Assembly (NCBI GenBank): GCA_965368975.1
Contig: CBDUPA010000007.1
Coordinates: 64,001 to 128,000 of the forward strand
Source of the DNA: an uncultured bacterium
GTDB taxonomy: Bacteria; Acidobacteriota; Thermoanaerobaculia; Multivoradales; JAHZIX01
Direction of reading: 5' to 3'
DNA: 64,000 nucleotides
Notes under the pieces: model-generated
The model's input: the letters and a program-made list of their open reading frames with translations, nothing else
Database searches by the model: none
What the model was told of the DNA's origin: nothing
Translations under genes and position numbers: made by a program
Shown here: in pieces, positions 1 through 64,000 of the stretch
How positions within the stretch are numbered: position 1 is the stretch's first letter
How the letters are laid out: the number at the start of each line of letters is the position of its first letter

Positions 1-2
1 AG

Positions 3-1484
3 GAGTACCCGCGCCTGCAGTGCAGCCAAGTCGACCTCGACCTGCGCCACGAGCCCGCGCGCCTGGCCGAGCAGCTGGCGCAACAACTACTGAATCCGGA
101 CACGCCCCGGTCGCCCGAGCCCGCAGTCGCCTATCGCGGTTCCCGACACGGCCACCGTTGGCTGCGTCGTCTCGACACCCGTCCCCTGCCGCCCGCCGAG
201 ACTCCGTCCACCCGTCTGCGCGCCGGTGGCACCTACCTGATCACCGGCGCCCTCGACACGGTAGCCGGTCTCGCCAACCCAGCATCCGAGCTGGCGCTGA
301 GCGTCGCCGAGCACCTGAGTGCCGCGGTCAGTGCCCTCGGGGAACCACCCTGTCTGCTCCTGCAAGGGCCCGCCCACCTGGCCCCCATCGAGAGCTGGCC
401 GGAGCGCACGCGCCAGCGCGTCCAGGCGCTGGAGACGCGGGCCCGCGTCGAGATCCTGCGCCTCGACCTGGGAGCCTCCAACCGGGGGGGGCCGGACGCT
501 GACGCCTGGCGCGAGGCCCTGGCCGCCCAGCCCGTCCTGCACGGCATCGTCCACGCCGCCGCCGTCGCCGGAGCTGGTGTCGTCCAGCTCAAGACGCGCT
601 CGCAAGCCGAGCCCGTGCTCGCTCCCAAGGTCGCCGGCACGCTGGCCTTGCTCGACGCCGCCCGCGCCGCAGATCGTTTCGACGCCCTCGACTTCGTCGT
701 CTACAGCTCGTCCGTCCTCGCCCTGATCGGCGGTGCTGGGCAGGTCGATTTCGCCGCCGCCAACAACTTCCTCGATGCGCTCGCCCGCCATGGCGCGGGC
801 CTGGGCACGGAAGACTCGGGGTCTGGCTGTTGGATCGGCGCCCTCGCCTGGGACACCTTCGCCTGGGAACGCCCCGACCCGTTGCTGCCCGAACCCCTGC
901 GCAGCCAGCTGGAAGACCTCGCGACGCGCTTCGGCATCGGTGCCAGCGAAGCTGTGGAACTGTTCCAGCGCAGCCTCGCCGGTCGAGGAGCCCACACCTT
1001 GCTGTCGCCGCGCCCGCTCCCGGCCCTCTTCGCGCAGTACGAAGCTCAGAAGTCCGGCGCCAGTCAGGTCGGTACGGCGGGCACCGGTGGAGAAGGCGCG
1101 AGTGCTGGTGCTCCAGGAGCGAGCCACGCCCGTCCCGATCTCGACACCGAGTACCGAGCGCCTTCCAGCGAGACCGAAGACACCCTCGCTGGTCTGTGGC
1201 AGAACGCCTTCGGCATCGACCGCGTGGGCGTCGACGATAACTTCTTCGAGCTGGAGGGCACGTCCCTGATCGCCCTGCAAGTCGCCACCCACCTGCGCGC
1301 CGCGCTGAAAGTCGACCTCCCCGTCGCGGCCTTGTTCGAGTCCCCGACCATCGCGGAGCTGGCGTCTAGGATTGATCGCCTGCGTCAAGAAGAGGCCGAG
1401 CTTGCCGAGGCGGATGCGCTGCTGGCGGAGATCGAAGGACTGTCGGACGAGGAGGCGGCTGCGTTGTTGGCGGAGGAAGCGTAG
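3..1484 (+). CDS. C-terminal part of a type I PKS (or hybrid NRPS-PKS): ketoreductase-like domain + carrier protein + acidic docking tail; 5' end lies outside the window
   Basis: Frame is open from position 3 into ORF 615..1484. Motifs GGTYLITGA, HGIVHAAA, LAPKVAG, LDFVVYSSS, GQVDFAAANNFLDALA; carrier motif DNFFELEGTSL; tail LSDEEAAALL. Confidence 0.9.
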   Translation, partial: EYPRLQCSQVDLDLRHEPARLAEQLAQQLLNPDTPRSPEPAVAYRGSRHGHRWLRRLDTRPLPPAETPSTRLRAGGTYLITGALDTVAGLANPASELALSVAEHLSAAVSALGEPPCLLLQGPAHLAPIESWPERTRQRVQALETRARVEILRLDLGASNRGGPDADAWREALAAQPVLHGIVHAAAVAGAGVVQLKTRSQAEPVLAPKVAGTLALLDAARAADRFDALDFVVYSSSVLALIGGAGQVDFAAANNFLDALARHGAGLGTEDSGSGCWIGALAWDTFAWERPDPLLPEPLRSQLEDLATRFGIGASEAVELFQRSLAGRGAHTLLSPRPLPALFAQYEAQKSGASQVGTAGTGGEGASAGAPGASHARPDLDTEYRAPSSETEDTLAGLWQNAFGIDRVGVDDNFFELEGTSLIALQVATHLRAALKVDLPVAALFESPTIAELASRIDRLRQEEAELAEADALLAEIEGLSDEEAAALLAEEA

Positions 1485-1654
1485 GTGTGTTCAAATTGTA
1501 GGCAAGCTGCCGATGGCCGGAGGGATAGCATTTGCTTGCTTCATGATGGCCATCCGAGTTTTTCGCAGGAGTGCACGACAGGTTGAGGGAGAAAATGGCT
1601 GTGCGATCTCCTGAGCAAGTTCAGTATTGGAGATGATGGACTCGTTGTGGTGAT

Positions 1655-2365
1655 GTGATGTCGACAACTTGGAGCAGAGATCGTCTAATCTTGGCAGTTG
1701 CGGTTATTGCCTTAGTGCCGGCTTTCGGGCAGTGGCTTTTCCCTCTGATCGGGGCGAGTGATCCCGCTGCTGAGTCTGTAAAGCTACCTCCTCAACACTC
1801 GGCTTTGGTCAGTGTCAACTTCAAGGCAGGCGGAAGTCTGTTTAGTAGAGGTATTGATGCGTATGTCGATGGGATCAAGGTCGCAGGTGGTGGTGGTCAA
1901 CTGAAGTTCAGGTTGGAGCCCGGAGCATACGGATTTTATGCGCGAAGTGGAGACAAGGAAAGTAATGTTCTTTTGTTGAGCCTGGAGGAGCGGGACATTC
2001 TGAATGTAGAATGTTTTTATCCGGAGCAAATGGATCGACCCTTGCTCTGTGATTTCCGGGAATCTCCTCAGCTCGCTAGGATCTCGGTGATCAGGAAGGA
2101 CCAATTCTATGGCAGCCTAAGAGATTTTATTGTGAGTGTTGATGGGGTCGAGAAGTTTGCCCTCAGTGTGGGTGAGAGAAGAGTGATCTATGCGGAGTCC
2201 GGGGCCTCCAGGCTTGTTGTTGCCGCTGTCTTGCTGGGCGACTCTATTGTGAGTAACGAGCTGCGGCTTGATCTTCCTTTGGGTTCTTTTGTTGAGGTTG
2301 AGTGTTCCTCAGAGATGGGAATGTGGACTGGAAAAGTCCGGTGTGAGATTCAAGACAATGTCTAG
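1655..2365 (+). CDS. Hypothetical membrane-anchored/exported protein with two beta-rich (PEGA-like) segments
   Basis: 236-aa ORF with N-terminal hydrophobic helix and two similar segments (YVDGIKV / VSVDGVEK); lower GC than flanks. Confidence 0.55.
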   Translation: MMSTTWSRDRLILAVAVIALVPAFGQWLFPLIGASDPAAESVKLPPQHSALVSVNFKAGGSLFSRGIDAYVDGIKVAGGGGQLKFRLEPGAYGFYARSGDKESNVLLLSLEERDILNVECFYPEQMDRPLLCDFRESPQLARISVIRKDQFYGSLRDFIVSVDGVEKFALSVGERRVIYAESGASRLVVAAVLLGDSIVSNELRLDLPLGSFVEVECSSEMGMWTGKVRCEIQDNV

Positions 2366-2740
2366 CTAAAGTTGTTCGCGGCACTGTTGTGTGCATTGCC
2401 GCCTATCGCGGGCAAGAAGGCCTTCGGTGATTTGTGATCACAGTAAACAGTCCTCTGAGTCTCTTCCTCCCACGGCAAGTGATCGGACGCCAGGCTATTG
2501 GTTTGCCGGTTGGAACGGCCGTCGGACGAGGCTGCGGTGGTGTTCTTGACGGCGGAAAGCTAGACTGCCTGCACGCCAGGGGCCAGGAAGGTTGATCTCA
2601 ACTTGAGGGACTTGACATCAAGCAGGTCGACCACGCCGCGTGTCAGCCAGGTAGTACAGCCTGTTTCAGATAGCGATGCAAGCTGAAGATGCCTGGCGCG
2701 GAATCGCCTCTCAGCCCTCAACCAAGAAAGGCAGTTCATT

Positions 2741-3904
2741 ATGGCCCTGTACTTCGATCCTCCGGGCAGTGCGTTCTCCTCCAACATGCTCGCTCTCGGT
2801 TTCATTACAAACTTTCAGGGCGAATATGTCGTGACGCCGGACACGATTGATGGCTTTCCTGTCAGTAAGGTTCAGTATCAGTCCAACTCGACCAGCTTCG
2901 GACCTACCCGCATCAAGGCCATCTCGAATGTGTTGCCAGATGTGATTGTGCTCAGTGCGCAGAACAGTGATTTTGTGCTGCCTGGCGGCACACCGATCAC
3001 AGCGGTTGCGGGAGCCGTACTGCTGGATTCCTTCGGCCAGATCCTGGTATGGGATCAAGGTAACTGCAATGGCCAGGGATATCACGTTTTCGACACGGCT
3101 GGCGGGCCCATCGAACAGGAGACTTACCTCACCGTCTTTCATGAACTGTCGCATGCGTACCACAACGCATTGGGCAGTTCGCCGGCGGATCTCGTCGCGT
3201 CGGAGCTCTTGGCCATCCAGGAGACCAACCTGCTGCGCAGCCAGTTGGGATTGCCACTTCGCGACCCCACCAACCACGGCGGCGGATGTGGTCCCGGGCC
3301 GTCCGAGCCCTGGTGGAAGAAGTTCTTGAGCGAACTGGTCGAGTCGTTGGGGGTCTTTCTGGGCGGTGGGTCCGCGCCGGCGGGTGTTCCCAAGCTGAAG
3401 TCGGCCGAGGGCTTGCTGCGTGCGGAGCTGACGGCTAGCTCCGCCGCATTCGATCAAGGCGCTGATCGCTGGAAGGAGTCTCTGCAGCAGCCCGTGGTCG
3501 CCGGCTTGCGGTGCTTCTACAAGGCGGCAGCCATGGTGCTCGATCGCTCGCTGGATCACCCGCAACAAGCAAAGAGGATGATCGCTATTCTCTCGGAATT
3601 GTCGAGGAAAGATGTGCATCGTCGAGCTGCCAATCTTCTGTTGCCTCGTCGAGTAGGGCCCACGAGCGGAGCTGACGGCAGTGCTCTGGAACTGTTCGCC
3701 AGTGAGCCGTACCAGATGATCTGGCGGGCCTATGATCAGCTCTTTGGGAACGGCAAAGCGGTTTCCGAAGTGACCCGGAGCTTCAAGCGCGCTGTCGAGT
3801 CCTGGACCGCTTCGCTACGGCCGTCCGAACGCGAGCTGCCGGAGCGCCCGCAGCGCAGCACCTTGTTGAACGTTCCGACGTTGGTGCATCGGACCTTCCC
3901 GTAG
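2741..3904 (+). CDS. HExxH zinc metallopeptidase-like protein (M91/NleD-like signature) with C-terminal extension
   Basis: TVFHELSHAYH followed by ELLAIQETNLLRSQLGLPLR; purine-rich RBS AAGAAAGG upstream of the ATG. Confidence 0.65.
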   Translation: MALYFDPPGSAFSSNMLALGFITNFQGEYVVTPDTIDGFPVSKVQYQSNSTSFGPTRIKAISNVLPDVIVLSAQNSDFVLPGGTPITAVAGAVLLDSFGQILVWDQGNCNGQGYHVFDTAGGPIEQETYLTVFHELSHAYHNALGSSPADLVASELLAIQETNLLRSQLGLPLRDPTNHGGGCGPGPSEPWWKKFLSELVESLGVFLGGGSAPAGVPKLKSAEGLLRAELTASSAAFDQGADRWKESLQQPVVAGLRCFYKAAAMVLDRSLDHPQQAKRMIAILSELSRKDVHRRAANLLLPRRVGPTSGADGSALELFASEPYQMIWRAYDQLFGNGKAVSEVTRSFKRAVESWTASLRPSERELPERPQRSTLLNVPTLVHRTFP

Positions 3905-3972
3905 GAGGCGCGCCGACCGTGGGCGGAGTCGCTGGAGGGGGATCAGGTGACGGATGTAGAATCACTGCTGAA

Positions 3973-4737
3973 ATGGGCGACAACCTCTACTTCCAGCTGA
4001 CCCAAGAGTTCAACGCTGCGGGGACGATTGCCGTCCTCGCATCCGGCCAGGCAGTGGTGTACTACCGCTTGGCGATCATGAGCAAGGATGGCGACTGGAT
4101 CCTGCGAGAGACACCAGAGGCTTGTAGCCGGGTTCTGGAAGTTCTCGGAGGCTATGGTGCCAGCTATCGTGCGGGTGCACCGCTCGACGTTCGATGGCTG
4201 GCAGCTGGCTGGTCTAGTCACTTCGAGTTCCGAGATGCAAGGAATCGCCGAATTCGTTGCGACTTCTTCACGCGTCCGCCGCGCATACCGGCATCCGACT
4301 TGGAGCCTTTGTTTCGAAGATCTGCAGATCTTCCGGTGGTCGATGTGGAGTCTCTGGTGCGGATGAAGCAGACGCAACGAGCCAAAGACTACCCTGTGAT
4401 AGGGGAGCTGTCGCGGCTGCTGCCGCCGGAGCGGGAGATCGAGTTAACGACCAACCCTGATCGGATCTTGGACCTAGCGGCAGAGTATGGCTCCGACTCG
4501 CGGCGCCCCTGTGTCCAGGCTGCGCGCAGTGGGCAGGGGAGACGGACGGTTGTCCTAGAGTTGGCAGTCGAGGTCGACGAGCAGCAGCAAGAAGATCGCC
4601 GTCGCGTGAAGCGCTATGCTGCGGCGTCACAGAACTACATGCGAGAGATGCGCCGGCTGGATGATCTGCGCCTTCCACAAGCGCACGAGGCCCTCTGTCG
4701 TTTGGCGGAACGGGTGCTGCCAACTGAGATGGAGTGA
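3973..4737 (+). CDS. Nucleotidyltransferase-fold hypothetical protein (possible toxin)
   Basis: SGQAVVYY...SKDGDWIL resembles the G-G-x-A-V...T-x-D-x-D NTase motif; later LVRMKQTQRAKD. Confidence 0.5.
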   Translation: MGDNLYFQLTQEFNAAGTIAVLASGQAVVYYRLAIMSKDGDWILRETPEACSRVLEVLGGYGASYRAGAPLDVRWLAAGWSSHFEFRDARNRRIRCDFFTRPPRIPASDLEPLFRRSADLPVVDVESLVRMKQTQRAKDYPVIGELSRLLPPEREIELTTNPDRILDLAAEYGSDSRRPCVQAARSGQGRRTVVLELAVEVDEQQQEDRRRVKRYAAASQNYMREMRRLDDLRLPQAHEALCRLAERVLPTEME

Positions 4738-4746
4738 GGTGTCGCG

Positions 4747-4935
4747 ATGGAAATGCTCAGCGAGGATGATCTCAACCTCAAGGATATGACAGACGAGGAA
4801 CTAGGGAAGGCTTGGGATCTCTGGTTCGACCTGGCACAAGCAACCAACGACCATGACCCGCCGTACACGCACGGAGTCTTCGTCAATCTGACCTGGGAGG
4901 ACGTACGCGGGGAGACGGACGAAACTGAAAGCTAG
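4747..4935 (+). CDS. Small acidic hypothetical protein, probable partner of the upstream NTase-like gene
   Basis: 62-aa ORF, GAGGTG RBS, starts 9 bp after the upstream stop. Confidence 0.55.
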   Translation: MEMLSEDDLNLKDMTDEELGKAWDLWFDLAQATNDHDPPYTHGVFVNLTWEDVRGETDETES

Positions 4936-6446
4936 GTCGTAGCCCCCAGCAACCCCGGCAACACCATCCCCGCGACGGTCACCAGCAGCCAGAAGATCAG
5001 GTTCAACACCAGTCCCGCCCGCGCCATCTGCGGGATGGTGATCCGGTCACTGCCATAGACGATGGCGTTGGGCGGTGTCGCGACGGGCAGCATGAAGGCA
5101 CAGCTGGCGGCGAGCGTTGCTGGCACCAGCAGAGTCAAGGGGGCGATTCCGATTCCTACCGCGACGGAGCCGAGGATCGGTAGGAAGGCGGCGGCGGTGG
5201 CGGTATTGCTGGTCAACTCAGTAAGGAAGATGACCAGAATCACCACCAGCAACGTGAGTAGCAGCGGGGGCCAACCACCGACAGACTCGACGCCTCCGCC
5301 GATCCAGGTGGCGAGGCTGGTTTCTGGGGTGGGGTAGTTCTGGATCGCGGAGGCCAAGCTGAGGCCACCGCCGAAGAGCAGGAGTACCCCCCAAGGTAGG
5401 CGTTGGGCGGCTTGCCAGTCGAGCAATTTCTCCGGCGAGGCTCCGTCGGCTGGCGAGCTGCCGGACGGCACCAGGAAGAGCAGGATAGCGCTGAAGAGGG
5501 CGATACCGGGGTCCGAGAGGCCGGGCAGAATCGCGACCAGTTGTGGTCGGGTGATCCAGAGTGCAGCAGTGATGCCGAAGATCACCGCCACGCGCTTCTC
5601 GGCGGGGGGCATCGGGCCGAGATCGCGCAGTTGCTGGCGTACGACCTCGGTTCCCCCGGGGATGTCCTCGACTTGCAGAGGATAGATCCAGCGCACCAGG
5701 ACCCACCAGATGATCGTCAGGCCCACGATGACCAGAGGCAGGCCCATCAGCATCCATTCGACGAAGCCGATCTCGACGCCGAAGGTCTGGAGCATGTAGG
5801 CGGCGAGCAGGGCGTTGGTGGGCGTACCGATCAAGGTACCGAGGCCGCCGACGCTGCAGCCGTAGGCGATGCCGAGCAGCACACAGAGGGTGAAGTGTGG
5901 GCTGCGATCGGGTTGTTGAGCATCGACGACGGCGCCGGTACGCCATTTCACCTGTCCATCCTCGATCAGATCCGCGATCGACAGGCCGATGGGGAGCATT
6001 AGCATGGCCGTGGCGGTATTGCTGATCCACATGCTGAGCAGCGCCGAGGAAAGGATCAACCCGGCAACGATGCGTGGCGGACGGGTACCGAGCGCGGTGA
6101 TCAGGGTCAGCGCCAGGCGTCGATGCAGTTGCCACTTTTCGAGACCGAGGGCGAGCAGGAAGCCGCCAAGCAGCAGAAAGATCAATGGGTTGGCGTAGGG
6201 AGCCGCAGCGGCGCGAGCGTCGGTGACGCCGAGGAGGGGGAAGAGCAGCGGTGGTAGCAGAGCCGTGACGGGGATGGGCAATGCCTCGGTCATCCACCAC
6301 ACGGCCATCAGCAGCGCGACGGCGGCGGCACGCCAGGCCGCGGGGTCGAGACCGCTGGGAGCGGGCAGTGCGAGCAGCAGCAGAAAGAGGGCTGCGCCGG
6401 CGAGCAGACCGATCGGTAGCTTCTTGGTTGCAACATCGTGGGGCAT
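4932..6446 (-). CDS. DASS/SLC13 family Na+:dicarboxylate/sulfate symporter
   Basis: Many TM helices; motifs WWMTEALP, SMWISNTAT, GTLIGTPTN, TELTSNTA, FMLPVATPPNAIV. Start placed at MPHDV. Confidence 0.93.
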   Translation of the reverse strand: MPHDVATKKLPIGLLAGAALFLLLLALPAPSGLDPAAWRAAAVALLMAVWWMTEALPIPVTALLPPLLFPLLGVTDARAAAAPYANPLIFLLLGGFLLALGLEKWQLHRRLALTLITALGTRPPRIVAGLILSSALLSMWISNTATAMLMLPIGLSIADLIEDGQVKWRTGAVVDAQQPDRSPHFTLCVLLGIAYGCSVGGLGTLIGTPTNALLAAYMLQTFGVEIGFVEWMLMGLPLVIVGLTIIWWVLVRWIYPLQVEDIPGGTEVVRQQLRDLGPMPPAEKRVAVIFGITAALWITRPQLVAILPGLSDPGIALFSAILLFLVPSGSSPADGASPEKLLDWQAAQRLPWGVLLLFGGGLSLASAIQNYPTPETSLATWIGGGVESVGGWPPLLLTLLVVILVIFLTELTSNTATAAAFLPILGSVAVGIGIAPLTLLVPATLAASCAFMLPVATPPNAIVYGSDRITIPQMARAGLVLNLIFWLLVTVAGMVLPGLLGATT

Positions 6447-6465
6447 CCCCGGTATTCTATGGCCT

Positions 6466-9400
6466 ATGAGTACTCCTGGTTCGTCCGACCCCCTGCCTGA
6501 CGTCACTGCCGGCATGACGCCGGATCTGGCACCAGATCTCGAGAAGCGCCTGGCGCGTCTGACGCCGGCACAGCGCGCTCTCTACCTCAAGCGCATGCAG
6601 CGCAAGAATCTGGACGCAGAGGCCCTGGCTCGGCGCAGTGCCGAGAGGGCGCGCGGCGCGGCGTCGGCCGGCTCTGAGCAGGCCGCGCTGGCGGCGACGC
6701 CGATCCCGCGGCGGGCGCGAGCGGAACCGGGTGTGGAAGCCGAAGGCTGGCCCCTGTCGCTCGACCAGGAGCGCATCTACTTCATTCACCACCTCAACCC
6801 GGACAGCCCGTTCTACAACATCATCGGCGCCGGCCGGTTTCGCGGTCGCCTGCGCCTCGATGTGTTGGAGCGGGCGATCAACGAGGTGGTGCGCCGGCAC
6901 GAGACGCTGCGCACGCGCTTCGAGGTGCGCGGCGGGGCGCCGGTGCAGATCGTCGAGCCGCGGCTGCGGATGCGGATCCCGCTCATCGACCTGCGCGGCC
7001 TGAGCGCCAGCGACGCGCGTTCGACCGCCGACGTCTGGGTGTCCCGCTGCCTCGGTACCGCTTTCCGTCTCGACCGTCTGCCGCTCGGGCTGTCGGTCAT
7101 GTTGCAGGTGGGGGACGAGGAATTCGTCTGGCCGATGGTCTACCACCACATCGTGGTCGACTGGGTGAGCTGGTCACTGTTCCAGCGCGAGATCGTGCTG
7201 CTGTACGAGTACTTTGCCAGGGTGGCTGCCGAGCAGGGCCCGTCTTCAGCCAGCGAGCTGTCACCGCTGCCCGAGCTGCCTATCCAGTACGCTGACTTCG
7301 CTGTCTGGCAGCGACGGCAACTCGATGCCGGTGTGTTGGCGTCGCAATTCGACTACTGGCGCGAGGCCCTGCGCGGGGCACCGGAAGAGACGACGTTGCC
7401 GCTCGACCATCCGCGTCCGCCGATGCAGCGGGGTGACGGTCGGCGCCGTTTTCGCGACCTGCCCGCCGAGGCGTCGCGGCGCTTTCGAGAGTTGATGCGG
7501 CACCAGGGGGTGACGCCGTTCATGGCCTTTCTGGCGCTGTTCAAGGTGCTAGTCCTGCGTCTCACCGGCCAGCGTCGCCTGATCCTCGGTTCGCCGACCA
7601 CCGCGCGCAATCATCCCGACCTGGAGGCGCTGATCGGGTACTTGCTGTACCAGCTGCCTTTCTACACGGACCTTTCGGGCGATCCTGACTTCGAGGAGGT
7701 TCTGCGTCGTGTACGCACCTCGACGCTCGGTGCCTTCGACCACGGGGATACCCCGTTCTCCAAGCTGATTGAACTGGTCGACCCTGAGCGCGATCCACGG
7801 CGCACGCCGCTGACGCAACTGGTCTTGCTATTCCTCGATCCTGACGGCCTCAACACCCAGCTGGCAACGCCAGCGCTGCCGGGCGTCGAATCGCTGCCCT
7901 ACGACTTCGACGGCGAGAGTTCGAAGTTCGACGCCACCTTTGTCGTCTGGGATCGTCCCGTCTATCACCTGTGGATCGAGTACGACAACGATCTCTTCGA
8001 CGCCACCACCATCGACCGCTTCGCACGCCTCTTCGGCACGCTGCTGACCGGCGTCACCGACGATCCGCGCCGGCCGGTGCGTGAGCTGCCCTTGCTCGAC
8101 GTCGTCGAGGTGCACCAGCTGGTGGTGGAGCGCAACGACGTACCGACCCCAGTGGAGTCAGGTACGGTGGAGTCAGGTACGGAAGAGCGGGTCAGGGCAG
8201 AGCCCCTGCCCGGCCTGTCCCTGCCCAGGCGCTTCGAGCTGTGGGCCGAGCGGCAGCCGGACGCTGTCGCCCTGCTGCACCGGCGCCACCACCTCAGCTA
8301 CGGCGAGCTACTGCGCCGCTCGGCAGCGGTGGCGTCGCGCTTGCGGGTGCAGGGTGCCGGTGTCGAAACGCTCGTGGCACTGAGCTTCGCGCCGTCGGTC
8401 GAGTTGTTTATCGGTCAGGTGGGAATCCTGCGCAGCGGTGCGGCGTACGTGCCTGTGGATCCAGTGTATCCGGAGGAGCGGCGGCGGTATCTGGTCGCAG
8501 ACAGCGGCGTCGAGGTGGTGGTGGATGCCGGGTGGATGGAGCAAGTGATGGGGATTGAGAAGCAAGTCGGAGCCGTGAATGCGGAGGCCACCACCCGCCC
8601 AGGGCACCCACATGGGGGTGCCCCTACCCAGAGTTCGGTTCCGGTTCCGGGTAGGGGCGGCCCCATGTGGCCGCCCTCCGAGATCCGTGGCGACAGTACC
8701 GCCTACGTTATCTACACCTCCGGCTCGACCGGCCAGCCCAAAGGCGTCGCGATGAGTCACCACGGCATCGCGCGCCTCTTCGACGCCACCGCCGGCTGGT
8801 TCGACTTCGGCCCTGGCGATGTCTGGGCGCTCTTTCACTCGTTCGCCTTCGACTTCTCGGTGTGGGAGATCTGGGGCGCGTTGGCCTGTGGTGGCCGCTT
8901 GGTGATCCTGTCGGAGGCGGATCGGCGGCAGCCGGCTCGCCTGGCGCGATGGTTGGCGGAGCAGCAGGTCACGGTGCTCAATCAGACGCCCTCGGCGTTT
9001 CGAGGATTGATTCCGGAGATTTGGCAGAATACCGGAGAGGATACGGTAGACAGCTCGCTTCGCGGCGTGATTTTCGGAGGTGAAGCTCTAGATCCGCAGA
9101 TTCTGCGAGAGTGCGTGCGGCGTGACGCGACCGCCTTCGTCAACATGTACGGCATCACCGAGACTGCCGTGCACACCACCTACCGCCGGATCCGCGCCGC
9201 GGATACCGCGCGGTCCTCAAGCCGGATTGGTGTGCCGCTGCCCGACTTGCAGCTCTACGTGCTCGACCGCTGGGTCGGCCTGCTGCCGCTCGGCGTGCCG
9301 GGTGAGCTGGTGGTGGGCGGGGACGGCCTGGCGCGCGGCTATCTGCGCCGACCGTCGCTGACCGCGCAGCGCTTCATTCCGGACCCGTTCTCGCGGAGGA

Positions 9401-12400
9401 ATTCCGGGCGGCGCCTGTACCGCAGCGGCGACCTGGCGCGCACCTGCGTCGACGGTGACTTGGAGTACCTCGGTCGCATCGATCACCAGGTGAAGGTGCG
9501 TGGCTACCGCATCGAGTTGGGCGAGGTCGAGGCGGCGCTCGACGGACATCCGTCGGTGCGCCGTGCTGTGGCCGAGGTGCGCAAGGGCGCGGCCGGTGAC
9601 GGGGGCCGCTTGATCGCCTGGTTGCAGGTCGAGGGTGCTGGTGACGGCGCAGTCGACACCCCGAGCCTGGGCCAGCAGCTGGGGCAGTGGCTGGCCGAGC
9701 GCCTGCCCGAGCACCAGGTACCGTCCCTGCTGCTACCGGTCGACGAGCTCCCGCTCACCACCCACGGCAAAATCGACCGTCGTACCCTGGCGCGGCGTCC
9801 TTTGCCCGACGTCTCGACGGGCGCTGTCTACCGACCTCCGCTGACCGCGGTCGAGAGAACGCTGTGCGACATCTTCACCCAGGTTCTCGACGTACCGCGC
9901 GTCGGTCTGGACGATGGTTTCTTCGACCTCGGTGGCGACTCGCTGCTGAGCATTCGCGTCGTCGGCCTGGCGCGCGATGCCGGCGTGATGCTCGAACTCA
10001 CTGACTTACTGCGGCACCCGACCGTCGGCGCGCTGGCTAGTTTTCTCGCTGCACGTGAAGAGGGGCCGAGCGACGATGTGGAGCAGTACGCAGCGACGCA
10101 GCCCTTCGCCCTGGTTGATGCCGAAGACCGCGCCCGGCTGCCCGCGGACGTCGAAGACGCGTATCCGCTGGCCCGGTTGCAGGCTGGCATGCTTTTCCAC
10201 ATGGCGCTCACCGACGACGAGCCGCCCTACCACAACCTCGACAGCTACCGCCTGCGCGGCCCCTTCGATCCTGACGCTTTCCGCCGTGCCGTCCTCTGCG
10301 TCGTGGCTCAGCAGCCGGCGCTGCGTACCTCCTTCGATCTCGAGCACTACCGCCAGCCCTTGCAGCTGGTGCACGAGGAAGTGGACCCGGACCACGCCTA
10401 CCAGCTCATCGACCTGCGGCACCTGCCCGCAGCCGAGCGTGAGGCCACCGTCGACACTTTCCTGGAGCACCACCGCTCGCGTCCGCTGCCGCTCGACCAG
10501 CCACCGTTGGTGCGTTTCGTGGTGCACTGGTTGGAGCAGGAGGCGGACCGGAGTACTTTCGAGCTGAGCGTGATCGAAAATCACGCCATCTTCGACGGCT
10601 GGAGCCTGCACGTCACCCTGGACGATATCTTTGCCGAGGCGTTCACTTCGACGCCCACGGAGGCAGCCGCCAGTAAGCTATCGCCCGCGGAGCCATCGGC
10701 TGCGGCGGCCGTGACGTATCGAGATTTCGTCGTGCTCGAACGCGCGGCCGAGGCGTCCACGTCCAACCGCGCCTTCTGGCAGCGGATCGTCGAGGATGCA
10801 CCGTTCCTCGAAGTCCCGCGCTGGCCGCTCCCGCCGCGCGGCGAAGACCAGCTGCGCGTGCCCAACGTCACCGTGCCGCTGTCGCCGACCGCCGCCGAGG
10901 CCCAGCAGGCCGCGTCGAAGGTGCTCGGCGTACCAGTCAAGAGCGTCGCCCTGGCCGCCTATCTGGCGGCGCTGGCGCTGTGGACGGGCAGCGACGATAT
11001 CGTTACCAGCTTCACCGCCAACGGCCGCCCCGAGGTACCGGGTGGTGACCAGGTGCGCGGTCTCTTCCTCAACTCCTTGCCGCTGCGCCTGCACAAGCCA
11101 CGCGCCGGCAGCTGGGCCGACCTGATCCGGCGCGCTCGCGACGCCGAACTCGAACTACTGCCGCACCGCCGTTACCCGCTGGCCACCCTGCTGCGCGAGC
11201 TCAACACGGATCGTTCCTCGGGACGCGCGATCGGACGCTCCGCGGGCAGCGGCGCTCAGACCCAGCTGTTCGAGGTTGCCTTCAACTTCGTCCATTTCCA
11301 CGTCGTCGACGCCCTGCTCGACTCACGGCTGGAAGTGTTGGAGACCCGTATCCACGACGTCGACAGCACGACCCTCGTGTGCACGTCCGGCCGCCAGCCC
11401 GGCAGCGGCGAGCCCTACCTGCAGTTCGCTTGGGATGCCGACGAGGTCGGCCGCGCACAGGTGCGGCGTCTGGCCGAGTTGTTCGAGCGAGTCTATGAAG
11501 CGATGGCCGACCTGGAGCGGCCGGTGGCGTCGACGTCGGTGCTGAGCCGGGCGGAGCGGCACCAGATCGTGGTGGAGTGGAACGCGACCCCCGACCGTGA
11601 GCCATTCCTGGATCGGCACATGGACCTCCCCCTACCCAGATGGGAAAGCGACAGTCTGCACGCCCGCATCTTGCATTGGGTCCGGAACACCCCGGACGCC
11701 GTTGCCACGATCGAATCCACCGACGCGATCGACCAGGTGCTGACCTACGGTGAGTTGGGCCACCGCTCCGCCCGCCTGGCGTCGCACCTGCGCGCGCGCG
11801 GCCTGGCACCCGAGACCCGTGTCGGGATCTTCCTGGAGCGCAGCCTCGATGTTCCGGTCGCGCTGCTCGGTGTGCTGCGCGCAGGTGGGGCCTACCTGCC
11901 GCTCGATCCCACCTTTCCCGCCGAGCGTCTGGCCTGGCTGCTGGAAGACAGCGGCGCTCCGTTCGTGGTCACATCCGCCGAGCTTCGCTCGCGCTTGCCG
12001 CAAGCACCGGCGGAGGAGGCAGAGGTCGAGGTGGTCGTGCTGGACGAGGTCGAAGCCTTCGCGGATCCGGTCGCGGATCCCACGGCGGCGGCTCTCACAG
12101 TCGGCCTGAGCGATCCACGGCAACTGGTCTACGTCATCCACACCTCCGGCTCCACCGGCCGTCCCAAAGGTGTGTGCGCCCACCATGCCGGTGTGCTGGC
12201 GTTGCTCGATACCTACCGCACGCCGCTGATCGCTGCCGGAGCGCGTGCCAGTTGGTGGACGCGGCTAGTCTTCGACGTCTCCGTTTCCGAGATCTTTTTC
12301 CCCCTCACCAACGGCGTCGCGCTCGAGATTGCCCCGGAACGCCTGCGCGCTGACGCCTCCGGCTTCCTCGACTGGCAGGCCGAACGTCGGATCGATGGTG

Positions 12401-13635
12401 CCTACGTGCCCGCCTTCCACCTGGCGGAACTGGAGCGTCGCGCCCGCGAGCCGTCCGCCAGCAACCTGCCCCCGCTGGTGCACCTGGAAGTCGGCGTCGA
12501 ACCGATCGCCGCCGAGCGGCTGCTCACCATCGCGCGCGGCCTGGCTCGGCGCAGTGGCGTCGAGATCGACCTGAACAACGGCTATGGCCCCACCGAAGTC
12601 ACGGACTGCAGCCTCGCCAAGTTCGTGCGCCTCTGGCACTATCAGCATACGCCCCCCCTGCGCGGTCGCACCCCTATTGGTCGCAACCTGCTCGGCGGCC
12701 GCGTCTACCTTCTCGACGCTCGTGGTGATCTGGTGTTGCCTGGCGTTCCTGGAGAGATTCATCTCGGCGGTGCCGGCGTCACCCGTGGCTACCTCGATCG
12801 CCCGGCGCTCACCGCCGCTGCCTTCGTTCCCGATCCCTTCGCCGATGAACACGCTGCCGGGGGAGTGCAGGGCCGTCGACCCGGTGCCCGCATCTACCGC
12901 TCCGGCGACCTCGGCAGGTACGCGCCGGATGGCGATATCGAGTTCCTCGGTCGTCGCGACCACCAGTTCAAGATTCGCGGCTACCGTGTCGAGCCCGGAG
13001 AAGTCGAAGCTGTCGTCGAAGCCACCCCCGATGTCGAGGCCGCTGCCGTCATCGTCCACGATAGCGGCGCTTCCGTCGGCCTGCGCCTGGTGGCCTACAT
13101 CGTTCCAGCCGTCGACCTGTTCGACGAAGCTGACGAGGACAAGTGGCTCAAAGACGTGCAGCGTCAACTCGGCCGTCAGCTGCCCGAATATATGGTGCCG
13201 TCCCTCTTCGTCTTGCTCGACGCTCTACCGCGCAATTCGAGCGGCAAGCTGAACCGTCAAGCCCTACCGTCGCCGGATGATGTCGGTCAGGTCGCCACCC
13301 AGTACGTGGCGCCGCGGACGGCCGTCGAAGACGTCCTGACGCGCATGTGGGGTGAGCTGCTGGGTGTCGAGAAGGTCGGCGTCGACGACGACTTTTTCGA
13401 CCTCGGCGGCCATTCTCTGGTGGCCACCCAGCTGGTGTCGCGCATCCGCGATATCTTCGACCTGGACGTACCCCTGATCGAATTCTTCGAGCTGCGCACC
13501 GTCGCCGATCTCGCCGCCGCGCTGGTTTCGGCGGACGAGGATTCTGAGTACGCCGAGAAGGCCGCCCGCGCCTGGTTGCGGTTGCAGCAGCTGAGCCCGG
13601 CGGAGCGGGCCGCGCTGCTGGCGTCGAGGGAGTGA
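6466..13635 (+). CDS. Bimodular NRPS, C-A(Thr)-T-C*-A(unknown)-T, no thioesterase
   Basis: C1 HHIVVD; A-domain motifs YTSGSTGQPKG, YGITE, YRSGD; T1 GGDSL; C2 ENHAIFDG; A2 HTSGSTGRPKG, YGPTE; T2 GGHSL. Start 6466 or 6514. Confidence 0.96.
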   Translation: MSTPGSSDPLPDVTAGMTPDLAPDLEKRLARLTPAQRALYLKRMQRKNLDAEALARRSAERARGAASAGSEQAALAATPIPRRARAEPGVEAEGWPLSLDQERIYFIHHLNPDSPFYNIIGAGRFRGRLRLDVLERAINEVVRRHETLRTRFEVRGGAPVQIVEPRLRMRIPLIDLRGLSASDARSTADVWVSRCLGTAFRLDRLPLGLSVMLQVGDEEFVWPMVYHHIVVDWVSWSLFQREIVLLYEYFARVAAEQGPSSASELSPLPELPIQYADFAVWQRRQLDAGVLASQFDYWREALRGAPEETTLPLDHPRPPMQRGDGRRRFRDLPAEASRRFRELMRHQGVTPFMAFLALFKVLVLRLTGQRRLILGSPTTARNHPDLEALIGYLLYQLPFYTDLSGDPDFEEVLRRVRTSTLGAFDHGDTPFSKLIELVDPERDPRRTPLTQLVLLFLDPDGLNTQLATPALPGVESLPYDFDGESSKFDATFVVWDRPVYHLWIEYDNDLFDATTIDRFARLFGTLLTGVTDDPRRPVRELPLLDVVEVHQLVVERNDVPTPVESGTVESGTEERVRAEPLPGLSLPRRFELWAERQPDAVALLHRRHHLSYGELLRRSAAVASRLRVQGAGVETLVALSFAPSVELFIGQVGILRSGAAYVPVDPVYPEERRRYLVADSGVEVVVDAGWMEQVMGIEKQVGAVNAEATTRPGHPHGGAPTQSSVPVPGRGGPMWPPSEIRGDSTAYVIYTSGSTGQPKGVAMSHHGIARLFDATAGWFDFGPGDVWALFHSFAFDFSVWEIWGALACGGRLVILSEADRRQPARLARWLAEQQVTVLNQTPSAFRGLIPEIWQNTGEDTVDSSLRGVIFGGEALDPQILRECVRRDATAFVNMYGITETAVHTTYRRIRAADTARSSSRIGVPLPDLQLYVLDRWVGLLPLGVPGELVVGGDGLARGYLRRPSLTAQRFIPDPFSRRNSGRRLYRSGDLARTCVDGDLEYLGRIDHQVKVRGYRIELGEVEAALDGHPSVRRAVAEVRKGAAGDGGRLIAWLQVEGAGDGAVDTPSLGQQLGQWLAERLPEHQVPSLLLPVDELPLTTHGKIDRRTLARRPLPDVSTGAVYRPPLTAVERTLCDIFTQVLDVPRVGLDDGFFDLGGDSLLSIRVVGLARDAGVMLELTDLLRHPTVGALASFLAAREEGPSDDVEQYAATQPFALVDAEDRARLPADVEDAYPLARLQAGMLFHMALTDDEPPYHNLDSYRLRGPFDPDAFRRAVLCVVAQQPALRTSFDLEHYRQPLQLVHEEVDPDHAYQLIDLRHLPAAEREATVDTFLEHHRSRPLPLDQPPLVRFVVHWLEQEADRSTFELSVIENHAIFDGWSLHVTLDDIFAEAFTSTPTEAAASKLSPAEPSAAAAVTYRDFVVLERAAEASTSNRAFWQRIVEDAPFLEVPRWPLPPRGEDQLRVPNVTVPLSPTAAEAQQAASKVLGVPVKSVALAAYLAALALWTGSDDIVTSFTANGRPEVPGGDQVRGLFLNSLPLRLHKPRAGSWADLIRRARDAELELLPHRRYPLATLLRELNTDRSSGRAIGRSAGSGAQTQLFEVAFNFVHFHVVDALLDSRLEVLETRIHDVDSTTLVCTSGRQPGSGEPYLQFAWDADEVGRAQVRRLAELFERVYEAMADLERPVASTSVLSRAERHQIVVEWNATPDREPFLDRHMDLPLPRWESDSLHARILHWVRNTPDAVATIESTDAIDQVLTYGELGHRSARLASHLRARGLAPETRVGIFLERSLDVPVALLGVLRAGGAYLPLDPTFPAERLAWLLEDSGAPFVVTSAELRSRLPQAPAEEAEVEVVVLDEVEAFADPVADPTAAALTVGLSDPRQLVYVIHTSGSTGRPKGVCAHHAGVLALLDTYRTPLIAAGARASWWTRLVFDVSVSEIFFPLTNGVALEIAPERLRADASGFLDWQAERRIDGAYVPAFHLAELERRAREPSASNLPPLVHLEVGVEPIAAERLLTIARGLARRSGVEIDLNNGYGPTEVTDCSLAKFVRLWHYQHTPPLRGRTPIGRNLLGGRVYLLDARGDLVLPGVPGEIHLGGAGVTRGYLDRPALTAAAFVPDPFADEHAAGGVQGRRPGARIYRSGDLGRYAPDGDIEFLGRRDHQFKIRGYRVEPGEVEAVVEATPDVEAAAVIVHDSGASVGLRLVAYIVPAVDLFDEADEDKWLKDVQRQLGRQLPEYMVPSLFVLLDALPRNSSGKLNRQALPSPDDVGQVATQYVAPRTAVEDVLTRMWGELLGVEKVGVDDDFFDLGGHSLVATQLVSRIRDIFDLDVPLIEFFELRTVADLAAALVSADEDSEYAEKAARAWLRLQQLSPAERAALLASRE
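8152..8181 (+). repeat. 15-bp tandem duplication (GTGGAGTCAGGTACG x2) encoding VESGT-VESGT in the C-A linker
   Basis: Read directly from sequence. Confidence 0.85.
8601..8677. repeat. Pair of GTAG-type REP palindromes embedded in frame in the NRPS A1 domain
   Basis: 8601-8632 is the exact reverse complement of 56799-56830; 8649-8677 matches the reverse complement of 56877-56905 at 28/29. Confidence 0.9.
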
Positions 13636-13676
13636 AGACGGAGGAGCTGCTAGAATCCAGACAGCAAGGAGGCGAG

Positions 13677-13883
13677 ATGAGTACAGCAACGGCTCAGCAG
13701 TTTGTTGCCGATGACTCTGGGAATCGGGTGGGCGTCATCTTGGACATGGTCAGCTACTCGGCACTTGTCGAGGCGGCCGAGGAACTGGAGGCTATCCGAG
13801 CGTATGACGACGCCAAAGCCGCTGGCGATGAGATGATCCCGTTTGAGCAAGCTATACGAGAAATCGAGGAGCGGCGAGGCTAG
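13677..13883 (+). CDS. Small antitoxin-like protein upstream of a RelE/ParE-family gene
   Basis: AGGAGG RBS; QFVADDSGNRVGVILD...EELEAIRAYDDAKA...IPFEQAIREIE is typical of small addiction-module antidotes. Confidence 0.75.
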   Translation: MSTATAQQFVADDSGNRVGVILDMVSYSALVEAAEELEAIRAYDDAKAAGDEMIPFEQAIREIEERRG

Positions 13884-13886
13884 TCT

Positions 13887-14137
13887 TTGTCCTACGATCT
13901 GCAGATCTTGCGGCGCAAAAGTCCCTGGAACGCCTCCCGTCCCCTCACTATCAGCGTGTTCGCGATGCGATTCGCTCTCTTGCGGATGAACCGAGACCAC
14001 CCGGATGCCTGCGCCTCTCTGGCCGCTCGGGCTGGCGGTTACGAGTCGGACGATATCGAGTGGTGTATGACATCGAAGATACAATTCGAGTTGTTGCCGT
14101 CCTCGACGTAGGGCATCGAAAGGACATCTACAGGTAG
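13887..14137 (+). pseudogene. RelE/ParE family toxin, frameshifted near codon 10
   Basis: MSYDLQILR continues in the -1 frame as QKSLERLPSPHYQRVRDAIRSLADEPRPPGCLRLSGRSGWRLRVGRYRVVYDIEDTIRVVAVLDVGHRKDIYR*, a typical RelE sequence; break at ~13911-13916. Confidence 0.85.
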
Positions 14138-14178
14138 CCTTAGTTCAGTGGCTCGCCGGGGCACTGAAGGAGAAAGCC

Positions 14179-14580
14179 ATGAACACGCTTAGTTATGGAT
14201 TCGAGACCACTCTGCCGGACGTCAGCTACGATGATGCCGTCCAGCGCGTCACGGCAGCTTTGCAGGAAGAAGGCTTCGGTGTGCTCACCGAGATCGACGT
14301 CAAGGCGACGCTGAAGAAAAAGATCGACGCCGACTTCCGCCGCTACCTGATCCTCGGTGCCTGCAACCCCCACCTCGCCCATCGCGCGTTGCAGGCGGAG
14401 TCGCAGCTAGGTTTGTTGCTGCCGTGCAACGTTGTCGTGCAGGAAGCCGACGGCGGTGGCAGTGTCGTGTCGATCGTGGATCCGAAGGCGATGTTCCAGA
14501 TGGTCGAGAATCCAGCCTTGGGACCGGTTGCGGAAGAAGTCGCACAGAAGCTACGGCGCGTCTTGGCGGCGTTGGGCTGA
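14179..14580 (+). CDS. DUF302 domain protein
   Basis: GFGVLTEIDVKATLKKK, YLILGACNP, GLLLPCNVVV. Confidence 0.92.
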   Translation: MNTLSYGFETTLPDVSYDDAVQRVTAALQEEGFGVLTEIDVKATLKKKIDADFRRYLILGACNPHLAHRALQAESQLGLLLPCNVVVQEADGGGSVVSIVDPKAMFQMVENPALGPVAEEVAQKLRRVLAALG

Positions 14581-15969
14581 ACTCTGCGAAAGCGAGGTTG
14601 GCACCGTCTCCGTCAGGCAGTACAGGTAGCGCTCGCCGCGTAGAAAGAGATCGTGTCCGGAAAGCACGGCGGAGGCACTGAAGCCGTCGTCGAGGTGGTT
14701 GCGGGCCAGGGTCTCAGGCGTGTCGACATCGCTCAGTACGACCGTCGTTCCGTGCAGATCCGTGACATATACACGACCGGCAGCGGCGACCGGGGAGCCA
14801 TAGACGTTACGGATGCCAGGCAACCGAAGCGGACCAGGCCGCTCGCGGCCATCACGGGCGTCGACGCGGGTGAGGACGCTCTGGTAGTGGTTGTGGAAGT
14901 ACAGCACGCCGTCGATCAGGAGTGGCGACGGGATGTAGGGCGTACCTCGGTTGCGCTGCCAGGCCACATGGTCACTGCCCGTCAGGTCACCGCGGGCTCC
15001 GTCGAGGCGGAGGGCGAAGAAGATCTGGTGGTCGTAGCTGCTGCCGGCATACACGTAGCCGTCTGCCGCCACGGGGGACGCCACCACGTTGGCGGACAAG
15101 CCACCAGCTTGCCATAGCTCTTTGCCGTCATCGAGAGCGTAGCCGCGCAGCCGGTCGGTACCGGCGACGATGACTTGTGCCTGCCCCGCGTGCTCGACCA
15201 CGATTGGCGTCGACCACGAGGTTCCCTGGTTGCGCGGGATACGCCAGCGCTCAGTACCTGTCTTGCGGTCCAGGGCGACCAGGAAAGAGGCCCCTTCGTG
15301 GTCCCAGACCAGCACCACCGTATCGCCGTGCAGCGCCGGTGAGCTACCCTCGCCGTGGCCGTGCTTCACTTGCATGTCGCCGAAATCTTTTTTCCACAGC
15401 AGCTTGCCGTCAAGATCGAGAGCGTAGAGGCCTTGAGAACCAAAGAAGGCGATCAACACTTCGCCGTCTGTGATCGGTGAGGCCGAGGCGTAGCTACCGG
15501 AGCGATGCATGCCCTGCCAGGGGATCTCGCTGCGCACCGTCGTCTGCCAGGCGATGTTCCCGGTGTGTCTGTCGACCGCCAGGACGACAAAGTCGTGCTT
15601 GTGACTCACCGCCGCGTTGTCGTGAGCTCCCGGCGCCTCGACGTTGACCGGTGCGAAGCCTTCTCCGGTCTCGATCGCGGTCGTCAAGAACAGGCGATCA
15701 CCCCAGAGAACCGGCGTCGAGTGCCCTTTGCCTGGCAGCTCGACCTTCCAGCGAACGTTCTCCTGCTCGCTCCAGCGAATCGGCGGGTCCGCGTGGGGTG
15801 CTTCGCCGGTGGCCAGGGGGCCACGCCATTGAGGCCATTGGTGGACAGGGTCGAGGGTGGCTGTGGCTGGGTCCGCGAGTATCTCGTAGCCGACTGCCAG
15901 CAAGCAGAAGGAGATAGTGAGAACGGTCGGGAGTGTTTTCCAGGCTCTTGTCCTGGGATGTGTGAACAT
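14551..15969 (-). CDS. PQQ-binding-like beta-propeller (BamB-like) exported protein
   Basis: WPQWRGP, WKVELPGKGHSTP and repeated SSP / ALD..TG..W blades; N-terminal hydrophobic segment. Confidence 0.88.
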   Translation of the reverse strand: MFTHPRTRAWKTLPTVLTISFCLLAVGYEILADPATATLDPVHQWPQWRGPLATGEAPHADPPIRWSEQENVRWKVELPGKGHSTPVLWGDRLFLTTAIETGEGFAPVNVEAPGAHDNAAVSHKHDFVVLAVDRHTGNIAWQTTVRSEIPWQGMHRSGSYASASPITDGEVLIAFFGSQGLYALDLDGKLLWKKDFGDMQVKHGHGEGSSPALHGDTVVLVWDHEGASFLVALDRKTGTERWRIPRNQGTSWSTPIVVEHAGQAQVIVAGTDRLRGYALDDGKELWQAGGLSANVVASPVAADGYVYAGSSYDHQIFFALRLDGARGDLTGSDHVAWQRNRGTPYIPSPLLIDGVLYFHNHYQSVLTRVDARDGRERPGPLRLPGIRNVYGSPVAAAGRVYVTDLHGTTVVLSDVDTPETLARNHLDDGFSASAVLSGHDLFLRGERYLYCLTETVPTSLSQSSAQRRQDAP

Positions 15970-16075
15970 TGGAGCAGTGTAGCTCACGGTTCCAACAGGC
16001 AGCATGGGGGCTTTGCTAGAATCAGACCGTCAGGAGAATGAAGGTGCTTCTTCGGAGAAAGACGAGGCGAATGCG

Positions 16076-16324
16076 ATGAACGACACAAGCTTACTCGATC
16101 GAATTACCGTGGATCCGCGGATTTTCAATGGCAAGCCGATCATTCGAGGTCGACGCCTCGCCGTTGAACATGTTCTGGGCATGCTGGCTGCGGGCGACTC
16201 GATCGAGACCTTGCTCGAAGGGTATCCCTGGTTGGAGCGGGAAGATGTCCTGGCCTGCCTAGTCTATGCACGCCGTCTCGTCGGTCACGAACGTGTCGAA
16301 CCGGTGATGCTCGAAGCCAGCTGA
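16076..16324 (+). CDS. DUF433 family antitoxin
   Basis: RITVDPRIFNGKPIIRGRRLAVEHVL...YPWLEREDVLACL. Confidence 0.92.
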   Translation: MNDTSLLDRITVDPRIFNGKPIIRGRRLAVEHVLGMLAAGDSIETLLEGYPWLEREDVLACLVYARRLVGHERVEPVMLEAS

Positions 16325-16680
16325 TGAAGGTTCTCTTGGACTCCTGCGTCTGGAGTCTGGCTAGGGTGGATCTAGAGGCAGCCGGGCATGCAGTCGACTG
16401 GGTAGGAGATTGGGATCAGGACCCGGGCGACGAGGAGATCCTGCGATGGGCGGCCCATCGAGGCTGGGTGATCGTTACTTTGGACAAAGACTTCGGGGAG
16501 CTTGCAGTCGTCCAGGGTCTGACGCGGCCTAGCATAGTCCGGCTCGTTGACATTCCTGCTCGACAGCAGGGGAAGCTGTGTGCGGAAATGCTGGGCCGAT
16601 TTCTCGACGAGTTGAAAGCCGGCGTGCTGTTGACGGTGCAGCTGAGAAGAGTGCGGATTCGTAGACTCGATCCAAAGTGA
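16324..16680 (+). CDS. DUF5615 family PIN-like toxin
   Basis: MKVLLDSCV...DEEILRWA...IVTLDKDFGEL; 1-nt overlap with the DUF433 stop. Confidence 0.9.
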   Translation: MKVLLDSCVWSLARVDLEAAGHAVDWVGDWDQDPGDEEILRWAAHRGWVIVTLDKDFGELAVVQGLTRPSIVRLVDIPARQQGKLCAEMLGRFLDELKAGVLLTVQLRRVRIRRLDPK

Positions 16681-16699
16681 ACTCGGACACTCCCGAGGC

Positions 16700-18148
<1,449 letters not shown>

Positions 18149-18197
18149 GGATCTCCTTGCCGAGGTTTGTCGTGCGGGTACTTCCCGTCACGGGACC

Positions 18198-19163
18198 TCA
18201 GGTGGACGGTAGGCGCAGCGTGAAGACGGCGCCACCGTCGGGGTGGTTGGACGCCTCGATTGTACCTCCGTGCAGGTCGACGATCTGGCGTGCCACCGCC
18301 AGGCCGAGGCCGGTGCCTTGCAGTCGACCGGTGTGGAAGGGCTCGAAGAGGGTCTCGATGCCCTGCGCTGGTAACCCGCGGCCGGTGTCGCGCACGGTGT
18401 AGACGAGGTGGTCGTCGTCGACGCTGATCGACGCCTGCACCAGTGGCGCACTGCCGTCGTCAGGGTCGATCGGCACCAGGCCGGCGGCGGAACTCTCCAG
18501 TCTCGCTTCCTTGACCGCCTGGGCACCGTTGCGCAGCAGGTTGACCAGCGCGAGCTGCAGCAAGCCGGCATCCAGCGACCAACTGGCCGGCGACCGCTCG
18601 ACGTCGATGACGAAGAGTGCCGTTCCGGGTAGTGCGGTGTCGACCTGCTCGGCGGCGAGGCGTAGGACGCTTGCGGGGTCGGCGTCTGTGCGCTCGATTT
18701 TCTTGGAACGCACGAAGGCCAGTAGATCTTGGATCAGGCGCTCCAGGCGCAGAGTCTCGCGCACCACGCGGTCGGCCTTCTTGCCCTCGCGGCTGTCCAC
18801 CGGCAACGCCTCGGCAAGCAGCTGGGCGTGGCCCTTTATCGACGCCAGCGGATTGCGGATCTCGTGTGCCAGCACCGCCGCCATCTCGCCTAGTGCGGCC
18901 AGTCGGCGGTCGCGTTCGAGGTGCTCTTCAAGGCGCTCGGCGCGGTGGCTGAGGCGATGGAAGAGGAGTGCACCGAGGATCAGGATCAGGACAGCGGCGG
19001 CGTCGAGGACTTGGCGAACGCCGGCGTGATTGGAGATGAGCGTCGCGATCAGGATGGCCGCCATCGCCAATGGTAAGAGCGTGAGCGCCCAGCGGACCCG
19101 GCGCAGGGGTCCGAGGGCGCTCACCTTGGAGGCATCACCGGCTCTGGTGTCGTTGAGGTTCAT
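18198..19163 (-). CDS. Two-component sensor histidine kinase with two TMs and almost no extracytoplasmic loop
   Basis: H-box [10 protein letters not shown]-box NLLRNG, DTGRG, FEPF, GTGLGL. Confidence 0.93.
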
Positions 19164-19168
19164 GCCGG

Positions 19169-19204
19169 CGACATTCTACGGTGTCGACATTCTACGGTGT
19201 CGAC
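19169..19204. repeat. 16-bp tandem direct repeat CGACATTCTACGGTGT x2 (+CGAC) just upstream of the kinase start
   Basis: Read directly from sequence. Confidence 0.9.
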
Positions 19205-19216
19205 GTGGAGGGCTGG

Positions 19217-21082
19217 TCAGTTACCTGGTCCTGGTCCTGGGTTGGGCCCTGGCCCTGGATTGGGACCTGGGCCTGGACCTGGATTGGGACCACCGCCCGG
19301 TCCGTTGCCGTCCGGAGGCGGTAGACGCCAGACGTTGGCTGGTAGTTCGTCACCGATACTGGTGTTACGGCGGAGGATGCGCGCCAGACTCTGAGTCTCG
19401 ATCGTCTCGAGGATGTTGGGCGGCAGGTACGCCTGGTACCAGAAGCGGTCGCCGTCACGCAGACGGCGGAACTGGTCGCGCAGTACGCGGTGGAAGGTCT
19501 CGCCGACCATGGCACCTTGGACATGCGGCTCGGCCAAGCCCCCGACCCAGGCGTCGATGTCGTCGACGCTGTCGTAGACCGCCGCCAGGTTGGTCTGGAC
19601 GCTTTGTGACGGGTTGACGTCCGAGAAGTCGCGGGCTCGCGGCAGACCGTAGGCTTCGCGCAGGTCGTTGTAGCTGGCCAGCCCGTGGTCGCGGCCGCGC
19701 TGGATGTTGAGCGCCGCCAGATCGAGACCGCCGGAGCCGGGCGGGCCGAAGAGGAAGTTGCGCACCTCGTCGATCACCAGGCCGTCGACCTCTTGCGCCT
19801 GTTGCACGCAAAGACCGCGCAGCACGGACTCGATGCCTTCATCTTGCAGGTGCTGTGGGTTGAAGAAAGCCTCGACCAGGGACAAGTGCCCGGCCGGGAT
19901 CTCGTTGCCTTCGGCGTCCAGGCGCTGCAACTGGTTGGACAGCATGCTGTGGCCGAAGCGGTAGGCGGCGGTGGCGAACTCGTTGCTGATGCCGGGGTTC
20001 ACGTTGGGGGCGTAGCCGCGGTAGGGTGGCAGGGCGTCCCCGCCGAGCAGCAGGGGCACGAACTCCTTGTAGGTGATGGCCTGGATCTCGGCGGTCACGA
20101 TGGCGCGAGCGCGCTGGTAGATGGTGTTGCCGGTGGCGGTGGGGAAGGCCTCGCGCATCCGGGCAGCCCAGAAGTTGTGCTCGCGAACGAACAGGGTGTG
20201 CATGGCGGTCAGCCCGACCTGTTCGTTGGCGCGGAAGTCGCCGGCCAGGAAGAAGGAGGCGTCGTCGGTCGGGGCGTTGGGCAGGCCATCGGTGTTGAAT
20301 GGCAGCAGGCGACCCTGGCTGAGCTTCAGGCGGCCGGTGCCGTCGAGGGTGCGCAGGGCACGTGCCCGTTCCGGGTCCGAGCCGTAGACGTTGGAGGCGT
20401 CGACGAAGGCGGTGATCTCGTTGACTTGCTGGCGCACGCCGTTGAGCTCGACGTAGAGCGAGCGCTGCAGCGGGATGGTTGCCTCACCGGTGCCAAAGGG
20501 GTCGAACCAGGCATCGCCCAGCGGTACCTCGACCGGGAAGTCCTCAGCCGGATCGACCACCGGCACCAGATCGATGTCGTGGTCGAGGAACTGGCCCCAC
20601 TGCCAGAACATGTCGGTCAGGCGTCGGCGGTTGACGCGTGGTTCGAGCTGCTCGGCGCAGGCGTTGCTGATGGCGCGTGCGCTGGCGCGATCGGCGCCCG
20701 CGGGTTCACCGGTACCATCGGCGTAGTTGGCCGGTGCGCTGCGCCGCAGGGTGATGTCGGTGCTGCCCCAGCGCGGGTGCTCGGCGTTGTTGCCGCGGCC
20801 GTCGATGCTGCGGTACTCGAAGGGGTAGCGGGCTGCCTCGGCGGCGGGGGCCGTCTCACCCGGAGGCGGTGGGGTCTGGGTGCCGTCGCCGCCCTCGGGC
20901 TGGCTTGCTGGGTCTGGCGTCCGCGAGCGATTGGGCTGATTCGGAGTGCGGTCCTGCATCTGCGTTCCGGCCGGTGTGGTCTCCTGAGCGAAGCCGTCCG
21001 GGGCGTAAGCCAGGCTGAGCAGCAGCAGTGCCGCGGCGCAAGCCGTAACCAGTAACAGGTGGGTGAGGAATTTGAAGCGCAT
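19217..21082 (-). CDS. Secreted animal-type heme peroxidase (peroxidase-cyclooxygenase superfamily) with C-terminal Pro-Gly-Asn repeat tail
   Basis: YRSIDGRGNN, WQWGQFLDHD, GDFRANEQ, HTLFVREHN, AAYRFGHS, NIQRGRDHG; signal peptide; RBS GAAAGGAG before ATG 21082. Confidence 0.94.
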   Translation of the reverse strand: MRFKFLTHLLLVTACAAALLLLSLAYAPDGFAQETTPAGTQMQDRTPNQPNRSRTPDPASQPEGGDGTQTPPPPGETAPAAEAARYPFEYRSIDGRGNNAEHPRWGSTDITLRRSAPANYADGTGEPAGADRASARAISNACAEQLEPRVNRRRLTDMFWQWGQFLDHDIDLVPVVDPAEDFPVEVPLGDAWFDPFGTGEATIPLQRSLYVELNGVRQQVNEITAFVDASNVYGSDPERARALRTLDGTGRLKLSQGRLLPFNTDGLPNAPTDDASFFLAGDFRANEQVGLTAMHTLFVREHNFWAARMREAFPTATGNTIYQRARAIVTAEIQAITYKEFVPLLLGGDALPPYRGYAPNVNPGISNEFATAAYRFGHSMLSNQLQRLDAEGNEIPAGHLSLVEAFFNPQHLQDEGIESVLRGLCVQQAQEVDGLVIDEVRNFLFGPPGSGGLDLAALNIQRGRDHGLASYNDLREAYGLPRARDFSDVNPSQSVQTNLAAVYDSVDDIDAWVGGLAEPHVQGAMVGETFHRVLRDQFRRLRDGDRFWYQAYLPPNILETIETQSLARILRRNTSIGDELPANVWRLPPPDGNGPGGGPNPGPGPGPNPGPGPNPGPGPGN

Positions 21083-21144
21083 GTCGGATCTCCTTTCCGT
21101 CATCGATTTCAACGCGCTGGATGCGCGGTACGAGGAGGGTCTAG

Positions 21145-21160
21145 AGCAACCGCTGTGCCA
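21145..21160 (-). promoter_or_regulatory. Sigma-54 (-24/-12) promoter of the peroxidase gene
   Basis: Minus strand TGGCACAGCGGTTGCT matches TGGCAC-N5-TTGCW with exact GG-N10-GC spacing. Confidence 0.85.
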
Positions 21161-21258
21161 GCTCTCTTGTTCTGCTGTAAGTCATTTATTCGAAGATATT
21201 TAGATTTTCTCTCGTGGTGCAAGGGTTGGGCGTGGTCGAGTGCGGTCTGCGGCCCGAG

Positions 21259-21295
21259 TGCGGAATCCGCAGTCTGGACAGTGCAGGATTCGCAC
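21259..21295. promoter_or_regulatory. Two palindromic enhancer-binding-protein sites (upstream activator sequences)
   Basis: TGCGGAATCCGCA (21259-21271) and GTGCAGGATTCGCAC (21281-21295), both TGC-N7-GCA, 100-135 bp upstream of the sigma-54 site, with an AT-rich IHF-like tract between. Confidence 0.65.
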
Positions 21296-21425
21296 TTCTG
21301 TTCTTGGCTGAGTAACAGGGTGAGCAACTCTGATCACGCTTCATCGTATAGGTGTCCAGAGTCTCCTCTTGTCTCGGAAATCGCCGTCGATGCTGGACGG
21401 CTCGTCAAGGAGTGGAAGCGAACCC

Positions 21426-22502
21426 ATGGACCAGCCCAGGGCGCCCGCAGGGCTCTCTCTCATCGACTGCGACGTCCACAACTACCCCAGCACGGTCGAC
21501 GAGCTGCTGCCATTCCTGCCGGCACGCTGGCGGGCCTACGTCGAGCAGAGCGGTTTTACCGAGCCGTGGATCTCGTCGTACCCCAAGATGTTCAAGGCGG
21601 CCGCCCGCCGCGACGCCTGGCCGCCGAGTGGCAAGAATCCCGAGGGCGACGAGCCGTACGCCCGCCAGCGCCTGCTCGACGAGTGGTCGGTCGACTACGG
21701 CGTGCTCAATCCGCTGTACGTGGTCGGCAACGTACACAATCTCGATTTCGCCAGCGCCCTGATGCGTGCGGTCAACGACTGGACCGTCGCCGAGTGGCTC
21801 GACGCCGATCCGCGCTGGCGCGCGTCGATCCTGGTCAACGAGCAGGATCCCGCCGCTTCCGCCGAGGAGATTCGCCGCTGCGCCCGCGATCCACGCTTTG
21901 TCCAGGTGCTGCTGCTCGTGCGCTCGCACGCCCCCTTCGGTCGCCGTCAATTCCACCCTCTCTTCGCCGCTGCCCGCGACGCCGGCTTGCCGATCGGCAT
22001 CCACTTCGGCGGTAGCGGTGCTCCGATCACGGCTTGCGGCTGGCCGTCCTACTACCTGGAAGACCACACGGGCATGGCGCAAGCGTTCCAGACACAGGTC
22101 ATCAGTCTGGTGTGCGAGGGGGTCTTCGAGCACTTCCCGGGTACCCAGGTGGCGCTGGTCGAAGGTGGTTTCGCCTGGCTGCCGTCGCTGATGTGGCGGC
22201 TGGACAAGAATTACAAGGGGCTGCGCGCCGAGGTTCCGTGGCTGAAGAAGCTGCCCAGCGAGTACATCCTCGATGGCTTCCGCGCCACCACGCAGCCGAT
22301 GGAAGAACCGCCGAACCCCAAGCACCTCTTGGATCTGTTCGACATGATCGGTCGCGACGACTTCCTGATGTTCGCCACCGACTACCCTCATTGGGATTTC
22401 GACTCTCCTCGCGATGCTCTGCCGCCGATCCTCGATGGTGAGCTGAAGCGTCGCATTCTGGTCGACAACGCCTGGAGCTTCTATGACTTCGAGCGTACTT
22501 GA
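21426..22502 (+). CDS. Amidohydrolase family protein (Amidohydro_2 type)
   Basis: IDCDVH, GLPIGIHFGG, LVEGGFAW, MFATDYPHWDFD. Confidence 0.92.
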   Translation: MDQPRAPAGLSLIDCDVHNYPSTVDELLPFLPARWRAYVEQSGFTEPWISSYPKMFKAAARRDAWPPSGKNPEGDEPYARQRLLDEWSVDYGVLNPLYVVGNVHNLDFASALMRAVNDWTVAEWLDADPRWRASILVNEQDPAASAEEIRRCARDPRFVQVLLLVRSHAPFGRRQFHPLFAAARDAGLPIGIHFGGSGAPITACGWPSYYLEDHTGMAQAFQTQVISLVCEGVFEHFPGTQVALVEGGFAWLPSLMWRLDKNYKGLRAEVPWLKKLPSEYILDGFRATTQPMEEPPNPKHLLDLFDMIGRDDFLMFATDYPHWDFDSPRDALPPILDGELKRRILVDNAWSFYDFERT

Positions 22503-22974
22503 ACCGCCCGTGGAAACGTCGAGACAGCAGCCGGCCCAGCGTGGGCTGGTGGATGTCGGTGCCGTCAGCGACTTCGTGTCGGGGCAGCCGACGCGCGTCG
22601 AGGGAGGCGGCCGTGCCCTGGTGGTGGTGCGCAGGGGCGACGAGTTCTTTGCCCTGCGCGACATCTGTCCCCACCAGCGTGCACGTCTTTCCGCCGGGAC
22701 GGTGAGTGGGACGTCGCTGCCGTGCCGGGTTGGCGAGACGGTACCCTGGGGGCGCGAAGGTGAGATTGTCAGCTGCCCCTGGCACGGCTGGGAGTTCGAC
22801 CTGCGCACCGGCCGCAGCCTGGCCGACCCACACCGCGTCCGCGTGCGCTGCTATCCTGTCCGCGTTTCCGATGGTCGCGTCTGGGTCGACGTGCGAACGC
22901 GTTCCGTTCGGCCTGTGTCTCCAACGTCAGACTTCTGTCCTACCGCTTGTTCCCCTCCTTCTTCTCCGGCATAG
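22483..22974 (+). CDS. Rieske [2Fe-2S] ferredoxin-like protein
   Basis: CPHQ...CPWHGWEFDLRTG; start uncertain. Confidence 0.88.
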   Translation: MTSSVLEPPVETSRQQPAQRGLVDVGAVSDFVSGQPTRVEGGGRALVVVRRGDEFFALRDICPHQRARLSAGTVSGTSLPCRVGETVPWGREGEIVSCPWHGWEFDLRTGRSLADPHRVRVRCYPVRVSDGRVWVDVRTRSVRPVSPTSDFCPTACSPPSSPA

Positions 22975-23113
22975 TCTTCAATAGACGTTGTCACAGCATG
23001 CGCTGAAAGGCTCTCTCTGAATCCGTTCCCGGTGTCCGTGTCGAACTGCACTGACGTCCGGGCTCGAATGGATTCTGGGCCTGGCTTCGACCGAGGAAGG
23101 ACGCTCCCTAGAC

Positions 23114-24463
23114 ATGAGAATCGCGATCATTGGCACGGGGATCTCCGGCATGGTGGCGGCGTATCTGCTGCACCGTGAGCATGAGATCACCGTCTTCGAG
23201 GCCAACGACTACATCGGTGGGCACACAGATACCCACGAGATCGATGTCGAGGGGCGGACATACAACGTCGACACCGGGTTCATCGTCTGCAACGACCGCA
23301 CCTACCCGGCCTTTCTGTGCCTGATGGAACATCTCGGTGTCGAGCTACAGGCGACCGAAATGAGCTTCAGTGTGCGCTGTGACCGGACCGGGTTGGAGTA
23401 CAACGGGCACAATCTCGACACCCTCTTCGCGCAGCGTTCCAACCTGCTCAAGCCCGGTTTCTACCGTATGCTGGCGGACATCCTGCGCTTCAATCGCGAC
23501 GCGCAGCGGCGTCTCGAAGACGGCACGCTGCCGGCGACGCTGGGCGAGCTGGCGGCGGAGGGACGTTACGGCGAGCGGCTGTGGCAGCATTACCTGGTGC
23601 CGATGGGCGCGGCGATCTGGTCGTCGAGCTTGGCGCGGATGCGGGAATTTCCGGCACCGTTATTCGTCCGCTTTCTGCGCAACCACGGCCTGCTGCAGAT
23701 CCTCGACCGACCGTGCTGGCGGGTGGTGAAGGGCGGTTCGGCGCGCTACGTGGACAAGCTGACGGCGGAGTTTCGCCACCGCATCCGCCTGAACACACCG
23801 ATCGAGGCAGTGCAGCGTGACCCCCGCACCGTGCGCAACGGCATCACGGTGGTGCCCCGGCAGGGCGACTCAGAGCACTTCGACCGTGTGGTGCTGGCCG
23901 TTCACAGCGACCAGGCACTGGCGCTGCTCGGCGACGGTGCCGACGGGCGGGAACGCGAAGTGCTCGGCGCCTTCGCGTACCAGCCCAACGAGGCCGTGCT
24001 ACACACCGACACGCGGCTATTGCCGCGACGGCGGCGCGCCTGGGCGAGCTGGAACTACCATCTCACCGCAGGTGATGCGGCCGAGGATCGAGCCCGCTCC
24101 GCGACGCTGACCTACAACATGAACATCCTGCAGGGGCTCGACGCGCCGGAGACCTTCTGCGTCACGCTCAACGAGAGGGACGCGATCGATCCATCCAAGG
24201 TGCTCGAGCGTCTGCAGTACGCGCATCCGGTCTACACGCCCGAAGCCGCTGCGGCGCAGCTGCGCCACGACGAGCTCAACGGTCCCAACCATACCTACTT
24301 CTGCGGTGCCTACTGGGCCAACGGCTTCCACGAGGACGGCGTGCAGAGCGCGCTGCGGGTAGGGCGCTGCTTCGGCATCACGCTGGAGCGTGCGCTGCGC
24401 GGACGGCTGGTGACAGTGCAGTCGCTGCTCGACGTGGGGGACGAGTTACGGGGCGTCGCCTGA
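23114..24463 (+). CDS. FAD-dependent oxidoreductase (amine oxidase family) of cfa-type lipid-modification clusters
   Basis: IAIIGTGISG, VDTGFIV, AWASWNY, GAYWANGFHEDG. Confidence 0.92.
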   Translation: MRIAIIGTGISGMVAAYLLHREHEITVFEANDYIGGHTDTHEIDVEGRTYNVDTGFIVCNDRTYPAFLCLMEHLGVELQATEMSFSVRCDRTGLEYNGHNLDTLFAQRSNLLKPGFYRMLADILRFNRDAQRRLEDGTLPATLGELAAEGRYGERLWQHYLVPMGAAIWSSSLARMREFPAPLFVRFLRNHGLLQILDRPCWRVVKGGSARYVDKLTAEFRHRIRLNTPIEAVQRDPRTVRNGITVVPRQGDSEHFDRVVLAVHSDQALALLGDGADGREREVLGAFAYQPNEAVLHTDTRLLPRRRRAWASWNYHLTAGDAAEDRARSATLTYNMNILQGLDAPETFCVTLNERDAIDPSKVLERLQYAHPVYTPEAAAAQLRHDELNGPNHTYFCGAYWANGFHEDGVQSALRVGRCFGITLERALRGRLVTVQSLLDVGDELRGVA

Positions 24464-25359
24464 TGCAAGCCAGTGCCCTCTACGAAGGCTGGGTACGGCA
24501 CCGGCGCGTGGCGCCCAAGGAGCACGCGTTTCGTTACAAGCTGTTCCTGCTCTACCTCGACCTCGATGAGCTGGAGCTGCACGGCGACGCACTCTTCGAT
24601 GGCCATCCTCTGTGGTCGACACGGCCCGGAGCAGGGTTCTGGAAGCTGGCACGCTACAGGCGCTCGGACTATCTGGGTGATCCGGCCGTGCCGCTCAAGC
24701 AGGCGGTTCTCGACTTGGTCGAGGCGCGCAGCGGGGAGCGGCCGGACGGGGCGGTGCGCATGTTGAGTCACGTGCGCAACTTCGGCTACGTCTTCAACCC
24801 GGTGACCTTCTACTACTGCTACGCCGCCGCGAGTGAGGAGGTGCGGGACGCAGGCCACGAACCCCTGCGTGCGATCGTGGCCGAGATTCACAACACGCCC
24901 TGGGGCGAGCGTTACAGCTACGTCCTGCATGCAGATGTGCCCGAGGTCGAAGCTGAGGTCGAGGCCGAAGGAGAGGCCAACGGAGAGCCACGTGAGCCCC
25001 GCACGCTGGGCTTCCTCCACGATAAGGCCTTCCACGTCTCACCCTTCATGGACATGGACCAGGACTACCGCTGGCGCTTCACGCCGCCGGACGAAGCCCT
25101 GGTCGTGCACATCGAGAACATGCGCTTCGGCGCCGCCGAGCGGCACTTCGACGTCACCCTCAGCCTGCGCCGCCTACCGCTCAGCCGTCGCGCCCTGACC
25201 GGCGTCCTGCTGCGCTACCCGCTCATGACCGCCAAGGTGACGGTGGCGATCTACTGGCAGGCGCTACGGCTTGTACTCAAGCGCTTGCCGTTCTACCCCC
25301 ACCCGAGAAAGCGGCCGATCGCCGCCGACAATCTGAAGAAAGAAGGAGCGTCCTCGTGA
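24463..25359 (+). CDS. DUF1365 family protein
   Basis: LYEGWVRHRR, FNPVTFYYC, AEIHNTPWGERYSY, KAFHVSPF, IYWQALRL. Confidence 0.93.
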   Translation: MQASALYEGWVRHRRVAPKEHAFRYKLFLLYLDLDELELHGDALFDGHPLWSTRPGAGFWKLARYRRSDYLGDPAVPLKQAVLDLVEARSGERPDGAVRMLSHVRNFGYVFNPVTFYYCYAAASEEVRDAGHEPLRAIVAEIHNTPWGERYSYVLHADVPEVEAEVEAEGEANGEPREPRTLGFLHDKAFHVSPFMDMDQDYRWRFTPPDEALVVHIENMRFGAAERHFDVTLSLRRLPLSRRALTGVLLRYPLMTAKVTVAIYWQALRLVLKRLPFYPHPRKRPIAADNLKKEGASS

Positions 25360-26771
25360 GTCGGAGCCCTTACGGTCCGCGCAAAGAGTCTGCCCTGACG
25401 GAAGACCTGCCCGCCCTGTTGCCGCAATCGCGCCAGCACGAGCAGCTACGTGGCGCCTGGCTCAACCAGTTGGCCCGGCGTCTGCTGGTACCGCGCCTGG
25501 AGAGCATCCGTGATGGCCAGCTGACACTGATCGACAGTGACCAGCGCTGGACCGTTGGTGAGTGCACCCAACCCAGCGACTCGATGGAGGCGGGTTTGGC
25601 GGCGCAAGTCCACGTTCACGATCCGCGGTTCTACGGCGCGGTGGCCTTCGGTGGTGCGGTGGGGGCGGGAGAAGCGTACATCCATGGTTGGTGGAGCGCC
25701 GACGACTTGGTGGCCGTGGTGCGCTTGCTGGCGCGCAACCGCGAAGCGCTGGATGGCATGGAGCGCGGTACCGCTCGCCTGACGCAGCCGCTGCGCAAGC
25801 TCTTCCACTTCCTGCACCGCAACACGCGTGCCGGTAGCCGTCGTAACATCGCCGCGCACTACGACCTGGGAAACGACTTCTACCGCCTGTTCCTGGATCC
25901 GACGCTGATGTACTCGTGCGCGCTGTTCGCAGAGGAGGCGCCCGCCGAGGACCAGCCCGCCGATCCCGATGCGGTGCTCCACCAGGCGTCCCTCGCCAAG
26001 CTCGATCTGATCTGTCGCAAACTGGAGCTGCAGCCGAACGACGAGGTGGTCGAGATCGGTACCGGCTGGGGCGGTTTCGCCGTCCATGCCGCTGAACACT
26101 ACGGCTGCCGTGTCACGACGACCACCATCTCCGCCGAGCAGTACGACTATGCCGTCGAGCGCGTGCGCCGAGCCGGTCTGGAAGAGCGAGTGACGGTGAT
26201 CCGCGAGGACTACCGCGACCTCGTCGAGCGGCTGGGTGTGCGTCGCCAGGAGGGCGGCCGCTTCGACAAGCTGGTGTCGATCGAGATGATCGAGGCGGTC
26301 GGTCACAACTACCTGGACGCGTACTTCGCCACTGTCAGCACGCTGCTGAAGCCGGACGGCATGGCGCTGATCCAGGCGATCACCATGGCCGACGACCAGT
26401 ACGAGCGCTACCGTCACGGCGTCGACTTCATCCAGCGCTACATCTTCCCAGGCAGCCTGCTGCCCTCGGTGGCGTCGATGAGTGCCAGCCTGGCGCGTAC
26501 CAGTGACCTGCGCCTCTTCCACCTGCACGACATCACGCCGCACTACGCGCTCACTCTGCACCACTGGCGCCGCCGCTTCTTCGCCCGTCTCGACGCGGTG
26601 CAGGCGCTGGGCTTTTCCGAGGACTTCTGCCGCATGTGGGACTACTACCTGTGCTATTGCGAGGGCGCCTTCGCCGAGCGCGTGATCGGCGACGTGCAGC
26701 TGCTGCTCACCAAGCCGCGCTGCCGACGCGCCCCGATCGGCACCGACCTGACGTCGCGGGAGCCGAACTGA
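25356..26771 (+). CDS. cfa: Cyclopropane-fatty-acyl-phospholipid synthase family SAM methyltransferase
   Basis: [56 protein letters not shown]. Confidence 0.92.
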
Positions 26772-27826
26772 TGGTCGCCAGCGGCTTCGTCGCCGGTCTG
26801 ATCGAGCTGATCGAGCGTGGCTGGCTGCCGGACCCGCTGGTGCGTGCCGGCATCCGCGGACTGCTGCGCGGACGGCTGCGCAAGCTGGAGCTGGGCGACG
26901 TCGAAGCCGAGCGGCAGGCACTGGCCGGGATCGTCGATGAGCTGCGCGAGAGTCCGATCGCGGTCGAGACCGACGCCGCCAACGAGCAGCACTACGAGGT
27001 CCCGCCGGCCTTCTTCGAACGTGTGCTCGGACCGCACCTGAAGTACAGCGGGTGCCTGTTCGAATCAGGCGTCGCTGACCTGGGGCAGGCCGAGGCCGCC
27101 ATGCTGCGCTTGACCTGCCAGCGCGCGGGTCTCGAGGACGGGCAACGCATTCTCGAACTCGGCTGTGGCTGGGGTTCCCTGACACTGTGGATGGCCGAGC
27201 ACTATCCCGGCAGCCAGATCACCGCGGTCTCCAACTCGTCAGGGCAGCGCAAGTTCATCGAAGCGCGTGCCGCCAAGCGCGGCCTCGACAACGTGCAGGT
27301 GGTGACGGCCGACGTCAACCACTTCGATCCTCCCAGCACCAGCCGTCCGTTCGATCGCGTGGTCAGCGTCGAGATGTTCGAACACATGCGGAACTACCAG
27401 ACGCTGCTGTCGCGCATCACGGGTTGGTTGAAGCCGGGCGGCAAGCTCTTCGTCCACATCTTCTGCCACCGTGAGCATGCCTACTATTTCGAGACCGAGG
27501 GTGCCAGCAACTGGATGGGTCGCTACTTCTTCACCGGCGGCATCATGCCCTCCGACGATCTCTTGCTCTACTTCCAGCGCGACCTGTCGATCGAACGGCA
27601 CTGGCGGGTCAACGGCCGCCACTACGAGGCGACCTCCAACGCCTGGCTCGCCAACCTCGACGCCCACCGCGGCGAGATCCGGCAGCTGTTCGCGGATGTC
27701 TACGGTGAGGCCGACGCCGACCGCTGGGTCGTCCGCTGGAGGCTCTTCTTCCTGGCTTGTGCGGAACTGTTCGGCTATCGAGAGGGCGAAGAGTGGTGGG
27801 TGAGCCACTATCTCTTTGTCAAGTAG
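26771..27826 (+). CDS. Second Cfa-like class I SAM-dependent methyltransferase
   Basis: [45 protein letters not shown]. Confidence 0.92.
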
Positions 27827-27889
27827 GGTTTCTCGTCAAGTAGGTGTTTCTTTCGCCGAGGATGTGGGCGCTGAGATAAGCTCTGCGGC

Positions 27890-29452
27890 ATGCCGCAGCT
27901 AGACAACGACCACGCTTCCGACCTTCGAACCCCCGATATTCGAACCTTGGTGCGCCGCCTGGACAAGCCGCCGGCCGATTGGCAGCGTCGCGATCTGGTG
28001 CGCTTGTGCCTGGACGAAGATATCCGGGTGGTCAACTTTCGCTTCCCGTCGCTGGACGGCAAGCTGCGCGAGCTGCGCCTGCCGGTCAACAATGCGGCCT
28101 ACCTGGATCGCATCCTGGCGGCGGGTGAGCGGGTCGACGGTTCGAGCTTGTTTCCCGGGTTGTTCGCCACCGGTGAGAGCGATCTCTACGCCGTGCCGGT
28201 GTATCGCTGGGCCTTCCTCAACCCCTTCGCCGAAGACGAGCTCGACATCGTGTGTCGCTTCGCCGACCGCAACGGTGAACCGGCGGCGCAGACGCCCGAC
28301 ACGCTGCTCGCGCACGCCTGTAGCAGCTTGCAGCAAGACGTGGGCGTGGAGTTGCGGGCTCTGGCCGAGCTGGAGTTCTACCTCGTCCTCGACCGTCCGG
28401 ACGATCGCTTCACGGCGCGCAGCCAACGCAACTACCAGCAGAGTGCGCCCTACGTGCACGGCCGCGAGATCGTCGACGACATGCTGCGTTCGCTGTCGGA
28501 GATCTGCGGTGCCGTCAAGTACGGGCACAGCGAAGTAGGCGTCATTGATCGCCTGGGCTCTGAAGAAGCAGAGCTGGAGGGGCGGCGGGTGGAGCAGTAC
28601 GAGTTGGAGTTCGACTTGCTGCCCATGACCGATCTGGGTTGCTGGTTGACCGTTGCGCGCTGGCTGGTGCGAGCCCTGGCGGCACAGCATGGTGCCTCGG
28701 TGACCTTCGTGCCCAAGCTCGACGAAGGCATGGCCGGCAACGGTATGCATTTGCACCTGGCGACCTATCGCGGAGGTGTCAACACGATCCGAGGTGCCGA
28801 CGGGGAGCTGTCGTCCGACGCGCTGCGCATGATCGGTGGCTTGCTGCGGCGAGCGGGCGTCCTCACCGCTTTCGGCAACACTGTGGCGGCCAGCTACCTG
28901 CGCCTGGTGCCCGGGCAGGAAGCGCCGACGCACCTGTCTTGGGGCGAGCGAGATCGCTCCAGTCTACTGCGGGTGCCCCTGAGTTTCGATACTCCCGAGC
29001 GCCTGGACAAGCTATTCAACCCTCTCGAGACGGCCCCGTATCCGGCGAACTTGGCGCGCCCGACGGTGGAGCTGCGTAGCCCCGACGGCAGTGCCCTGCC
29101 TCTGCCCTTGCTGGCGGCGGTGACCACCGTGGTGGCAGACGCCCTGGCAGACCCGGTGGCCGAAGAGCTTGCGCGCCGTCTGCGGGTACGGCCGGGAGAG
29201 GCCGCGACGGGCGTGCCCGCTGAAGACGTGCCTGCGCTCCCGGTGTCCGCCGTCGAGGCGGCCGAGCTGTTGCAGGCCGATCGCGCGTACTTCGAGCAGC
29301 GCGGTTTCGAGCCACGGTTGCTCGATGCGCTGTTGGCCAAGCTGAGAGCCGAAGGCGACGGTGACCTGGAGGAACGCTTGCGGCGACTGCCGGCGGCCGA
29401 CCGTCTGCGGGCCAGCCGCCGGGCGATGCACAAAGACATTCACAAGCACTAG
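27890..29452 (+). CDS. Glutamine synthetase family protein
   Basis: RVDGSSLF, ELEFYL, HSEVG, TFVPK, GNGMHLH, SYLRLVPGQEAP, ELRSPDG. Confidence 0.88.
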   Translation: MPQLDNDHASDLRTPDIRTLVRRLDKPPADWQRRDLVRLCLDEDIRVVNFRFPSLDGKLRELRLPVNNAAYLDRILAAGERVDGSSLFPGLFATGESDLYAVPVYRWAFLNPFAEDELDIVCRFADRNGEPAAQTPDTLLAHACSSLQQDVGVELRALAELEFYLVLDRPDDRFTARSQRNYQQSAPYVHGREIVDDMLRSLSEICGAVKYGHSEVGVIDRLGSEEAELEGRRVEQYELEFDLLPMTDLGCWLTVARWLVRALAAQHGASVTFVPKLDEGMAGNGMHLHLATYRGGVNTIRGADGELSSDALRMIGGLLRRAGVLTAFGNTVAASYLRLVPGQEAPTHLSWGERDRSSLLRVPLSFDTPERLDKLFNPLETAPYPANLARPTVELRSPDGSALPLPLLAAVTTVVADALADPVAEELARRLRVRPGEAATGVPAEDVPALPVSAVEAAELLQADRAYFEQRGFEPRLLDALLAKLRAEGDGDLEERLRRLPAADRLRASRRAMHKDIHKH

Positions 29453-29478
29453 CGGCGCGAGGGGCTACATCCCCAGCA

Positions 29479-30807
29479 CTACATTCCTAGCACTGCGCGC
29501 ACGCGCCGTTCGAGCGCGCCGGTCTCGATCTCCTCGAGTTCGTAGTGCACGTCGACGATCGGCTTGTTGGCGGTCAGCACTCGGCTGAGGTCGATCGGCG
29601 TGCCGGCGACGATGACATCGGCCGGGGTCGCGTTGAGCGTTTCCTGCAGCTCACGCATCTGCGTCTCGCCGTAGCCCATGGCGGGCAGGATGCGGCTGGC
29701 GTTGGGGTACTTGGCGTAGGTGTCGCGGATCGAGCCGACCGCGTACGGCCGCGCGTCGACCATCGCTGCGGCACCGGCGCGCTCGGCGGCGATCCAGCCG
29801 GCGCCGTACTCCATGCCGCCATGGGTCAGTGTCGGTCCATCCTCGACCACCAGCACACGCTTGCCGCGCAACAAGGCTTCGTCGACGGTGATCTTCGAGC
29901 GGCACTGCAGCACCTCGGCTGCCGGATTGTGCCGCCGGCAGGCGTCGATCACCAGGCGCACGTTGCCAGGGTCGGCGGTACCGACCTTGTTGACCAGCAG
30001 GACATCGGCCATCAGCAGGTTGCTCTCGCCGGGGAAGTACGTCGTCTCGTGGCCCGGGCGGTGCGGGTCGATGAGCGTGATGTGCAGGTCTGGGCGGTAG
30101 AACGGGGTGTCGTTGTTGCCGCCGTCCCACAAGATCACCTCGGCTTCTTTCTCGGCGGCCGCCAGGATCTCCCCGTAGTCGACGCCGGCGTAGACCACGA
30201 AGCCGTGGTCGATGTACGGCTCGTATTCCTCGCGCTCTTCAATCGTGCACTCGTGGCGATCCAGGTCGTCGTAACTGGCGAAGCGCTGGCAAACCTGGCG
30301 TGCCAGGTCGCCGTAGGGCATCGGATGTCGTATGGCGACTGCTTTCTTGCCCAGGCGCTGCAGCATGGCGGTGAGGTAGCGCGTGGTTTGTGACTTGCCG
30401 ACGCCCGTGCGCACGGCGGTGACGGCGATCACCGGTTTGCTCGAGGCCAGCATCGTGTGGCGCGCCGAGGCGAGGCAGAAATGCGCGCCCCAGGCGGTCA
30501 CCCGGCTGGCCATATGCATGACGTCGAGATGCGCGATATCCGAGTACGAGAACCACGCCTCACGAACACCTTGCTCGCGGATCAGCGTTTCCAGCTCGCT
30601 CTCGGCCTGAATCGGGATCCCCTCAGGGTAGTGAGGTCCGGCCAAGGCGGCGGGGTAGCGGCGTCCCTCGATATCCGGGATCTGGGCCGCGGTGAACGCG
30701 ATCACTTCGCGACTGGCATCGTCGCGGAACAAGCAGTTGAAGTTGTGGAAGTCGCGTCCAGCGGCGCCCAGAATCACGGTGCGGATCCGGTCCGAAGCAG
30801 TGGCCAT
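29479..30807 (-). CDS. COG2403 P-loop protein (cyclic 2,3-diphosphoglycerate synthase-like / arginine synthetase ArcE-like)
   Basis: GAAGRDFHNFN, AVRTGVGKSQT, RHPMPYGDL, TIEEREEYEP, WDGGNND, VEDGPTLTHGGM. Confidence 0.85.
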   Translation of the reverse strand: MATASDRIRTVILGAAGRDFHNFNCLFRDDASREVIAFTAAQIPDIEGRRYPAALAGPHYPEGIPIQAESELETLIREQGVREAWFSYSDIAHLDVMHMASRVTAWGAHFCLASARHTMLASSKPVIAVTAVRTGVGKSQTTRYLTAMLQRLGKKAVAIRHPMPYGDLARQVCQRFASYDDLDRHECTIEEREEYEPYIDHGFVVYAGVDYGEILAAAEKEAEVILWDGGNNDTPFYRPDLHITLIDPHRPGHETTYFPGESNLLMADVLLVNKVGTADPGNVRLVIDACRRHNPAAEVLQCRSKITVDEALLRGKRVLVVEDGPTLTHGGMEYGAGWIAAERAGAAAMVDARPYAVGSIRDTYAKYPNASRILPAMGYGETQMRELQETLNATPADVIVAGTPIDLSRVLTANKPIVDVHYELEEIETGALERRVRAVLGM

Positions 30808-30925
30808 GGTGTCCTCCTCGTTGTAGGCGGAAGTCAGCGTCCCTTCCAGGTTACGATGGCCATTGCCCGAGAACATCCACCGCCGAGGTGTGGGCCAACT
30901 ACCCGTTTGTACGGTTTCTGGACAC

Positions 30926-30972
30926 AGAAAGAGCCCACCTGGTGACCGCCGCTGCGGCACCTGGGTGGGCTC
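30926..30972 (-). terminator. Probable intrinsic terminator downstream of the BON-LysM gene
   Basis: GAGCCCACC...GGTGGGCTC stem followed by TTTCT on the minus strand. Confidence 0.55.
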
Positions 30973-31000
30973 GACTTCTCGGCTGAAGCCGTGCGGAGTG

Positions 31001-31510
31001 TTAGTCCGCCAAGGCTGGAATGCGTAGCACCTGGCCCGGGTAGATCTTGTCCGGGTCGCTCAGCATCGGCTTGTTGGCCTCGAAGATCACCGGATACTTC
31101 ATGGCGTTGCCGTAGTGCTTCTTGGCGATCGCGGACAGTGTGTCGCCGCGCTCGACGGTGTGGAACACGGCCTCGGGCTGGCTGTCGTCGACCTCCAGCT
31201 GGTCGTCGACCTGCGAAATGCCGTTGTGGTTCCCGACCACCAGGATCACCTTCTCGCGGGTTTCCTGGTTCGGCGCGGTGCCGCGGACGGTGGCCACCTC
31301 ACCGAGAACGGTGATTTCCAAGCCCTCGACCTCCAGGCCGAGATCCGCGACCGCCTTGGTCAGGCGAGCAGCGGCCTGGCGGCCCCGCGTTTCCTGGAAG
31401 CGGCGCAGCACTTCCTCGTCGTTCGTGCCGGCTGGTGGTGGCTCGGGTTCCTTCTCCCCGCCACCGAAGATCGCGGATCCTGCGTTGCGTACGAAATCGA
31501 ATAGACCCAT
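31001..31510 (-). CDS. BON-LysM protein (Kbp/YgaU-like potassium-binding protein)
   Basis: MGLFDFVRNAG..., BON domain, HTVERGDTLSAIAKKHYG, IFEANKPMLSDPDKIYPGQVLRIP. Confidence 0.92.
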   Translation of the reverse strand: MGLFDFVRNAGSAIFGGGEKEPEPPPAGTNDEEVLRRFQETRGRQAAARLTKAVADLGLEVEGLEITVLGEVATVRGTAPNQETREKVILVVGNHNGISQVDDQLEVDDSQPEAVFHTVERGDTLSAIAKKHYGNAMKYPVIFEANKPMLSDPDKIYPGQVLRIPALAD

Positions 31511-31657
31511 GGTGTGAGTCTCCTTTCTTGCTGAGTGGGAAGGGATGCCTCGGGGCCGACTAGGAGGGCCTCGGGGTGATCCTGGGAAGTACTTCGGAGT
31601 CGAGATAGACCCGGTGACCGGCTTGAGATGCCGGTGCGGATCTGCCTTGAAATCTTA

Positions 31658-32269
31658 TCAGCGGCGGCCGCCGAGCAGGCTGCCCAGCAGGCCGGCACCC
31701 ATCTGGGCGACGTCGTCCATCACGTTGCCGTCTCCGTCCTTGTCGAGGAACTGGCCGAGCATGCCGCCCAGGCCGCCGCCGCCCATCTGCTCGACGCGCT
31801 GACGGTCGTTCTGCAGCATGTCGTTGAGACCGTTGGCGTCCAAGTTGCTGCCCTGGCGACTCTTGGCCAAGGCGCCCATGACGATCGGCGCCAGCATGGT
31901 CAGGAGTTGGCCGATCTGGCCGGCACCCAGGCCGGATGCCTTGCCCAGGCTGTTCTCCGCCTGTGCCTGTCGTCCGCCCAGGATATGGCCGAGGATACCG
32001 GCACCGTTACCCTGGCCCAGCGGGTTGCCGCCCAGGAAGCCGGCGACATCGTCGAGGATGCTGCCGTCGTGGTCGCGATCGAGAGCGCCGAGTAGCGACT
32101 GGGCGCCGTTCGACTTCTGTGTATTCTGGGATAGCGCACCGAGCAGCATCGGCAACGCGCCGGAAACAGCCGACGCGGTGGACTTCTTGTCGGCACCGAT
32201 TTGATTGCTGAGTTGACTGAGGACGGTGTCGTCACCTAGTTGTTGGGTGAGGAGGTCAAGAACGGACAT
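31658..32269 (-). CDS. DUF937 family protein
   Basis: ALPMLLGAL, LDRDHDGSILDD, GILGHILG, LAPIVMGAL, FLDKDGDGNVMDD. Confidence 0.9.
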   Translation of the reverse strand: MSVLDLLTQQLGDDTVLSQLSNQIGADKKSTASAVSGALPMLLGALSQNTQKSNGAQSLLGALDRDHDGSILDDVAGFLGGNPLGQGNGAGILGHILGGRQAQAENSLGKASGLGAGQIGQLLTMLAPIVMGALAKSRQGSNLDANGLNDMLQNDRQRVEQMGGGGLGGMLGQFLDKDGDGNVMDDVAQMGAGLLGSLLGGRR

Positions 32270-32424
32270 GGATGGTTTCTCCGTTTCTACAGTGCGGGTT
32301 GGGGAGCAAGGACACGTGCCGAAAGGCGGCGAGAGTCGTCACCGGTCAGGATCTGTAATTCCCCGCGTGGGCGTGTGTTCGCTGGGGGGGTAGGGCTAGA
32401 AGAAAGGTAAAGGATGAGGACAGT

Positions 32425-40764
<8,340 letters not shown>

Positions 40765-40920
40765 GGGAGAGTGAGTCTAGCAGGCGTTGGAGGCTGGGAG
40801 GGTCTCCCTCGGCGAAAGCCGAGAGCTTAGGGGTGAGGCCGTTGGCCGAGGGGACCTGGCGAAGGTTCCCTAGCTGACGAAGAATGCACGCTAGAAAACT
40901 GGAAGCGAGCTGACAGGTTT

Positions 40921-42348
40921 CTAGTGTGCGTTGTGCCAGATTCCCGAGCGCACCGTCATCCACAGAATTTTCACATCTAGGAACAGCGACCAGTTCTGGA
41001 TGTAGTACAGATCGTACTGGATGCGCTTCTTGAGCGACGTGTTGCCGCGCCAGCCGTGCACTTGCGCCCAGCCGGTGATGCCGGCCTTGACGCGATGCCG
41101 CATCATGTACTGCGGGATCTTGTGCTTGAACTCCTGCACGAACGCCGGGCGCTCCGGGCGGGGTCCGACGATCGACATATCGCCCTTGAGCACGTTCCAC
41201 AGCTGCGGCAGCTCATCGATCGACCACTCGCGCAAGAACGTGCCGAGACGCGTGCGCCGCGGGTCGCCCTTGACCGCCCACACCGGGCCGGTCGTCGACT
41301 CGGCGTCGATCCGCATCGAGCGGAACTTGTAGATCATGAAGCTCTTGCCATCCAGGCCCATGCGCTCTTGCTTGTAGAACACCGGTCCACGGTCCTCACG
41401 CCAGATCAGGAAGGCGAGCACCGGCAAGAACGGTGATAGGCCGAGAATGGCGGCCGCCGACAACGCCACGTCCATGGCGCGCTTCATCAGGCTGTACCAG
41501 CCTTGCAGCGGCACCTGCGACAGGTTGATCACCGGCGTGCCGTCGAGATTCTCGATCGCCGCGTTGAGCGTCGCGTATTGCAGGACGTCGGGCACGATGC
41601 GCACGTCGACACACTCGCGGCTCACGCGTTCGATGATACGCAGCATCTTCCGGTGCGCTTCCAGCGGCAGTGCGATGAACACCTGGTCGATCGGCTGCTC
41701 GTCCAGCACTCGATCGATCTCCTTGAGACTGCCGAGCACCGGTACGCCATGGAAACGCGCCTGGGACTTGCCAGGATCGTCGTCGACGAAGCCGATCACT
41801 TCGAAGCCGTATTCCTGGTGGTTGAGGATCTTCTGCGTCACTTCCTGGCCCAACTGGCCAGCGCCGACGACCAAGATCCGCTCGACACCCTCACCGCGGC
41901 TTCGCCGGCGGCGCAGCAGGGCACGCACGAAGAGGCGCGCGAGGGCGATCAAGAGCAGGTTCATGACCGCGAAGATGACCAGGAAGGCGCGGCTGAAGGT
42001 GACGTACTCGAGGCTGTCCGGGCCCACCGTCGGCCGGTACCAACCGGTGAACGCGAGCAACATCAGGTTGGCCAGCACCACTGCCGACACGATGCCGAGC
42101 ATTTCGTCCACCCGGCCGCGCGTGCGTCGGTTCTGGTAGAGGCCGTGGAAGTAGAAGACCAGCGGCCAAACCACGACCAGGAACGGCAACAGCATCAGGT
42201 ACGGGCCGATGCTCGGGACGGCTCGCGTGACGGGAATGATCTGCAGGTCGAAGCGTAGCGTCCAGGCGGCGAAAAACGCGGCCACGGTGGCGAGCAGGTC
42301 GGCAATGAGATAGAGAGAGAAGGTCTTCCGATGGCTTTGATGGATCAC
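40921..42348 (-). CDS. Undecaprenyl-phosphate glucose phosphotransferase (WcaJ-like priming glycosyltransferase)
   Basis: N-terminal TMs, ILVVGAG, YKFRSM, IDELPQLWNVLKGDMSIVGPRPERP, GITGWAQV. Confidence 0.95.
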   Translation of the reverse strand: MIHQSHRKTFSLYLIADLLATVAAFFAAWTLRFDLQIIPVTRAVPSIGPYLMLLPFLVVVWPLVFYFHGLYQNRRTRGRVDEMLGIVSAVVLANLMLLAFTGWYRPTVGPDSLEYVTFSRAFLVIFAVMNLLLIALARLFVRALLRRRRSRGEGVERILVVGAGQLGQEVTQKILNHQEYGFEVIGFVDDDPGKSQARFHGVPVLGSLKEIDRVLDEQPIDQVFIALPLEAHRKMLRIIERVSRECVDVRIVPDVLQYATLNAAIENLDGTPVINLSQVPLQGWYSLMKRAMDVALSAAAILGLSPFLPVLAFLIWREDRGPVFYKQERMGLDGKSFMIYKFRSMRIDAESTTGPVWAVKGDPRRTRLGTFLREWSIDELPQLWNVLKGDMSIVGPRPERPAFVQEFKHKIPQYMMRHRVKAGITGWAQVHGWRGNTSLKKRIQYDLYYIQNWSLFLDVKILWMTVRSGIWHNAH

Positions 42349-42408
42349 GAAGCGGACCTCTTCCAGGCGGCAGACTCCTGGTCGTTTTGCTCGGTAGCAC
42401 AGCCCGAG

Positions 42409-43653
42409 CTACAGGTTCTGAGCGCGCGACAAACCTTCGGAAATGGATGACCAAATGAGACGACGAAAGCGAGGAGCGGAGAAGTCCTCCGCGCGAGAAC
42501 GAAGGTTCAAGATATTGAACTGGATTTCGCCGAGTTTGTCAATTGCTGCCCTCAGCGCTGCTTCGTGAGCCATCGCGTCTACTTCCGTCGCAGCCGTGCC
42601 GACGTCGTTCCTTGCCGCCTCCGGCGGCGGCTCGTAGAGCACACCGTGGACTCCGGATTTGACGATGTCCAGGACCCCGCCGCGTCCGCGTGCCACCACC
42701 GGCGTGCCGCAGGCCAGCGCCTCCACGGGGGCGATCCCGAAGTCCTCGACCCCCGGCTGCAGCAGGCAGCGCGCGCCCTGGTACAAGCGCCGCAGGTCGT
42801 CCCCATCGACGCGCCCCAGGAACCGCGTGTTCGACCCCGCCAGCCGCCGCAGCCGTGCCTCTTCCGGCCCGGTGCCGACGATGCGTAGCGGCACCCCCAA
42901 GCTCTCGCACGCGCGGATCGCCACGTCGAGCCGCTTGTAGGGTGCCAGCGCCGCGACGATGAGGCAGTAGCTGTTCGCCGCGTCAGGATCTTCCGAGGGT
43001 TGGAAGAAGTCCACGTCCACCGGCGGATGCACCACCTCGGCTTCACGCCGGTAGTAACGGCGCACCCGCTCGGCGACGAAACGCGAGTTCGCCAGGTACA
43101 GATCCACCCGTCGACTCGACGTCACGTCCCACGCCCGCAGCGCGCTCAAGATCAGCGCCCGCACCCGTGCCACCAGGCCCGTGCGGCGCGGAAAGTACTG
43201 CCGTTCCTGATCCCAGGCGTAGCGCATCGGCGTATGGATGTAGCAGGCGTGGAACGATCCGGGGGGCGACAAGACGCCCTTGGCCACGCAGTGGCTGGAG
43301 CTGACCACCAGGTCGTGCCCGTCCTGGTCGGGCCCGACCAGATCGAGATCCTCGGCGGCGGCCGGATAGAAGGGGAGGTAGTGCCGGTACCAGCGCCGCA
43401 GTCCCGGTGCCTTTTGCAGGAAACTCGTGTGGATCGAGTGACGTTCGAGCGTCTCGCTGACGCTGCCCGGGAAATGGAAGAGCGTGTAGATCGGTGCCGT
43501 CGGGAAGAGCACCGCCAGCTCTTCCAACACCTTCTCGCCGCCGCGCATCCCGGTCAGCCAGTCGTGCACCAGCGCCGGTCGTTGGACACCTGCGGCTGCG
43601 AGTCGAGCGAGCGCGTCCGAGTTGGAGTCAGCTGGGGGGGTATCGTTCTTCAA
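42409..43653 (-). CDS. Glycosyltransferase family 4
   Basis: ALVHDWLTGMRGGEKVL, YIHTPMRYAWD, EDFGIAPVEALACGTPV. Confidence 0.94.
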   Translation of the reverse strand: MKNDTPPADSNSDALARLAAAGVQRPALVHDWLTGMRGGEKVLEELAVLFPTAPIYTLFHFPGSVSETLERHSIHTSFLQKAPGLRRWYRHYLPFYPAAAEDLDLVGPDQDGHDLVVSSSHCVAKGVLSPPGSFHACYIHTPMRYAWDQERQYFPRRTGLVARVRALILSALRAWDVTSSRRVDLYLANSRFVAERVRRYYRREAEVVHPPVDVDFFQPSEDPDAANSYCLIVAALAPYKRLDVAIRACESLGVPLRIVGTGPEEARLRRLAGSNTRFLGRVDGDDLRRLYQGARCLLQPGVEDFGIAPVEALACGTPVVARGRGGVLDIVKSGVHGVLYEPPPEAARNDVGTAATEVDAMAHEAALRAAIDKLGEIQFNILNLRSRAEDFSAPRFRRLIWSSISEGLSRAQNL

Positions 43654-43754
43654 GGTCGAGGTATTTCAAGAGTGCCGAGAATGGTTCGAAATTTTGGACG
43701 TCCGAATTCAGATTTCCGGATTCGGGCCGAGGCTCTCGTCTTCCGGGGCCGTGC

Positions 43755-44957
43755 TCAGGAGCGCTTTCCCACGCTCGTGATTTCGCGCGCTCGTGCGCCC
43801 CCCGGCGGCCAGTGCAGCGCCTCGATCTTGCCCGGCGTCTTGCCGCGGAGCGCACTCATGTACGTCCGGAGCGTGCGCTCCGCCGTCTTCTCCCAGCGGA
43901 ACTCGTCCGCGCGCCGCAAGCCCATCTCCGCCAGCGACTCCCGGTGCTCCGCATCCGCCATACCCTGCGCGATCGCCTGCGCGATGCCCTGCACGTCGAG
44001 CGGATCAACCAGATGCCCATACCCCTTCGCCATCTCCTTCAGCGCCGACGTATTCGACGTGATCACCGGCACCCCCGACGCCATCGCCTCGATCACCGGC
44101 AGCCCGAAGCCCTCGTACAGCGTCGGGTAGAGGAACATCGTCGCCCCCTGGTACACCGCCGGCAGCGCCTCCTGCGCCACGTGCCCCAGGAGCTGCACCT
44201 TGTCCCCCACGCCCAGCTGCTCCGCGTGGCGCTTGATCCGCGCCTCCGCGTTGCCCCGGTCGCCCACGCACACCAGCGGCGCGTCGAAGCTGTGGATCTG
44301 CCGTGCTCGCGCATACGCTCGCAGCACGTTGTCGAGGTTCTTGTGCGGCTTCGGGTTGCCCACGAAGAGCAAGTACGGCGGCTTGATTCCCAGATTGCGC
44401 TGCCAGCGTGCCAGCTGCTCGTGCGTCAACCGCTCGCGGAAGCTATCGTCGACGCCGTTGTACACCACCTGGATCTTGCGTCCGGTGACGTCGAAGTACT
44501 TCATCAGGTCTTGCTTGGTCGTCTGCGACACCGCGATGATCCGATCACCGCGCGTCAGGGACCGCTTGATCATCGTGCGCGCGTACAGGAACGCCATGCG
44601 GCTGGGCAGGAACTGCGGATACAGCAAGTGGATGATGTCGTGGATCGTCACCACCACCCGCGACACGTTCACTAGCGGCAACACATAGTGCGTCGCGTGG
44701 TAGAGATCCAGCCGCATTCGATACTGCTTCCACGCCAGCTTCACCAACTCCCGCGCCGAATACACCGGCGCCTTCTCCGTCACCACTCGGAAGTTCTCCG
44801 GCAGACCCGCAAACGCGTCCTTCCGCTGCGGCCCAGCGAACAGCACGTACTGGTTTTCCTCGTCGATCTTCGCCAGTCCATGGACGAGGTGCCGGATGTA
44901 CGTCCCAATGCCGAAGTCGTGGACCTTGCGAGCGTCGATGCCGATGGTGTAGGTCAA
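43755..44957 (-). CDS. Glycosyltransferase family 4
   Basis: IGIDAR...GIGTY, VVTIHDII, FVGNPKPHKN, YEGFGLPVIEAMASGVPV. Confidence 0.94.
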   Translation of the reverse strand: MTYTIGIDARKVHDFGIGTYIRHLVHGLAKIDEENQYVLFAGPQRKDAFAGLPENFRVVTEKAPVYSARELVKLAWKQYRMRLDLYHATHYVLPLVNVSRVVVTIHDIIHLLYPQFLPSRMAFLYARTMIKRSLTRGDRIIAVSQTTKQDLMKYFDVTGRKIQVVYNGVDDSFRERLTHEQLARWQRNLGIKPPYLLFVGNPKPHKNLDNVLRAYARARQIHSFDAPLVCVGDRGNAEARIKRHAEQLGVGDKVQLLGHVAQEALPAVYQGATMFLYPTLYEGFGLPVIEAMASGVPVITSNTSALKEMAKGYGHLVDPLDVQGIAQAIAQGMADAEHRESLAEMGLRRADEFRWEKTAERTLRTYMSALRGKTPGKIEALHWPPGGARAREITSVGKRS

Positions 44958-45193
44958 GGGATCTCCCGGGGGTGGGGGTGCGCGGTGGTTGTGTCAGGTG
45001 GATTGTATGACGAAGCGGGGTGTGCTGCGCCCGTAATCATTGGGTGGACTAGAATCATGTCTCTCACCCTGAGAATGATATCTATGAGGCAGCAATCGTG
45101 TTTCCTCGATGGCAACGGTCCGAATTATGACGTCATGGGATGTTTCGGACAGTGTTCTCAAGTTCCCTATGAAAATGGTGTCAGGAGGTTTAA

Positions 45194-46225
45194 GTGATGG
45201 AGCTGCAGATGGCGATTGAAAAATTCATGCATGGCTACTTTTCGACTTGCAGTAGGAGTGACAAGACAATTCGGGCCTATTCAGTCGATTTGCGACAGTT
45301 CATGGAGTTTCGTAATCCAACTACTGTACTGGAGGGTATTTGCTCTGGGGATCTAGAAGACTGGGCCTCCAGCCTGAAAGCAGAAGGATATTCTCCTGCA
45401 TCTATCCGGAGGAAGTTTGCTACGGTTAGGGTATTCTTCAGGTACTGGTTCCGAAAGAGGCAGCTCACAACCTCGCCATGTGTGGGCATTCGTTTAGATT
45501 TGGGGCGAAGAGTGAAGCTGCCGTCAGCTGTTTCCTATGAGTTTCTCTGCGATCTACTAGGCGTTGCCCGAGCTAGCGTCGTCGACACTGAGCTGGAGCA
45601 CCACTCTGGTAGGAGACTGTTCTTGGCAAAAAGAGATCTGTTGATAGTTGAGATTCTGGTAGCAACAGGTATTCGGATTGGTGAGTTAGCCAACATTTTG
45701 GTGGGGGATGTATCGACCCGAGACTTCTCTATAATTATCAATGGAAAAGGAGGACGGCAGCGAAAGGCGCTGTTGGTTAGAGCGCATTCCCGGGCGGCAT
45801 TGTTAGACTATTTGAGCTCAATAGATATGAACTCTGCAGGCCCGCTTTTCCTGAACCACCGAGGTGACGCACTTTCTTCTCAAGGAGCTGCTCAAGTTGT
45901 GACTCGCTTGTCCAGTCGATTGGGAGCAGGGAAGAGGATCACTCCTCATGTGATAAGGCACTCAATTGCGACGATTTTGCTGAGTCGGGGGGCGGATGTG
46001 CGAGTGATTCAGGTTTTTCTTGGGCACTCTTCAATTTTAACTACAGAAAAGTATCTGCATGTGAGTACAGGAGAGCTAGCCAAGCAGCTGGCGAAATATC
46101 AGCCAGAGTTTCCAGTGGATACGACACCGATAACTAGAAATTATCAACTCTGGAGTGTGTCGAGCCATGGATGTAGAGACAGAACTGGGACTGCAGCGAA
46201 TAGTGTTGATTGCCGACTGTGTTGA
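45194..46225 (+). CDS. Tyrosine recombinase/integrase (XerC/D-like)
   Basis: N-terminal SAM-like domain (SDKTIRAYSVDL); catalytic R (TGIRIGEL), K (GKGGRQR), HxxR (HVIRHS), H (LGHSS), Y (TEKY); AGGAGG RBS. Confidence 0.95.
   Translation: MMELQMAIEKFMHGYFSTCSRSDKTIRAYSVDLRQFMEFRNPTTVLEGICSGDLEDWASSLKAEGYSPASIRRKFATVRVFFRYWFRKRQLTTSPCVGIRLDLGRRVKLPSAVSYEFLCDLLGVARASVVDTELEHHSGRRLFLAKRDLLIVEILVATGIRIGELANILVGDVSTRDFSIIINGKGGRQRKALLVRAHSRAALLDYLSSIDMNSAGPLFLNHRGDALSSQGAAQVVTRLSSRLGAGKRITPHVIRHSIATILLSRGADVRVIQVFLGHSSILTTEKYLHVSTGELAKQLAKYQPEFPVDTTPITRNYQLWSVSSHGCRDRTGTAANSVDCRLC
46129..46145 (+). repeat. Left putative recombination site GATAA-CTAGAAA-TTATC, inside the 3' end of the recombinase gene
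   Basis: 5-bp inverted arms around an asymmetric 7-bp spacer; exact reverse complement of 51795-51811. Confidence 0.85.
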
Positions 46226-47177
46226 AGTTGAGCCTGACCAGACTTCAAGTTTCTCGTCAGCCCTAGATCAGACAAGGTTGAGCGAGAATCTTGAGCTAAA
46301 GGAGGGATTGGAGGAACTTGGCGCGGATGTCATCGTAATCGAGGACCCAGGAGATTTTGCGCTCGCGCTTGACCAGTTTTCTGACTGGCTAGTTTTCCCG
46401 AACTGGATGGGAGAGCGATCGAGAAGTCGTGCAGGTCTGATACCGGCTATCTGTGAGGCAACGGGTACAAGGTATGTGGGAGCTGACGCCTACACGAGGA
46501 TCGTTTGCGGGGACAAGGTGCTGTCTAGAGTTCTGGCGAAGCAAGCTGGCTTCACTCTCCCAAAGCACTGCGTCTGCGCCTTGGGTATGACGATTGGGCC
46601 TTTATTTGACATCGAGCCACCGTATGTAGTGAAACCTTCTAGGCAGAATAGCTCGATTGGCATATCCACGAGAAGTCTCTGCTCTTCGGAGGAGTCTTGC
46701 AGAGAAGTGGTCGCAACTCTTCAGGAAGAGTTTCAGGAGCCCATACTGGTTGAGAAGTTCATTCCAGGGAAGGAGGTCAGTATAAGCATGACTGGGAATC
46801 CTTCGGGCACCACTTCGCTCGCTGCTTGTGAGCGTTACGTCATCGATGATGAGTTGTACTTTGAGTCAGCTTTGTTCTCGCTTGAGCTGAAGAAGTATAA
46901 GATGTTGGAAACTAGACTTAAGCCCAGGCCAGATCTATTGACTCCAGACACTGTCGCAGCGTGTGAGCGACTATTCCGCCTTCTAGGGTGCCCATCAATT
47001 CTGAGAATTGATGGCAGAGCGCCAACCGCGGATCAGTTAACTTTAATCGAAATATCTCCCAATCCGCTCATGACCATGAGTTCTGAGTATCTCGGTGCCT
47101 TCCTTCTCGACGGGAGAGCTCGCATTGATATCCTGCACGAGATCCTCTCTAATTCTCTGACCCGGTGGAGGCGCTGA
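46167..47177 (+). CDS. D-Ala-D-Ala ligase-like ATP-grasp enzyme
   Basis: YVGAD...CGDK, PYVVKPSRQNSSIGI, ILVEKFIPGKEV, LRIDGR, LIEISPNP. Confidence 0.85.
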   Translation: MDVETELGLQRIVLIADCVEVEPDQTSSFSSALDQTRLSENLELKEGLEELGADVIVIEDPGDFALALDQFSDWLVFPNWMGERSRSRAGLIPAICEATGTRYVGADAYTRIVCGDKVLSRVLAKQAGFTLPKHCVCALGMTIGPLFDIEPPYVVKPSRQNSSIGISTRSLCSSEESCREVVATLQEEFQEPILVEKFIPGKEVSISMTGNPSGTTSLAACERYVIDDELYFESALFSLELKKYKMLETRLKPRPDLLTPDTVAACERLFRLLGCPSILRIDGRAPTADQLTLIEISPNPLMTMSSEYLGAFLLDGRARIDILHEILSNSLTRWRR

Positions 47178-48679
47178 TGTGCGGAATTGCGGCCGTTTAT
47201 CCATCATGCAGGGAACTGATAGATGAGGTGCTCCCGCGACTTCGGGAGCGTGGCCCTGATCAGGACGCTGTATCTGATACAACTTTGGCTTCTCTTGGAG
47301 CCTCACGGTTAAAAATTACGGATATGGAAAGGGGAGATCAACCACTAGTAACTAGCTCGGGTAGCACGGTTATTATCTTCAATGGTGCCATTTATAATGC
47401 TTTCTATTTGAGGGAGGCTTTTAATCTTCAGACCCTGACTCAAAATGACGCCGAGGTAGTCGCTTGCTTGTATGAGGTGCTCGGAGATGAAGTAGTGAAC
47501 TACTTGGATGGTATGTATGCATTTATCATAGCTGATCTCAGGAGACAGCGGCTTGTTGCTGCAAATGATTCTTTTGGTATTAAACCCTTGCATTGGGCCC
47601 GGGCGGAGGGGCATCTGCTGTTCTCAAGTACTGTTAGCTCGTTGCCAGTCAATTTTCAGAAGACTGTAAGGCGCTTCCCTTCTGGTGTGCTTTGGGCGTC
47701 AGATGGCACAGTACGCAAGGTGGTGCCGTACCATGGCCAGAGTTGTGGTGAGCTAGTCGAAGAACTGCGACGAGCAGTTCGGTCGCAAGTACCAGCGGAG
47801 GTACCTTGGGGTTGCATGTTGAGTGGCGGTGTCGATAGTGCTTTGGTGACAGCAATGTGCACAGAGTTGCGAGGCTCCTCTGTGATTGCGTATACCGCTG
47901 GGACGCTGAAGAGCGATGACTTCAACGTAGCACGCAGGTTTGCGAAGTTTGTTGACTTGGATCATCGCCCTATTGTGATTGATCGTATGATGGTTGAGCA
48001 GGCAGTGGTTCAAGTCATAGAGGCCACTGCCAACTACGATCCACTAACTGTAATGAGTGGAGTTGGTACCCTACTCGTAGCGGATCAAGCGCGGCGAGAT
48101 GGCGTTAAGGTTCTGCTCTCGGGAGAGGGTGCTGATGAACTCTTTGGTGGCTACGATGTATATCAGAAGATTCCTACTAGAGATCTGAATAGTACTCTCT
48201 TGAGAGATCAGAGCGAGTTGGGAGCTACGGAGTGTCTTAGACTTGATCGTTGCACCGGCGCGTGTGGCATTGAGGCTCGCGTTCCATTCCTTTCTGCCGG
48301 AGTTGTTCAACTGTCTCGATCAATTGGTCCCCTAGATAAGATCTTGCCTACTGCGGATCGGCGGACCTTCAACAAAATTGCTTTGCGACGAGCCGCAGAA
48401 CTGTGTCTGCCCAACTGGGTTGCACACAGAGAGAAGGTGCCGTTCTTCGAAGGAGCAGGTCTATCGGGAATGGTTGCCGAGGTTGCTGAAAGTTGGCTTG
48501 AAAGAAGCAGCATTTCTAGATCTCAGGATGAACTCCGATGCTTTGGAGTTCACTCAACTGTGGCGAGATATCTCTTTGAACTCTGGTTCGAGAGGTTCGG
48601 GGAGATCACGACGAGTTTCGAAGACTTATGTATCCGTGGTCTAACGAGGAGGAATTACTTTCGGCCGAATGGCTTATGA
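47177..48679 (+). CDS. Asparagine synthase (AsnB)-like Ntn glutamine amidotransferase
   Basis: N-terminal MCGI, RGPD, FNGAIYN, DSFGIKPL, LSGGVDS, LSGEGADELFGGY, EARVPFL; TGATG overlap with the ATP-grasp stop. Confidence 0.9.
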   Translation: MCGIAAVYPSCRELIDEVLPRLRERGPDQDAVSDTTLASLGASRLKITDMERGDQPLVTSSGSTVIIFNGAIYNAFYLREAFNLQTLTQNDAEVVACLYEVLGDEVVNYLDGMYAFIIADLRRQRLVAANDSFGIKPLHWARAEGHLLFSSTVSSLPVNFQKTVRRFPSGVLWASDGTVRKVVPYHGQSCGELVEELRRAVRSQVPAEVPWGCMLSGGVDSALVTAMCTELRGSSVIAYTAGTLKSDDFNVARRFAKFVDLDHRPIVIDRMMVEQAVVQVIEATANYDPLTVMSGVGTLLVADQARRDGVKVLLSGEGADELFGGYDVYQKIPTRDLNSTLLRDQSELGATECLRLDRCTGACGIEARVPFLSAGVVQLSRSIGPLDKILPTADRRTFNKIALRRAAELCLPNWVAHREKVPFFEGAGLSGMVAEVAESWLERSSISRSQDELRCFGVHSTVARYLFELWFERFGEITTSFEDLCIRGLTRRNYFRPNGL

Positions 48680-51600
48680 AGGCGGGGGCGTCAGGCCGAT
48701 TGTCCAATAGCAGAGAAATGTAGGCTCAAACTGCGCAGGTACTTCATGGTGATAGCTGCTGTTGACGAAGTTATCTGAGTACAAGCGGTCATTCCATTCT
48801 TGTGACCAGAAGTTGATATCGATCTGCTGAGCGGCTCGCAGATTCTTCGCGGCCACTGCCTTGCTGTTCCTGAGTGAATAATATAAATAAAGATTATAAT
48901 GAGCGATGCGTCGAATTTCGAGGTCTTGTGGGTCTCTATCTGCCAAGATTCGCTCGATTACTGCCACCATTTCAGTCGCAGCTCTGTATCTCTCGCTTAT
49001 AGTGAAGAGGATTAGAGAATTCATGCTGATAATCAGGCGTGAGAACATGTCGGTTGCCGTCCGTCGAGCAGAGCGAAGCAGCGCTATTGCAGACTCTGGC
49101 TCTGATCCCATGTAGATAGCAATGGCTGCACGATTATTAAGAATGCAGTGTTCTTCGGATGGCAGCTCTTTCATGAGTCGCTCTGCTGTGTCTAGCTCGG
49201 CAAGGGCTTCTTGATGTTTGCCCATCTTGGATAGCTGTAGTGTTATGGAGACTCGGGTTCTGGCTTCTTCAAGTTGATCGCCGAGCTCATGGAAGATTTG
49301 AATGCTCTGACGCATGCATTCCGTAATCTCAGCATTACACCTTGTTGTGAGCTGCGCATTGCGTAGAAGGTGGGCATAGCTCCTGCAGTGGTGTATTCGA
49401 GGGTCTTCTCTGAGTTCCTTGAACAGGTCATCACAGTCAGCGTGGCTGTTTGTGCAACGGTACGCTGACAGAACAACGAGTTTGAGCCGGAGGTATAACT
49501 CTGGATCGTCTTCGATCTTGGGGAGATAGAGATCACAGAACTCGATGGCTTCTTGATGCCTGTGATCCCATACCAACAGGGCTGCGCGGTATTCTAGATA
49601 CCAGGAGGCTCTCAATTTGTCGAGGTCTGTGGCTACTCGCAGAGCCTCTTGGTATTGTCCAGCCATGAAATAAAGATATATGCAGAGACGATCCAGAGTT
49701 GTTTTCTGGTTCTCGGTTGCGGTCTGATAGGCGGTGTTACGGATCTTCTCGAGGTAAGTACAAAGTTGCCGAATAGAACGGTTAGCTAGTGCAAGTCTTG
49801 TGAGTTCATTAAGCAGCGGCAGAGCACGATATTCCTGGCCTAGGTTCATCAAGCAGACTAGAAGCATGACGATCTTGTCGGCGCGAGTTTGAAAAGAGAA
49901 CCTCTCTTCTTGCAGTTCTTGTTCGTAGATCTTCTTCCAGTGATCAAATGCAATTATTAGGTGACGGGAGAAGTCGTCACTGTCACGAGCATGCTGTAAG
50001 AGTTGATCTTGTGCAATCGAAACCTCAGTTCCATCATCAGACACAAGCCTCCGCTTCTGAAGTGTCAGAATTGTATCTTCTACATCTAGAATCTCGACCG
50101 CAGTACCTTCTAGGTCTTCGTATAGGGTGTTTAGGTGAGACCAAGGTACGATGCCACCGTGTGAGACAATCAAGGCGAATAAGAACTTTTGCTGCTCTGA
50201 TAGCGTAGTGAGGTTATCAAGAGTGATTGCCTCGAAGGATTGTTCGGCAAGTCCACGGACGTAGTCTGTATCGGGCGCGCCTCGCAGCTCTAAGGCAACT
50301 TCGAGATCTATGAATGGCCTCAGGTTTCCCTCTGACTCCTGATAAGATCTTCGCACGAACAAGTCGATGGCACCTTCCCTCTTGCGGAGGATTTTCATCG
50401 CGTGATCCACCTGGAGCTTGCCGAGCTTGAGCGTTTGCACTATTACTGAGGCGACCGCGAAGGCTGATTCTAACTGTGTTAAATCCCAGCCATTCGGATC
50501 ATCTTCTGTCAGCTCTAATAGAAGATAGATTCCTCTAGGAGATTGGAGGAGCCGTGAAAAGAAATCAAGTGAGTAGTCATCTAGGTTCTGTGCGTTCTCC
50601 ACGCAGATGACCATCGGGAGTTTACCGGAGCAATGCAGAATGTAACTCTCAAGAAGGGGGAGATCACGTTCTCCAAGTCTGGCAAGTTCATGCCAGAAGG
50701 TGGAGGGCGTAAACTCTGCGGGCTGAGGGAAATCCTGTCGCTGCGAGAGTCTTCTACTTGCGATGTGTGACTGAAAGGAAGGAATCTGTCCAGGAAAAGT
50801 TGCGGCCGAGAGGTGAATTCGGTGTGCGAGAACACGCATGTAGAAAGATTCTTCCCGGTAGTCCCGGGCATGCTGCGGGATTGCCAATCGAACATAGAGT
50901 TGCTGAGGTGAATGTTGGCGATTCTTGAGTTCGCTAAAAACCCTCTCTGTTAGCGCACTCTTACCCACGCCGCTCGGAGCATGTAGAAGCAGAGCTTTGT
51001 TTTGGTATTCTGTAGCGAGTATATCTGTGCACAAGGCTGAGATCTCTGCTGACCGATTTACGAAGTGTGATGCTTTAACTGAAGCAGGCACCTGCCGTTG
51101 GTCGACATCTTTGGGTAAATACGTGAACTCGCGATATTCATCATGGTCCCGAGGGGCTTGATCCGACTTATCTAAGTCACTTGAAGCGAGAACTTCATCC
51201 GCATGAACCGGTCCGGTGTCGAATCGCCTCTGGAATAGAACTGGTGTATGTTGTGCCGGTGAGTGCTCCATATGCAGTGCATTACAGGCGATACTGTAAG
51301 AGTCTGGAATGCTCTCGCCTGCACCGACAGCATCATAGAATGCAACGGAGAAGGTTATTGCAGCAGAGTCCGGAATCTCTTTGCCCATTCCGATGACAAA
51401 ATCTACATGTTTCGCTAGATACTCTGCCTGAATGCGAGAGAAGCAAGCGTTGAGGAGAATGCACTGGATTGATTTAGAAGTGATTCTAAAAAAATGGCCT
51501 AGAGCGTGATTATCTACAGGACGAGAGTGCCCTTTACCGTCGAGAAGATGTAACCCTCCTTTGCCAGAACCGTGGCCAGAGAAATGGATGAAATGAGGAC

Positions 51601-51790
51601 GGAACCTCAGGACTAGCCGCCGAAGGTCCCTTATTTGTGTGGCTGGGTGATGCTCGATAATAAACGAGTGCTGACTAGCGGAAAGGCCGGTTCGGATCTC
51701 TTCAGCTTCCTGAGCAAGTTGAAGACTCGCAGAATCTATTGCATTTGCTGCGAGGATTAGGAGGCGCCGAGATTCTGCGGGCCCGTTCAC
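48674..51790 (-). CDS. CHAT (caspase-like) protease - STAND/AAA NTPase - helical/TPR-like repeat protein
   Basis: CHAT dyad HFSGHG and LLNACFS; Walker A HAPSGVGKS; Walker B-like ICVENAQ; long helical C-terminus. Confidence 0.85.
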   Translation of the reverse strand: MNGPAESRRLLILAANAIDSASLQLAQEAEEIRTGLSASQHSFIIEHHPATQIRDLRRLVLRFRPHFIHFSGHGSGKGGLHLLDGKGHSRPVDNHALGHFFRITSKSIQCILLNACFSRIQAEYLAKHVDFVIGMGKEIPDSAAITFSVAFYDAVGAGESIPDSYSIACNALHMEHSPAQHTPVLFQRRFDTGPVHADEVLASSDLDKSDQAPRDHDEYREFTYLPKDVDQRQVPASVKASHFVNRSAEISALCTDILATEYQNKALLLHAPSGVGKSALTERVFSELKNRQHSPQQLYVRLAIPQHARDYREESFYMRVLAHRIHLSAATFPGQIPSFQSHIASRRLSQRQDFPQPAEFTPSTFWHELARLGERDLPLLESYILHCSGKLPMVICVENAQNLDDYSLDFFSRLLQSPRGIYLLLELTEDDPNGWDLTQLESAFAVASVIVQTLKLGKLQVDHAMKILRKREGAIDLFVRRSYQESEGNLRPFIDLEVALELRGAPDTDYVRGLAEQSFEAITLDNLTTLSEQQKFLFALIVSHGGIVPWSHLNTLYEDLEGTAVEILDVEDTILTLQKRRLVSDDGTEVSIAQDQLLQHARDSDDFSRHLIIAFDHWKKIYEQELQEERFSFQTRADKIVMLLVCLMNLGQEYRALPLLNELTRLALANRSIRQLCTYLEKIRNTAYQTATENQKTTLDRLCIYLYFMAGQYQEALRVATDLDKLRASWYLEYRAALLVWDHRHQEAIEFCDLYLPKIEDDPELYLRLKLVVLSAYRCTNSHADCDDLFKELREDPRIHHCRSYAHLLRNAQLTTRCNAEITECMRQSIQIFHELGDQLEEARTRVSITLQLSKMGKHQEALAELDTAERLMKELPSEEHCILNNRAAIAIYMGSEPESAIALLRSARRTATDMFSRLIISMNSLILFTISERYRAATEMVAVIERILADRDPQDLEIRRIAHYNLYLYYSLRNSKAVAAKNLRAAQQIDINFWSQEWNDRLYSDNFVNSSYHHEVPAQFEPTFLCYWTIGLTPPPS

Positions 51791-51794
51791 TATC

Positions 51795-51811
51795 GATAAT
51801 TTCTAGTTATC
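51795..51811 (-). repeat. Right putative recombination site (GATAACTAGAAATTATC on minus strand), 4 bp upstream of the CHAT-STAND start
   Basis: 17/17 identity with 46129-46145 in inverted orientation. Confidence 0.85.
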
Positions 51812-51824
51812 ATTGCTGCCTGGT

Positions 51825-51854
51825 AGGCTAGCATGGTGGTAATGGGTAGTGCAA
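51825..51854 (-). promoter_or_regulatory. Candidate sigma-70 promoter outside the right site, pointing into the cassette
   Basis: Minus strand TTGCAC-N18-TAGCCT with extended -10 TG. Confidence 0.4.
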
Positions 51855-52045
51855 CTGCGGATTTGCCACAGGTTCTTTACTTCCTTTTCCTGCAGAGAAA
51901 TTTTGTCCCAGGCGGTTCAAGATTCCCAGCCACCAGGCATCCTTTGAGTTGCCGCTAACGTATCCTAAATTCGACCCCTGTCGCGACGCCCACCCGCGTC
52001 GCGACACCAACCAAGGCTGGCCACCACCGTCTAGGAGCCGACCCG

Positions 52046-53533
52046 ATGCCCACGACCCCAACCCGCCTCACCTTCTTCCTTCTCCTGATCCTCTCCCTCT
52101 TCCTCCCAATCCCCACCCCCGCTCAATCTCCGGACACCCACCCCGACCCCCGTCTCGGTGAGCTGATCGTCTTCACCCAGCCTGACGACACCCCGCGCCA
52201 CCAACACTTCCTCGACGCCGACCTCCCCCAGATCCACACTGTCGCCGCCAAGGCTCACGTCCCCGTGCGCGTCATCGACGTGACCGAAGAGGGCGCACCG
52301 CCCGAGATCAGGACGACGCCGGTGTTGGTCTACCAGAACTTCCAGGGACGCTCGATCTTCCAAGGCCGCTACGCCTCCGGTCCAGCGGTTCGCAACTTCC
52401 TGCGCACCGCGCGCGCCGTACCGCAAGGGGGGGAGAAGGAGGTCAAGGACAGCATCTATCGCAAGGTCGAAGGCCGGGCGCAGGTCATGGTGCGACCGAA
52501 GATCACGGAGCTTGCAGGGGAGATTCCGGACGACTTCGATGCAAGAGAGTTCGCCATCCTGATGGACGCAGGGGTCTCGATGGGCTTGTCGGAGTACGGG
52601 TACTTCCGCATGGGAGACGTGACGGTGGAGCGGTCGGACCGGGTGTTCTACTACGACTTCTATCCCTACCGTTCCGACGACGGCAAGCTCTTCATCTCAG
52701 TGGCTCTGTTCTCGCCGTTCAACTGCATCGAGCCCGTGTTCACGCGCTTCGACGATCCGGTTTCCGGGCCTTGGGAGGACCGGGTTCAGGTCTTTGCGCG
52801 GGCGGCGAGGGTGCTGGAGGTGGCGGCGCGGCAGGTAATGGCGACGTCTGAGTTGGGCGACGGATTCGCGACGATAGCGGACTCTGTGCCGACGGTGAGC
52901 TGGGCGGATCTGGGTTTGACCTTGCCCGAGCGGCCGCAGGGAGTTTCAGCAGTGGCGGCGGGTGTGGAACTCGGAACGAAGTGGGTGTTGCCGCCGGCAC
53001 AGGACGGAGACGCGCCGCGGGTGCAGTTCCACTTTGCGGCGCCGCTGGATCGCTATGCGGGCGAAGCTTCGGAAGTGAGTGGCGAGTTCGTGCTCAGTGA
53101 GACGGAAGACGGCCCATCCCTCGACGACATGGACGGTTGGGTGGAGGTGCAGACGGCCTCCGTGACGATGGGGTTGCCGGCGTTGGATGCGGCGGTGCAC
53201 GGCAAGATGTTGAAAGTGGCGGACTACCCGACAGCACGGTTTGAACTGTCGTCGATGACGGCGGAACCCGCGACGCTACGGTTCGGCACGTCCTCGCAAG
53301 CGGTGGCGCAGGGCACGTTCTCGCTGCTGAAGGTCGACATCCCGCTGGCCGTGCGGGCGCAGATCGAACCGGTGGTGGGGGACGACGGACAGCCGCGGTT
53401 GTGGGTGCGGGCGCAGGCGCAGTTGCGTATCGGGCAGGCGTTCGGGCTCGAGGGACCGGACGGACCGGCGCCGGCGCGCGATACGGTGGTGCTGGTGCTC
53501 GACTTCGAAATGGTGCCGGCGGACGCCGACTGA
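52046..53533 (+). CDS. Exported protein with C-terminal YceI-like domain
   Basis: Signal peptide; C-terminal VEVQTASVTMG...DAAVHGKMLKVADYPTARFEL resembles YceI. Confidence 0.7.
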   Translation: MPTTPTRLTFFLLLILSLFLPIPTPAQSPDTHPDPRLGELIVFTQPDDTPRHQHFLDADLPQIHTVAAKAHVPVRVIDVTEEGAPPEIRTTPVLVYQNFQGRSIFQGRYASGPAVRNFLRTARAVPQGGEKEVKDSIYRKVEGRAQVMVRPKITELAGEIPDDFDAREFAILMDAGVSMGLSEYGYFRMGDVTVERSDRVFYYDFYPYRSDDGKLFISVALFSPFNCIEPVFTRFDDPVSGPWEDRVQVFARAARVLEVAARQVMATSELGDGFATIADSVPTVSWADLGLTLPERPQGVSAVAAGVELGTKWVLPPAQDGDAPRVQFHFAAPLDRYAGEASEVSGEFVLSETEDGPSLDDMDGWVEVQTASVTMGLPALDAAVHGKMLKVADYPTARFELSSMTAEPATLRFGTSSQAVAQGTFSLLKVDIPLAVRAQIEPVVGDDGQPRLWVRAQAQLRIGQAFGLEGPDGPAPARDTVVLVLDFEMVPADAD

Positions 53534-53676
53534 GGCACCCCGAGCCGTGCTAGTAAAGCGGCAGCGAAGATGATGTATCCTTAGCGCGCTGCACGGGCGG
53601 GACGCCAGCCCGCGCGCACTCATTCGACGGGCTCCCGTCGGACTCAAACCCCAAGACCAAGACAGGAGGACAACGT

Positions 53677-54225
53677 ATGCGTACGTTCAAGCTGCTCTCC
53701 ATTTTCGCTCTCGCCGCGCTCGTCTCGCTCGCCGTGCCGGCGGCGGCCGACGACAACGAGCTGTCGTTCAAGGCCAACAACCAGGTGTACAACGCCAATG
53801 GCACGTTCAAGAACTTCGAGTTCACCAGTGTCGACATCCCGGGCGGTGACCTGACCCAGGGCACGGTCGAGATGAAGATTGACCTCAACTCGGTGGACGA
53901 GAAGAGCCCGGATCTGGCCGAGCATCTGCGCCAGCCGGACTTCTTCGACGTGGTCAAGTTCCCGGCCGCGACGGTGAAGGTGCACGGCATCACCAAGACC
54001 GGGGACAACACCTATGACGCCACCGCGACGGTCAACTTCATGGGTACCTCCAACGACGTGCCGGTGAGCTTCACCGTGGTGTCCGAGGATCCGTTGCGCA
54101 TTGAGGGCAGTGGCACCATGAATCGCCTGGACTTCGGCCTGGGGCAGGCCCACGACCCCGAGAACAAGTACTCGATCGTGCCGCAGGTCGAGATCAGCCT
54201 GAAGGCGACTCTCCCGACGAGCTGA
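53677..54225 (+). CDS. YceI family lipid/polyisoprenoid-binding protein
   Basis: Signal peptide; NGTFKNF, IDLNSVD, HLRQPDFFDVVKFPAAT, NRLDFGLG; GGAGG RBS. Confidence 0.9.
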   Translation: MRTFKLLSIFALAALVSLAVPAAADDNELSFKANNQVYNANGTFKNFEFTSVDIPGGDLTQGTVEMKIDLNSVDEKSPDLAEHLRQPDFFDVVKFPAATVKVHGITKTGDNTYDATATVNFMGTSNDVPVSFTVVSEDPLRIEGSGTMNRLDFGLGQAHDPENKYSIVPQVEISLKATLPTS

Positions 54226-54231
54226 GGCGAC

Positions 54232-54287
54232 GGCGCTTCTGACGAGGCGCTTCTGAAGAGGCACTTCTGACGAGGCGCTTCTGAAGA
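54232..54287. repeat. 14-bp tandem repeat x4 (GGCRCTTCTGAMGA), alternating as a 28-bp higher-order unit
   Basis: ggcgcttctgacga / ggcgcttctgaaga / ggcacttctgacga / ggcgcttctgaaga. Confidence 0.9.
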
Positions 54288-54291
54288 CTAG

Positions 54292-54324
54292 AACGGCCGG
54301 TCCTGCGGGGCTCGGCCGTTTTTT
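54292..54324 (+). terminator. Intrinsic terminator after the YceI gene
   Basis: AACGGCCG...CGGCCGTT stem running into a T6 tract. Confidence 0.8.
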
Positions 54325-54381
54325 CATGTCTGGATTTCGGATGAGGAGTTTTGTTGTCGATGCTGGCTGTGTCCAAAGGGC

Positions 54382-56772
54382 ATGGACAGCAAGAATGACC
54401 TCCCGAAAACGCCGGCCGTTTCCCTTTGGGGAACTCTCTGGCGCGACCCCCGCCATTATCAGATCACCATCCTCGGGACCCTCAGTCTCTACGGCTTGGG
54501 CAGTCTGGGTTTCGTCGTGCCGCCGGCGCAGGCGTTGACGCTGATCGTGACGGCCTTGGTGACGCAGTGGGCCTTCTCACGCTGGCGCGGTATCGCGCTG
54601 GATGTCCGCAGTCCGCTGATCTCGTCACTGTCGCTGTGTCTGCTGTTGCGCAGTCCGTCCATGACGCTGGCGGCGCTGGCGGCGTTCGTCACGATCGCGG
54701 GCAAGTTCTTGATCCGGCGGCGAGGCAAGCACGTCTTCAATCCGACCAATCTCGGTCTGGTGGTGATGCTCGGCGCGGCGTTGCTGCTGCGCGCGTGGTG
54801 GCCATCGCTGGGTGGCGTCTGGGTGTCGCCGGGGCAGTGGGGCAGTACCGCCTTTGTGGGCTTCTTCCTGGCCTGTCTGGGTGCGCTGGTGCTCTACCGA
54901 GCGGCGCGCGCGGACGTCAGCCTGGGCTTTCTCGGCGCGTATGCGGCGCTGTGCTGTGGCCGCGCGCTGTGGTTGGGCGATCCGTGGTCGATTCCGCTGC
55001 ACCAGCTACAGAACGGCTCACTGCTGATCTTCACCTTCTTCATGATCTCGGACCCCAAGACGACGCCCGACTCGCGCGCCGGCCGGCTGCTGTTCGCAGC
55101 GCTGGTGGCGGTGGGGGCTGCTTGGGTGCAGTTCGGGCTGTACCAGCCCAACGGACCGCTGTGGGCGCTGGCCGCGCTGGCGCCGACGGTGCCGTTGCTC
55201 GACCGTCTACTGCCGGGGCAGCGCTACCGCTGGCCCGGCCTACCAGCAACCACTCCGTCTCGACTCACTCTGACTGGACTCACTCAGAACCAAGGAGGAC
55301 AGACTATGTCTTCTCTCTCGTCTCCGCGATGCCGCTTGCGCCGTTCCGCCCTGCAGGGCGGAGTCCCGCGTCTCTTTCTCGCCTTGCTGCTGCCGCTGCT
55401 CCTGGTGTCGCTGCTGTTGCCTGCGGGCTCGGCGTCCGCCTTCTGCGGCTTCTACGTCGCCAAGGCGGACACGAAGCTGTTCAACCGAGCCTCGAAGGTC
55501 GTACTGGTACGCGACGGTGATCGCACGGTGATGACGATGGCCAATGACTACCAGGGCGACCTGTCCGAGTTCGCGGTCGTGATCCCGGTGCCGACGTTCC
55601 TCGAACGCGAGCAGATCCACGTTGCCGACAACGCGTTGATCGAACACCTGGACGCCTACACGGCGCCGCGCCTGGTCGAGTACTTCGACGACAACCCTTG
55701 CGGCCGCTACGAGATGGAGGCGGCGATGCCGTCTGCGGTGATGCGCCAGGACATGGCTGCCGAGGGCAAATCGCTCGAAAGGGCGCGCAGCCTGGGCGTG
55801 ACGATCGAGGCACAGTACGACGTCGGTGAGTACGACATCCTGATCCTGTCGGCCGAGGAGAGCACCGGCTTGGTGACCTGGCTGACCGAGAGTGGTTACC
55901 GTTTGCCTGAGGGTGCTGAGCCGGTGGTCGGCAGTTACTTGAAGCAGGGCGTTCGTTTCTTCGTCGCCAAGGTCGACTTGAGTGAGCAGGCGAAGCTGGG
56001 GTACAGCTACCTGCGGCCGCTGCAGGTAGCCTTCGAGACGCCCAAGTTCATGCTGCCGATCCGCCTGGGGACGGTGAACGCTGAGGGCCCGCAGGAGCTC
56101 TTCGTCTTCGCGCTGACCCGCCGCGGTCGGGTGGAGACGACGAACTACCGTACGGTGCGCCTACCGACAGGGCAGGAGATCCCGACCTATGTCAAGAATG
56201 ACTTCGGCGACTTCTACCGCGACATGTTTAGCCAGCAAGTGGAGAAGGAGAACATGCGCGCGGTGTTCTTGGAGTACGCCTGGGACATGGCCTGGTGCGA
56301 TCCCTGCGCCGCCGATCCGCTGAGCCAGAGCGAGCTGCGCGAGCTGGGTGTCTTCTGGCTCGACGGTGGTCCGACTGTGGGCCCAACTGGGGGCCCGACT
56401 GTGGGCCCAACTGGGGGCCGGCAGGTGCAGCCCTCGGGGCCGCAGAACGTCTTCGTGACGCGGCTGCACGTGCGCTACGACGCTGCGCACTTCCCGGAGG
56501 ATCTGTTCTTCCAGCAGACGGGGGACAGGACCAACTTCCAGGGCCGTTATGTGCTACGCCATGCTTGGACCGGCAACGATCGCTGCCCGGCGGCGCAGGA
56601 GTACTTCCGGCAACTCGCCGATCGTCGCGAGCAGGAGGCCAAGACGCTGGCCAGCCTGACCGGCTGGAATGTCAATGACATTCGCGGACGGATGGGGGAG
56701 GTGCCGGGTGCTGGCAGTCCCGAGCCGGCGGCGGACGAAGTGCCGTGGTGGAAGCGGATCTGGCCGGGCTGA
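54382..56772 (+). CDS. In-frame fusion of an RnfD/NqrB-like membrane protein and a DUF2330 protein, with internal RBS and ATG at 55306
   Basis: N-half DPRHYQI, KHVFNPTN, FFMISDPKTTP; C-half signal peptide then AFCGFYVAKAD, EYAWDMAWCDPCAADP. Confidence 0.8.
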   Translation: MDSKNDLPKTPAVSLWGTLWRDPRHYQITILGTLSLYGLGSLGFVVPPAQALTLIVTALVTQWAFSRWRGIALDVRSPLISSLSLCLLLRSPSMTLAALAAFVTIAGKFLIRRRGKHVFNPTNLGLVVMLGAALLLRAWWPSLGGVWVSPGQWGSTAFVGFFLACLGALVLYRAARADVSLGFLGAYAALCCGRALWLGDPWSIPLHQLQNGSLLIFTFFMISDPKTTPDSRAGRLLFAALVAVGAAWVQFGLYQPNGPLWALAALAPTVPLLDRLLPGQRYRWPGLPATTPSRLTLTGLTQNQGGQTMSSLSSPRCRLRRSALQGGVPRLFLALLLPLLLVSLLLPAGSASAFCGFYVAKADTKLFNRASKVVLVRDGDRTVMTMANDYQGDLSEFAVVIPVPTFLEREQIHVADNALIEHLDAYTAPRLVEYFDDNPCGRYEMEAAMPSAVMRQDMAAEGKSLERARSLGVTIEAQYDVGEYDILILSAEESTGLVTWLTESGYRLPEGAEPVVGSYLKQGVRFFVAKVDLSEQAKLGYSYLRPLQVAFETPKFMLPIRLGTVNAEGPQELFVFALTRRGRVETTNYRTVRLPTGQEIPTYVKNDFGDFYRDMFSQQVEKENMRAVFLEYAWDMAWCDPCAADPLSQSELRELGVFWLDGGPTVGPTGGPTVGPTGGRQVQPSGPQNVFVTRLHVRYDAAHFPEDLFFQQTGDRTNFQGRYVLRHAWTGNDRCPAAQEYFRQLADRREQEAKTLASLTGWNVNDIRGRMGEVPGAGSPEPAADEVPWWKRIWPG
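56371..56418 (+). repeat. 24-bp perfect tandem duplication encoding PTVGPTGG x2 in a DUF2330 loop
   Basis: CCGACTGTGGGCCCAACTGGGGGC x2. Confidence 0.9.
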
Positions 56773-56798
56773 GGGGGGCCGGACCACAGACGCCATTT

Positions 56799-56907
56799 TC
56801 TGGGTAGGGGCACCCCCATGTGGGTGCCCTGCGGCGGAACGCCGCATCCGGAATCCAGACCACCCGCACCCCGCCCAGGGCGGCCACACGGGGCCGCCCC
56901 TACCCAG
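56799..56907. repeat. Inverted pair of GTAG-type REP elements (BIME-like) between convergent genes
   Basis: TCTGGGTAGGGGCACCCCCATGTGGGTGCCC ... GGGCGGCCACACGGGGCCGCCCCTACCCAGA. Confidence 0.88.
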
Positions 56908-56919
56908 AAGGAAGCCGGA

Positions 56920-59061
56920 TTACTCGCCCTCTCCCGTGTACTTCTCCAGCCAGCCGAATACCTCGCTCCACCAGAGCATCGCCGCGTCCCGCTGCAGGAT
57001 CCAGTGGTTCTCGTTCGGGAAGATGACGATACGGGTGGGCACGCCCATGGCTTGCAGCACGCCGTACTGGTTGATGCCCTGCGTCACTGGCACGCGGTAG
57101 TCGAGTTCGCCATGCAGGATCAGTGTCGGGGTCTCGAAGTTCTTGGCGTAGCGGCTCGGGGAGTAGAGGTCGATGCGGTCGGGGTCGGTCCATGGTGAGG
57201 CGCCGTAGTTGTGGTTGCGGCCCCAGGTGGCGTCGGAGGCGAATTGGGCCATCAGGTCGTAGACGCCGGCATGGTTGATCAGCGCGGCGAACCGATCGGT
57301 GTGACCGAGGATCCAGCTCACCATGTAGCCACCGTAGGAACCGCCCGCGGCGGCCATGCGCTTCTCGTCGATGTAGCCGGTGTCGATCATCGCGTCGGTG
57401 GCTTTCATGATGTCTTCGAACGGCAGGTCGGCATGGTTGCCCAGGATCGACTCGGAGAAGGCCTGGCCGTAGCCGGTGGAGCCGTGGAAGTTGACCATCA
57501 CCGCGACGTGGCCCTTGGAGGCGAAGAGCGCCGGGTTCCAACGGTAGTGGAAGGAGTCCTGGAAGGAGCCGTGCGGGCCGCCGTGGATCAGGTGCAGGAG
57601 CGGCCACTTCTTGGAGGCATCGAAGCCCGGCGGCTTGATGATCACCGCGTGCACGGAGTCACCGGCAGCGCCGACGAAGTCCATGTCTTCGAGCGAACCG
57701 AAGTCGATCTTGGCCAGGCGTTCGGCATTCGGATCGGCGAGGGTCGCATAGTCGCTCTCCTGGCCGAGGATGCCGCCGTGCAGCTTGAAGGGGGTGTTGT
57801 GGGCCTGACGGCGGTAAACGAAGCGTACGCCGTCGTCGGTGTTTGCCGTATCGGCCGAGGACGCGACACCGCCGCGCGCCACGATCTGGGGTTCACCGCC
57901 GTCGATGGGCATTGAGAAGATGTGGGTGCGGGCTCGCTCTTGGGCCTGGAAGAGGACGGTCTTGCCGTCCGGCGTGGTGCTCCAATTGCTCGGTTCCGCA
58001 TCCCAGTCGGCCGTCAGCTCGACGAATTCACCGCTCGTGCGATCGTAGCGCGCCAGGCGGGTGAAGTCGGGATGGATCTCGGGACGGTCGGTGCGGCCGA
58101 ACAGGATGTAGCGGCCGTCCGGAGTGTAGTAGGGGCTGCTGTCGCCCGCCACGTTGGCCTGCGTCAGGTTGCGTGGCTCGGCCGGCTCGCCACCGTCGAG
58201 GTAGGCGCTGAGATCGATGGTGAAGATGTCGACGTTGAGGCTGCGGAAGGGCGGCGCGGTCGAGTTGCCGGACATCGCCAGTTCCTTGCCGTCCGGGCTC
58301 AGGTCCCAGCCGCCGCCCCAGCCGCTCCAGGCGTCCCAGCCGGGCGTCAGGTCCTTGACACTGCCGTCTTCCAACTCGACGGCGAAAACGTGGCTGACGC
58401 TGCCGTCGGTGGTGTAGTGATCCCAGTAGCGCAGTGTGCGGTTTTCGGTCGACTTGGCCTGGACCTTGTCTTCCTTCTGCTCGTCTCGGCGCTTCTTGAC
58501 CGCTTCGAAGTCGTCGTTCAAGTCTGGCCAGGTGGTGGCGCTGAAAGCGATACGGCTGCCGTCGCCGAACCATTGCGGACCGCCGACGCCGATCGGCAGC
58601 TCGGTGACCGGCTCGGCCTCGCCCGGACGATCCATGGGCAGGATGTAGAGCTGTGGTGGGCTGTCGCCCCGCTTGGAGGTGAAGGCCAGGCGGGTACCGT
58701 CGGGACTCCAGGTGGGGGAGCCGTCGCTACCCGTGTTGAAGGTCAGCTGGCGCGGCTCGCTGCTGCCGTCGGCGGCGACCAGCCACAGGTCGCTGTTGCC
58801 CTTGCCCTTGTCGTCGTAGACGGTCACCGGGTAGACCACCCACGCGCCGTCTGGCGACAGCGCCGGCTCGCCGATGCGGTGCATGGCCCACAGATCCTCG
58901 GGCGTGATGGCGCGCGGGCCTGTGGCCGTTTCTTCGCCGGCCGCAGGTGCGGCTGCTTCCGGTGCCTCTTGGCCGAGCACGGTCGTCGGCGTCAGGAGTA
59001 GGGCGGTGGTGAGCCACAGCAGGCAGGTGGCGAGCAGGACTGAGCAGCGAACTGGAAGCAT
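56920..59061 (-). CDS. S9 family (S9C-like) exported serine peptidase
   Basis: Signal peptide; PD40 propeller repeats (SPDG); IHGGPH, GGSYGGY, HGELDYRVP, ENHW. Confidence 0.95.
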   Translation of the reverse strand: MLPVRCSVLLATCLLWLTTALLLTPTTVLGQEAPEAAAPAAGEETATGPRAITPEDLWAMHRIGEPALSPDGAWVVYPVTVYDDKGKGNSDLWLVAADGSSEPRQLTFNTGSDGSPTWSPDGTRLAFTSKRGDSPPQLYILPMDRPGEAEPVTELPIGVGGPQWFGDGSRIAFSATTWPDLNDDFEAVKKRRDEQKEDKVQAKSTENRTLRYWDHYTTDGSVSHVFAVELEDGSVKDLTPGWDAWSGWGGGWDLSPDGKELAMSGNSTAPPFRSLNVDIFTIDLSAYLDGGEPAEPRNLTQANVAGDSSPYYTPDGRYILFGRTDRPEIHPDFTRLARYDRTSGEFVELTADWDAEPSNWSTTPDGKTVLFQAQERARTHIFSMPIDGGEPQIVARGGVASSADTANTDDGVRFVYRRQAHNTPFKLHGGILGQESDYATLADPNAERLAKIDFGSLEDMDFVGAAGDSVHAVIIKPPGFDASKKWPLLHLIHGGPHGSFQDSFHYRWNPALFASKGHVAVMVNFHGSTGYGQAFSESILGNHADLPFEDIMKATDAMIDTGYIDEKRMAAAGGSYGGYMVSWILGHTDRFAALINHAGVYDLMAQFASDATWGRNHNYGASPWTDPDRIDLYSPSRYAKNFETPTLILHGELDYRVPVTQGINQYGVLQAMGVPTRIVIFPNENHWILQRDAAMLWWSEVFGWLEKYTGEGE

Positions 59062-59186
59062 GCGGGGAATCCTCCGGAAGGGGTTCTCAGAACTGGTGTA
59101 GGGAATACAATGTGCCGGTGGGAGGCGGCCCTGCGCAGGGCTGTCGGCCGGCCTGGCTATTCGAAACTTGGAGGCATTACCGTACC

Positions 59187-60302
59187 ATGAGAGATCCTCG
59201 CATCCGCAAAGTCGCGGACGTTCTGGTGCACCACTCGACCCGCTTGCAGGCGGGGGAGAAGGTGCTGATCGAAGCCATCGACGCTCCCGAACCGGTGGTC
59301 CTGGCCTTGGTCGAAGCGGCGACTGACGCGGGCGCACATCCCGTGGTCCTGCTCAAGAACTACCGTATCTTCCGCCACCTGCTGCAGCGGGCCAGCGTCG
59401 AGGCGCTGGAACTCACCGCCGCCGCCGAGACGAGGCTCATGGACGGTGTCGACGCCTACATCGCGGTGCGTGGGAGCGACAACATCTCTGAGCTCGCGGA
59501 CGTGCCGACCGACCGTCTGCGCTTGTATGAGCAGCACGTCTGGAAGCCGGTGCATTTGGAGCGGCGCCTGCCGTCGACCAAGTGGGTCTTGCTGCGCTGG
59601 CCGACCCCCGGCATGGCGCAGCTGGCGCGCCAGTCGACCGAGAGTTTCGAGGACTACTTTTTCGACGTCTGCACGCTCGACTACGGCAAGATGTCGCGTG
59701 CCATGCAGCCACTCAAGGAGCGCATGGAAGCCACCAACCGTGTGCGCCTGGTGGCACCGGGCACTGATCTCAGCTTCAGCATTGAGGGTATCCCCGCCGT
59801 CGCCTGTGACGGTCGGCGCAACATCCCGGACGGCGAGGTCTACACCGCGCCGGTGCGCGATAGTGCCGAGGGCGTGATCACGTACAACACCCCCAGCCTC
59901 TACCGTGGTGTCATCCACGAGAACGTTCGCTTCCGCTTCGAGGCGGGCAAGATCGTCGAGGCCAGCAGTACGCATACCGGGCACCTCGAGGAAGTCCTCG
60001 ACACCGACGGTGGTGCCCGCTACATCGGTGAGTTCGCCATCGGCTTCAACCCCTACATCACGCGTCCGATTCAAGACGGTCTGTTCGACGAGAAGATCGC
60101 CGGCAGCATCCACCTGACTCCCGGCAACGCCTACGACACGGCTTTCAACGGCAACCGTAGTCAGATCCATTGGGACCTGGTGTTGCAGATGGATGCCGAG
60201 CGCGGCGGCGGCGAGATCTGGTTCGACGACACCTTGGTGCGCAAGGACGGCTTGTTCGTGGTCGAGGATCTCGTGGGGCTGAATCCCGAGAATTTGCTGT
60301 AG
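59187..60302 (+). CDS. M29 family aminopeptidase (AmpS/PepS-like)
   Basis: MRDPRI, NIPDGEVYTAP, ARYIGEFAIG, LFDEKIAGSIHLTPG, NRSQIHWD. Confidence 0.93.
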   Translation: MRDPRIRKVADVLVHHSTRLQAGEKVLIEAIDAPEPVVLALVEAATDAGAHPVVLLKNYRIFRHLLQRASVEALELTAAAETRLMDGVDAYIAVRGSDNISELADVPTDRLRLYEQHVWKPVHLERRLPSTKWVLLRWPTPGMAQLARQSTESFEDYFFDVCTLDYGKMSRAMQPLKERMEATNRVRLVAPGTDLSFSIEGIPAVACDGRRNIPDGEVYTAPVRDSAEGVITYNTPSLYRGVIHENVRFRFEAGKIVEASSTHTGHLEEVLDTDGGARYIGEFAIGFNPYITRPIQDGLFDEKIAGSIHLTPGNAYDTAFNGNRSQIHWDLVLQMDAERGGGEIWFDDTLVRKDGLFVVEDLVGLNPENLL

Positions 60303-60410
60303 GACAAGCCCGTACGCGAGCGCACGATCACGGAAACCCTGTTTTGGGTTGCATGGCCGATCCTCTAGAATCCGGGAACCTTGAACCCTTCCTTTCTTGG
60401 AGGAGACACC

Positions 60411-60584
60411 ATGAAGAAGCAGACCTTCCGCAAGTTGCAGCTCAAGCGCGAGACGCTGAACGTCGAACTGCTCGAACTTGCCTTCGGTGGCGCCGACACC
60501 GTCCTGGAGCCGGGCGAGGGCCCCGCCGAGCCGGAACCGCAGCCGCTGTCCGCTGGCCCGAGCTGGTGCGGCTGCGCTGCCTGA
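60411..60584 (+). CDS. Putative RiPP precursor 1 (57 aa): KLxLxRETL leader, GG motif, core ending PQPLSAGPSWCGCAA
   Basis: GGAGGAG RBS; paralogous to the next ORF. Confidence 0.8.
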   Translation: MKKQTFRKLQLKRETLNVELLELAFGGADTVLEPGEGPAEPEPQPLSAGPSWCGCAA

Positions 60585-60622
60585 CGTCGTTTTTCCACCC
60601 TAACCTCTCGAGGAGAATCCCC

Positions 60623-60775
60623 ATGAAGAAGACCCAGAGCCGGAAGCTGATCCTGCAGCGTGAAACCCTGCGTGCCGAACTCGAACTCGTCCGCGGCGGC
60701 CTGCCGGAGGGTGGTGAAGAGCAGTTCAAGGACCCGCAGCCCTTGAGTGCTGGTCCCAGCTGGTGCGGCTGCTGA
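60623..60775 (+). CDS. Putative RiPP precursor 2 (50 aa): KLxLxRETL leader, GG motif, core ending PQPLSAGPSWCGC
   Basis: GAGGAG RBS; 13-residue C-terminal motif identical to precursor 1, with synonymous codon differences. Confidence 0.8.
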   Translation: MKKTQSRKLILQRETLRAELELVRGGLPEGGEEQFKDPQPLSAGPSWCGC

Positions 60776-60795
60776 GAAATCCGTAGAAGGGACAG

Positions 60796-60826
60796 GGCGT
60801 CAGGGGGTCGATCGGCCCCTGACGCC
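60796..60826. terminator. Stem-loop after the precursor pair, between convergent genes
   Basis: GGCGTCAGGGG...CCCCTGACGCC 11-bp stem. Confidence 0.7.
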
Positions 60827-60839
60827 TCCTCTTGCTGGC

Positions 60840-62237
60840 TCACGTACTCTCTGTGGTTGCCGCCAACGCCTCTACTTCTCGATAGATCTCTCGTCTCAGT
60901 TGTTGCAGCTCCGTCGCTGTGCGGTCGCGTGTTCGCAACTGCAGATACGCGCGAACCTCGGCCAGGAAGCGGCGACGCTGCTCGTGGAATCGCAGCGCGA
61001 TCCAACCGGACAGCGGAGCCAGCAGACCGAGGCTCAAACCGACCCAGCCGTTGCTGGTCGCCAGGCCGCTGGCGAGCGCCAGCAGGAGCCAGGTGGTCGG
61101 GAAGAGGAAGAGGCCGGAGAACAGTTTGTAGGTCGCTGGTTGTTCGGGCTCGTCGGCGAAGCGGTCAGCGCACCAGCCGCTGAGGCGATAGGGTAGGTAG
61201 TTGAGCACTGTGCCAATCGCTGCGACGGGAAGGTGGAAGAGCAGCAGCGCGACGCTGCGCAACAGGTAGCGCAGGACCAGCGTCAGCGGATAGCGCGCAC
61301 CAACCTGATCGTCGCGCAGCCCGGTGGCGTCGAGCAGGGCGTCGTAGGCACGCACCCGCTCCGCCAGAGCTTCGATCTGCGCCGGCTGCGTCTCGCGCAG
61401 CTGCTGGTAGCCGGCGACGAGCTGCTGGCTCAGCACGCCACGCTCGGCGAGCGGTGTTTCTCCCGGGGCTTCGCGGTGCAGGCGGGCTGTCAGATCGGCG
61501 GCGCGACGAATCAGGCGCGCCTGCTCCCAGGTCTCGGTGTTGACTGTCACCTCGCGCAGCGCCGCCTCGATGTCGGCGGTCAGCTGGCGTACCGTCTCGA
61601 AGCCGTGCTCGGCGTAGGCGGCCTGGTACCTCGAGGCTCGCAGTGGCGTGCCGATGCGGACCAAGGCGCGTGAACGGAAGCGGGTCTTCTCCTCGAAGTC
61701 GAGTCCCATGGGGATGATGCGGACGTCGAGCCCCCCGGGTGTGTCTTGGGCAAAGCGCTCTCCGGCTTCCAGGGCGATGCGCGCGGCGCCCGTCTTGAGT
61801 GGTTGCAGCTGGGGTTCGTCGTGGCTGATCCCCTCGGGGAACAGGCTCATGACGCCACCGTCGCGCAGCAGTTCGTGGCAGCGCGCGAACATCTGCTGGT
61901 TCTGCGAGGTGTCGACGTCGTCCTGCCTGCGGTAAACCGGGATCACCGCCGCCAGCTCCAACCAGGGGCGCAGGCTCGGCTTCTTCCACAGCGTGCTCTT
62001 GGCCAGCATGCGCGGCATGCGCGGCAGTGCGCCGATCACCAGGAGCGGGTCGATCAGGCTGTTGCCATGGTTGGCGACGACGATCCATGGTTGCAGGGAT
62101 CCGCCCGGCAGATTCTCCCGTCCGACCACTTCCAGGCGACGGAAGAAAATGTGTAGCACCAGCCGGCACAGAGCCAGCAGCAGGCGATCGAGCCGATGCC
62201 GCACCTCAGTGACCTCCGCTGACGGGCTCGTTCTCAA
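60840..62237 (-). CDS. Lysophospholipid/glycerol acyltransferase family membrane protein
   Basis: VANHGNSLIDP (HxxxxD), FPEGISH, LKTGAAR; C-terminal TMs; start uncertain. Confidence 0.9.
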   Translation of the reverse strand: MRTSPSAEVTEVRHRLDRLLLALCRLVLHIFFRRLEVVGRENLPGGSLQPWIVVANHGNSLIDPLLVIGALPRMPRMLAKSTLWKKPSLRPWLELAAVIPVYRRQDDVDTSQNQQMFARCHELLRDGGVMSLFPEGISHDEPQLQPLKTGAARIALEAGERFAQDTPGGLDVRIIPMGLDFEEKTRFRSRALVRIGTPLRASRYQAAYAEHGFETVRQLTADIEAALREVTVNTETWEQARLIRRAADLTARLHREAPGETPLAERGVLSQQLVAGYQQLRETQPAQIEALAERVRAYDALLDATGLRDDQVGARYPLTLVLRYLLRSVALLLFHLPVAAIGTVLNYLPYRLSGWCADRFADEPEQPATYKLFSGLFLFPTTWLLLALASGLATSNGWVGLSLGLLAPLSGWIALRFHEQRRRFLAEVRAYLQLRTRDRTATELQQLRREIYREVEALAATTEST

Positions 62238-63558
62238 GTTCCGGAATCGGCCGTGTGCGTGTGTGCCACGCCGCGGCCTCCCGCTGGCCGCGCCCCTCGT
62301 CGACGAACTGCATGCCGATCAGGCCGAGCAGGAACAGGCCGCTAGTGGCCAGGATCGCGATGCGCTGCGATCCGCTGGCAGCCGACAGCAAGCCGAAGAG
62401 CATCGGGCCGAAGGCGTAAGCACCCTTGCCCGCAAGGCCCCAGAAACCGAAGAACTCGCCGCTCTTCTCGGGCGGTGAGAACAGGCCCACCATCGCGCGC
62501 GACGCCGACTGTAGCGAGCCGATGCCGAGGCCGGCGATCAGCGCGATGGCCCAGAACTGGCCCTTGCTCTGGCAGAAGTAGGAACCGACGCAGACCCCGA
62601 TCCACAACACCAATGTCATACGGATGGTCAGGCGCCCGCCGAGACGATCCTGGACGAAGCCGAAGATCCACGCCCCGATGGCTGACGACAGTTGCAAGAG
62701 CAGAAACAGGCCGATCAGCTCACTGGCGGTGAAGTGCAGAGTACGCTCGGCGAAGATGCCGGCGAAGGCGATCACGGTGGTCAGGCCGGCCTGGTAGAAG
62801 AAGAACACCCCAAGGAAGCGCAGCAGTTCGGAGAAGTGCCGGATCTCCTTGGCCGTCGTTGCCAGGCGCCGGAAGCCGACCGCCGCGTACTCCACGATAC
62901 CGCGCTTCGGGCCACGCGGTGCTCGTTCCCGCAGCAGTGCGAAAGTCGGGATGCCGGCGAGCAGGAAGAACAGGGCCGTGCCCACCCAGACCAGGCGCAA
63001 GTCGGTGTACGTACCCAGGTTCTCCGGTGCTAGCAGTTGCTCTGTCGGCCAGTGCAAGCCGTCCATCAGCGGCCGCAGTAGCAGCAGGCAGATCAGCCCG
63101 CCCAGATAGCCGATGCCCCAGCCGAAGGCCGAGATGCGTCCGATGTTTTGCGGTGTCGAGATCTCGGGCAGGAAGGCGCCGGCGAAGTTCTCGCCGAAGG
63201 AAAAGGCGACGTTGGAGATCACCAGCAGCACCAGGGCGAAGACGATTTCCCCGGGTACCGCGAAGTACAGCGCTGCCGTCCCGAGCACGCACACCAGGTA
63301 GCTGGTGAACAGGAACGCCTTCTTGCGTCCCGAATCGTCCGCTACTGCCCCGACGATCGGCGACAGCGCCATCACCAGCAGGTTGGTGATCGTCAAGCCG
63401 AGGGCCCAGTGCGCGTCGGCACTCGGGCCGCCATCGACGACCTTGGTGAAGTAGACGCCGAAGGCGACGGTGATGATCAGCGTCGTGTAGCTGGAGTTGG
63501 CGAAGTCGAACATCGCCCAGCCGAAAATCTCTCGGCGCCGGACGGGGAGTGTGGGCAT
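62206..63558 (-). CDS. MFS transporter (UMF1/ATG22-like)
   Basis: GWAMFDFANS, GRISAFGWGIGYLGG, SGEFFGFWGL; about 12 TMs. Confidence 0.92.
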   Translation of the reverse strand: MPTLPVRRREIFGWAMFDFANSSYTTLIITVAFGVYFTKVVDGGPSADAHWALGLTITNLLVMALSPIVGAVADDSGRKKAFLFTSYLVCVLGTAALYFAVPGEIVFALVLLVISNVAFSFGENFAGAFLPEISTPQNIGRISAFGWGIGYLGGLICLLLLRPLMDGLHWPTEQLLAPENLGTYTDLRLVWVGTALFFLLAGIPTFALLRERAPRGPKRGIVEYAAVGFRRLATTAKEIRHFSELLRFLGVFFFYQAGLTTVIAFAGIFAERTLHFTASELIGLFLLLQLSSAIGAWIFGFVQDRLGGRLTIRMTLVLWIGVCVGSYFCQSKGQFWAIALIAGLGIGSLQSASRAMVGLFSPPEKSGEFFGFWGLAGKGAYAFGPMLFGLLSAASGSQRIAILATSGLFLLGLIGMQFVDEGRGQREAAAWHTRTRPIPELENEPVSGGH

Positions 63559-63639
63559 GCAAGTCTCCTGGTGTGGACTTGATAGGTGTCAGACTCGGTC
63601 GGGAGACTTCACATTGTATCCCCAACGGGGAGAAGCGAA

Positions 63640-63936
63640 TCAGCTGACCTGGACCAGCGGTTCTGGCAACTGGAGATCTCGCGATGCATGGAAAAGGTCC
63701 ACGGCCTTCTGGGCATTGAGCCAGAACTCTGGAGTCGTCCGCAAGGCGGCAGCCAGCTTGAGTGCCATCTCCGCAGTGACGCCGGAGCGTCCATTGACGA
63801 TGCGGTTGATCACCTTGACATCGCAGCGTAGGTGATCTGCTAGCTGCTTCTGCGTCAAGTGTAGGGGGGCGAGGTATTCCTCGCGCAGGATCTCACCTGG
63901 CGGGGTAGGTTCGCGGGTAAGGTTCCAGGTGGGCAT
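63640..63936 (-). CDS. higA: HigA family antitoxin (Xre HTH)
   Basis: PTPPGEILREEYL, LTQKQLAD, VTAEMALKL, TTPEFWLNAQ. Confidence 0.93.
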   Translation of the reverse strand: MPTWNLTREPTPPGEILREEYLAPLHLTQKQLADHLRCDVKVINRIVNGRSGVTAEMALKLAAALRTTPEFWLNAQKAVDLFHASRDLQLPEPLVQVS

Positions 63937-63950
63937 GTGGTTTCCTCTCT

Positions 63951-64000
63951 TCAATGGTAATCGACGATATCGACATCAGCTGGTCCGTCCGGAGTCCAGC
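63951..64000 (-). CDS. higB: 3' end of HigB (RelE/ParE-like) toxin, truncated by the window edge
   Basis: ...WTPDGPADVDIVDYH* is the typical HigB C-terminus, directly upstream of higA. Confidence 0.8.
   Translation of the reverse strand, partial: WTPDGPADVDIVDYH

Follow-up and report, generated by a model that had tools for sequence, protein, structure and literature searches.

A candidate site-specific inversion switch carrying two convergent cargo units in an acidobacterial genome, and the family of loci related to it

In a 64,000-nt stretch of DNA from an uncultured member of the Acidobacteriota (the window), a tyrosine recombinase gene stands beside two convergent gene units that are enclosed by inverted copies of one short sequence. 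Does the enclosed segment flip, and would such a flip decide which unit is expressed? We read the locus as a self-contained, horizontally acquired site-specific inversion switch that brings either unit in turn under a fixed promoter, and we put the probability of this reading at roughly 0.7; neither inversion nor promoters have been demonstrated at this locus. The features of the element are listed in Table 1.

Table 1. Features of the element and its surroundings, in positions of the window
Feature	Position	Strand	Details
Low-GC island with the whole element	45030-51970 (ends approximate)	none	composition profile
Xer-like tyrosine recombinase, 343 aa	45194-46225	+	GTG start at 45194, ATG at 45197
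Left site, recombinase-proximal	46129-46145	+	GATAA arm, 7-nt spacer CTAGAAA, TTATC arm
Unit A gene 1, D-Ala-D-Ala-ligase-like ATP-grasp enzyme, 336 aa	46167-47177	+	Pfam Dala_Dala_lig_C, E 3.8e-15
Unit A gene 2, glutamine-hydrolysing asparagine-synthase-family (AsnB-type) amidotransferase	47177-48679	+	Pfam Asn_synthase and GATase_7
Unit B, CHAT-like protease domain and STAND-type AAA_16 NTPase, 1038 aa	48674-51790	-	Pfam
Right (far) site	51795-51811	-	exact inverted copy of left site
Outer flank past far site, ~160 nt, low GC, part of island	51812-51970	none	composition; promoter or insulator possible

The first-pass annotation of the window had reported a 17-bp site that occurs twice in inverted orientation, and this was borne out. 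The site, GATAACTAGAAATTATC, was found as two inverted copies with 0 mismatches between them; their identity ends at 17 nt, with none beyond, and their arms are separated by 5,649 nt. These were the only two matches in the window at 2 or fewer mismatches (expected 0, from 100 dinucleotide shuffles), and the 7.1-Mb genome (G000) contains the same two copies and no others. The block that holds both sites, about 7 kb long, has a GC content of ~49% (47-52%) against ~65% for the genome (61-69% in the flanks), and is therefore regarded as a horizontally acquired island. The left flank, a GT4 gene, is kept in 5/5 family relatives up to ~44960. An empty, element-free site was looked for and not found, and the genome contains a single element of this kind. 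In the outer flank past the far site, no strict promoter match was obtained and the predicted RNA fold was no better than that of shuffles.

The presence of an intact tyrosine recombinase at the left site, also proposed in the first-pass annotation, was confirmed. Pfam analysis identified Phage_integrase (PF00589, E 9e-31) together with Phage_int_SAM_1, and the residues R161, K185, H252, R255, H278 and Y287 (R-K-H-R-H-Y) are invariant in 7/7 aligned sequences (the window and six relatives); the protein thus has both the catalytic residue set and the C-terminal catalytic domain by which tyrosine recombinases are assigned. Its ORF runs through the left site, with the final 27 codons inside the invertible segment, and this 27-aa tail is not conserved in the alignment with relatives. 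The best solved structure is XerD (1a0p, E 2.6e-25). Assignment as an XerC/XerD equivalog was rejected on scores of 191.1 bits for TIGR02224 (cut-off 335.15) and 190.7 for TIGR02225 (cut-off 329.6), and a dimer-resolution role was rejected as well, because there is no lone terminus dif but an inverted pair round cargo in a foreign island. The integron integrase IntI (TIGR02249, 74.9 bits against a cut-off of 265, residues 234-292 alone matched) and the serine invertases (Gin/Hin/Cin) were also excluded, the latter because the recombinase domains found were of the tyrosine type only.

Two convergent units beginning just inside the sites had been described as well, and they were observed as such, with a possible ATG 21 nt inside the left site and a GTG 4 nt inside the right one; all cargo ORFs are intact. 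In unit A, a GGAG lies 11 nt ahead of the ATG of the ATP-grasp gene, whose product scored under the cut-offs of the NCBIfam Ddl models and shows 31% and 29% identity with its ATP-grasp counterparts at two related loci (L093 and L040, respectively). The AsnB-like protein, with the N-terminus MCGI, scored 285 bits with TIGR01536, over the cut-off of 267; the ATG of its gene overlaps the ATP-grasp stop (TGATG) and its 3' end overlaps that of unit B by 6 nt. In unit B, formerly labelled CHAT-STAND-TPR, AAA_16 was detected (E 3.4e-9) and CHAT was found under its cut-off (E 6.9e-5, 22.9 bits against 24); no repeat-family match was obtained in the C-terminal region. The label STAND/NLR-like is accordingly a domain-based prediction, resting on the AAA_16 and CHAT-like domains alone. 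The N-domain of unit B is 42-46% identical to N-terminal domains of cargo at L064 and L034, and its NTPase part aligns over the full length with the STAND cargo of L040. PADLOC, including its Avs/STAND types, assigned 0 families to 4/4 element proteins at E 0.01 or better.

The first-pass annotation had suggested that homologues of the recombinase be searched for paired sites. A set of 80 loci encoding relatives of the window recombinase was analysed together with 80 shuffled loci, and an inverted ATAA-N7-TTAT (TAA-N7-TTA) pair with a spacer identical within the pair was observed in 63/80 loci and in 0/80 shuffled ones; the left site of the window fits the family consensus (G)ATAA-N7-TTAT(C). 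At 12 of the 17 loci without a pair the contig breaks off on the relevant side, and 5/80 have full flanks yet no pair. A total of 26 different spacers were counted among 64 segments, matched within every pair and differing between loci, as is expected of tyrosine-recombinase crossover regions. Two convergent units were present in 63/64 enclosed segments, with a median tail-to-tail gap of 0 nt, and the earliest possible start codon follows the site core by a median of 4 and 10 nt for the two units. In all, 540 stretches encoding recombinase relatives were detected, and the paired design was found in at least 63 loci. These come mostly from soil Acidobacteriota, and Planctomycetota and other phyla contribute a few; a search of 72,556 plasmid records gave no homologue that was more than 33% identical. 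The cargo comprises metabolic enzymes (ATP-grasp/AsnB and glycosyl-, carbamoyl-, prenyl- and phosphatidyl-transferases) paired with STAND/CHAT or multi-pass membrane proteins. In the larger recombinase subfamily the recombinase gene is read divergently from the promoter; in the subfamily of the window (9 loci) the recombinase gene lies upstream of the segment. Some loci have two cassettes in tandem.

The units start so close to the sites that their transcription has to be driven from beyond the segment. Promoters were searched for as a sigma-70-like motif, TTGnnn-N16-18-nATAAT, reading inward within 150 nt outside the site. In the larger subfamily the motif was found outside the recombinase-proximal site at 24/48 loci and outside the far site at 1/48, and outward controls gave 0 and 1 of 48; a fixed external inward-reading promoter on one flank is established there at the level of predicted motifs. 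The 9-locus subfamily of the window had the motif at 0/9 loci on either flank, and a generic promoter scan of the window gave 4 candidates against 5.7 expected, which is chance level. Promoters thus remain unidentified for the window and its 9-member subfamily, and the earlier detail that flipping would exchange the cargo between the recombinase transcript and a right-flank promoter is therefore still an inference.

Evidence for inversion was obtained by comparison between genomes. Conserved cargo pairs were found in both orientations relative to the recombinase gene (C0/C1, 5 against 4; C10/C11, 2 against 2; and five more types), among them an ATP-grasp/STAND cassette type related to the window cargo (L040 and L093). 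Between L047 and L065, 1543/1550 nt aligned on the opposite strand with the recombinase genes on the same strand; between L083 and L090, the flanks match on the same strand with 89-92% identity, and the 272 nt between the sites match on the opposite strand with 82%. The breakpoints of the segments inverted between genomes are the recombination sites. The core reading of the first-pass annotation, in which a neighbouring tyrosine recombinase is combined with crossover sites in inverted orientation and with an invertible segment of two inward-reading cargo units, is supported by these inversions, by the family layout and by the fixed promoter of the larger subfamily, comparative evidence that was beyond the reach of that annotation. 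An assembly signature suggests mixed orientation: contigs end exactly at a site in 5/46 cases, and two more contig starts are exact inverted copies of the promoter flank (93/93 and 36/36 nt); such breaks could partly stem from the handling of inverted repeats by assemblers. The loci in opposite orientations are species-level relatives (65-92% DNA identity), so that the inversion recorded is on an evolutionary time scale and gives no rate. A close relative of the window's own element was searched for and not found, and since the window contig is unbroken through both sites and no reads were available, nothing shows both orientations here.

Flipping of this copy is accordingly inferred, and the proposed mechanism is as follows. 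The Xer-like recombinase would bind both inverted 17-bp dif-like sites, with their 5-bp arms (GATAA/TTATC) and asymmetric spacer (CTAGAAA), and strand exchange within the spacer would turn the 5.6-kb segment round. This segment would consist of two promoterless facing units, A encoding a putatively translationally coupled ATP-grasp ligase and AsnB-type amidotransferase and B a CHAT-STAND NLR-like protein. In the assembled orientation unit A follows the recombinase gene, and unit B would be transcribed only in antisense, unless the far flank supplies its transcription; inversion would bring unit B into the position of unit A. The promoter positions at this copy are inferred, as is the purpose of the switch, which would be an either/or, or re-weighted, choice of unit within a clonal population. 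As a counterpoint, the two units of the cassettes are conserved as pairs, which would be unexpected if they were never co-expressed.

The inverted sites could also mark the ends of a cassette-exchange or mobilisation module, in which a double crossover with a donor that has identical sites swaps the cargo and inversion is a by-product. Recombinase-mediated cassette exchange with inverted sites and the pdif modules of Acinetobacter plasmids are precedents for exchange. Such exchange would fit the very diverse cargo beside related recombinases, as at L071 and L075, where the recombinase genes are 89% identical and the cassette sets different, and the cassette types common to both recombinase subfamilies (C0/C1 in L025 and nine upstream-type loci; C2/C3 in L024 and six upstream-type loci). 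The cassettes of the window's subfamily have a GC content of 0.46-0.59, far under that of their hosts (0.57-0.69), and one 16-nt core recurs in the window, at L017 and at L019 with recombinases that are just 41-43% identical. However, many different spacers occur within one cassette type, which would block swaps between platforms, and exchange leaves unexplained why the units start at the sites, without space for promoters of their own, and why one flank bears a promoter. The recombinase gene of the window is itself low in GC, so the whole element moved and not the cassette alone. We consider this explanation unlikely; it does not exclude the switch model and could hold together with it.

It is also conceivable, with a still smaller chance of being correct, that the family is active and this acquired copy is a locked relic that no longer flips and expresses the unit beside a working promoter. 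The assembly is unbroken through both sites, the element is the only one in the genome of a foreign host whose GC content is much higher, and the recombinase ORF has drifted through the site with its non-conserved 27-aa tail; against this, the two 17-bp sites have not diverged from each other, none of the six catalytic residues has been lost and every cargo ORF is intact. That the 17-mer serves only in regulation or translation initiation, as an operator or a 5'-UTR box that precedes both units and has no role in recombination, is very improbable, for although both copies read in the same direction towards a gene start 4-21 nt off, and 31/64 family spacers include a GG whose surroundings resemble AGGA/GGAG and which lies shortly ahead of start codons, so that the site may double as a ribosome-binding region, an operator needs no 7-nt centre that is matched within a locus yet free among loci, and would neither follow a tyrosine recombinase gene in 63/80 loci nor fall exactly on inversion breakpoints.

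The inversion switch thus remains the preferred reading, and its principle, with one external promoter, is not new. Inverted sites bounding a segment with the recombinase gene adjacent, a feature of vpma/Xer1 and Mu G, are present in the window and 63/80 loci. According to PMC2268961, the gene of Xer1, an Xer-like tyrosine recombinase, lies beside the vpma locus of Mycoplasma agalactiae, the recombination sites are in the 5' untranslated region just ahead of the start codons, and inversion moves a silent gene behind a unique promoter. Our element resembles vpma/Xer1 (also M. bovis vsp/Mbr and M. pulmonis vsa/HvsR) in the adjacent Xer-like recombinase and the sites before starts, whereas vpma consists of several paralogous surface-lipoprotein genes and here exactly two non-homologous units lie tail to tail, and STAND/CHAT or multi-pass membrane proteins are the partners of metabolic enzymes. 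Unlike vpma, the present family has 15-17-bp dif-like cores, a mobile island and soil Acidobacteriota hosts.

The G segment of phage Mu with Gin (also P1 C/Cin and e14 P/Pin) is an invertible segment of a few kb with two convergent alternative gene sets, a fixed promoter outside it and an adjacent recombinase gene. The convergent sets are shared with our element; Gin, however, is a serine invertase needing an enhancer and Fis, and the Mu sets are paralogous tail-fibre genes with a shared constant 5' part, whereas here the recombinase is of the tyrosine type and complete genes, each with a start codon of its own, change places. The dif site has ATAA...TTAT inner arms around a short central region, and the XerC/XerD-dif, XerH/difH, XerS/difSL and XerA systems share these arms, the fold and the N-terminal SAM-like domain with our element, but the scores here are under the XerC, XerD, XerA and XerS cut-offs, the central region is 7 nt, and inverted pairs round cargo, in place of one terminus site, point to inversion and not dimer resolution. 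Integrons (IntI, attI, attC, Pc) likewise have an Xer-related recombinase by promoterless cargo and a platform promoter, a likeness extended in the larger subfamily by the divergent promoter and recombinase gene and by tandem cassettes at some loci. Nevertheless, no attC-type folded sites were noted (Rfam attC models were not run), the cassette lies between two inverted simple sites, and the integron layout of attC-ended cassettes in mostly the same orientation was rejected in view of the 15-17-bp inverted pairs and the 63/64 convergent segments. The pdif modules of Acinetobacter plasmids, which use host XerC/XerD, are also discrete modules of variable cargo delimited by Xer-type sites in inverse orientation; in our case the chromosomal element encodes a dedicated recombinase of its own. 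The earlier statement that no system with this cargo layout had been described was upheld in so far as a literature search found no description of this element, and needs qualification in that the principle is known from vpma/Xer1 and Mu G; the novelty is the family, its cargo and its spread.

To our knowledge, programmed inversion has been studied almost solely in host-associated bacteria, where most of the cases studied flip a promoter or exchange parts of paralogous genes. In the present family whole unrelated gene units would be switched, which would bring phase variation to a major phylum of soil bacteria with few cultured members and tie STAND/CHAT NLR-like proteins to programmed on/off control. 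It raises the question of what keeps an enzyme set paired with a sensor or membrane protein when their placement lets the promoter face just one of the two. Tentatively, and with considerable doubt, the family may represent a phylum-wide and so far undescribed class of self-contained 'flip cassettes', in which a dedicated Xer-like recombinase, with a spacer private to it, switches a single promoter between two units that are linked in function but not homologous, typically envelope- or metabolite-modifying enzymes on one side and, on the other, either an intracellular NLR-like sensor of the STAND/CHAT kind or a multi-pass membrane protein of uncharacterised function, for clonal hedging, e.g., surface alteration versus abortive-infection-type immunity, with cassettes spread and exchanged between lineages. 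If this were true, the 26 or more natural spacer variants would be ready-made, mutually orthogonal recombination sites, and the small recombinase with its 15-17-bp sites could serve as a source of orthogonal inversion tools.

The two inverted copies of GATAACTAGAAATTATC on which the first-pass annotation rested were recovered exactly, as the sole 2 matches in the window at up to 2 mismatches (0 expected in 100 shuffles), and a total of 2 copies was counted across the complete 7.1-Mb genome. The arms are separated by 5,649 nt and identity is confined to the 17 nt. Two convergent units begin just inside the sites as had been described, the first start codons lying 21 nt (unit A, ATP-grasp plus AsnB-type amidotransferase) and 4 nt (unit B, CHAT-STAND protein) inside them, and the units stand tail to tail with their 3' ends overlapping by 6 nt. 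The description of the neighbouring enzyme as a tyrosine recombinase with intact catalytic motifs, adjoining the left site, was also borne out, all six catalytic residues being kept in the window protein and invariant in an alignment with six relatives. The recombinase ORF runs through the left site, with its last 27 codons inside the invertible segment, and in the alignment the relatives' recombinases stop about 30 residues before the end of the window ORF; as predicted from the sequence, flipping would swap these non-conserved last 27 codons for one codon and a stop. The features and their locations are listed in the table.

Within unit A, the ATP-grasp stop and the amidotransferase start overlap as TGATG, which suggests translational coupling of the two genes, and the translated amidotransferase has the N-terminus MCGI, whose Cys we take to be the residue expected of an active glutaminase domain. 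The label CHAT-STAND-TPR given earlier to unit B held for its first two parts, for which CHAT-like and STAND-type AAA_16 domains were found, whereas no Pfam hit confirmed the TPR part.

The GC content of the block carrying the element is 47-52% and that of its flanks is 61-69%, from which we infer that the whole element, from the recombinase through both sites and the cargo to about 160 nt past the far site, arrived jointly as foreign DNA, although the island ends are approximate and not resolved to the base. No tRNA gene was found near the island. The left neighbour, a GT4 glycosyltransferase, is conserved up to its start in all five genomes of the same family compared, and the right flank is conserved in none of the five, so that no empty site was found. 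One genome of that family has a related element elsewhere on its chromosome, with other cargo and an identical 16-nt site core. A 15-nt inverted match adjoining the far site was considered as a decayed copy of the far junction and was taken as chance, because its local alignment score of 20 was equalled by 63 of 500 shuffles; global alignment of the two island ends showed nothing, and the fold of the far flank was no better than shuffles (z -0.5 and -1.2). In host-type DNA at the right-hand island end lies a GC-rich perfect hairpin without a T-run after it (91 nt around it fold with z -3.7, 0 of 200 shuffles as good); a repeat of the host, a remnant of a terminator and the insertion target are all possible readings of it.

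Features of the window element and of loci fetched around recombinase relatives (L handles)
Feature	Location	Strand	Basis or remark
Low-GC block	~45030-51970		approximate ends
Tyrosine recombinase, N-terminal SAM-like domain	45194-46225	+	domain matches
Recombinase ORF from left site to its end	46129-46225	+	
Left site, 17-mer GATAACTAGAAATTATC	46129-46145	+	exact match
Ddl-like ATP-grasp gene (unit A)	46167-47177	+	domain match; Ddl models below cut-off
Stop/start overlap in unit A	47175-47179	+	
Asparagine-synthase-family amidotransferase (unit A)	47177-48679	+	domain/model matches
1038-aa protein, CHAT-like domain and STAND-type AAA_16 NTPase (unit B)	51790 down to 48674	- (opposite unit A)	domain matches
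Right site, 17-mer GATAACTAGAAATTATC	51795-51811	-	exact inverted copy
Inverted match	45082-45096 / 51812-51826		rejected
Hairpin, 11-bp stem	51979-52005		
Small ORF-less segment	L083:9512-9776		
Small ORF-less segment	L090:9511-9774		
Inverted copy of promoter flank	L054:1-93		93/93 nt
Inverted copy of promoter flank	L049:1-36		36/36 nt
Single site	L026:11033-11047		same place as L016
Two tandem cassettes	L071:5722-9743		
Two tandem cassettes	L075:4823-9503		
Membrane partner protein	L039:8848-9792		
Membrane partner protein	L074:8683-9702		
Membrane partner protein	L028:4610-5602		
Membrane partner protein	L055:8554-9582		
Membrane partner protein	L038:7681-8649		

Among the seven closest recombinase homologues from 60 related genomes (36-46% identity), five carry two sites of this kind in inverted orientation, the first just past the recombinase gene and its partner 2.7-5.8 kb downstream, likewise in low-GC DNA. 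When the recombinase alignment was searched against a set with one genome for each species, 540 stretches encoding relatives were found, and the best 80 were retained, among which 72 were from Acidobacteriota (mostly Pyrinomonadaceae or Blastocatellia), two from Planctomycetota and one each from Eiseniibacteriota, Dormiibacterota and Saccharimonadales. Paired sites beside homologous recombinases, which the earlier reading needed, were present in 63 of these best 80 of 540 loci as an inverted TAA-N7-TTA pair with an identical 7-nt spacer and varied cargo (0/80 after shuffling). The remaining 17 included 12 truncated on the relevant side by the end of their contig, nine of which retain one site beside the recombinase gene, and five with full flanks, which gained no partner site when searched again with mismatches allowed. 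A single site lies about 110 nt past the recombinase gene in L026, whose homologue is among the closest (45% identity) and comes from the order of the window's genome; no partner was found within 10 kb at up to 3 mismatches, and decay of an element or a platform without cargo may explain this locus. The arms are constant across the family, (G)ATAA and TTAT(C), and 26 different spacers, always matched within a pair, were counted in the 64 segments longer than 600 nt from the best 80 of 540 loci. Strand exchange by tyrosine recombinases needs identical crossover regions, an established property of that enzyme family for which no test was made here, and constant arms around a free but pair-matched centre are thus as expected of a tyrosine-recombinase core site. 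When five complete relatives were scanned for a degenerate form of the site, a reversed-pattern control was similarly frequent in the AT-rich genomes, and so only the already known site pairs stood out. A scan of metagenome contigs with the window recombinase gave one distant match only (29% identity), and among 72,556 plasmid records the 14 that matched were all generic recombinases at no more than 33% identity.

A forward block is followed by a reverse block in 63 of the 64 segments. The gap between the convergent blocks has a median of 0 nt (30 nt or less in 53/63), and the first possible start codon follows the 13-nt core at a median of 4 nt on the left and 10 nt on the right, which leaves no space for a promoter within a segment. 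There are two arrangements. In nine loci, the window included, the segment is preceded by a recombinase gene that reads into it; in the larger group, of 48 loci, the segment comes first and the recombinase gene downstream reads away from it. Up to 150 nt outside each site were searched for a strict sigma-70-type motif (TTGnnn-N16-18-nATAAT). In the larger subfamily the motif was one-sided, pointing inward at the recombinase-proximal site in 24/48 loci and at the far site in 1/48, with outward controls of 0/48 on the proximal flank and 1/48 on the far flank; cassettes farther from the recombinase gene are bordered on one side by this same promoter-bearing flank. Among the nine loci of the window's subfamily neither flank had the strict motif (0/9), a looser motif gave scattered matches only, and a generic scan of the window found about as many sites as chance would give (promoter-like 4 versus 5.7 expected, terminator-like 6 versus 6.2 expected), so the promoters of the window copy are an inference. 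Of the 64 spacers, 31 have GG immediately before the start codon within an AGGA/GGAG-like stretch, from which we infer that the site may double as a ribosome-binding region.

One unit of a cassette nearly always consists of one to three enzymes, including ATP-grasp with or without AsnB (window, L040), aminotransferase (L015), PhyH dioxygenase plus aminotransferase (L019), SHMT (L017), methyltransferase plus TauD (L018), carbamoyltransferase (L037), GT2 plus DegT (L031), CDP-alcohol phosphatidyltransferase (L074), UbiA prenyltransferase (L039), lycopene-cyclase-like proteins (L028, L020) and a 2OG oxygenase, which faces a unit of an unknown protein plus GNAT (L052). The opposing unit falls into three classes. 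The first is a STAND NTPase that has a repeat region and in some cases also a CHAT domain, the second is a pentapeptide or CHAT protein, and the third is a multi-pass membrane protein of 315-385 aa without a Pfam family. Membrane-enzyme units are partnered by proteins of 314-342 aa for which 3-7 membrane helices are predicted, several with a YP(R/H)xV..K-like motif after the helices (read by eye), and no Pfam family was found in those scanned (L039, L074, L028). A Protein Atlas search with membrane partners gave unnamed clusters only, two partners matching the same one of 279 members; the one named lead, on 20% of one cluster, was RcgA, which is described as a rhizobial plasmid-transfer modulator.

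Inversion was observed between genomes. Cargo proteins, when clustered, form conserved pairs (C0+C1 in 10 loci, C2+C3 in 8 and C10+C11 in 4), and seven cassette types were seen in both orientations relative to the recombinase gene; the window's own type, an ATP-grasp unit facing a STAND unit, recurs in L040 and is flipped in L093. With recombinase genes on the same strand, the segment aligns on the opposite strand over 1543/1550 nt between L047 and L065 (75.5%) and over 1538/1547 nt between L074 and L077. The cleanest case is L083 versus L090, whose flanks match on the same strand at 89% and 92% identity and whose 272 nt from site to site, sites included, match on the opposite strand at 82%. 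The invertible segment of this pair, about 250 bp without an ORF and 224-226 bp upstream of the recombinase relative, looks like a classical small inverton that may be run by the same recombinase family.

The main rival is cassette exchange, modelled on pdif modules and inverted-site cassette exchange, which may also operate in addition to switching; in its favour, cassettes are replaced quickly next to recombinases that are almost identical. L071 and L075 each have two tandem cassettes about 130-170 nt apart, each with its own spacer. Their recombinase genes share 89% identity, yet the two loci differ in cassette set and have one common cassette in opposite orientations; this integron-like array suggests cassette gain, loss or exchange. 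For an invertible cassette, further indications came from the contig ends: 5 of the 46 within the fetched loci coincide exactly with a site (the starts of the L060, L069, L078, L082 and L098 contigs), all five contigs running from the promoter-side site toward the recombinase gene. The contigs of L054 and L049 start with an exact inverted copy of the promoter flank, which on sequence grounds is the alternative junction, and the breaks and inverted copies together are the pattern expected of both orientations in the sequenced population. An origin of these signatures as an assembly artefact of short inverted repeats is not ruled out, but the repeats are just 15-28 nt long and the usual final assembler k-mers exceed that length. 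The main lines of the invertible-cassette interpretation hold. The sites, the enzyme, the layout with its conservation, inversion between genomes and the one-sided promoter of the larger subfamily are observed; flipping of the window copy and control of its expression by orientation are without direct evidence, and its activity is inferred.

Phage Mu inverts its G segment with a serine invertase, and this segment, like the window element, has two convergent alternative gene sets. The closest working analogue is the vpma locus of Mycoplasma agalactiae, for which PMC2268961 describes an adjacent xer1, sites in 5' untranslated regions, one promoter, and phase locking upon xer1 loss. The window recombinase resembles XerC and XerD, and XerD is its closest solved structure, but it is neither of them, scoring 191 bits, far below both cut-offs (335 and 330); nor does the element belong with the integron integrases and their attC cassettes, as there was no integron-integrase match above cut-off. 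No PADLOC defence model matched any of the window's four proteins, and on this basis the element corresponds to no known defence system. A full-text literature search found no description of this recombinase/cassette family; the main text of a broad survey of gene-altering inversions (PMC9881135) does not contain 'Acidobacteri' or 'tyrosine recombinase', and the part of the Lipocone paper (PMC12419801) that was examined has nothing on inversion or Acidobacteria. The earlier statement that no described system is known with this cargo layout appears to hold for the family but does not extend to the principle of the switch, which is already known.

In the proposed mechanism, the recombinase would pair the two inverted sites and swap strands in the 7-nt spacer, thereby flipping the segment; the unit moved beside the promoter-bearing flank would be transcribed and the other would be silent, and because the units abut without a terminator we propose that antisense transcription runs across the silent unit. 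For the window's subfamily, the part of the promoter-bearing flank would be played by the recombinase gene. Switching rate and biological purpose are inferred only. An inversion switch with an external promoter is a known principle; what appears to be undescribed so far is this family, with its cargo logic, private spacers and distribution across soil Acidobacteriota. Its conserved cargo pairs are laid out so that one promoter can face just one unit at once.

Follow-up and report, generated by a model that had tools for sequence, protein, structure and literature searches.

A Xer-like recombinase beside a probably invertible two-cassette segment in an Acidobacteriota genome, and its cross-phylum family of GATAAY-N5-RTTATC sites

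The stretch of DNA considered here (64,000 nucleotides from an uncultured member of the Acidobacteriota, called the window below) is best explained, with a probability of roughly 0.7, as carrying a horizontally acquired island in which a Xer-like recombinase is joined to an invertible segment of two cassettes. Flipping of the segment would re-partition expression, the crossover site would serve as a common 5' leader, and the present C-terminal tail of the recombinase would be incidental. In the proposed mechanism, an ATP-grasp ligase and an amidotransferase on one side and a CHAT-STAND protein on the other converge between two inverted 17-bp core sites, and since their starts lie 4-21 nt inside the sites, all expression signals would have to be supplied by the site itself or by DNA beyond the segment. 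Inversion would exchange the cassette behind the recombinase gene with the cassette facing the outer flank, and expression would thereby be re-partitioned, with an immune-type sensor/effector on one side and an enzyme module on the other. The site would act as the leader of both cassettes, and in compact relatives its spacer would be a Shine-Dalgarno element; in the window the CHAT-STAND start would take advantage of an overlap with the stop of whichever open reading frame crosses the site, which is a mini-ORF now and would be the recombinase once the segment is flipped. The wider family of such switches is a more interesting result than the window's own junction, with which a preliminary description of this DNA was concerned. 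The features needed to follow the argument are these:

About 45000 to 51930: island of about 6.9 kb, delimited by steps in G+C content, with about 49% G+C as compared with about 65% for the genome.
45194-46225, plus strand: Xer-like tyrosine recombinase, 343 aa in its present form when counted from GTG 45194.
46129-46145, plus strand: left crossover site GATAACTAGAAATTATC, inside the recombinase ORF at codons P311-Y317.
46146-46225, plus strand: read-through tail of the recombinase, 26 codons and a stop, inside the invertible segment and overlapping the ATP-grasp start.
46167-47177, plus strand: ATP-grasp ligase, D-Ala-D-Ala ligase-like (cassette 1, gene 1; Pfam Dala_Dala_lig_C 3.7e-15).
47165-48679, plus strand: asparagine-synthase-like glutamine amidotransferase (cassette 1, gene 2; Asn_synthase 1.1e-52, GATase_7 6.4e-30).
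48674-51790, minus strand: CHAT protease domain, STAND-type NTPase (AAA_16) and TPR (cassette 2), 1038 aa, GTG start.
51790-51813, minus strand: mini-ORF MITRNYR-stop, spanning the right site, with a weak Shine-Dalgarno sequence (-2.8).
51795-51811, minus strand: right crossover site, identical to the left one and inverted.
51812-51930, minus strand: outer right flank, still of the low G+C type of the island.

The recombinase has the composition of the tyrosine recombinase superfamily, as judged from its sequence: a catalytic domain (Phage_integrase, PF00589, 9e-31, 107 bits against a cut-off of 27) is preceded by an N-terminal SAM-like core-binding domain (Phage_int_SAM_1, PF02899, 3.8e-13, 50 bits against a cut-off of 22), and the residues R147, K185, H252, R255, H278 and Y287 are invariant across 63 sequences. 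Its likelier start is ATG 45197, placed behind AGGAGG, rather than GTG 45194. The protein falls below the NCBIfam equivalog cut-offs for XerC and XerD (TIGR02224, 191.1 against 335.15; TIGR02225, 190.7 against 329.6), as it does for the integron integrase model TIGR02249 (74.9, cut-off 265) and for the invertase models of Fim type (45, cut-off 221). Further Xer-like genes in the host genome are 32-35% identical to it.

Among the cargo proteins, the amidotransferase exceeds the cut-off of TIGR01536 (285 against 267), and the ATP-grasp ligase stays under all NCBIfam cut-offs and groups in BLASTP clustering with the ATP-grasp cargo of the related loci L056, L093 and L142. The amidotransferase start overlaps the ATP-grasp stop and has no Shine-Dalgarno sequence (energy 0.7). 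The CHAT-STAND protein scores 37.9 for AAA_16 (cut-off 32.6) and 22.9 for CHAT (cut-off 24), and its BLASTP matches to CHAT domains reach 1e-44; its gene ends in a 6-nt convergent overlap with cassette 1. PADLOC assigned a family to none of the four island proteins, both enzymes and the CHAT-STAND protein included, and the latter matched none of its anti-phage STAND families (Avs, bNACHT and others), so that it is not counted among them.

The left and right sites are identical at 17 of 17 nt, inverted and 100% complementary, and they enclose a segment of 5.7 kb. With up to 3 mismatches allowed, these are the only two matches in the window and none appeared in 100 shuffles; with up to 2 mismatches they are the only copies in the 7.1-Mb genome, and the degenerate motif GATAA-N7-TTATC occurs nowhere else in that genome. 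A recombinase gene together with a pair of identical inverted sites makes the element, by its sequence, a candidate inverton in the wide sense. A scan of the window for promoters and terminators returned 4 promoter-like and 6 terminator-like sites, a number not above that in shuffles, with none usable in either flank. By analogy with the promoters found in the far flanks of low-GC relatives (see below), the outer right flank is a candidate for the expression flank reading into the segment. As a side observation, a 15-nt inverted match (45082-45096 / 51812-51826) adjoins the right site, and alignment of the flanks gave no extended similarity.

Relatives of this arrangement were sought by fetching 80 genome and 80 metagenome loci, of which L149 was dropped as a duplicate of L074, leaving 159. 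The motif GATAA-N7-TTATC was present in 82 exact copies in the first 80 loci against 3.0 in shuffles. When one arm mismatch was allowed, 42 inverted pairs with exactly complementary spacers were obtained in 38 of the 159 loci; no direct pair was found in the 159 loci, and shuffles contained neither inverted nor direct pairs. Since a pyrimidine occupies position 6 and a purine position 12 in 84 of 84 sites, the motif can be written as GATAAY-N5-RTTATC. The module may thus be defined by three features, all of which are present in the window: a recombinase of this clade adjoining a site, an inverted partner site at a distance of 1.8-7.4 kb whose spacer is complementary, and convergent cargo that begins at the sites. 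According to their records, the hosts include Lachnospiraceae and other Bacillota, Acidobacteriota, one of the Bacteroidota (Maribellus), Betaproteobacteria, Massilia and Solirubrobacterales, and the Aliarcobacter plasmid pACRY43158 is a further member; the family ranges over Bacillota, Bacteroidota, Acidobacteriota, Pseudomonadota, Actinomycetota and Campylobacterota. A full-text search, in which passages of PMC9881135, PMC7159879 and PMC11892184 were included, returned no description of the site or the module; supplementary tables may list loci of this kind.

The preliminary description took both sites for crossover points at which a segment inverts, and this view is supported by the family-level evidence and by one natural pair of opposite orientations in a relative. 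Two assemblies (L098 and L099) that are 99.9% identical agree in the order of their flanks and carry the intervening 3.8 kb, from site to site, in opposite directions; the pieces of the alignment overlap by 32-34 nt at the sites. The recombinase of this pair is 41% identical to that of the window. Moreover, of 184 contig ends, 22 fall not more than 70 nt from an exact site, the expected share being about 0.5%, and breaks at such places are what assemblers produce from mixed orientations. Pairs of the same kind are also met both ways round: of the segments combining a STAND protein with a GT2 enzyme, the STAND gene is proximal to the recombinase in L017 and L051 and the GT2 gene in L041 and L066, and of the Thoeris pairs, ThsA is proximal in L022 and L026 and ThsB in L040, L072 and L171. 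By analogy with L098 and L099, where inversion is demonstrated, the window's own segment would be expected to invert, and an inversion of the DNA between the two spacers carried out in silico leaves all genes intact in both orientations.

Gene order is purely convergent in 36 of 40 segments. The facing 3' ends overlap in 26 of these or are separated by not more than 30 nt, which leaves no room for a terminator between the facing genes. Of 83 segment ends, 30 have the start of the first inward ORF not more than 10 nt from the site and 52 have it not more than 30 nt away, these distances being taken mechanically from the first ATG, GTG or TTG, so that some starts may be placed too near the site. 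With cassette starts abutting the sites, the promoters must be situated beyond the ends of the segment. A near-consensus promoter 6-25 nt before the site is often present in low-GC loci on the flank distal to the recombinase (L026, L029, L038, L043, L049, L066, L072, L144 and L171), and a hairpin followed by a T run, read as a terminator, stands after the recombinase in L017, L038, L040, L043, L049 and L051, both kinds of signal being assigned by consensus match alone. In compact members of higher G+C content, purine-rich spacers (CTAGGAG, CTAGGAA, CTGAGGA, CTAAGGA) pair with the anti-Shine-Dalgarno sequence and a GTG or ATG comes 0-7 nt later at both ends; over the compact members as a whole, the distance to the start codon is 0-10 nt. 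Spacers resembling a Shine-Dalgarno sequence reach -4 to -7 kcal/mol in L014, L015, L071, L098, L105 and L151, against +0.2 in the window, and in pACRY43158 the stop of the recombinase gene falls 2 nt short of the site, an arm of which ends in the start ATG. Read from these sequences, expression through the site is a trait of the family.

The cargo was compared for 100 proteins from 39 segments with the use of BLASTP clustering, Pfam and PADLOC. A STAND NTPase with a GT2 enzyme was the content of 8 segments, and ThsA (SIR2-STALD, PADLOC 1e-98) with a TIR ThsB protein was found in 5, at opposite ends; STAND with a carbamoyltransferase followed in 3-4 segments, an AAA_16 protein with GT4 in 2, and an NB-ARC-like protein with an SHMT-like enzyme in 2 (the cargo type STAND with SHMT-like enzyme being that of L071 and L119). 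There were in addition UbiA with an unknown protein, NACHT with a methyltransferase (L098), and an ATP-grasp protein with an NTPase of 800-1038 aa (L056, L093, L142 and the window), to which group pACRY43158 belongs by annotation, its ATP-grasp and YbaK genes facing an 803-aa hypothetical protein. The heads of the STAND proteins include CHAT (window), SIR2 (L050) and Mrr (L164). The typical arrangement thus opposes a STAND NTPase or ThsA to an enzyme (GT2, carbamoyltransferase, ATP-grasp or TIR).

Thoeris defence needs both ThsA and ThsB, and their location at opposite ends of the segment speaks against a toggle that is strictly either/or. The favoured alternatives are an exchange of expression levels and a phase in which a single arrangement is competent. 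Expression from both flanks is a further option raised by the Thoeris segments. Taken across phyla, the loci suggest a class of invertible immune modules in which a Xer-like recombinase flips a promoter-less convergent pair between a strong and a weak outside expression site, the pair consisting of a sensor/effector (STAND with a CHAT, SIR2 or Mrr head, or ThsA) and an enzyme (GT2/GT4, carbamoyltransferase, ATP-grasp, SHMT-like, methyltransferase, or TIR ThsB), and the site being their shared ribosome-binding leader. This generalization is offered tentatively, at somewhat less than even odds.

The same cargo also gives rise to another explanation, according to which the module is a platform for cassette exchange: a double crossover would swap the promoter-less two-gene unit with no risk of deletion, both flanks would drive expression, and inversion would be a neutral side reaction. 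It would agree with the modular cargo types that recur across phyla, with the position of the two Thoeris genes at opposite ends of 5 segments, and with the identical site GATAACTAGGAATTATC that surrounds different cargo in L015, L050 and L151. Exchange would nevertheless be blocked between nearly all low-GC loci, the spacers of which differ, even between two segments of one genome (L026 and L014), and the asymmetry of a promoter in the far flank and a terminator in the near one makes the flanks unequal; nor was a donor form with the same sites seen. This explanation is therefore held to be unlikely, and the switch of expression by inversion is preferred.

As to the junction itself, what the preliminary description had stated about the sequence holds throughout, and its interpretation does so only in part. 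The recombinase indeed reads ...TTPITRNY across the left site and continues for 26 codons over the ATP-grasp ATG at 46167, giving 343 aa; after inversion in silico it ends in PITRNYR at 318 aa, and the last base of its TAG is the first G of the CHAT-STAND GTG (TAGTG). In the present state the mini-ORF MITRNYR-stop, running from ATG 51813 to TAG 51790, makes the same one-base overlap with this GTG, and in the flipped state it would be 32 aa long. The extension of both palindromes by one outer base pair upon flipping is likewise reproduced in silico. Among relatives no recurrence of the mini-ORF was found, and the outer palindrome pair is similarly inconsistent.

The statement that the CHAT-STAND gene has no ribosome-binding site of its own agrees with the calculated pairing: the 22 nt upstream of its GTG give +0.2 kcal/mol with the anti-Shine-Dalgarno sequence, whereas the recombinase start reaches -11.0 and the ATP-grasp gene -6.8. 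On the evidence of sequence and alignment, the true start is the GTG that lies 4 nt beyond the site, because an in-frame TAG lies within the site five codons upstream and homologous CHAT domains align from the very beginning (residues 2-10 of the window ORF to residues 2-11 of N-terminal-CHAT proteins); a start elsewhere with its own ribosome-binding site, which would have spoken against the earlier proposal, was looked for and the start proved to be pinned to this GTG. The automatic gene call (P0122, 904 aa) begins at M135 and cuts the CHAT domain, and it is 134 residues too short because the start has no Shine-Dalgarno sequence. The window spacer, CTAGAAA, is one base off CTAGGAA, and the anti-Shine-Dalgarno pairing is lost with that base; as the spacer offers no such pairing, the stop-start overlap would be a reasonable route to translation of the CHAT-STAND gene. 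The TAGTG overlap in both states and the value of +0.2 are what is expected of a translationally coupled pair, and coupling by termination and reinitiation to the ORF crossing the site is plausible. Of the earlier proposal that translation is led through the site, the general part thus stands as a family trait, and as regards coupling the SD-like spacer of the relatives offers a simpler route.

It had further been suggested that the two recombinase tails bias the direction of switching. In its full form, this explanation assumes that the site was placed in the ORF so that inversion yields two functional isoforms (343 and 318 aa), the tails of which set the preferred direction, and that coupling is a designed feature. 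The read-through and the flipped form on which it builds are as described, the CHAT-STAND gene with its pairing of +0.2 shares a base of its GTG with an upstream stop in both states, and overlap coupling is used elsewhere in the island, at the AsnB start. Compact relatives also bring the recombinase close to the site: when the 51 loci in which the recombinase gene is followed 3' by an exact site were classed by stop-to-site distance, the stop overlapped the first bases of the site in 4, and the distance was not more than 30 nt in about 10, 31-120 nt in 32 and 121-400 nt in 5, with the site upstream of the recombinase gene in 19 further loci; on plasmid pACRY43158 the distance is 2 nt. Against it, true read-through of the site by the recombinase ORF was encountered in none of the 51 loci. 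An apparent case in L151 was rejected as a tblastn artefact, the stop being 5 nt before the site. The tail itself fares no better, since comparison of the C-termini of about 62 homologues (36-48% identity) showed conservation through an H303-P304 motif and then unrelated tails of about 5-45 residues, the 26-aa tail of the window being conserved in 0 of 62. In the AlphaFold2 model (63-sequence alignment; mean pLDDT 88.9) the last helix comprises residues 292-302, the folded core ends near residue 305, and the pLDDT of residues 320-343 is below 50, so that the tail is predicted to be disordered and lies past the last helix. With a mini-ORF that does not recur and an outer palindrome pair that varies among relatives, the notion of a designed isoform device is judged improbable, and the bias of direction by the tails finds no support.

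Most probably the tail is no isoform device and arose as a neutral by-product where the junction is unusually compact, as suggested by its lack of conservation, the absence of read-through in relatives and its predicted disorder. The site closes two of the three frames (by TAA in the arm and by TAG in CTAG spacers), and the recombinase ORF of the window crosses it because it enters in the sole open one. Five of the 62 homologues end in DN, which is what GATAAC-TAG reads in another frame, and these five presumably stop at the TAG of the site. The last explanation to be considered, that the repeat arose by chance or delimits a mobile element and the recombinase is merely the integrase of the island, could draw on the deviating G+C content and on the search for island DNA in 40 relatives, in which none was found (one 47-nt match being at chance level), but it is hardly credible given a motif conserved across phyla and always in inverted pairs, the natural inversion of L098/L099, the absence of att-like direct repeats of at least 8 nt at the island ends, and the placement of one arm inside the element beside the recombinase and not at an end.

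The nearest described system that was found is that of Ureaplasma parvum, in which, according to the published report, XerC inverts the mba and UU172 loci at short inverted repeats and two opposed genes alternate (PMC3599477). It shares with the window a Xer-annotated recombinase, opposed genes and, in the IRUU172 repeat as printed there, GATAA...TTATC pentamers; this is a likeness of layout and repeat alone, and the printed spacer is 5-6 nt as opposed to 7 here and the cargo consists of surface antigens. As reported there, the Ureaplasma repeat is located within 5' coding sequence, and chimeric proteins result, unlike in the window (PMC3599477). The Mycoplasma recombinases Xer1 (vpma) and HvsR (vsa/hsd), which are Xer-like, use site-specific inversion to move silent genes into one expression site, as related in the introduction of that report (PMC3599477). 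These differ, as far as that account goes, in shuffling many lipoprotein or hsdS genes, in having sites in 5' untranslated regions and in the lack of a STAND/enzyme pair.

The likeness to XerC/XerD-dif is that this is the best-scoring NCBIfam family for the window recombinase (191 bits). The window site, a short palindromic core around a central spacer, we take to be dif-like. In distinction to XerC/XerD-dif, the window has one recombinase gene, an inverted site pair within an island, 6-bp arms and scores below the cut-offs. The G segment of phage Mu with Gin, as well as P1 Cin and Pin of e14/Qin, depend on a serine invertase with an enhancer and Fis and act on tail-fibre genes, and in the Mu G segment a constant N-terminal part of a gene is fused to variable parts; what the window has in common with it is an invertible segment adjoining the recombinase gene, two convergent alternatives and a fixed outside expression site. 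In integrons direct attC sites are recombined as folded single strands, leading to excision and insertion and not to inversion, and the likeness consists in a recombinase gene and an adjacent site that supply expression to promoter-less cargo. The fim invertons (FimB/FimE) also have a tyrosine recombinase beside an invertible element with short inverted repeats at its ends; in that case a 0.3-kb element carries the promoter and the genes stay outside, whereas in the window the genes are within the segment and the signals would lie beyond it.

Surface antigens, tail fibres, promoters and restriction specificity genes are known targets of inversion switches. In the present family one conserved recombinase/site pair is joined to whole immune-type gene pairs, complete Thoeris systems included. 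The 17-bp site, with its freely variable 5-nt centre and built-in ribosome-binding region, could serve as a compact orthogonal tool for inversion. Should the tentative cross-phylum class be real, the switch would set the stoichiometry or the phase of two-part defence systems, and translation of the window's CHAT-STAND gene would be tied to that of the recombinase in one of the states. If the switch works as proposed, many "recombinases in defence islands" would be explained, and bacteria would be able to phase-vary or re-balance costly abortive-infection sensors against their partner enzyme.

In the island of the window, the Asn-synthase-like gene begins at a GTG codon and overlaps the stop region of the ATP-grasp gene by 13 nt (window 47165-47177), and no SD sequence accompanies this start (0.7 kcal/mol); therefore overlap coupling is found within the island too. 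The CHAT-STAND gene facing them (48674-51790, minus strand) is represented by a stored automatic call of 904 aa which starts from M135, and in that call the CHAT domain, 37-47% identical to homologues, is lost.

With regard to the flanks of the crossover sites, an imperfect 15-nt inverted match (window 45082-45096 versus 51812-51826), of which 10 nt are exact (AGGCAGCAAT), was noticed. One of its arms precedes the start of the recombinase gene by 100 nt and the other abuts the right site in the outer flank, and no wider similarity was found around the match when both flanks were aligned. Separately, a promoter-like match, TTCACT-16-TATCAT (51786-51813, plus strand), extends across the right site and points outward to the YceI-like gene at 52046; its first hexamer would be altered by inversion, and the count of promoter-like matches in the region, this one included, was no higher than in shuffles.

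Among the related loci with recombinase homologues, the same cargo type as in the window is carried by a plasmid-borne member, where the start codon is provided by the site arm TTATG:

L173 (plasmid pACRY43158), 9948-13784: ATP-grasp and YbaK/EbsC-family genes on one side and, opposite them, the gene of a hypothetical protein of 803 aa

In the segment L012:2319-9728 a STAND-type gene is apparently split into four ORFs of 139-359 aa, all of which match intact proteins of 1009-1105 aa from loci L026 and L038, and this segment is probably a decayed cassette. Thoeris defence requires both of its genes, ThsA and ThsB. Complete pairs are present at L022:10898-13102 and also in L026, L040, L072 and L171, with ThsA (SIR2-STALD) and ThsB (TIR) convergent, one at each segment end, and both orientations are represented across the loci.

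Several site pairs or segments may occur in one locus:

L054, 12860/18705, 12905/18660 and 12951/18614: three nested inverted site pairs enclosing one segment (12860-18721)
L026 (Roseburia faecis), 58-5107 and 10965-13310: two separate invertible segments around a single recombinase gene
L014, 3908-9542 and 12755-14589: two separate invertible segments around a single recombinase gene

In the site-pair census, the nested pairs of L054 are spaced by about 45 nt and their spacers differ from pair to pair, and the whole looks like a multi-state leader arrangement. Both spacers and cargo are unlike between the two segments of L026 and of L014; in L026, STAND and carbamoyltransferase genes occupy one segment and Thoeris the other. 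Such unlike spacers would prevent recombination between the two segments of one locus.
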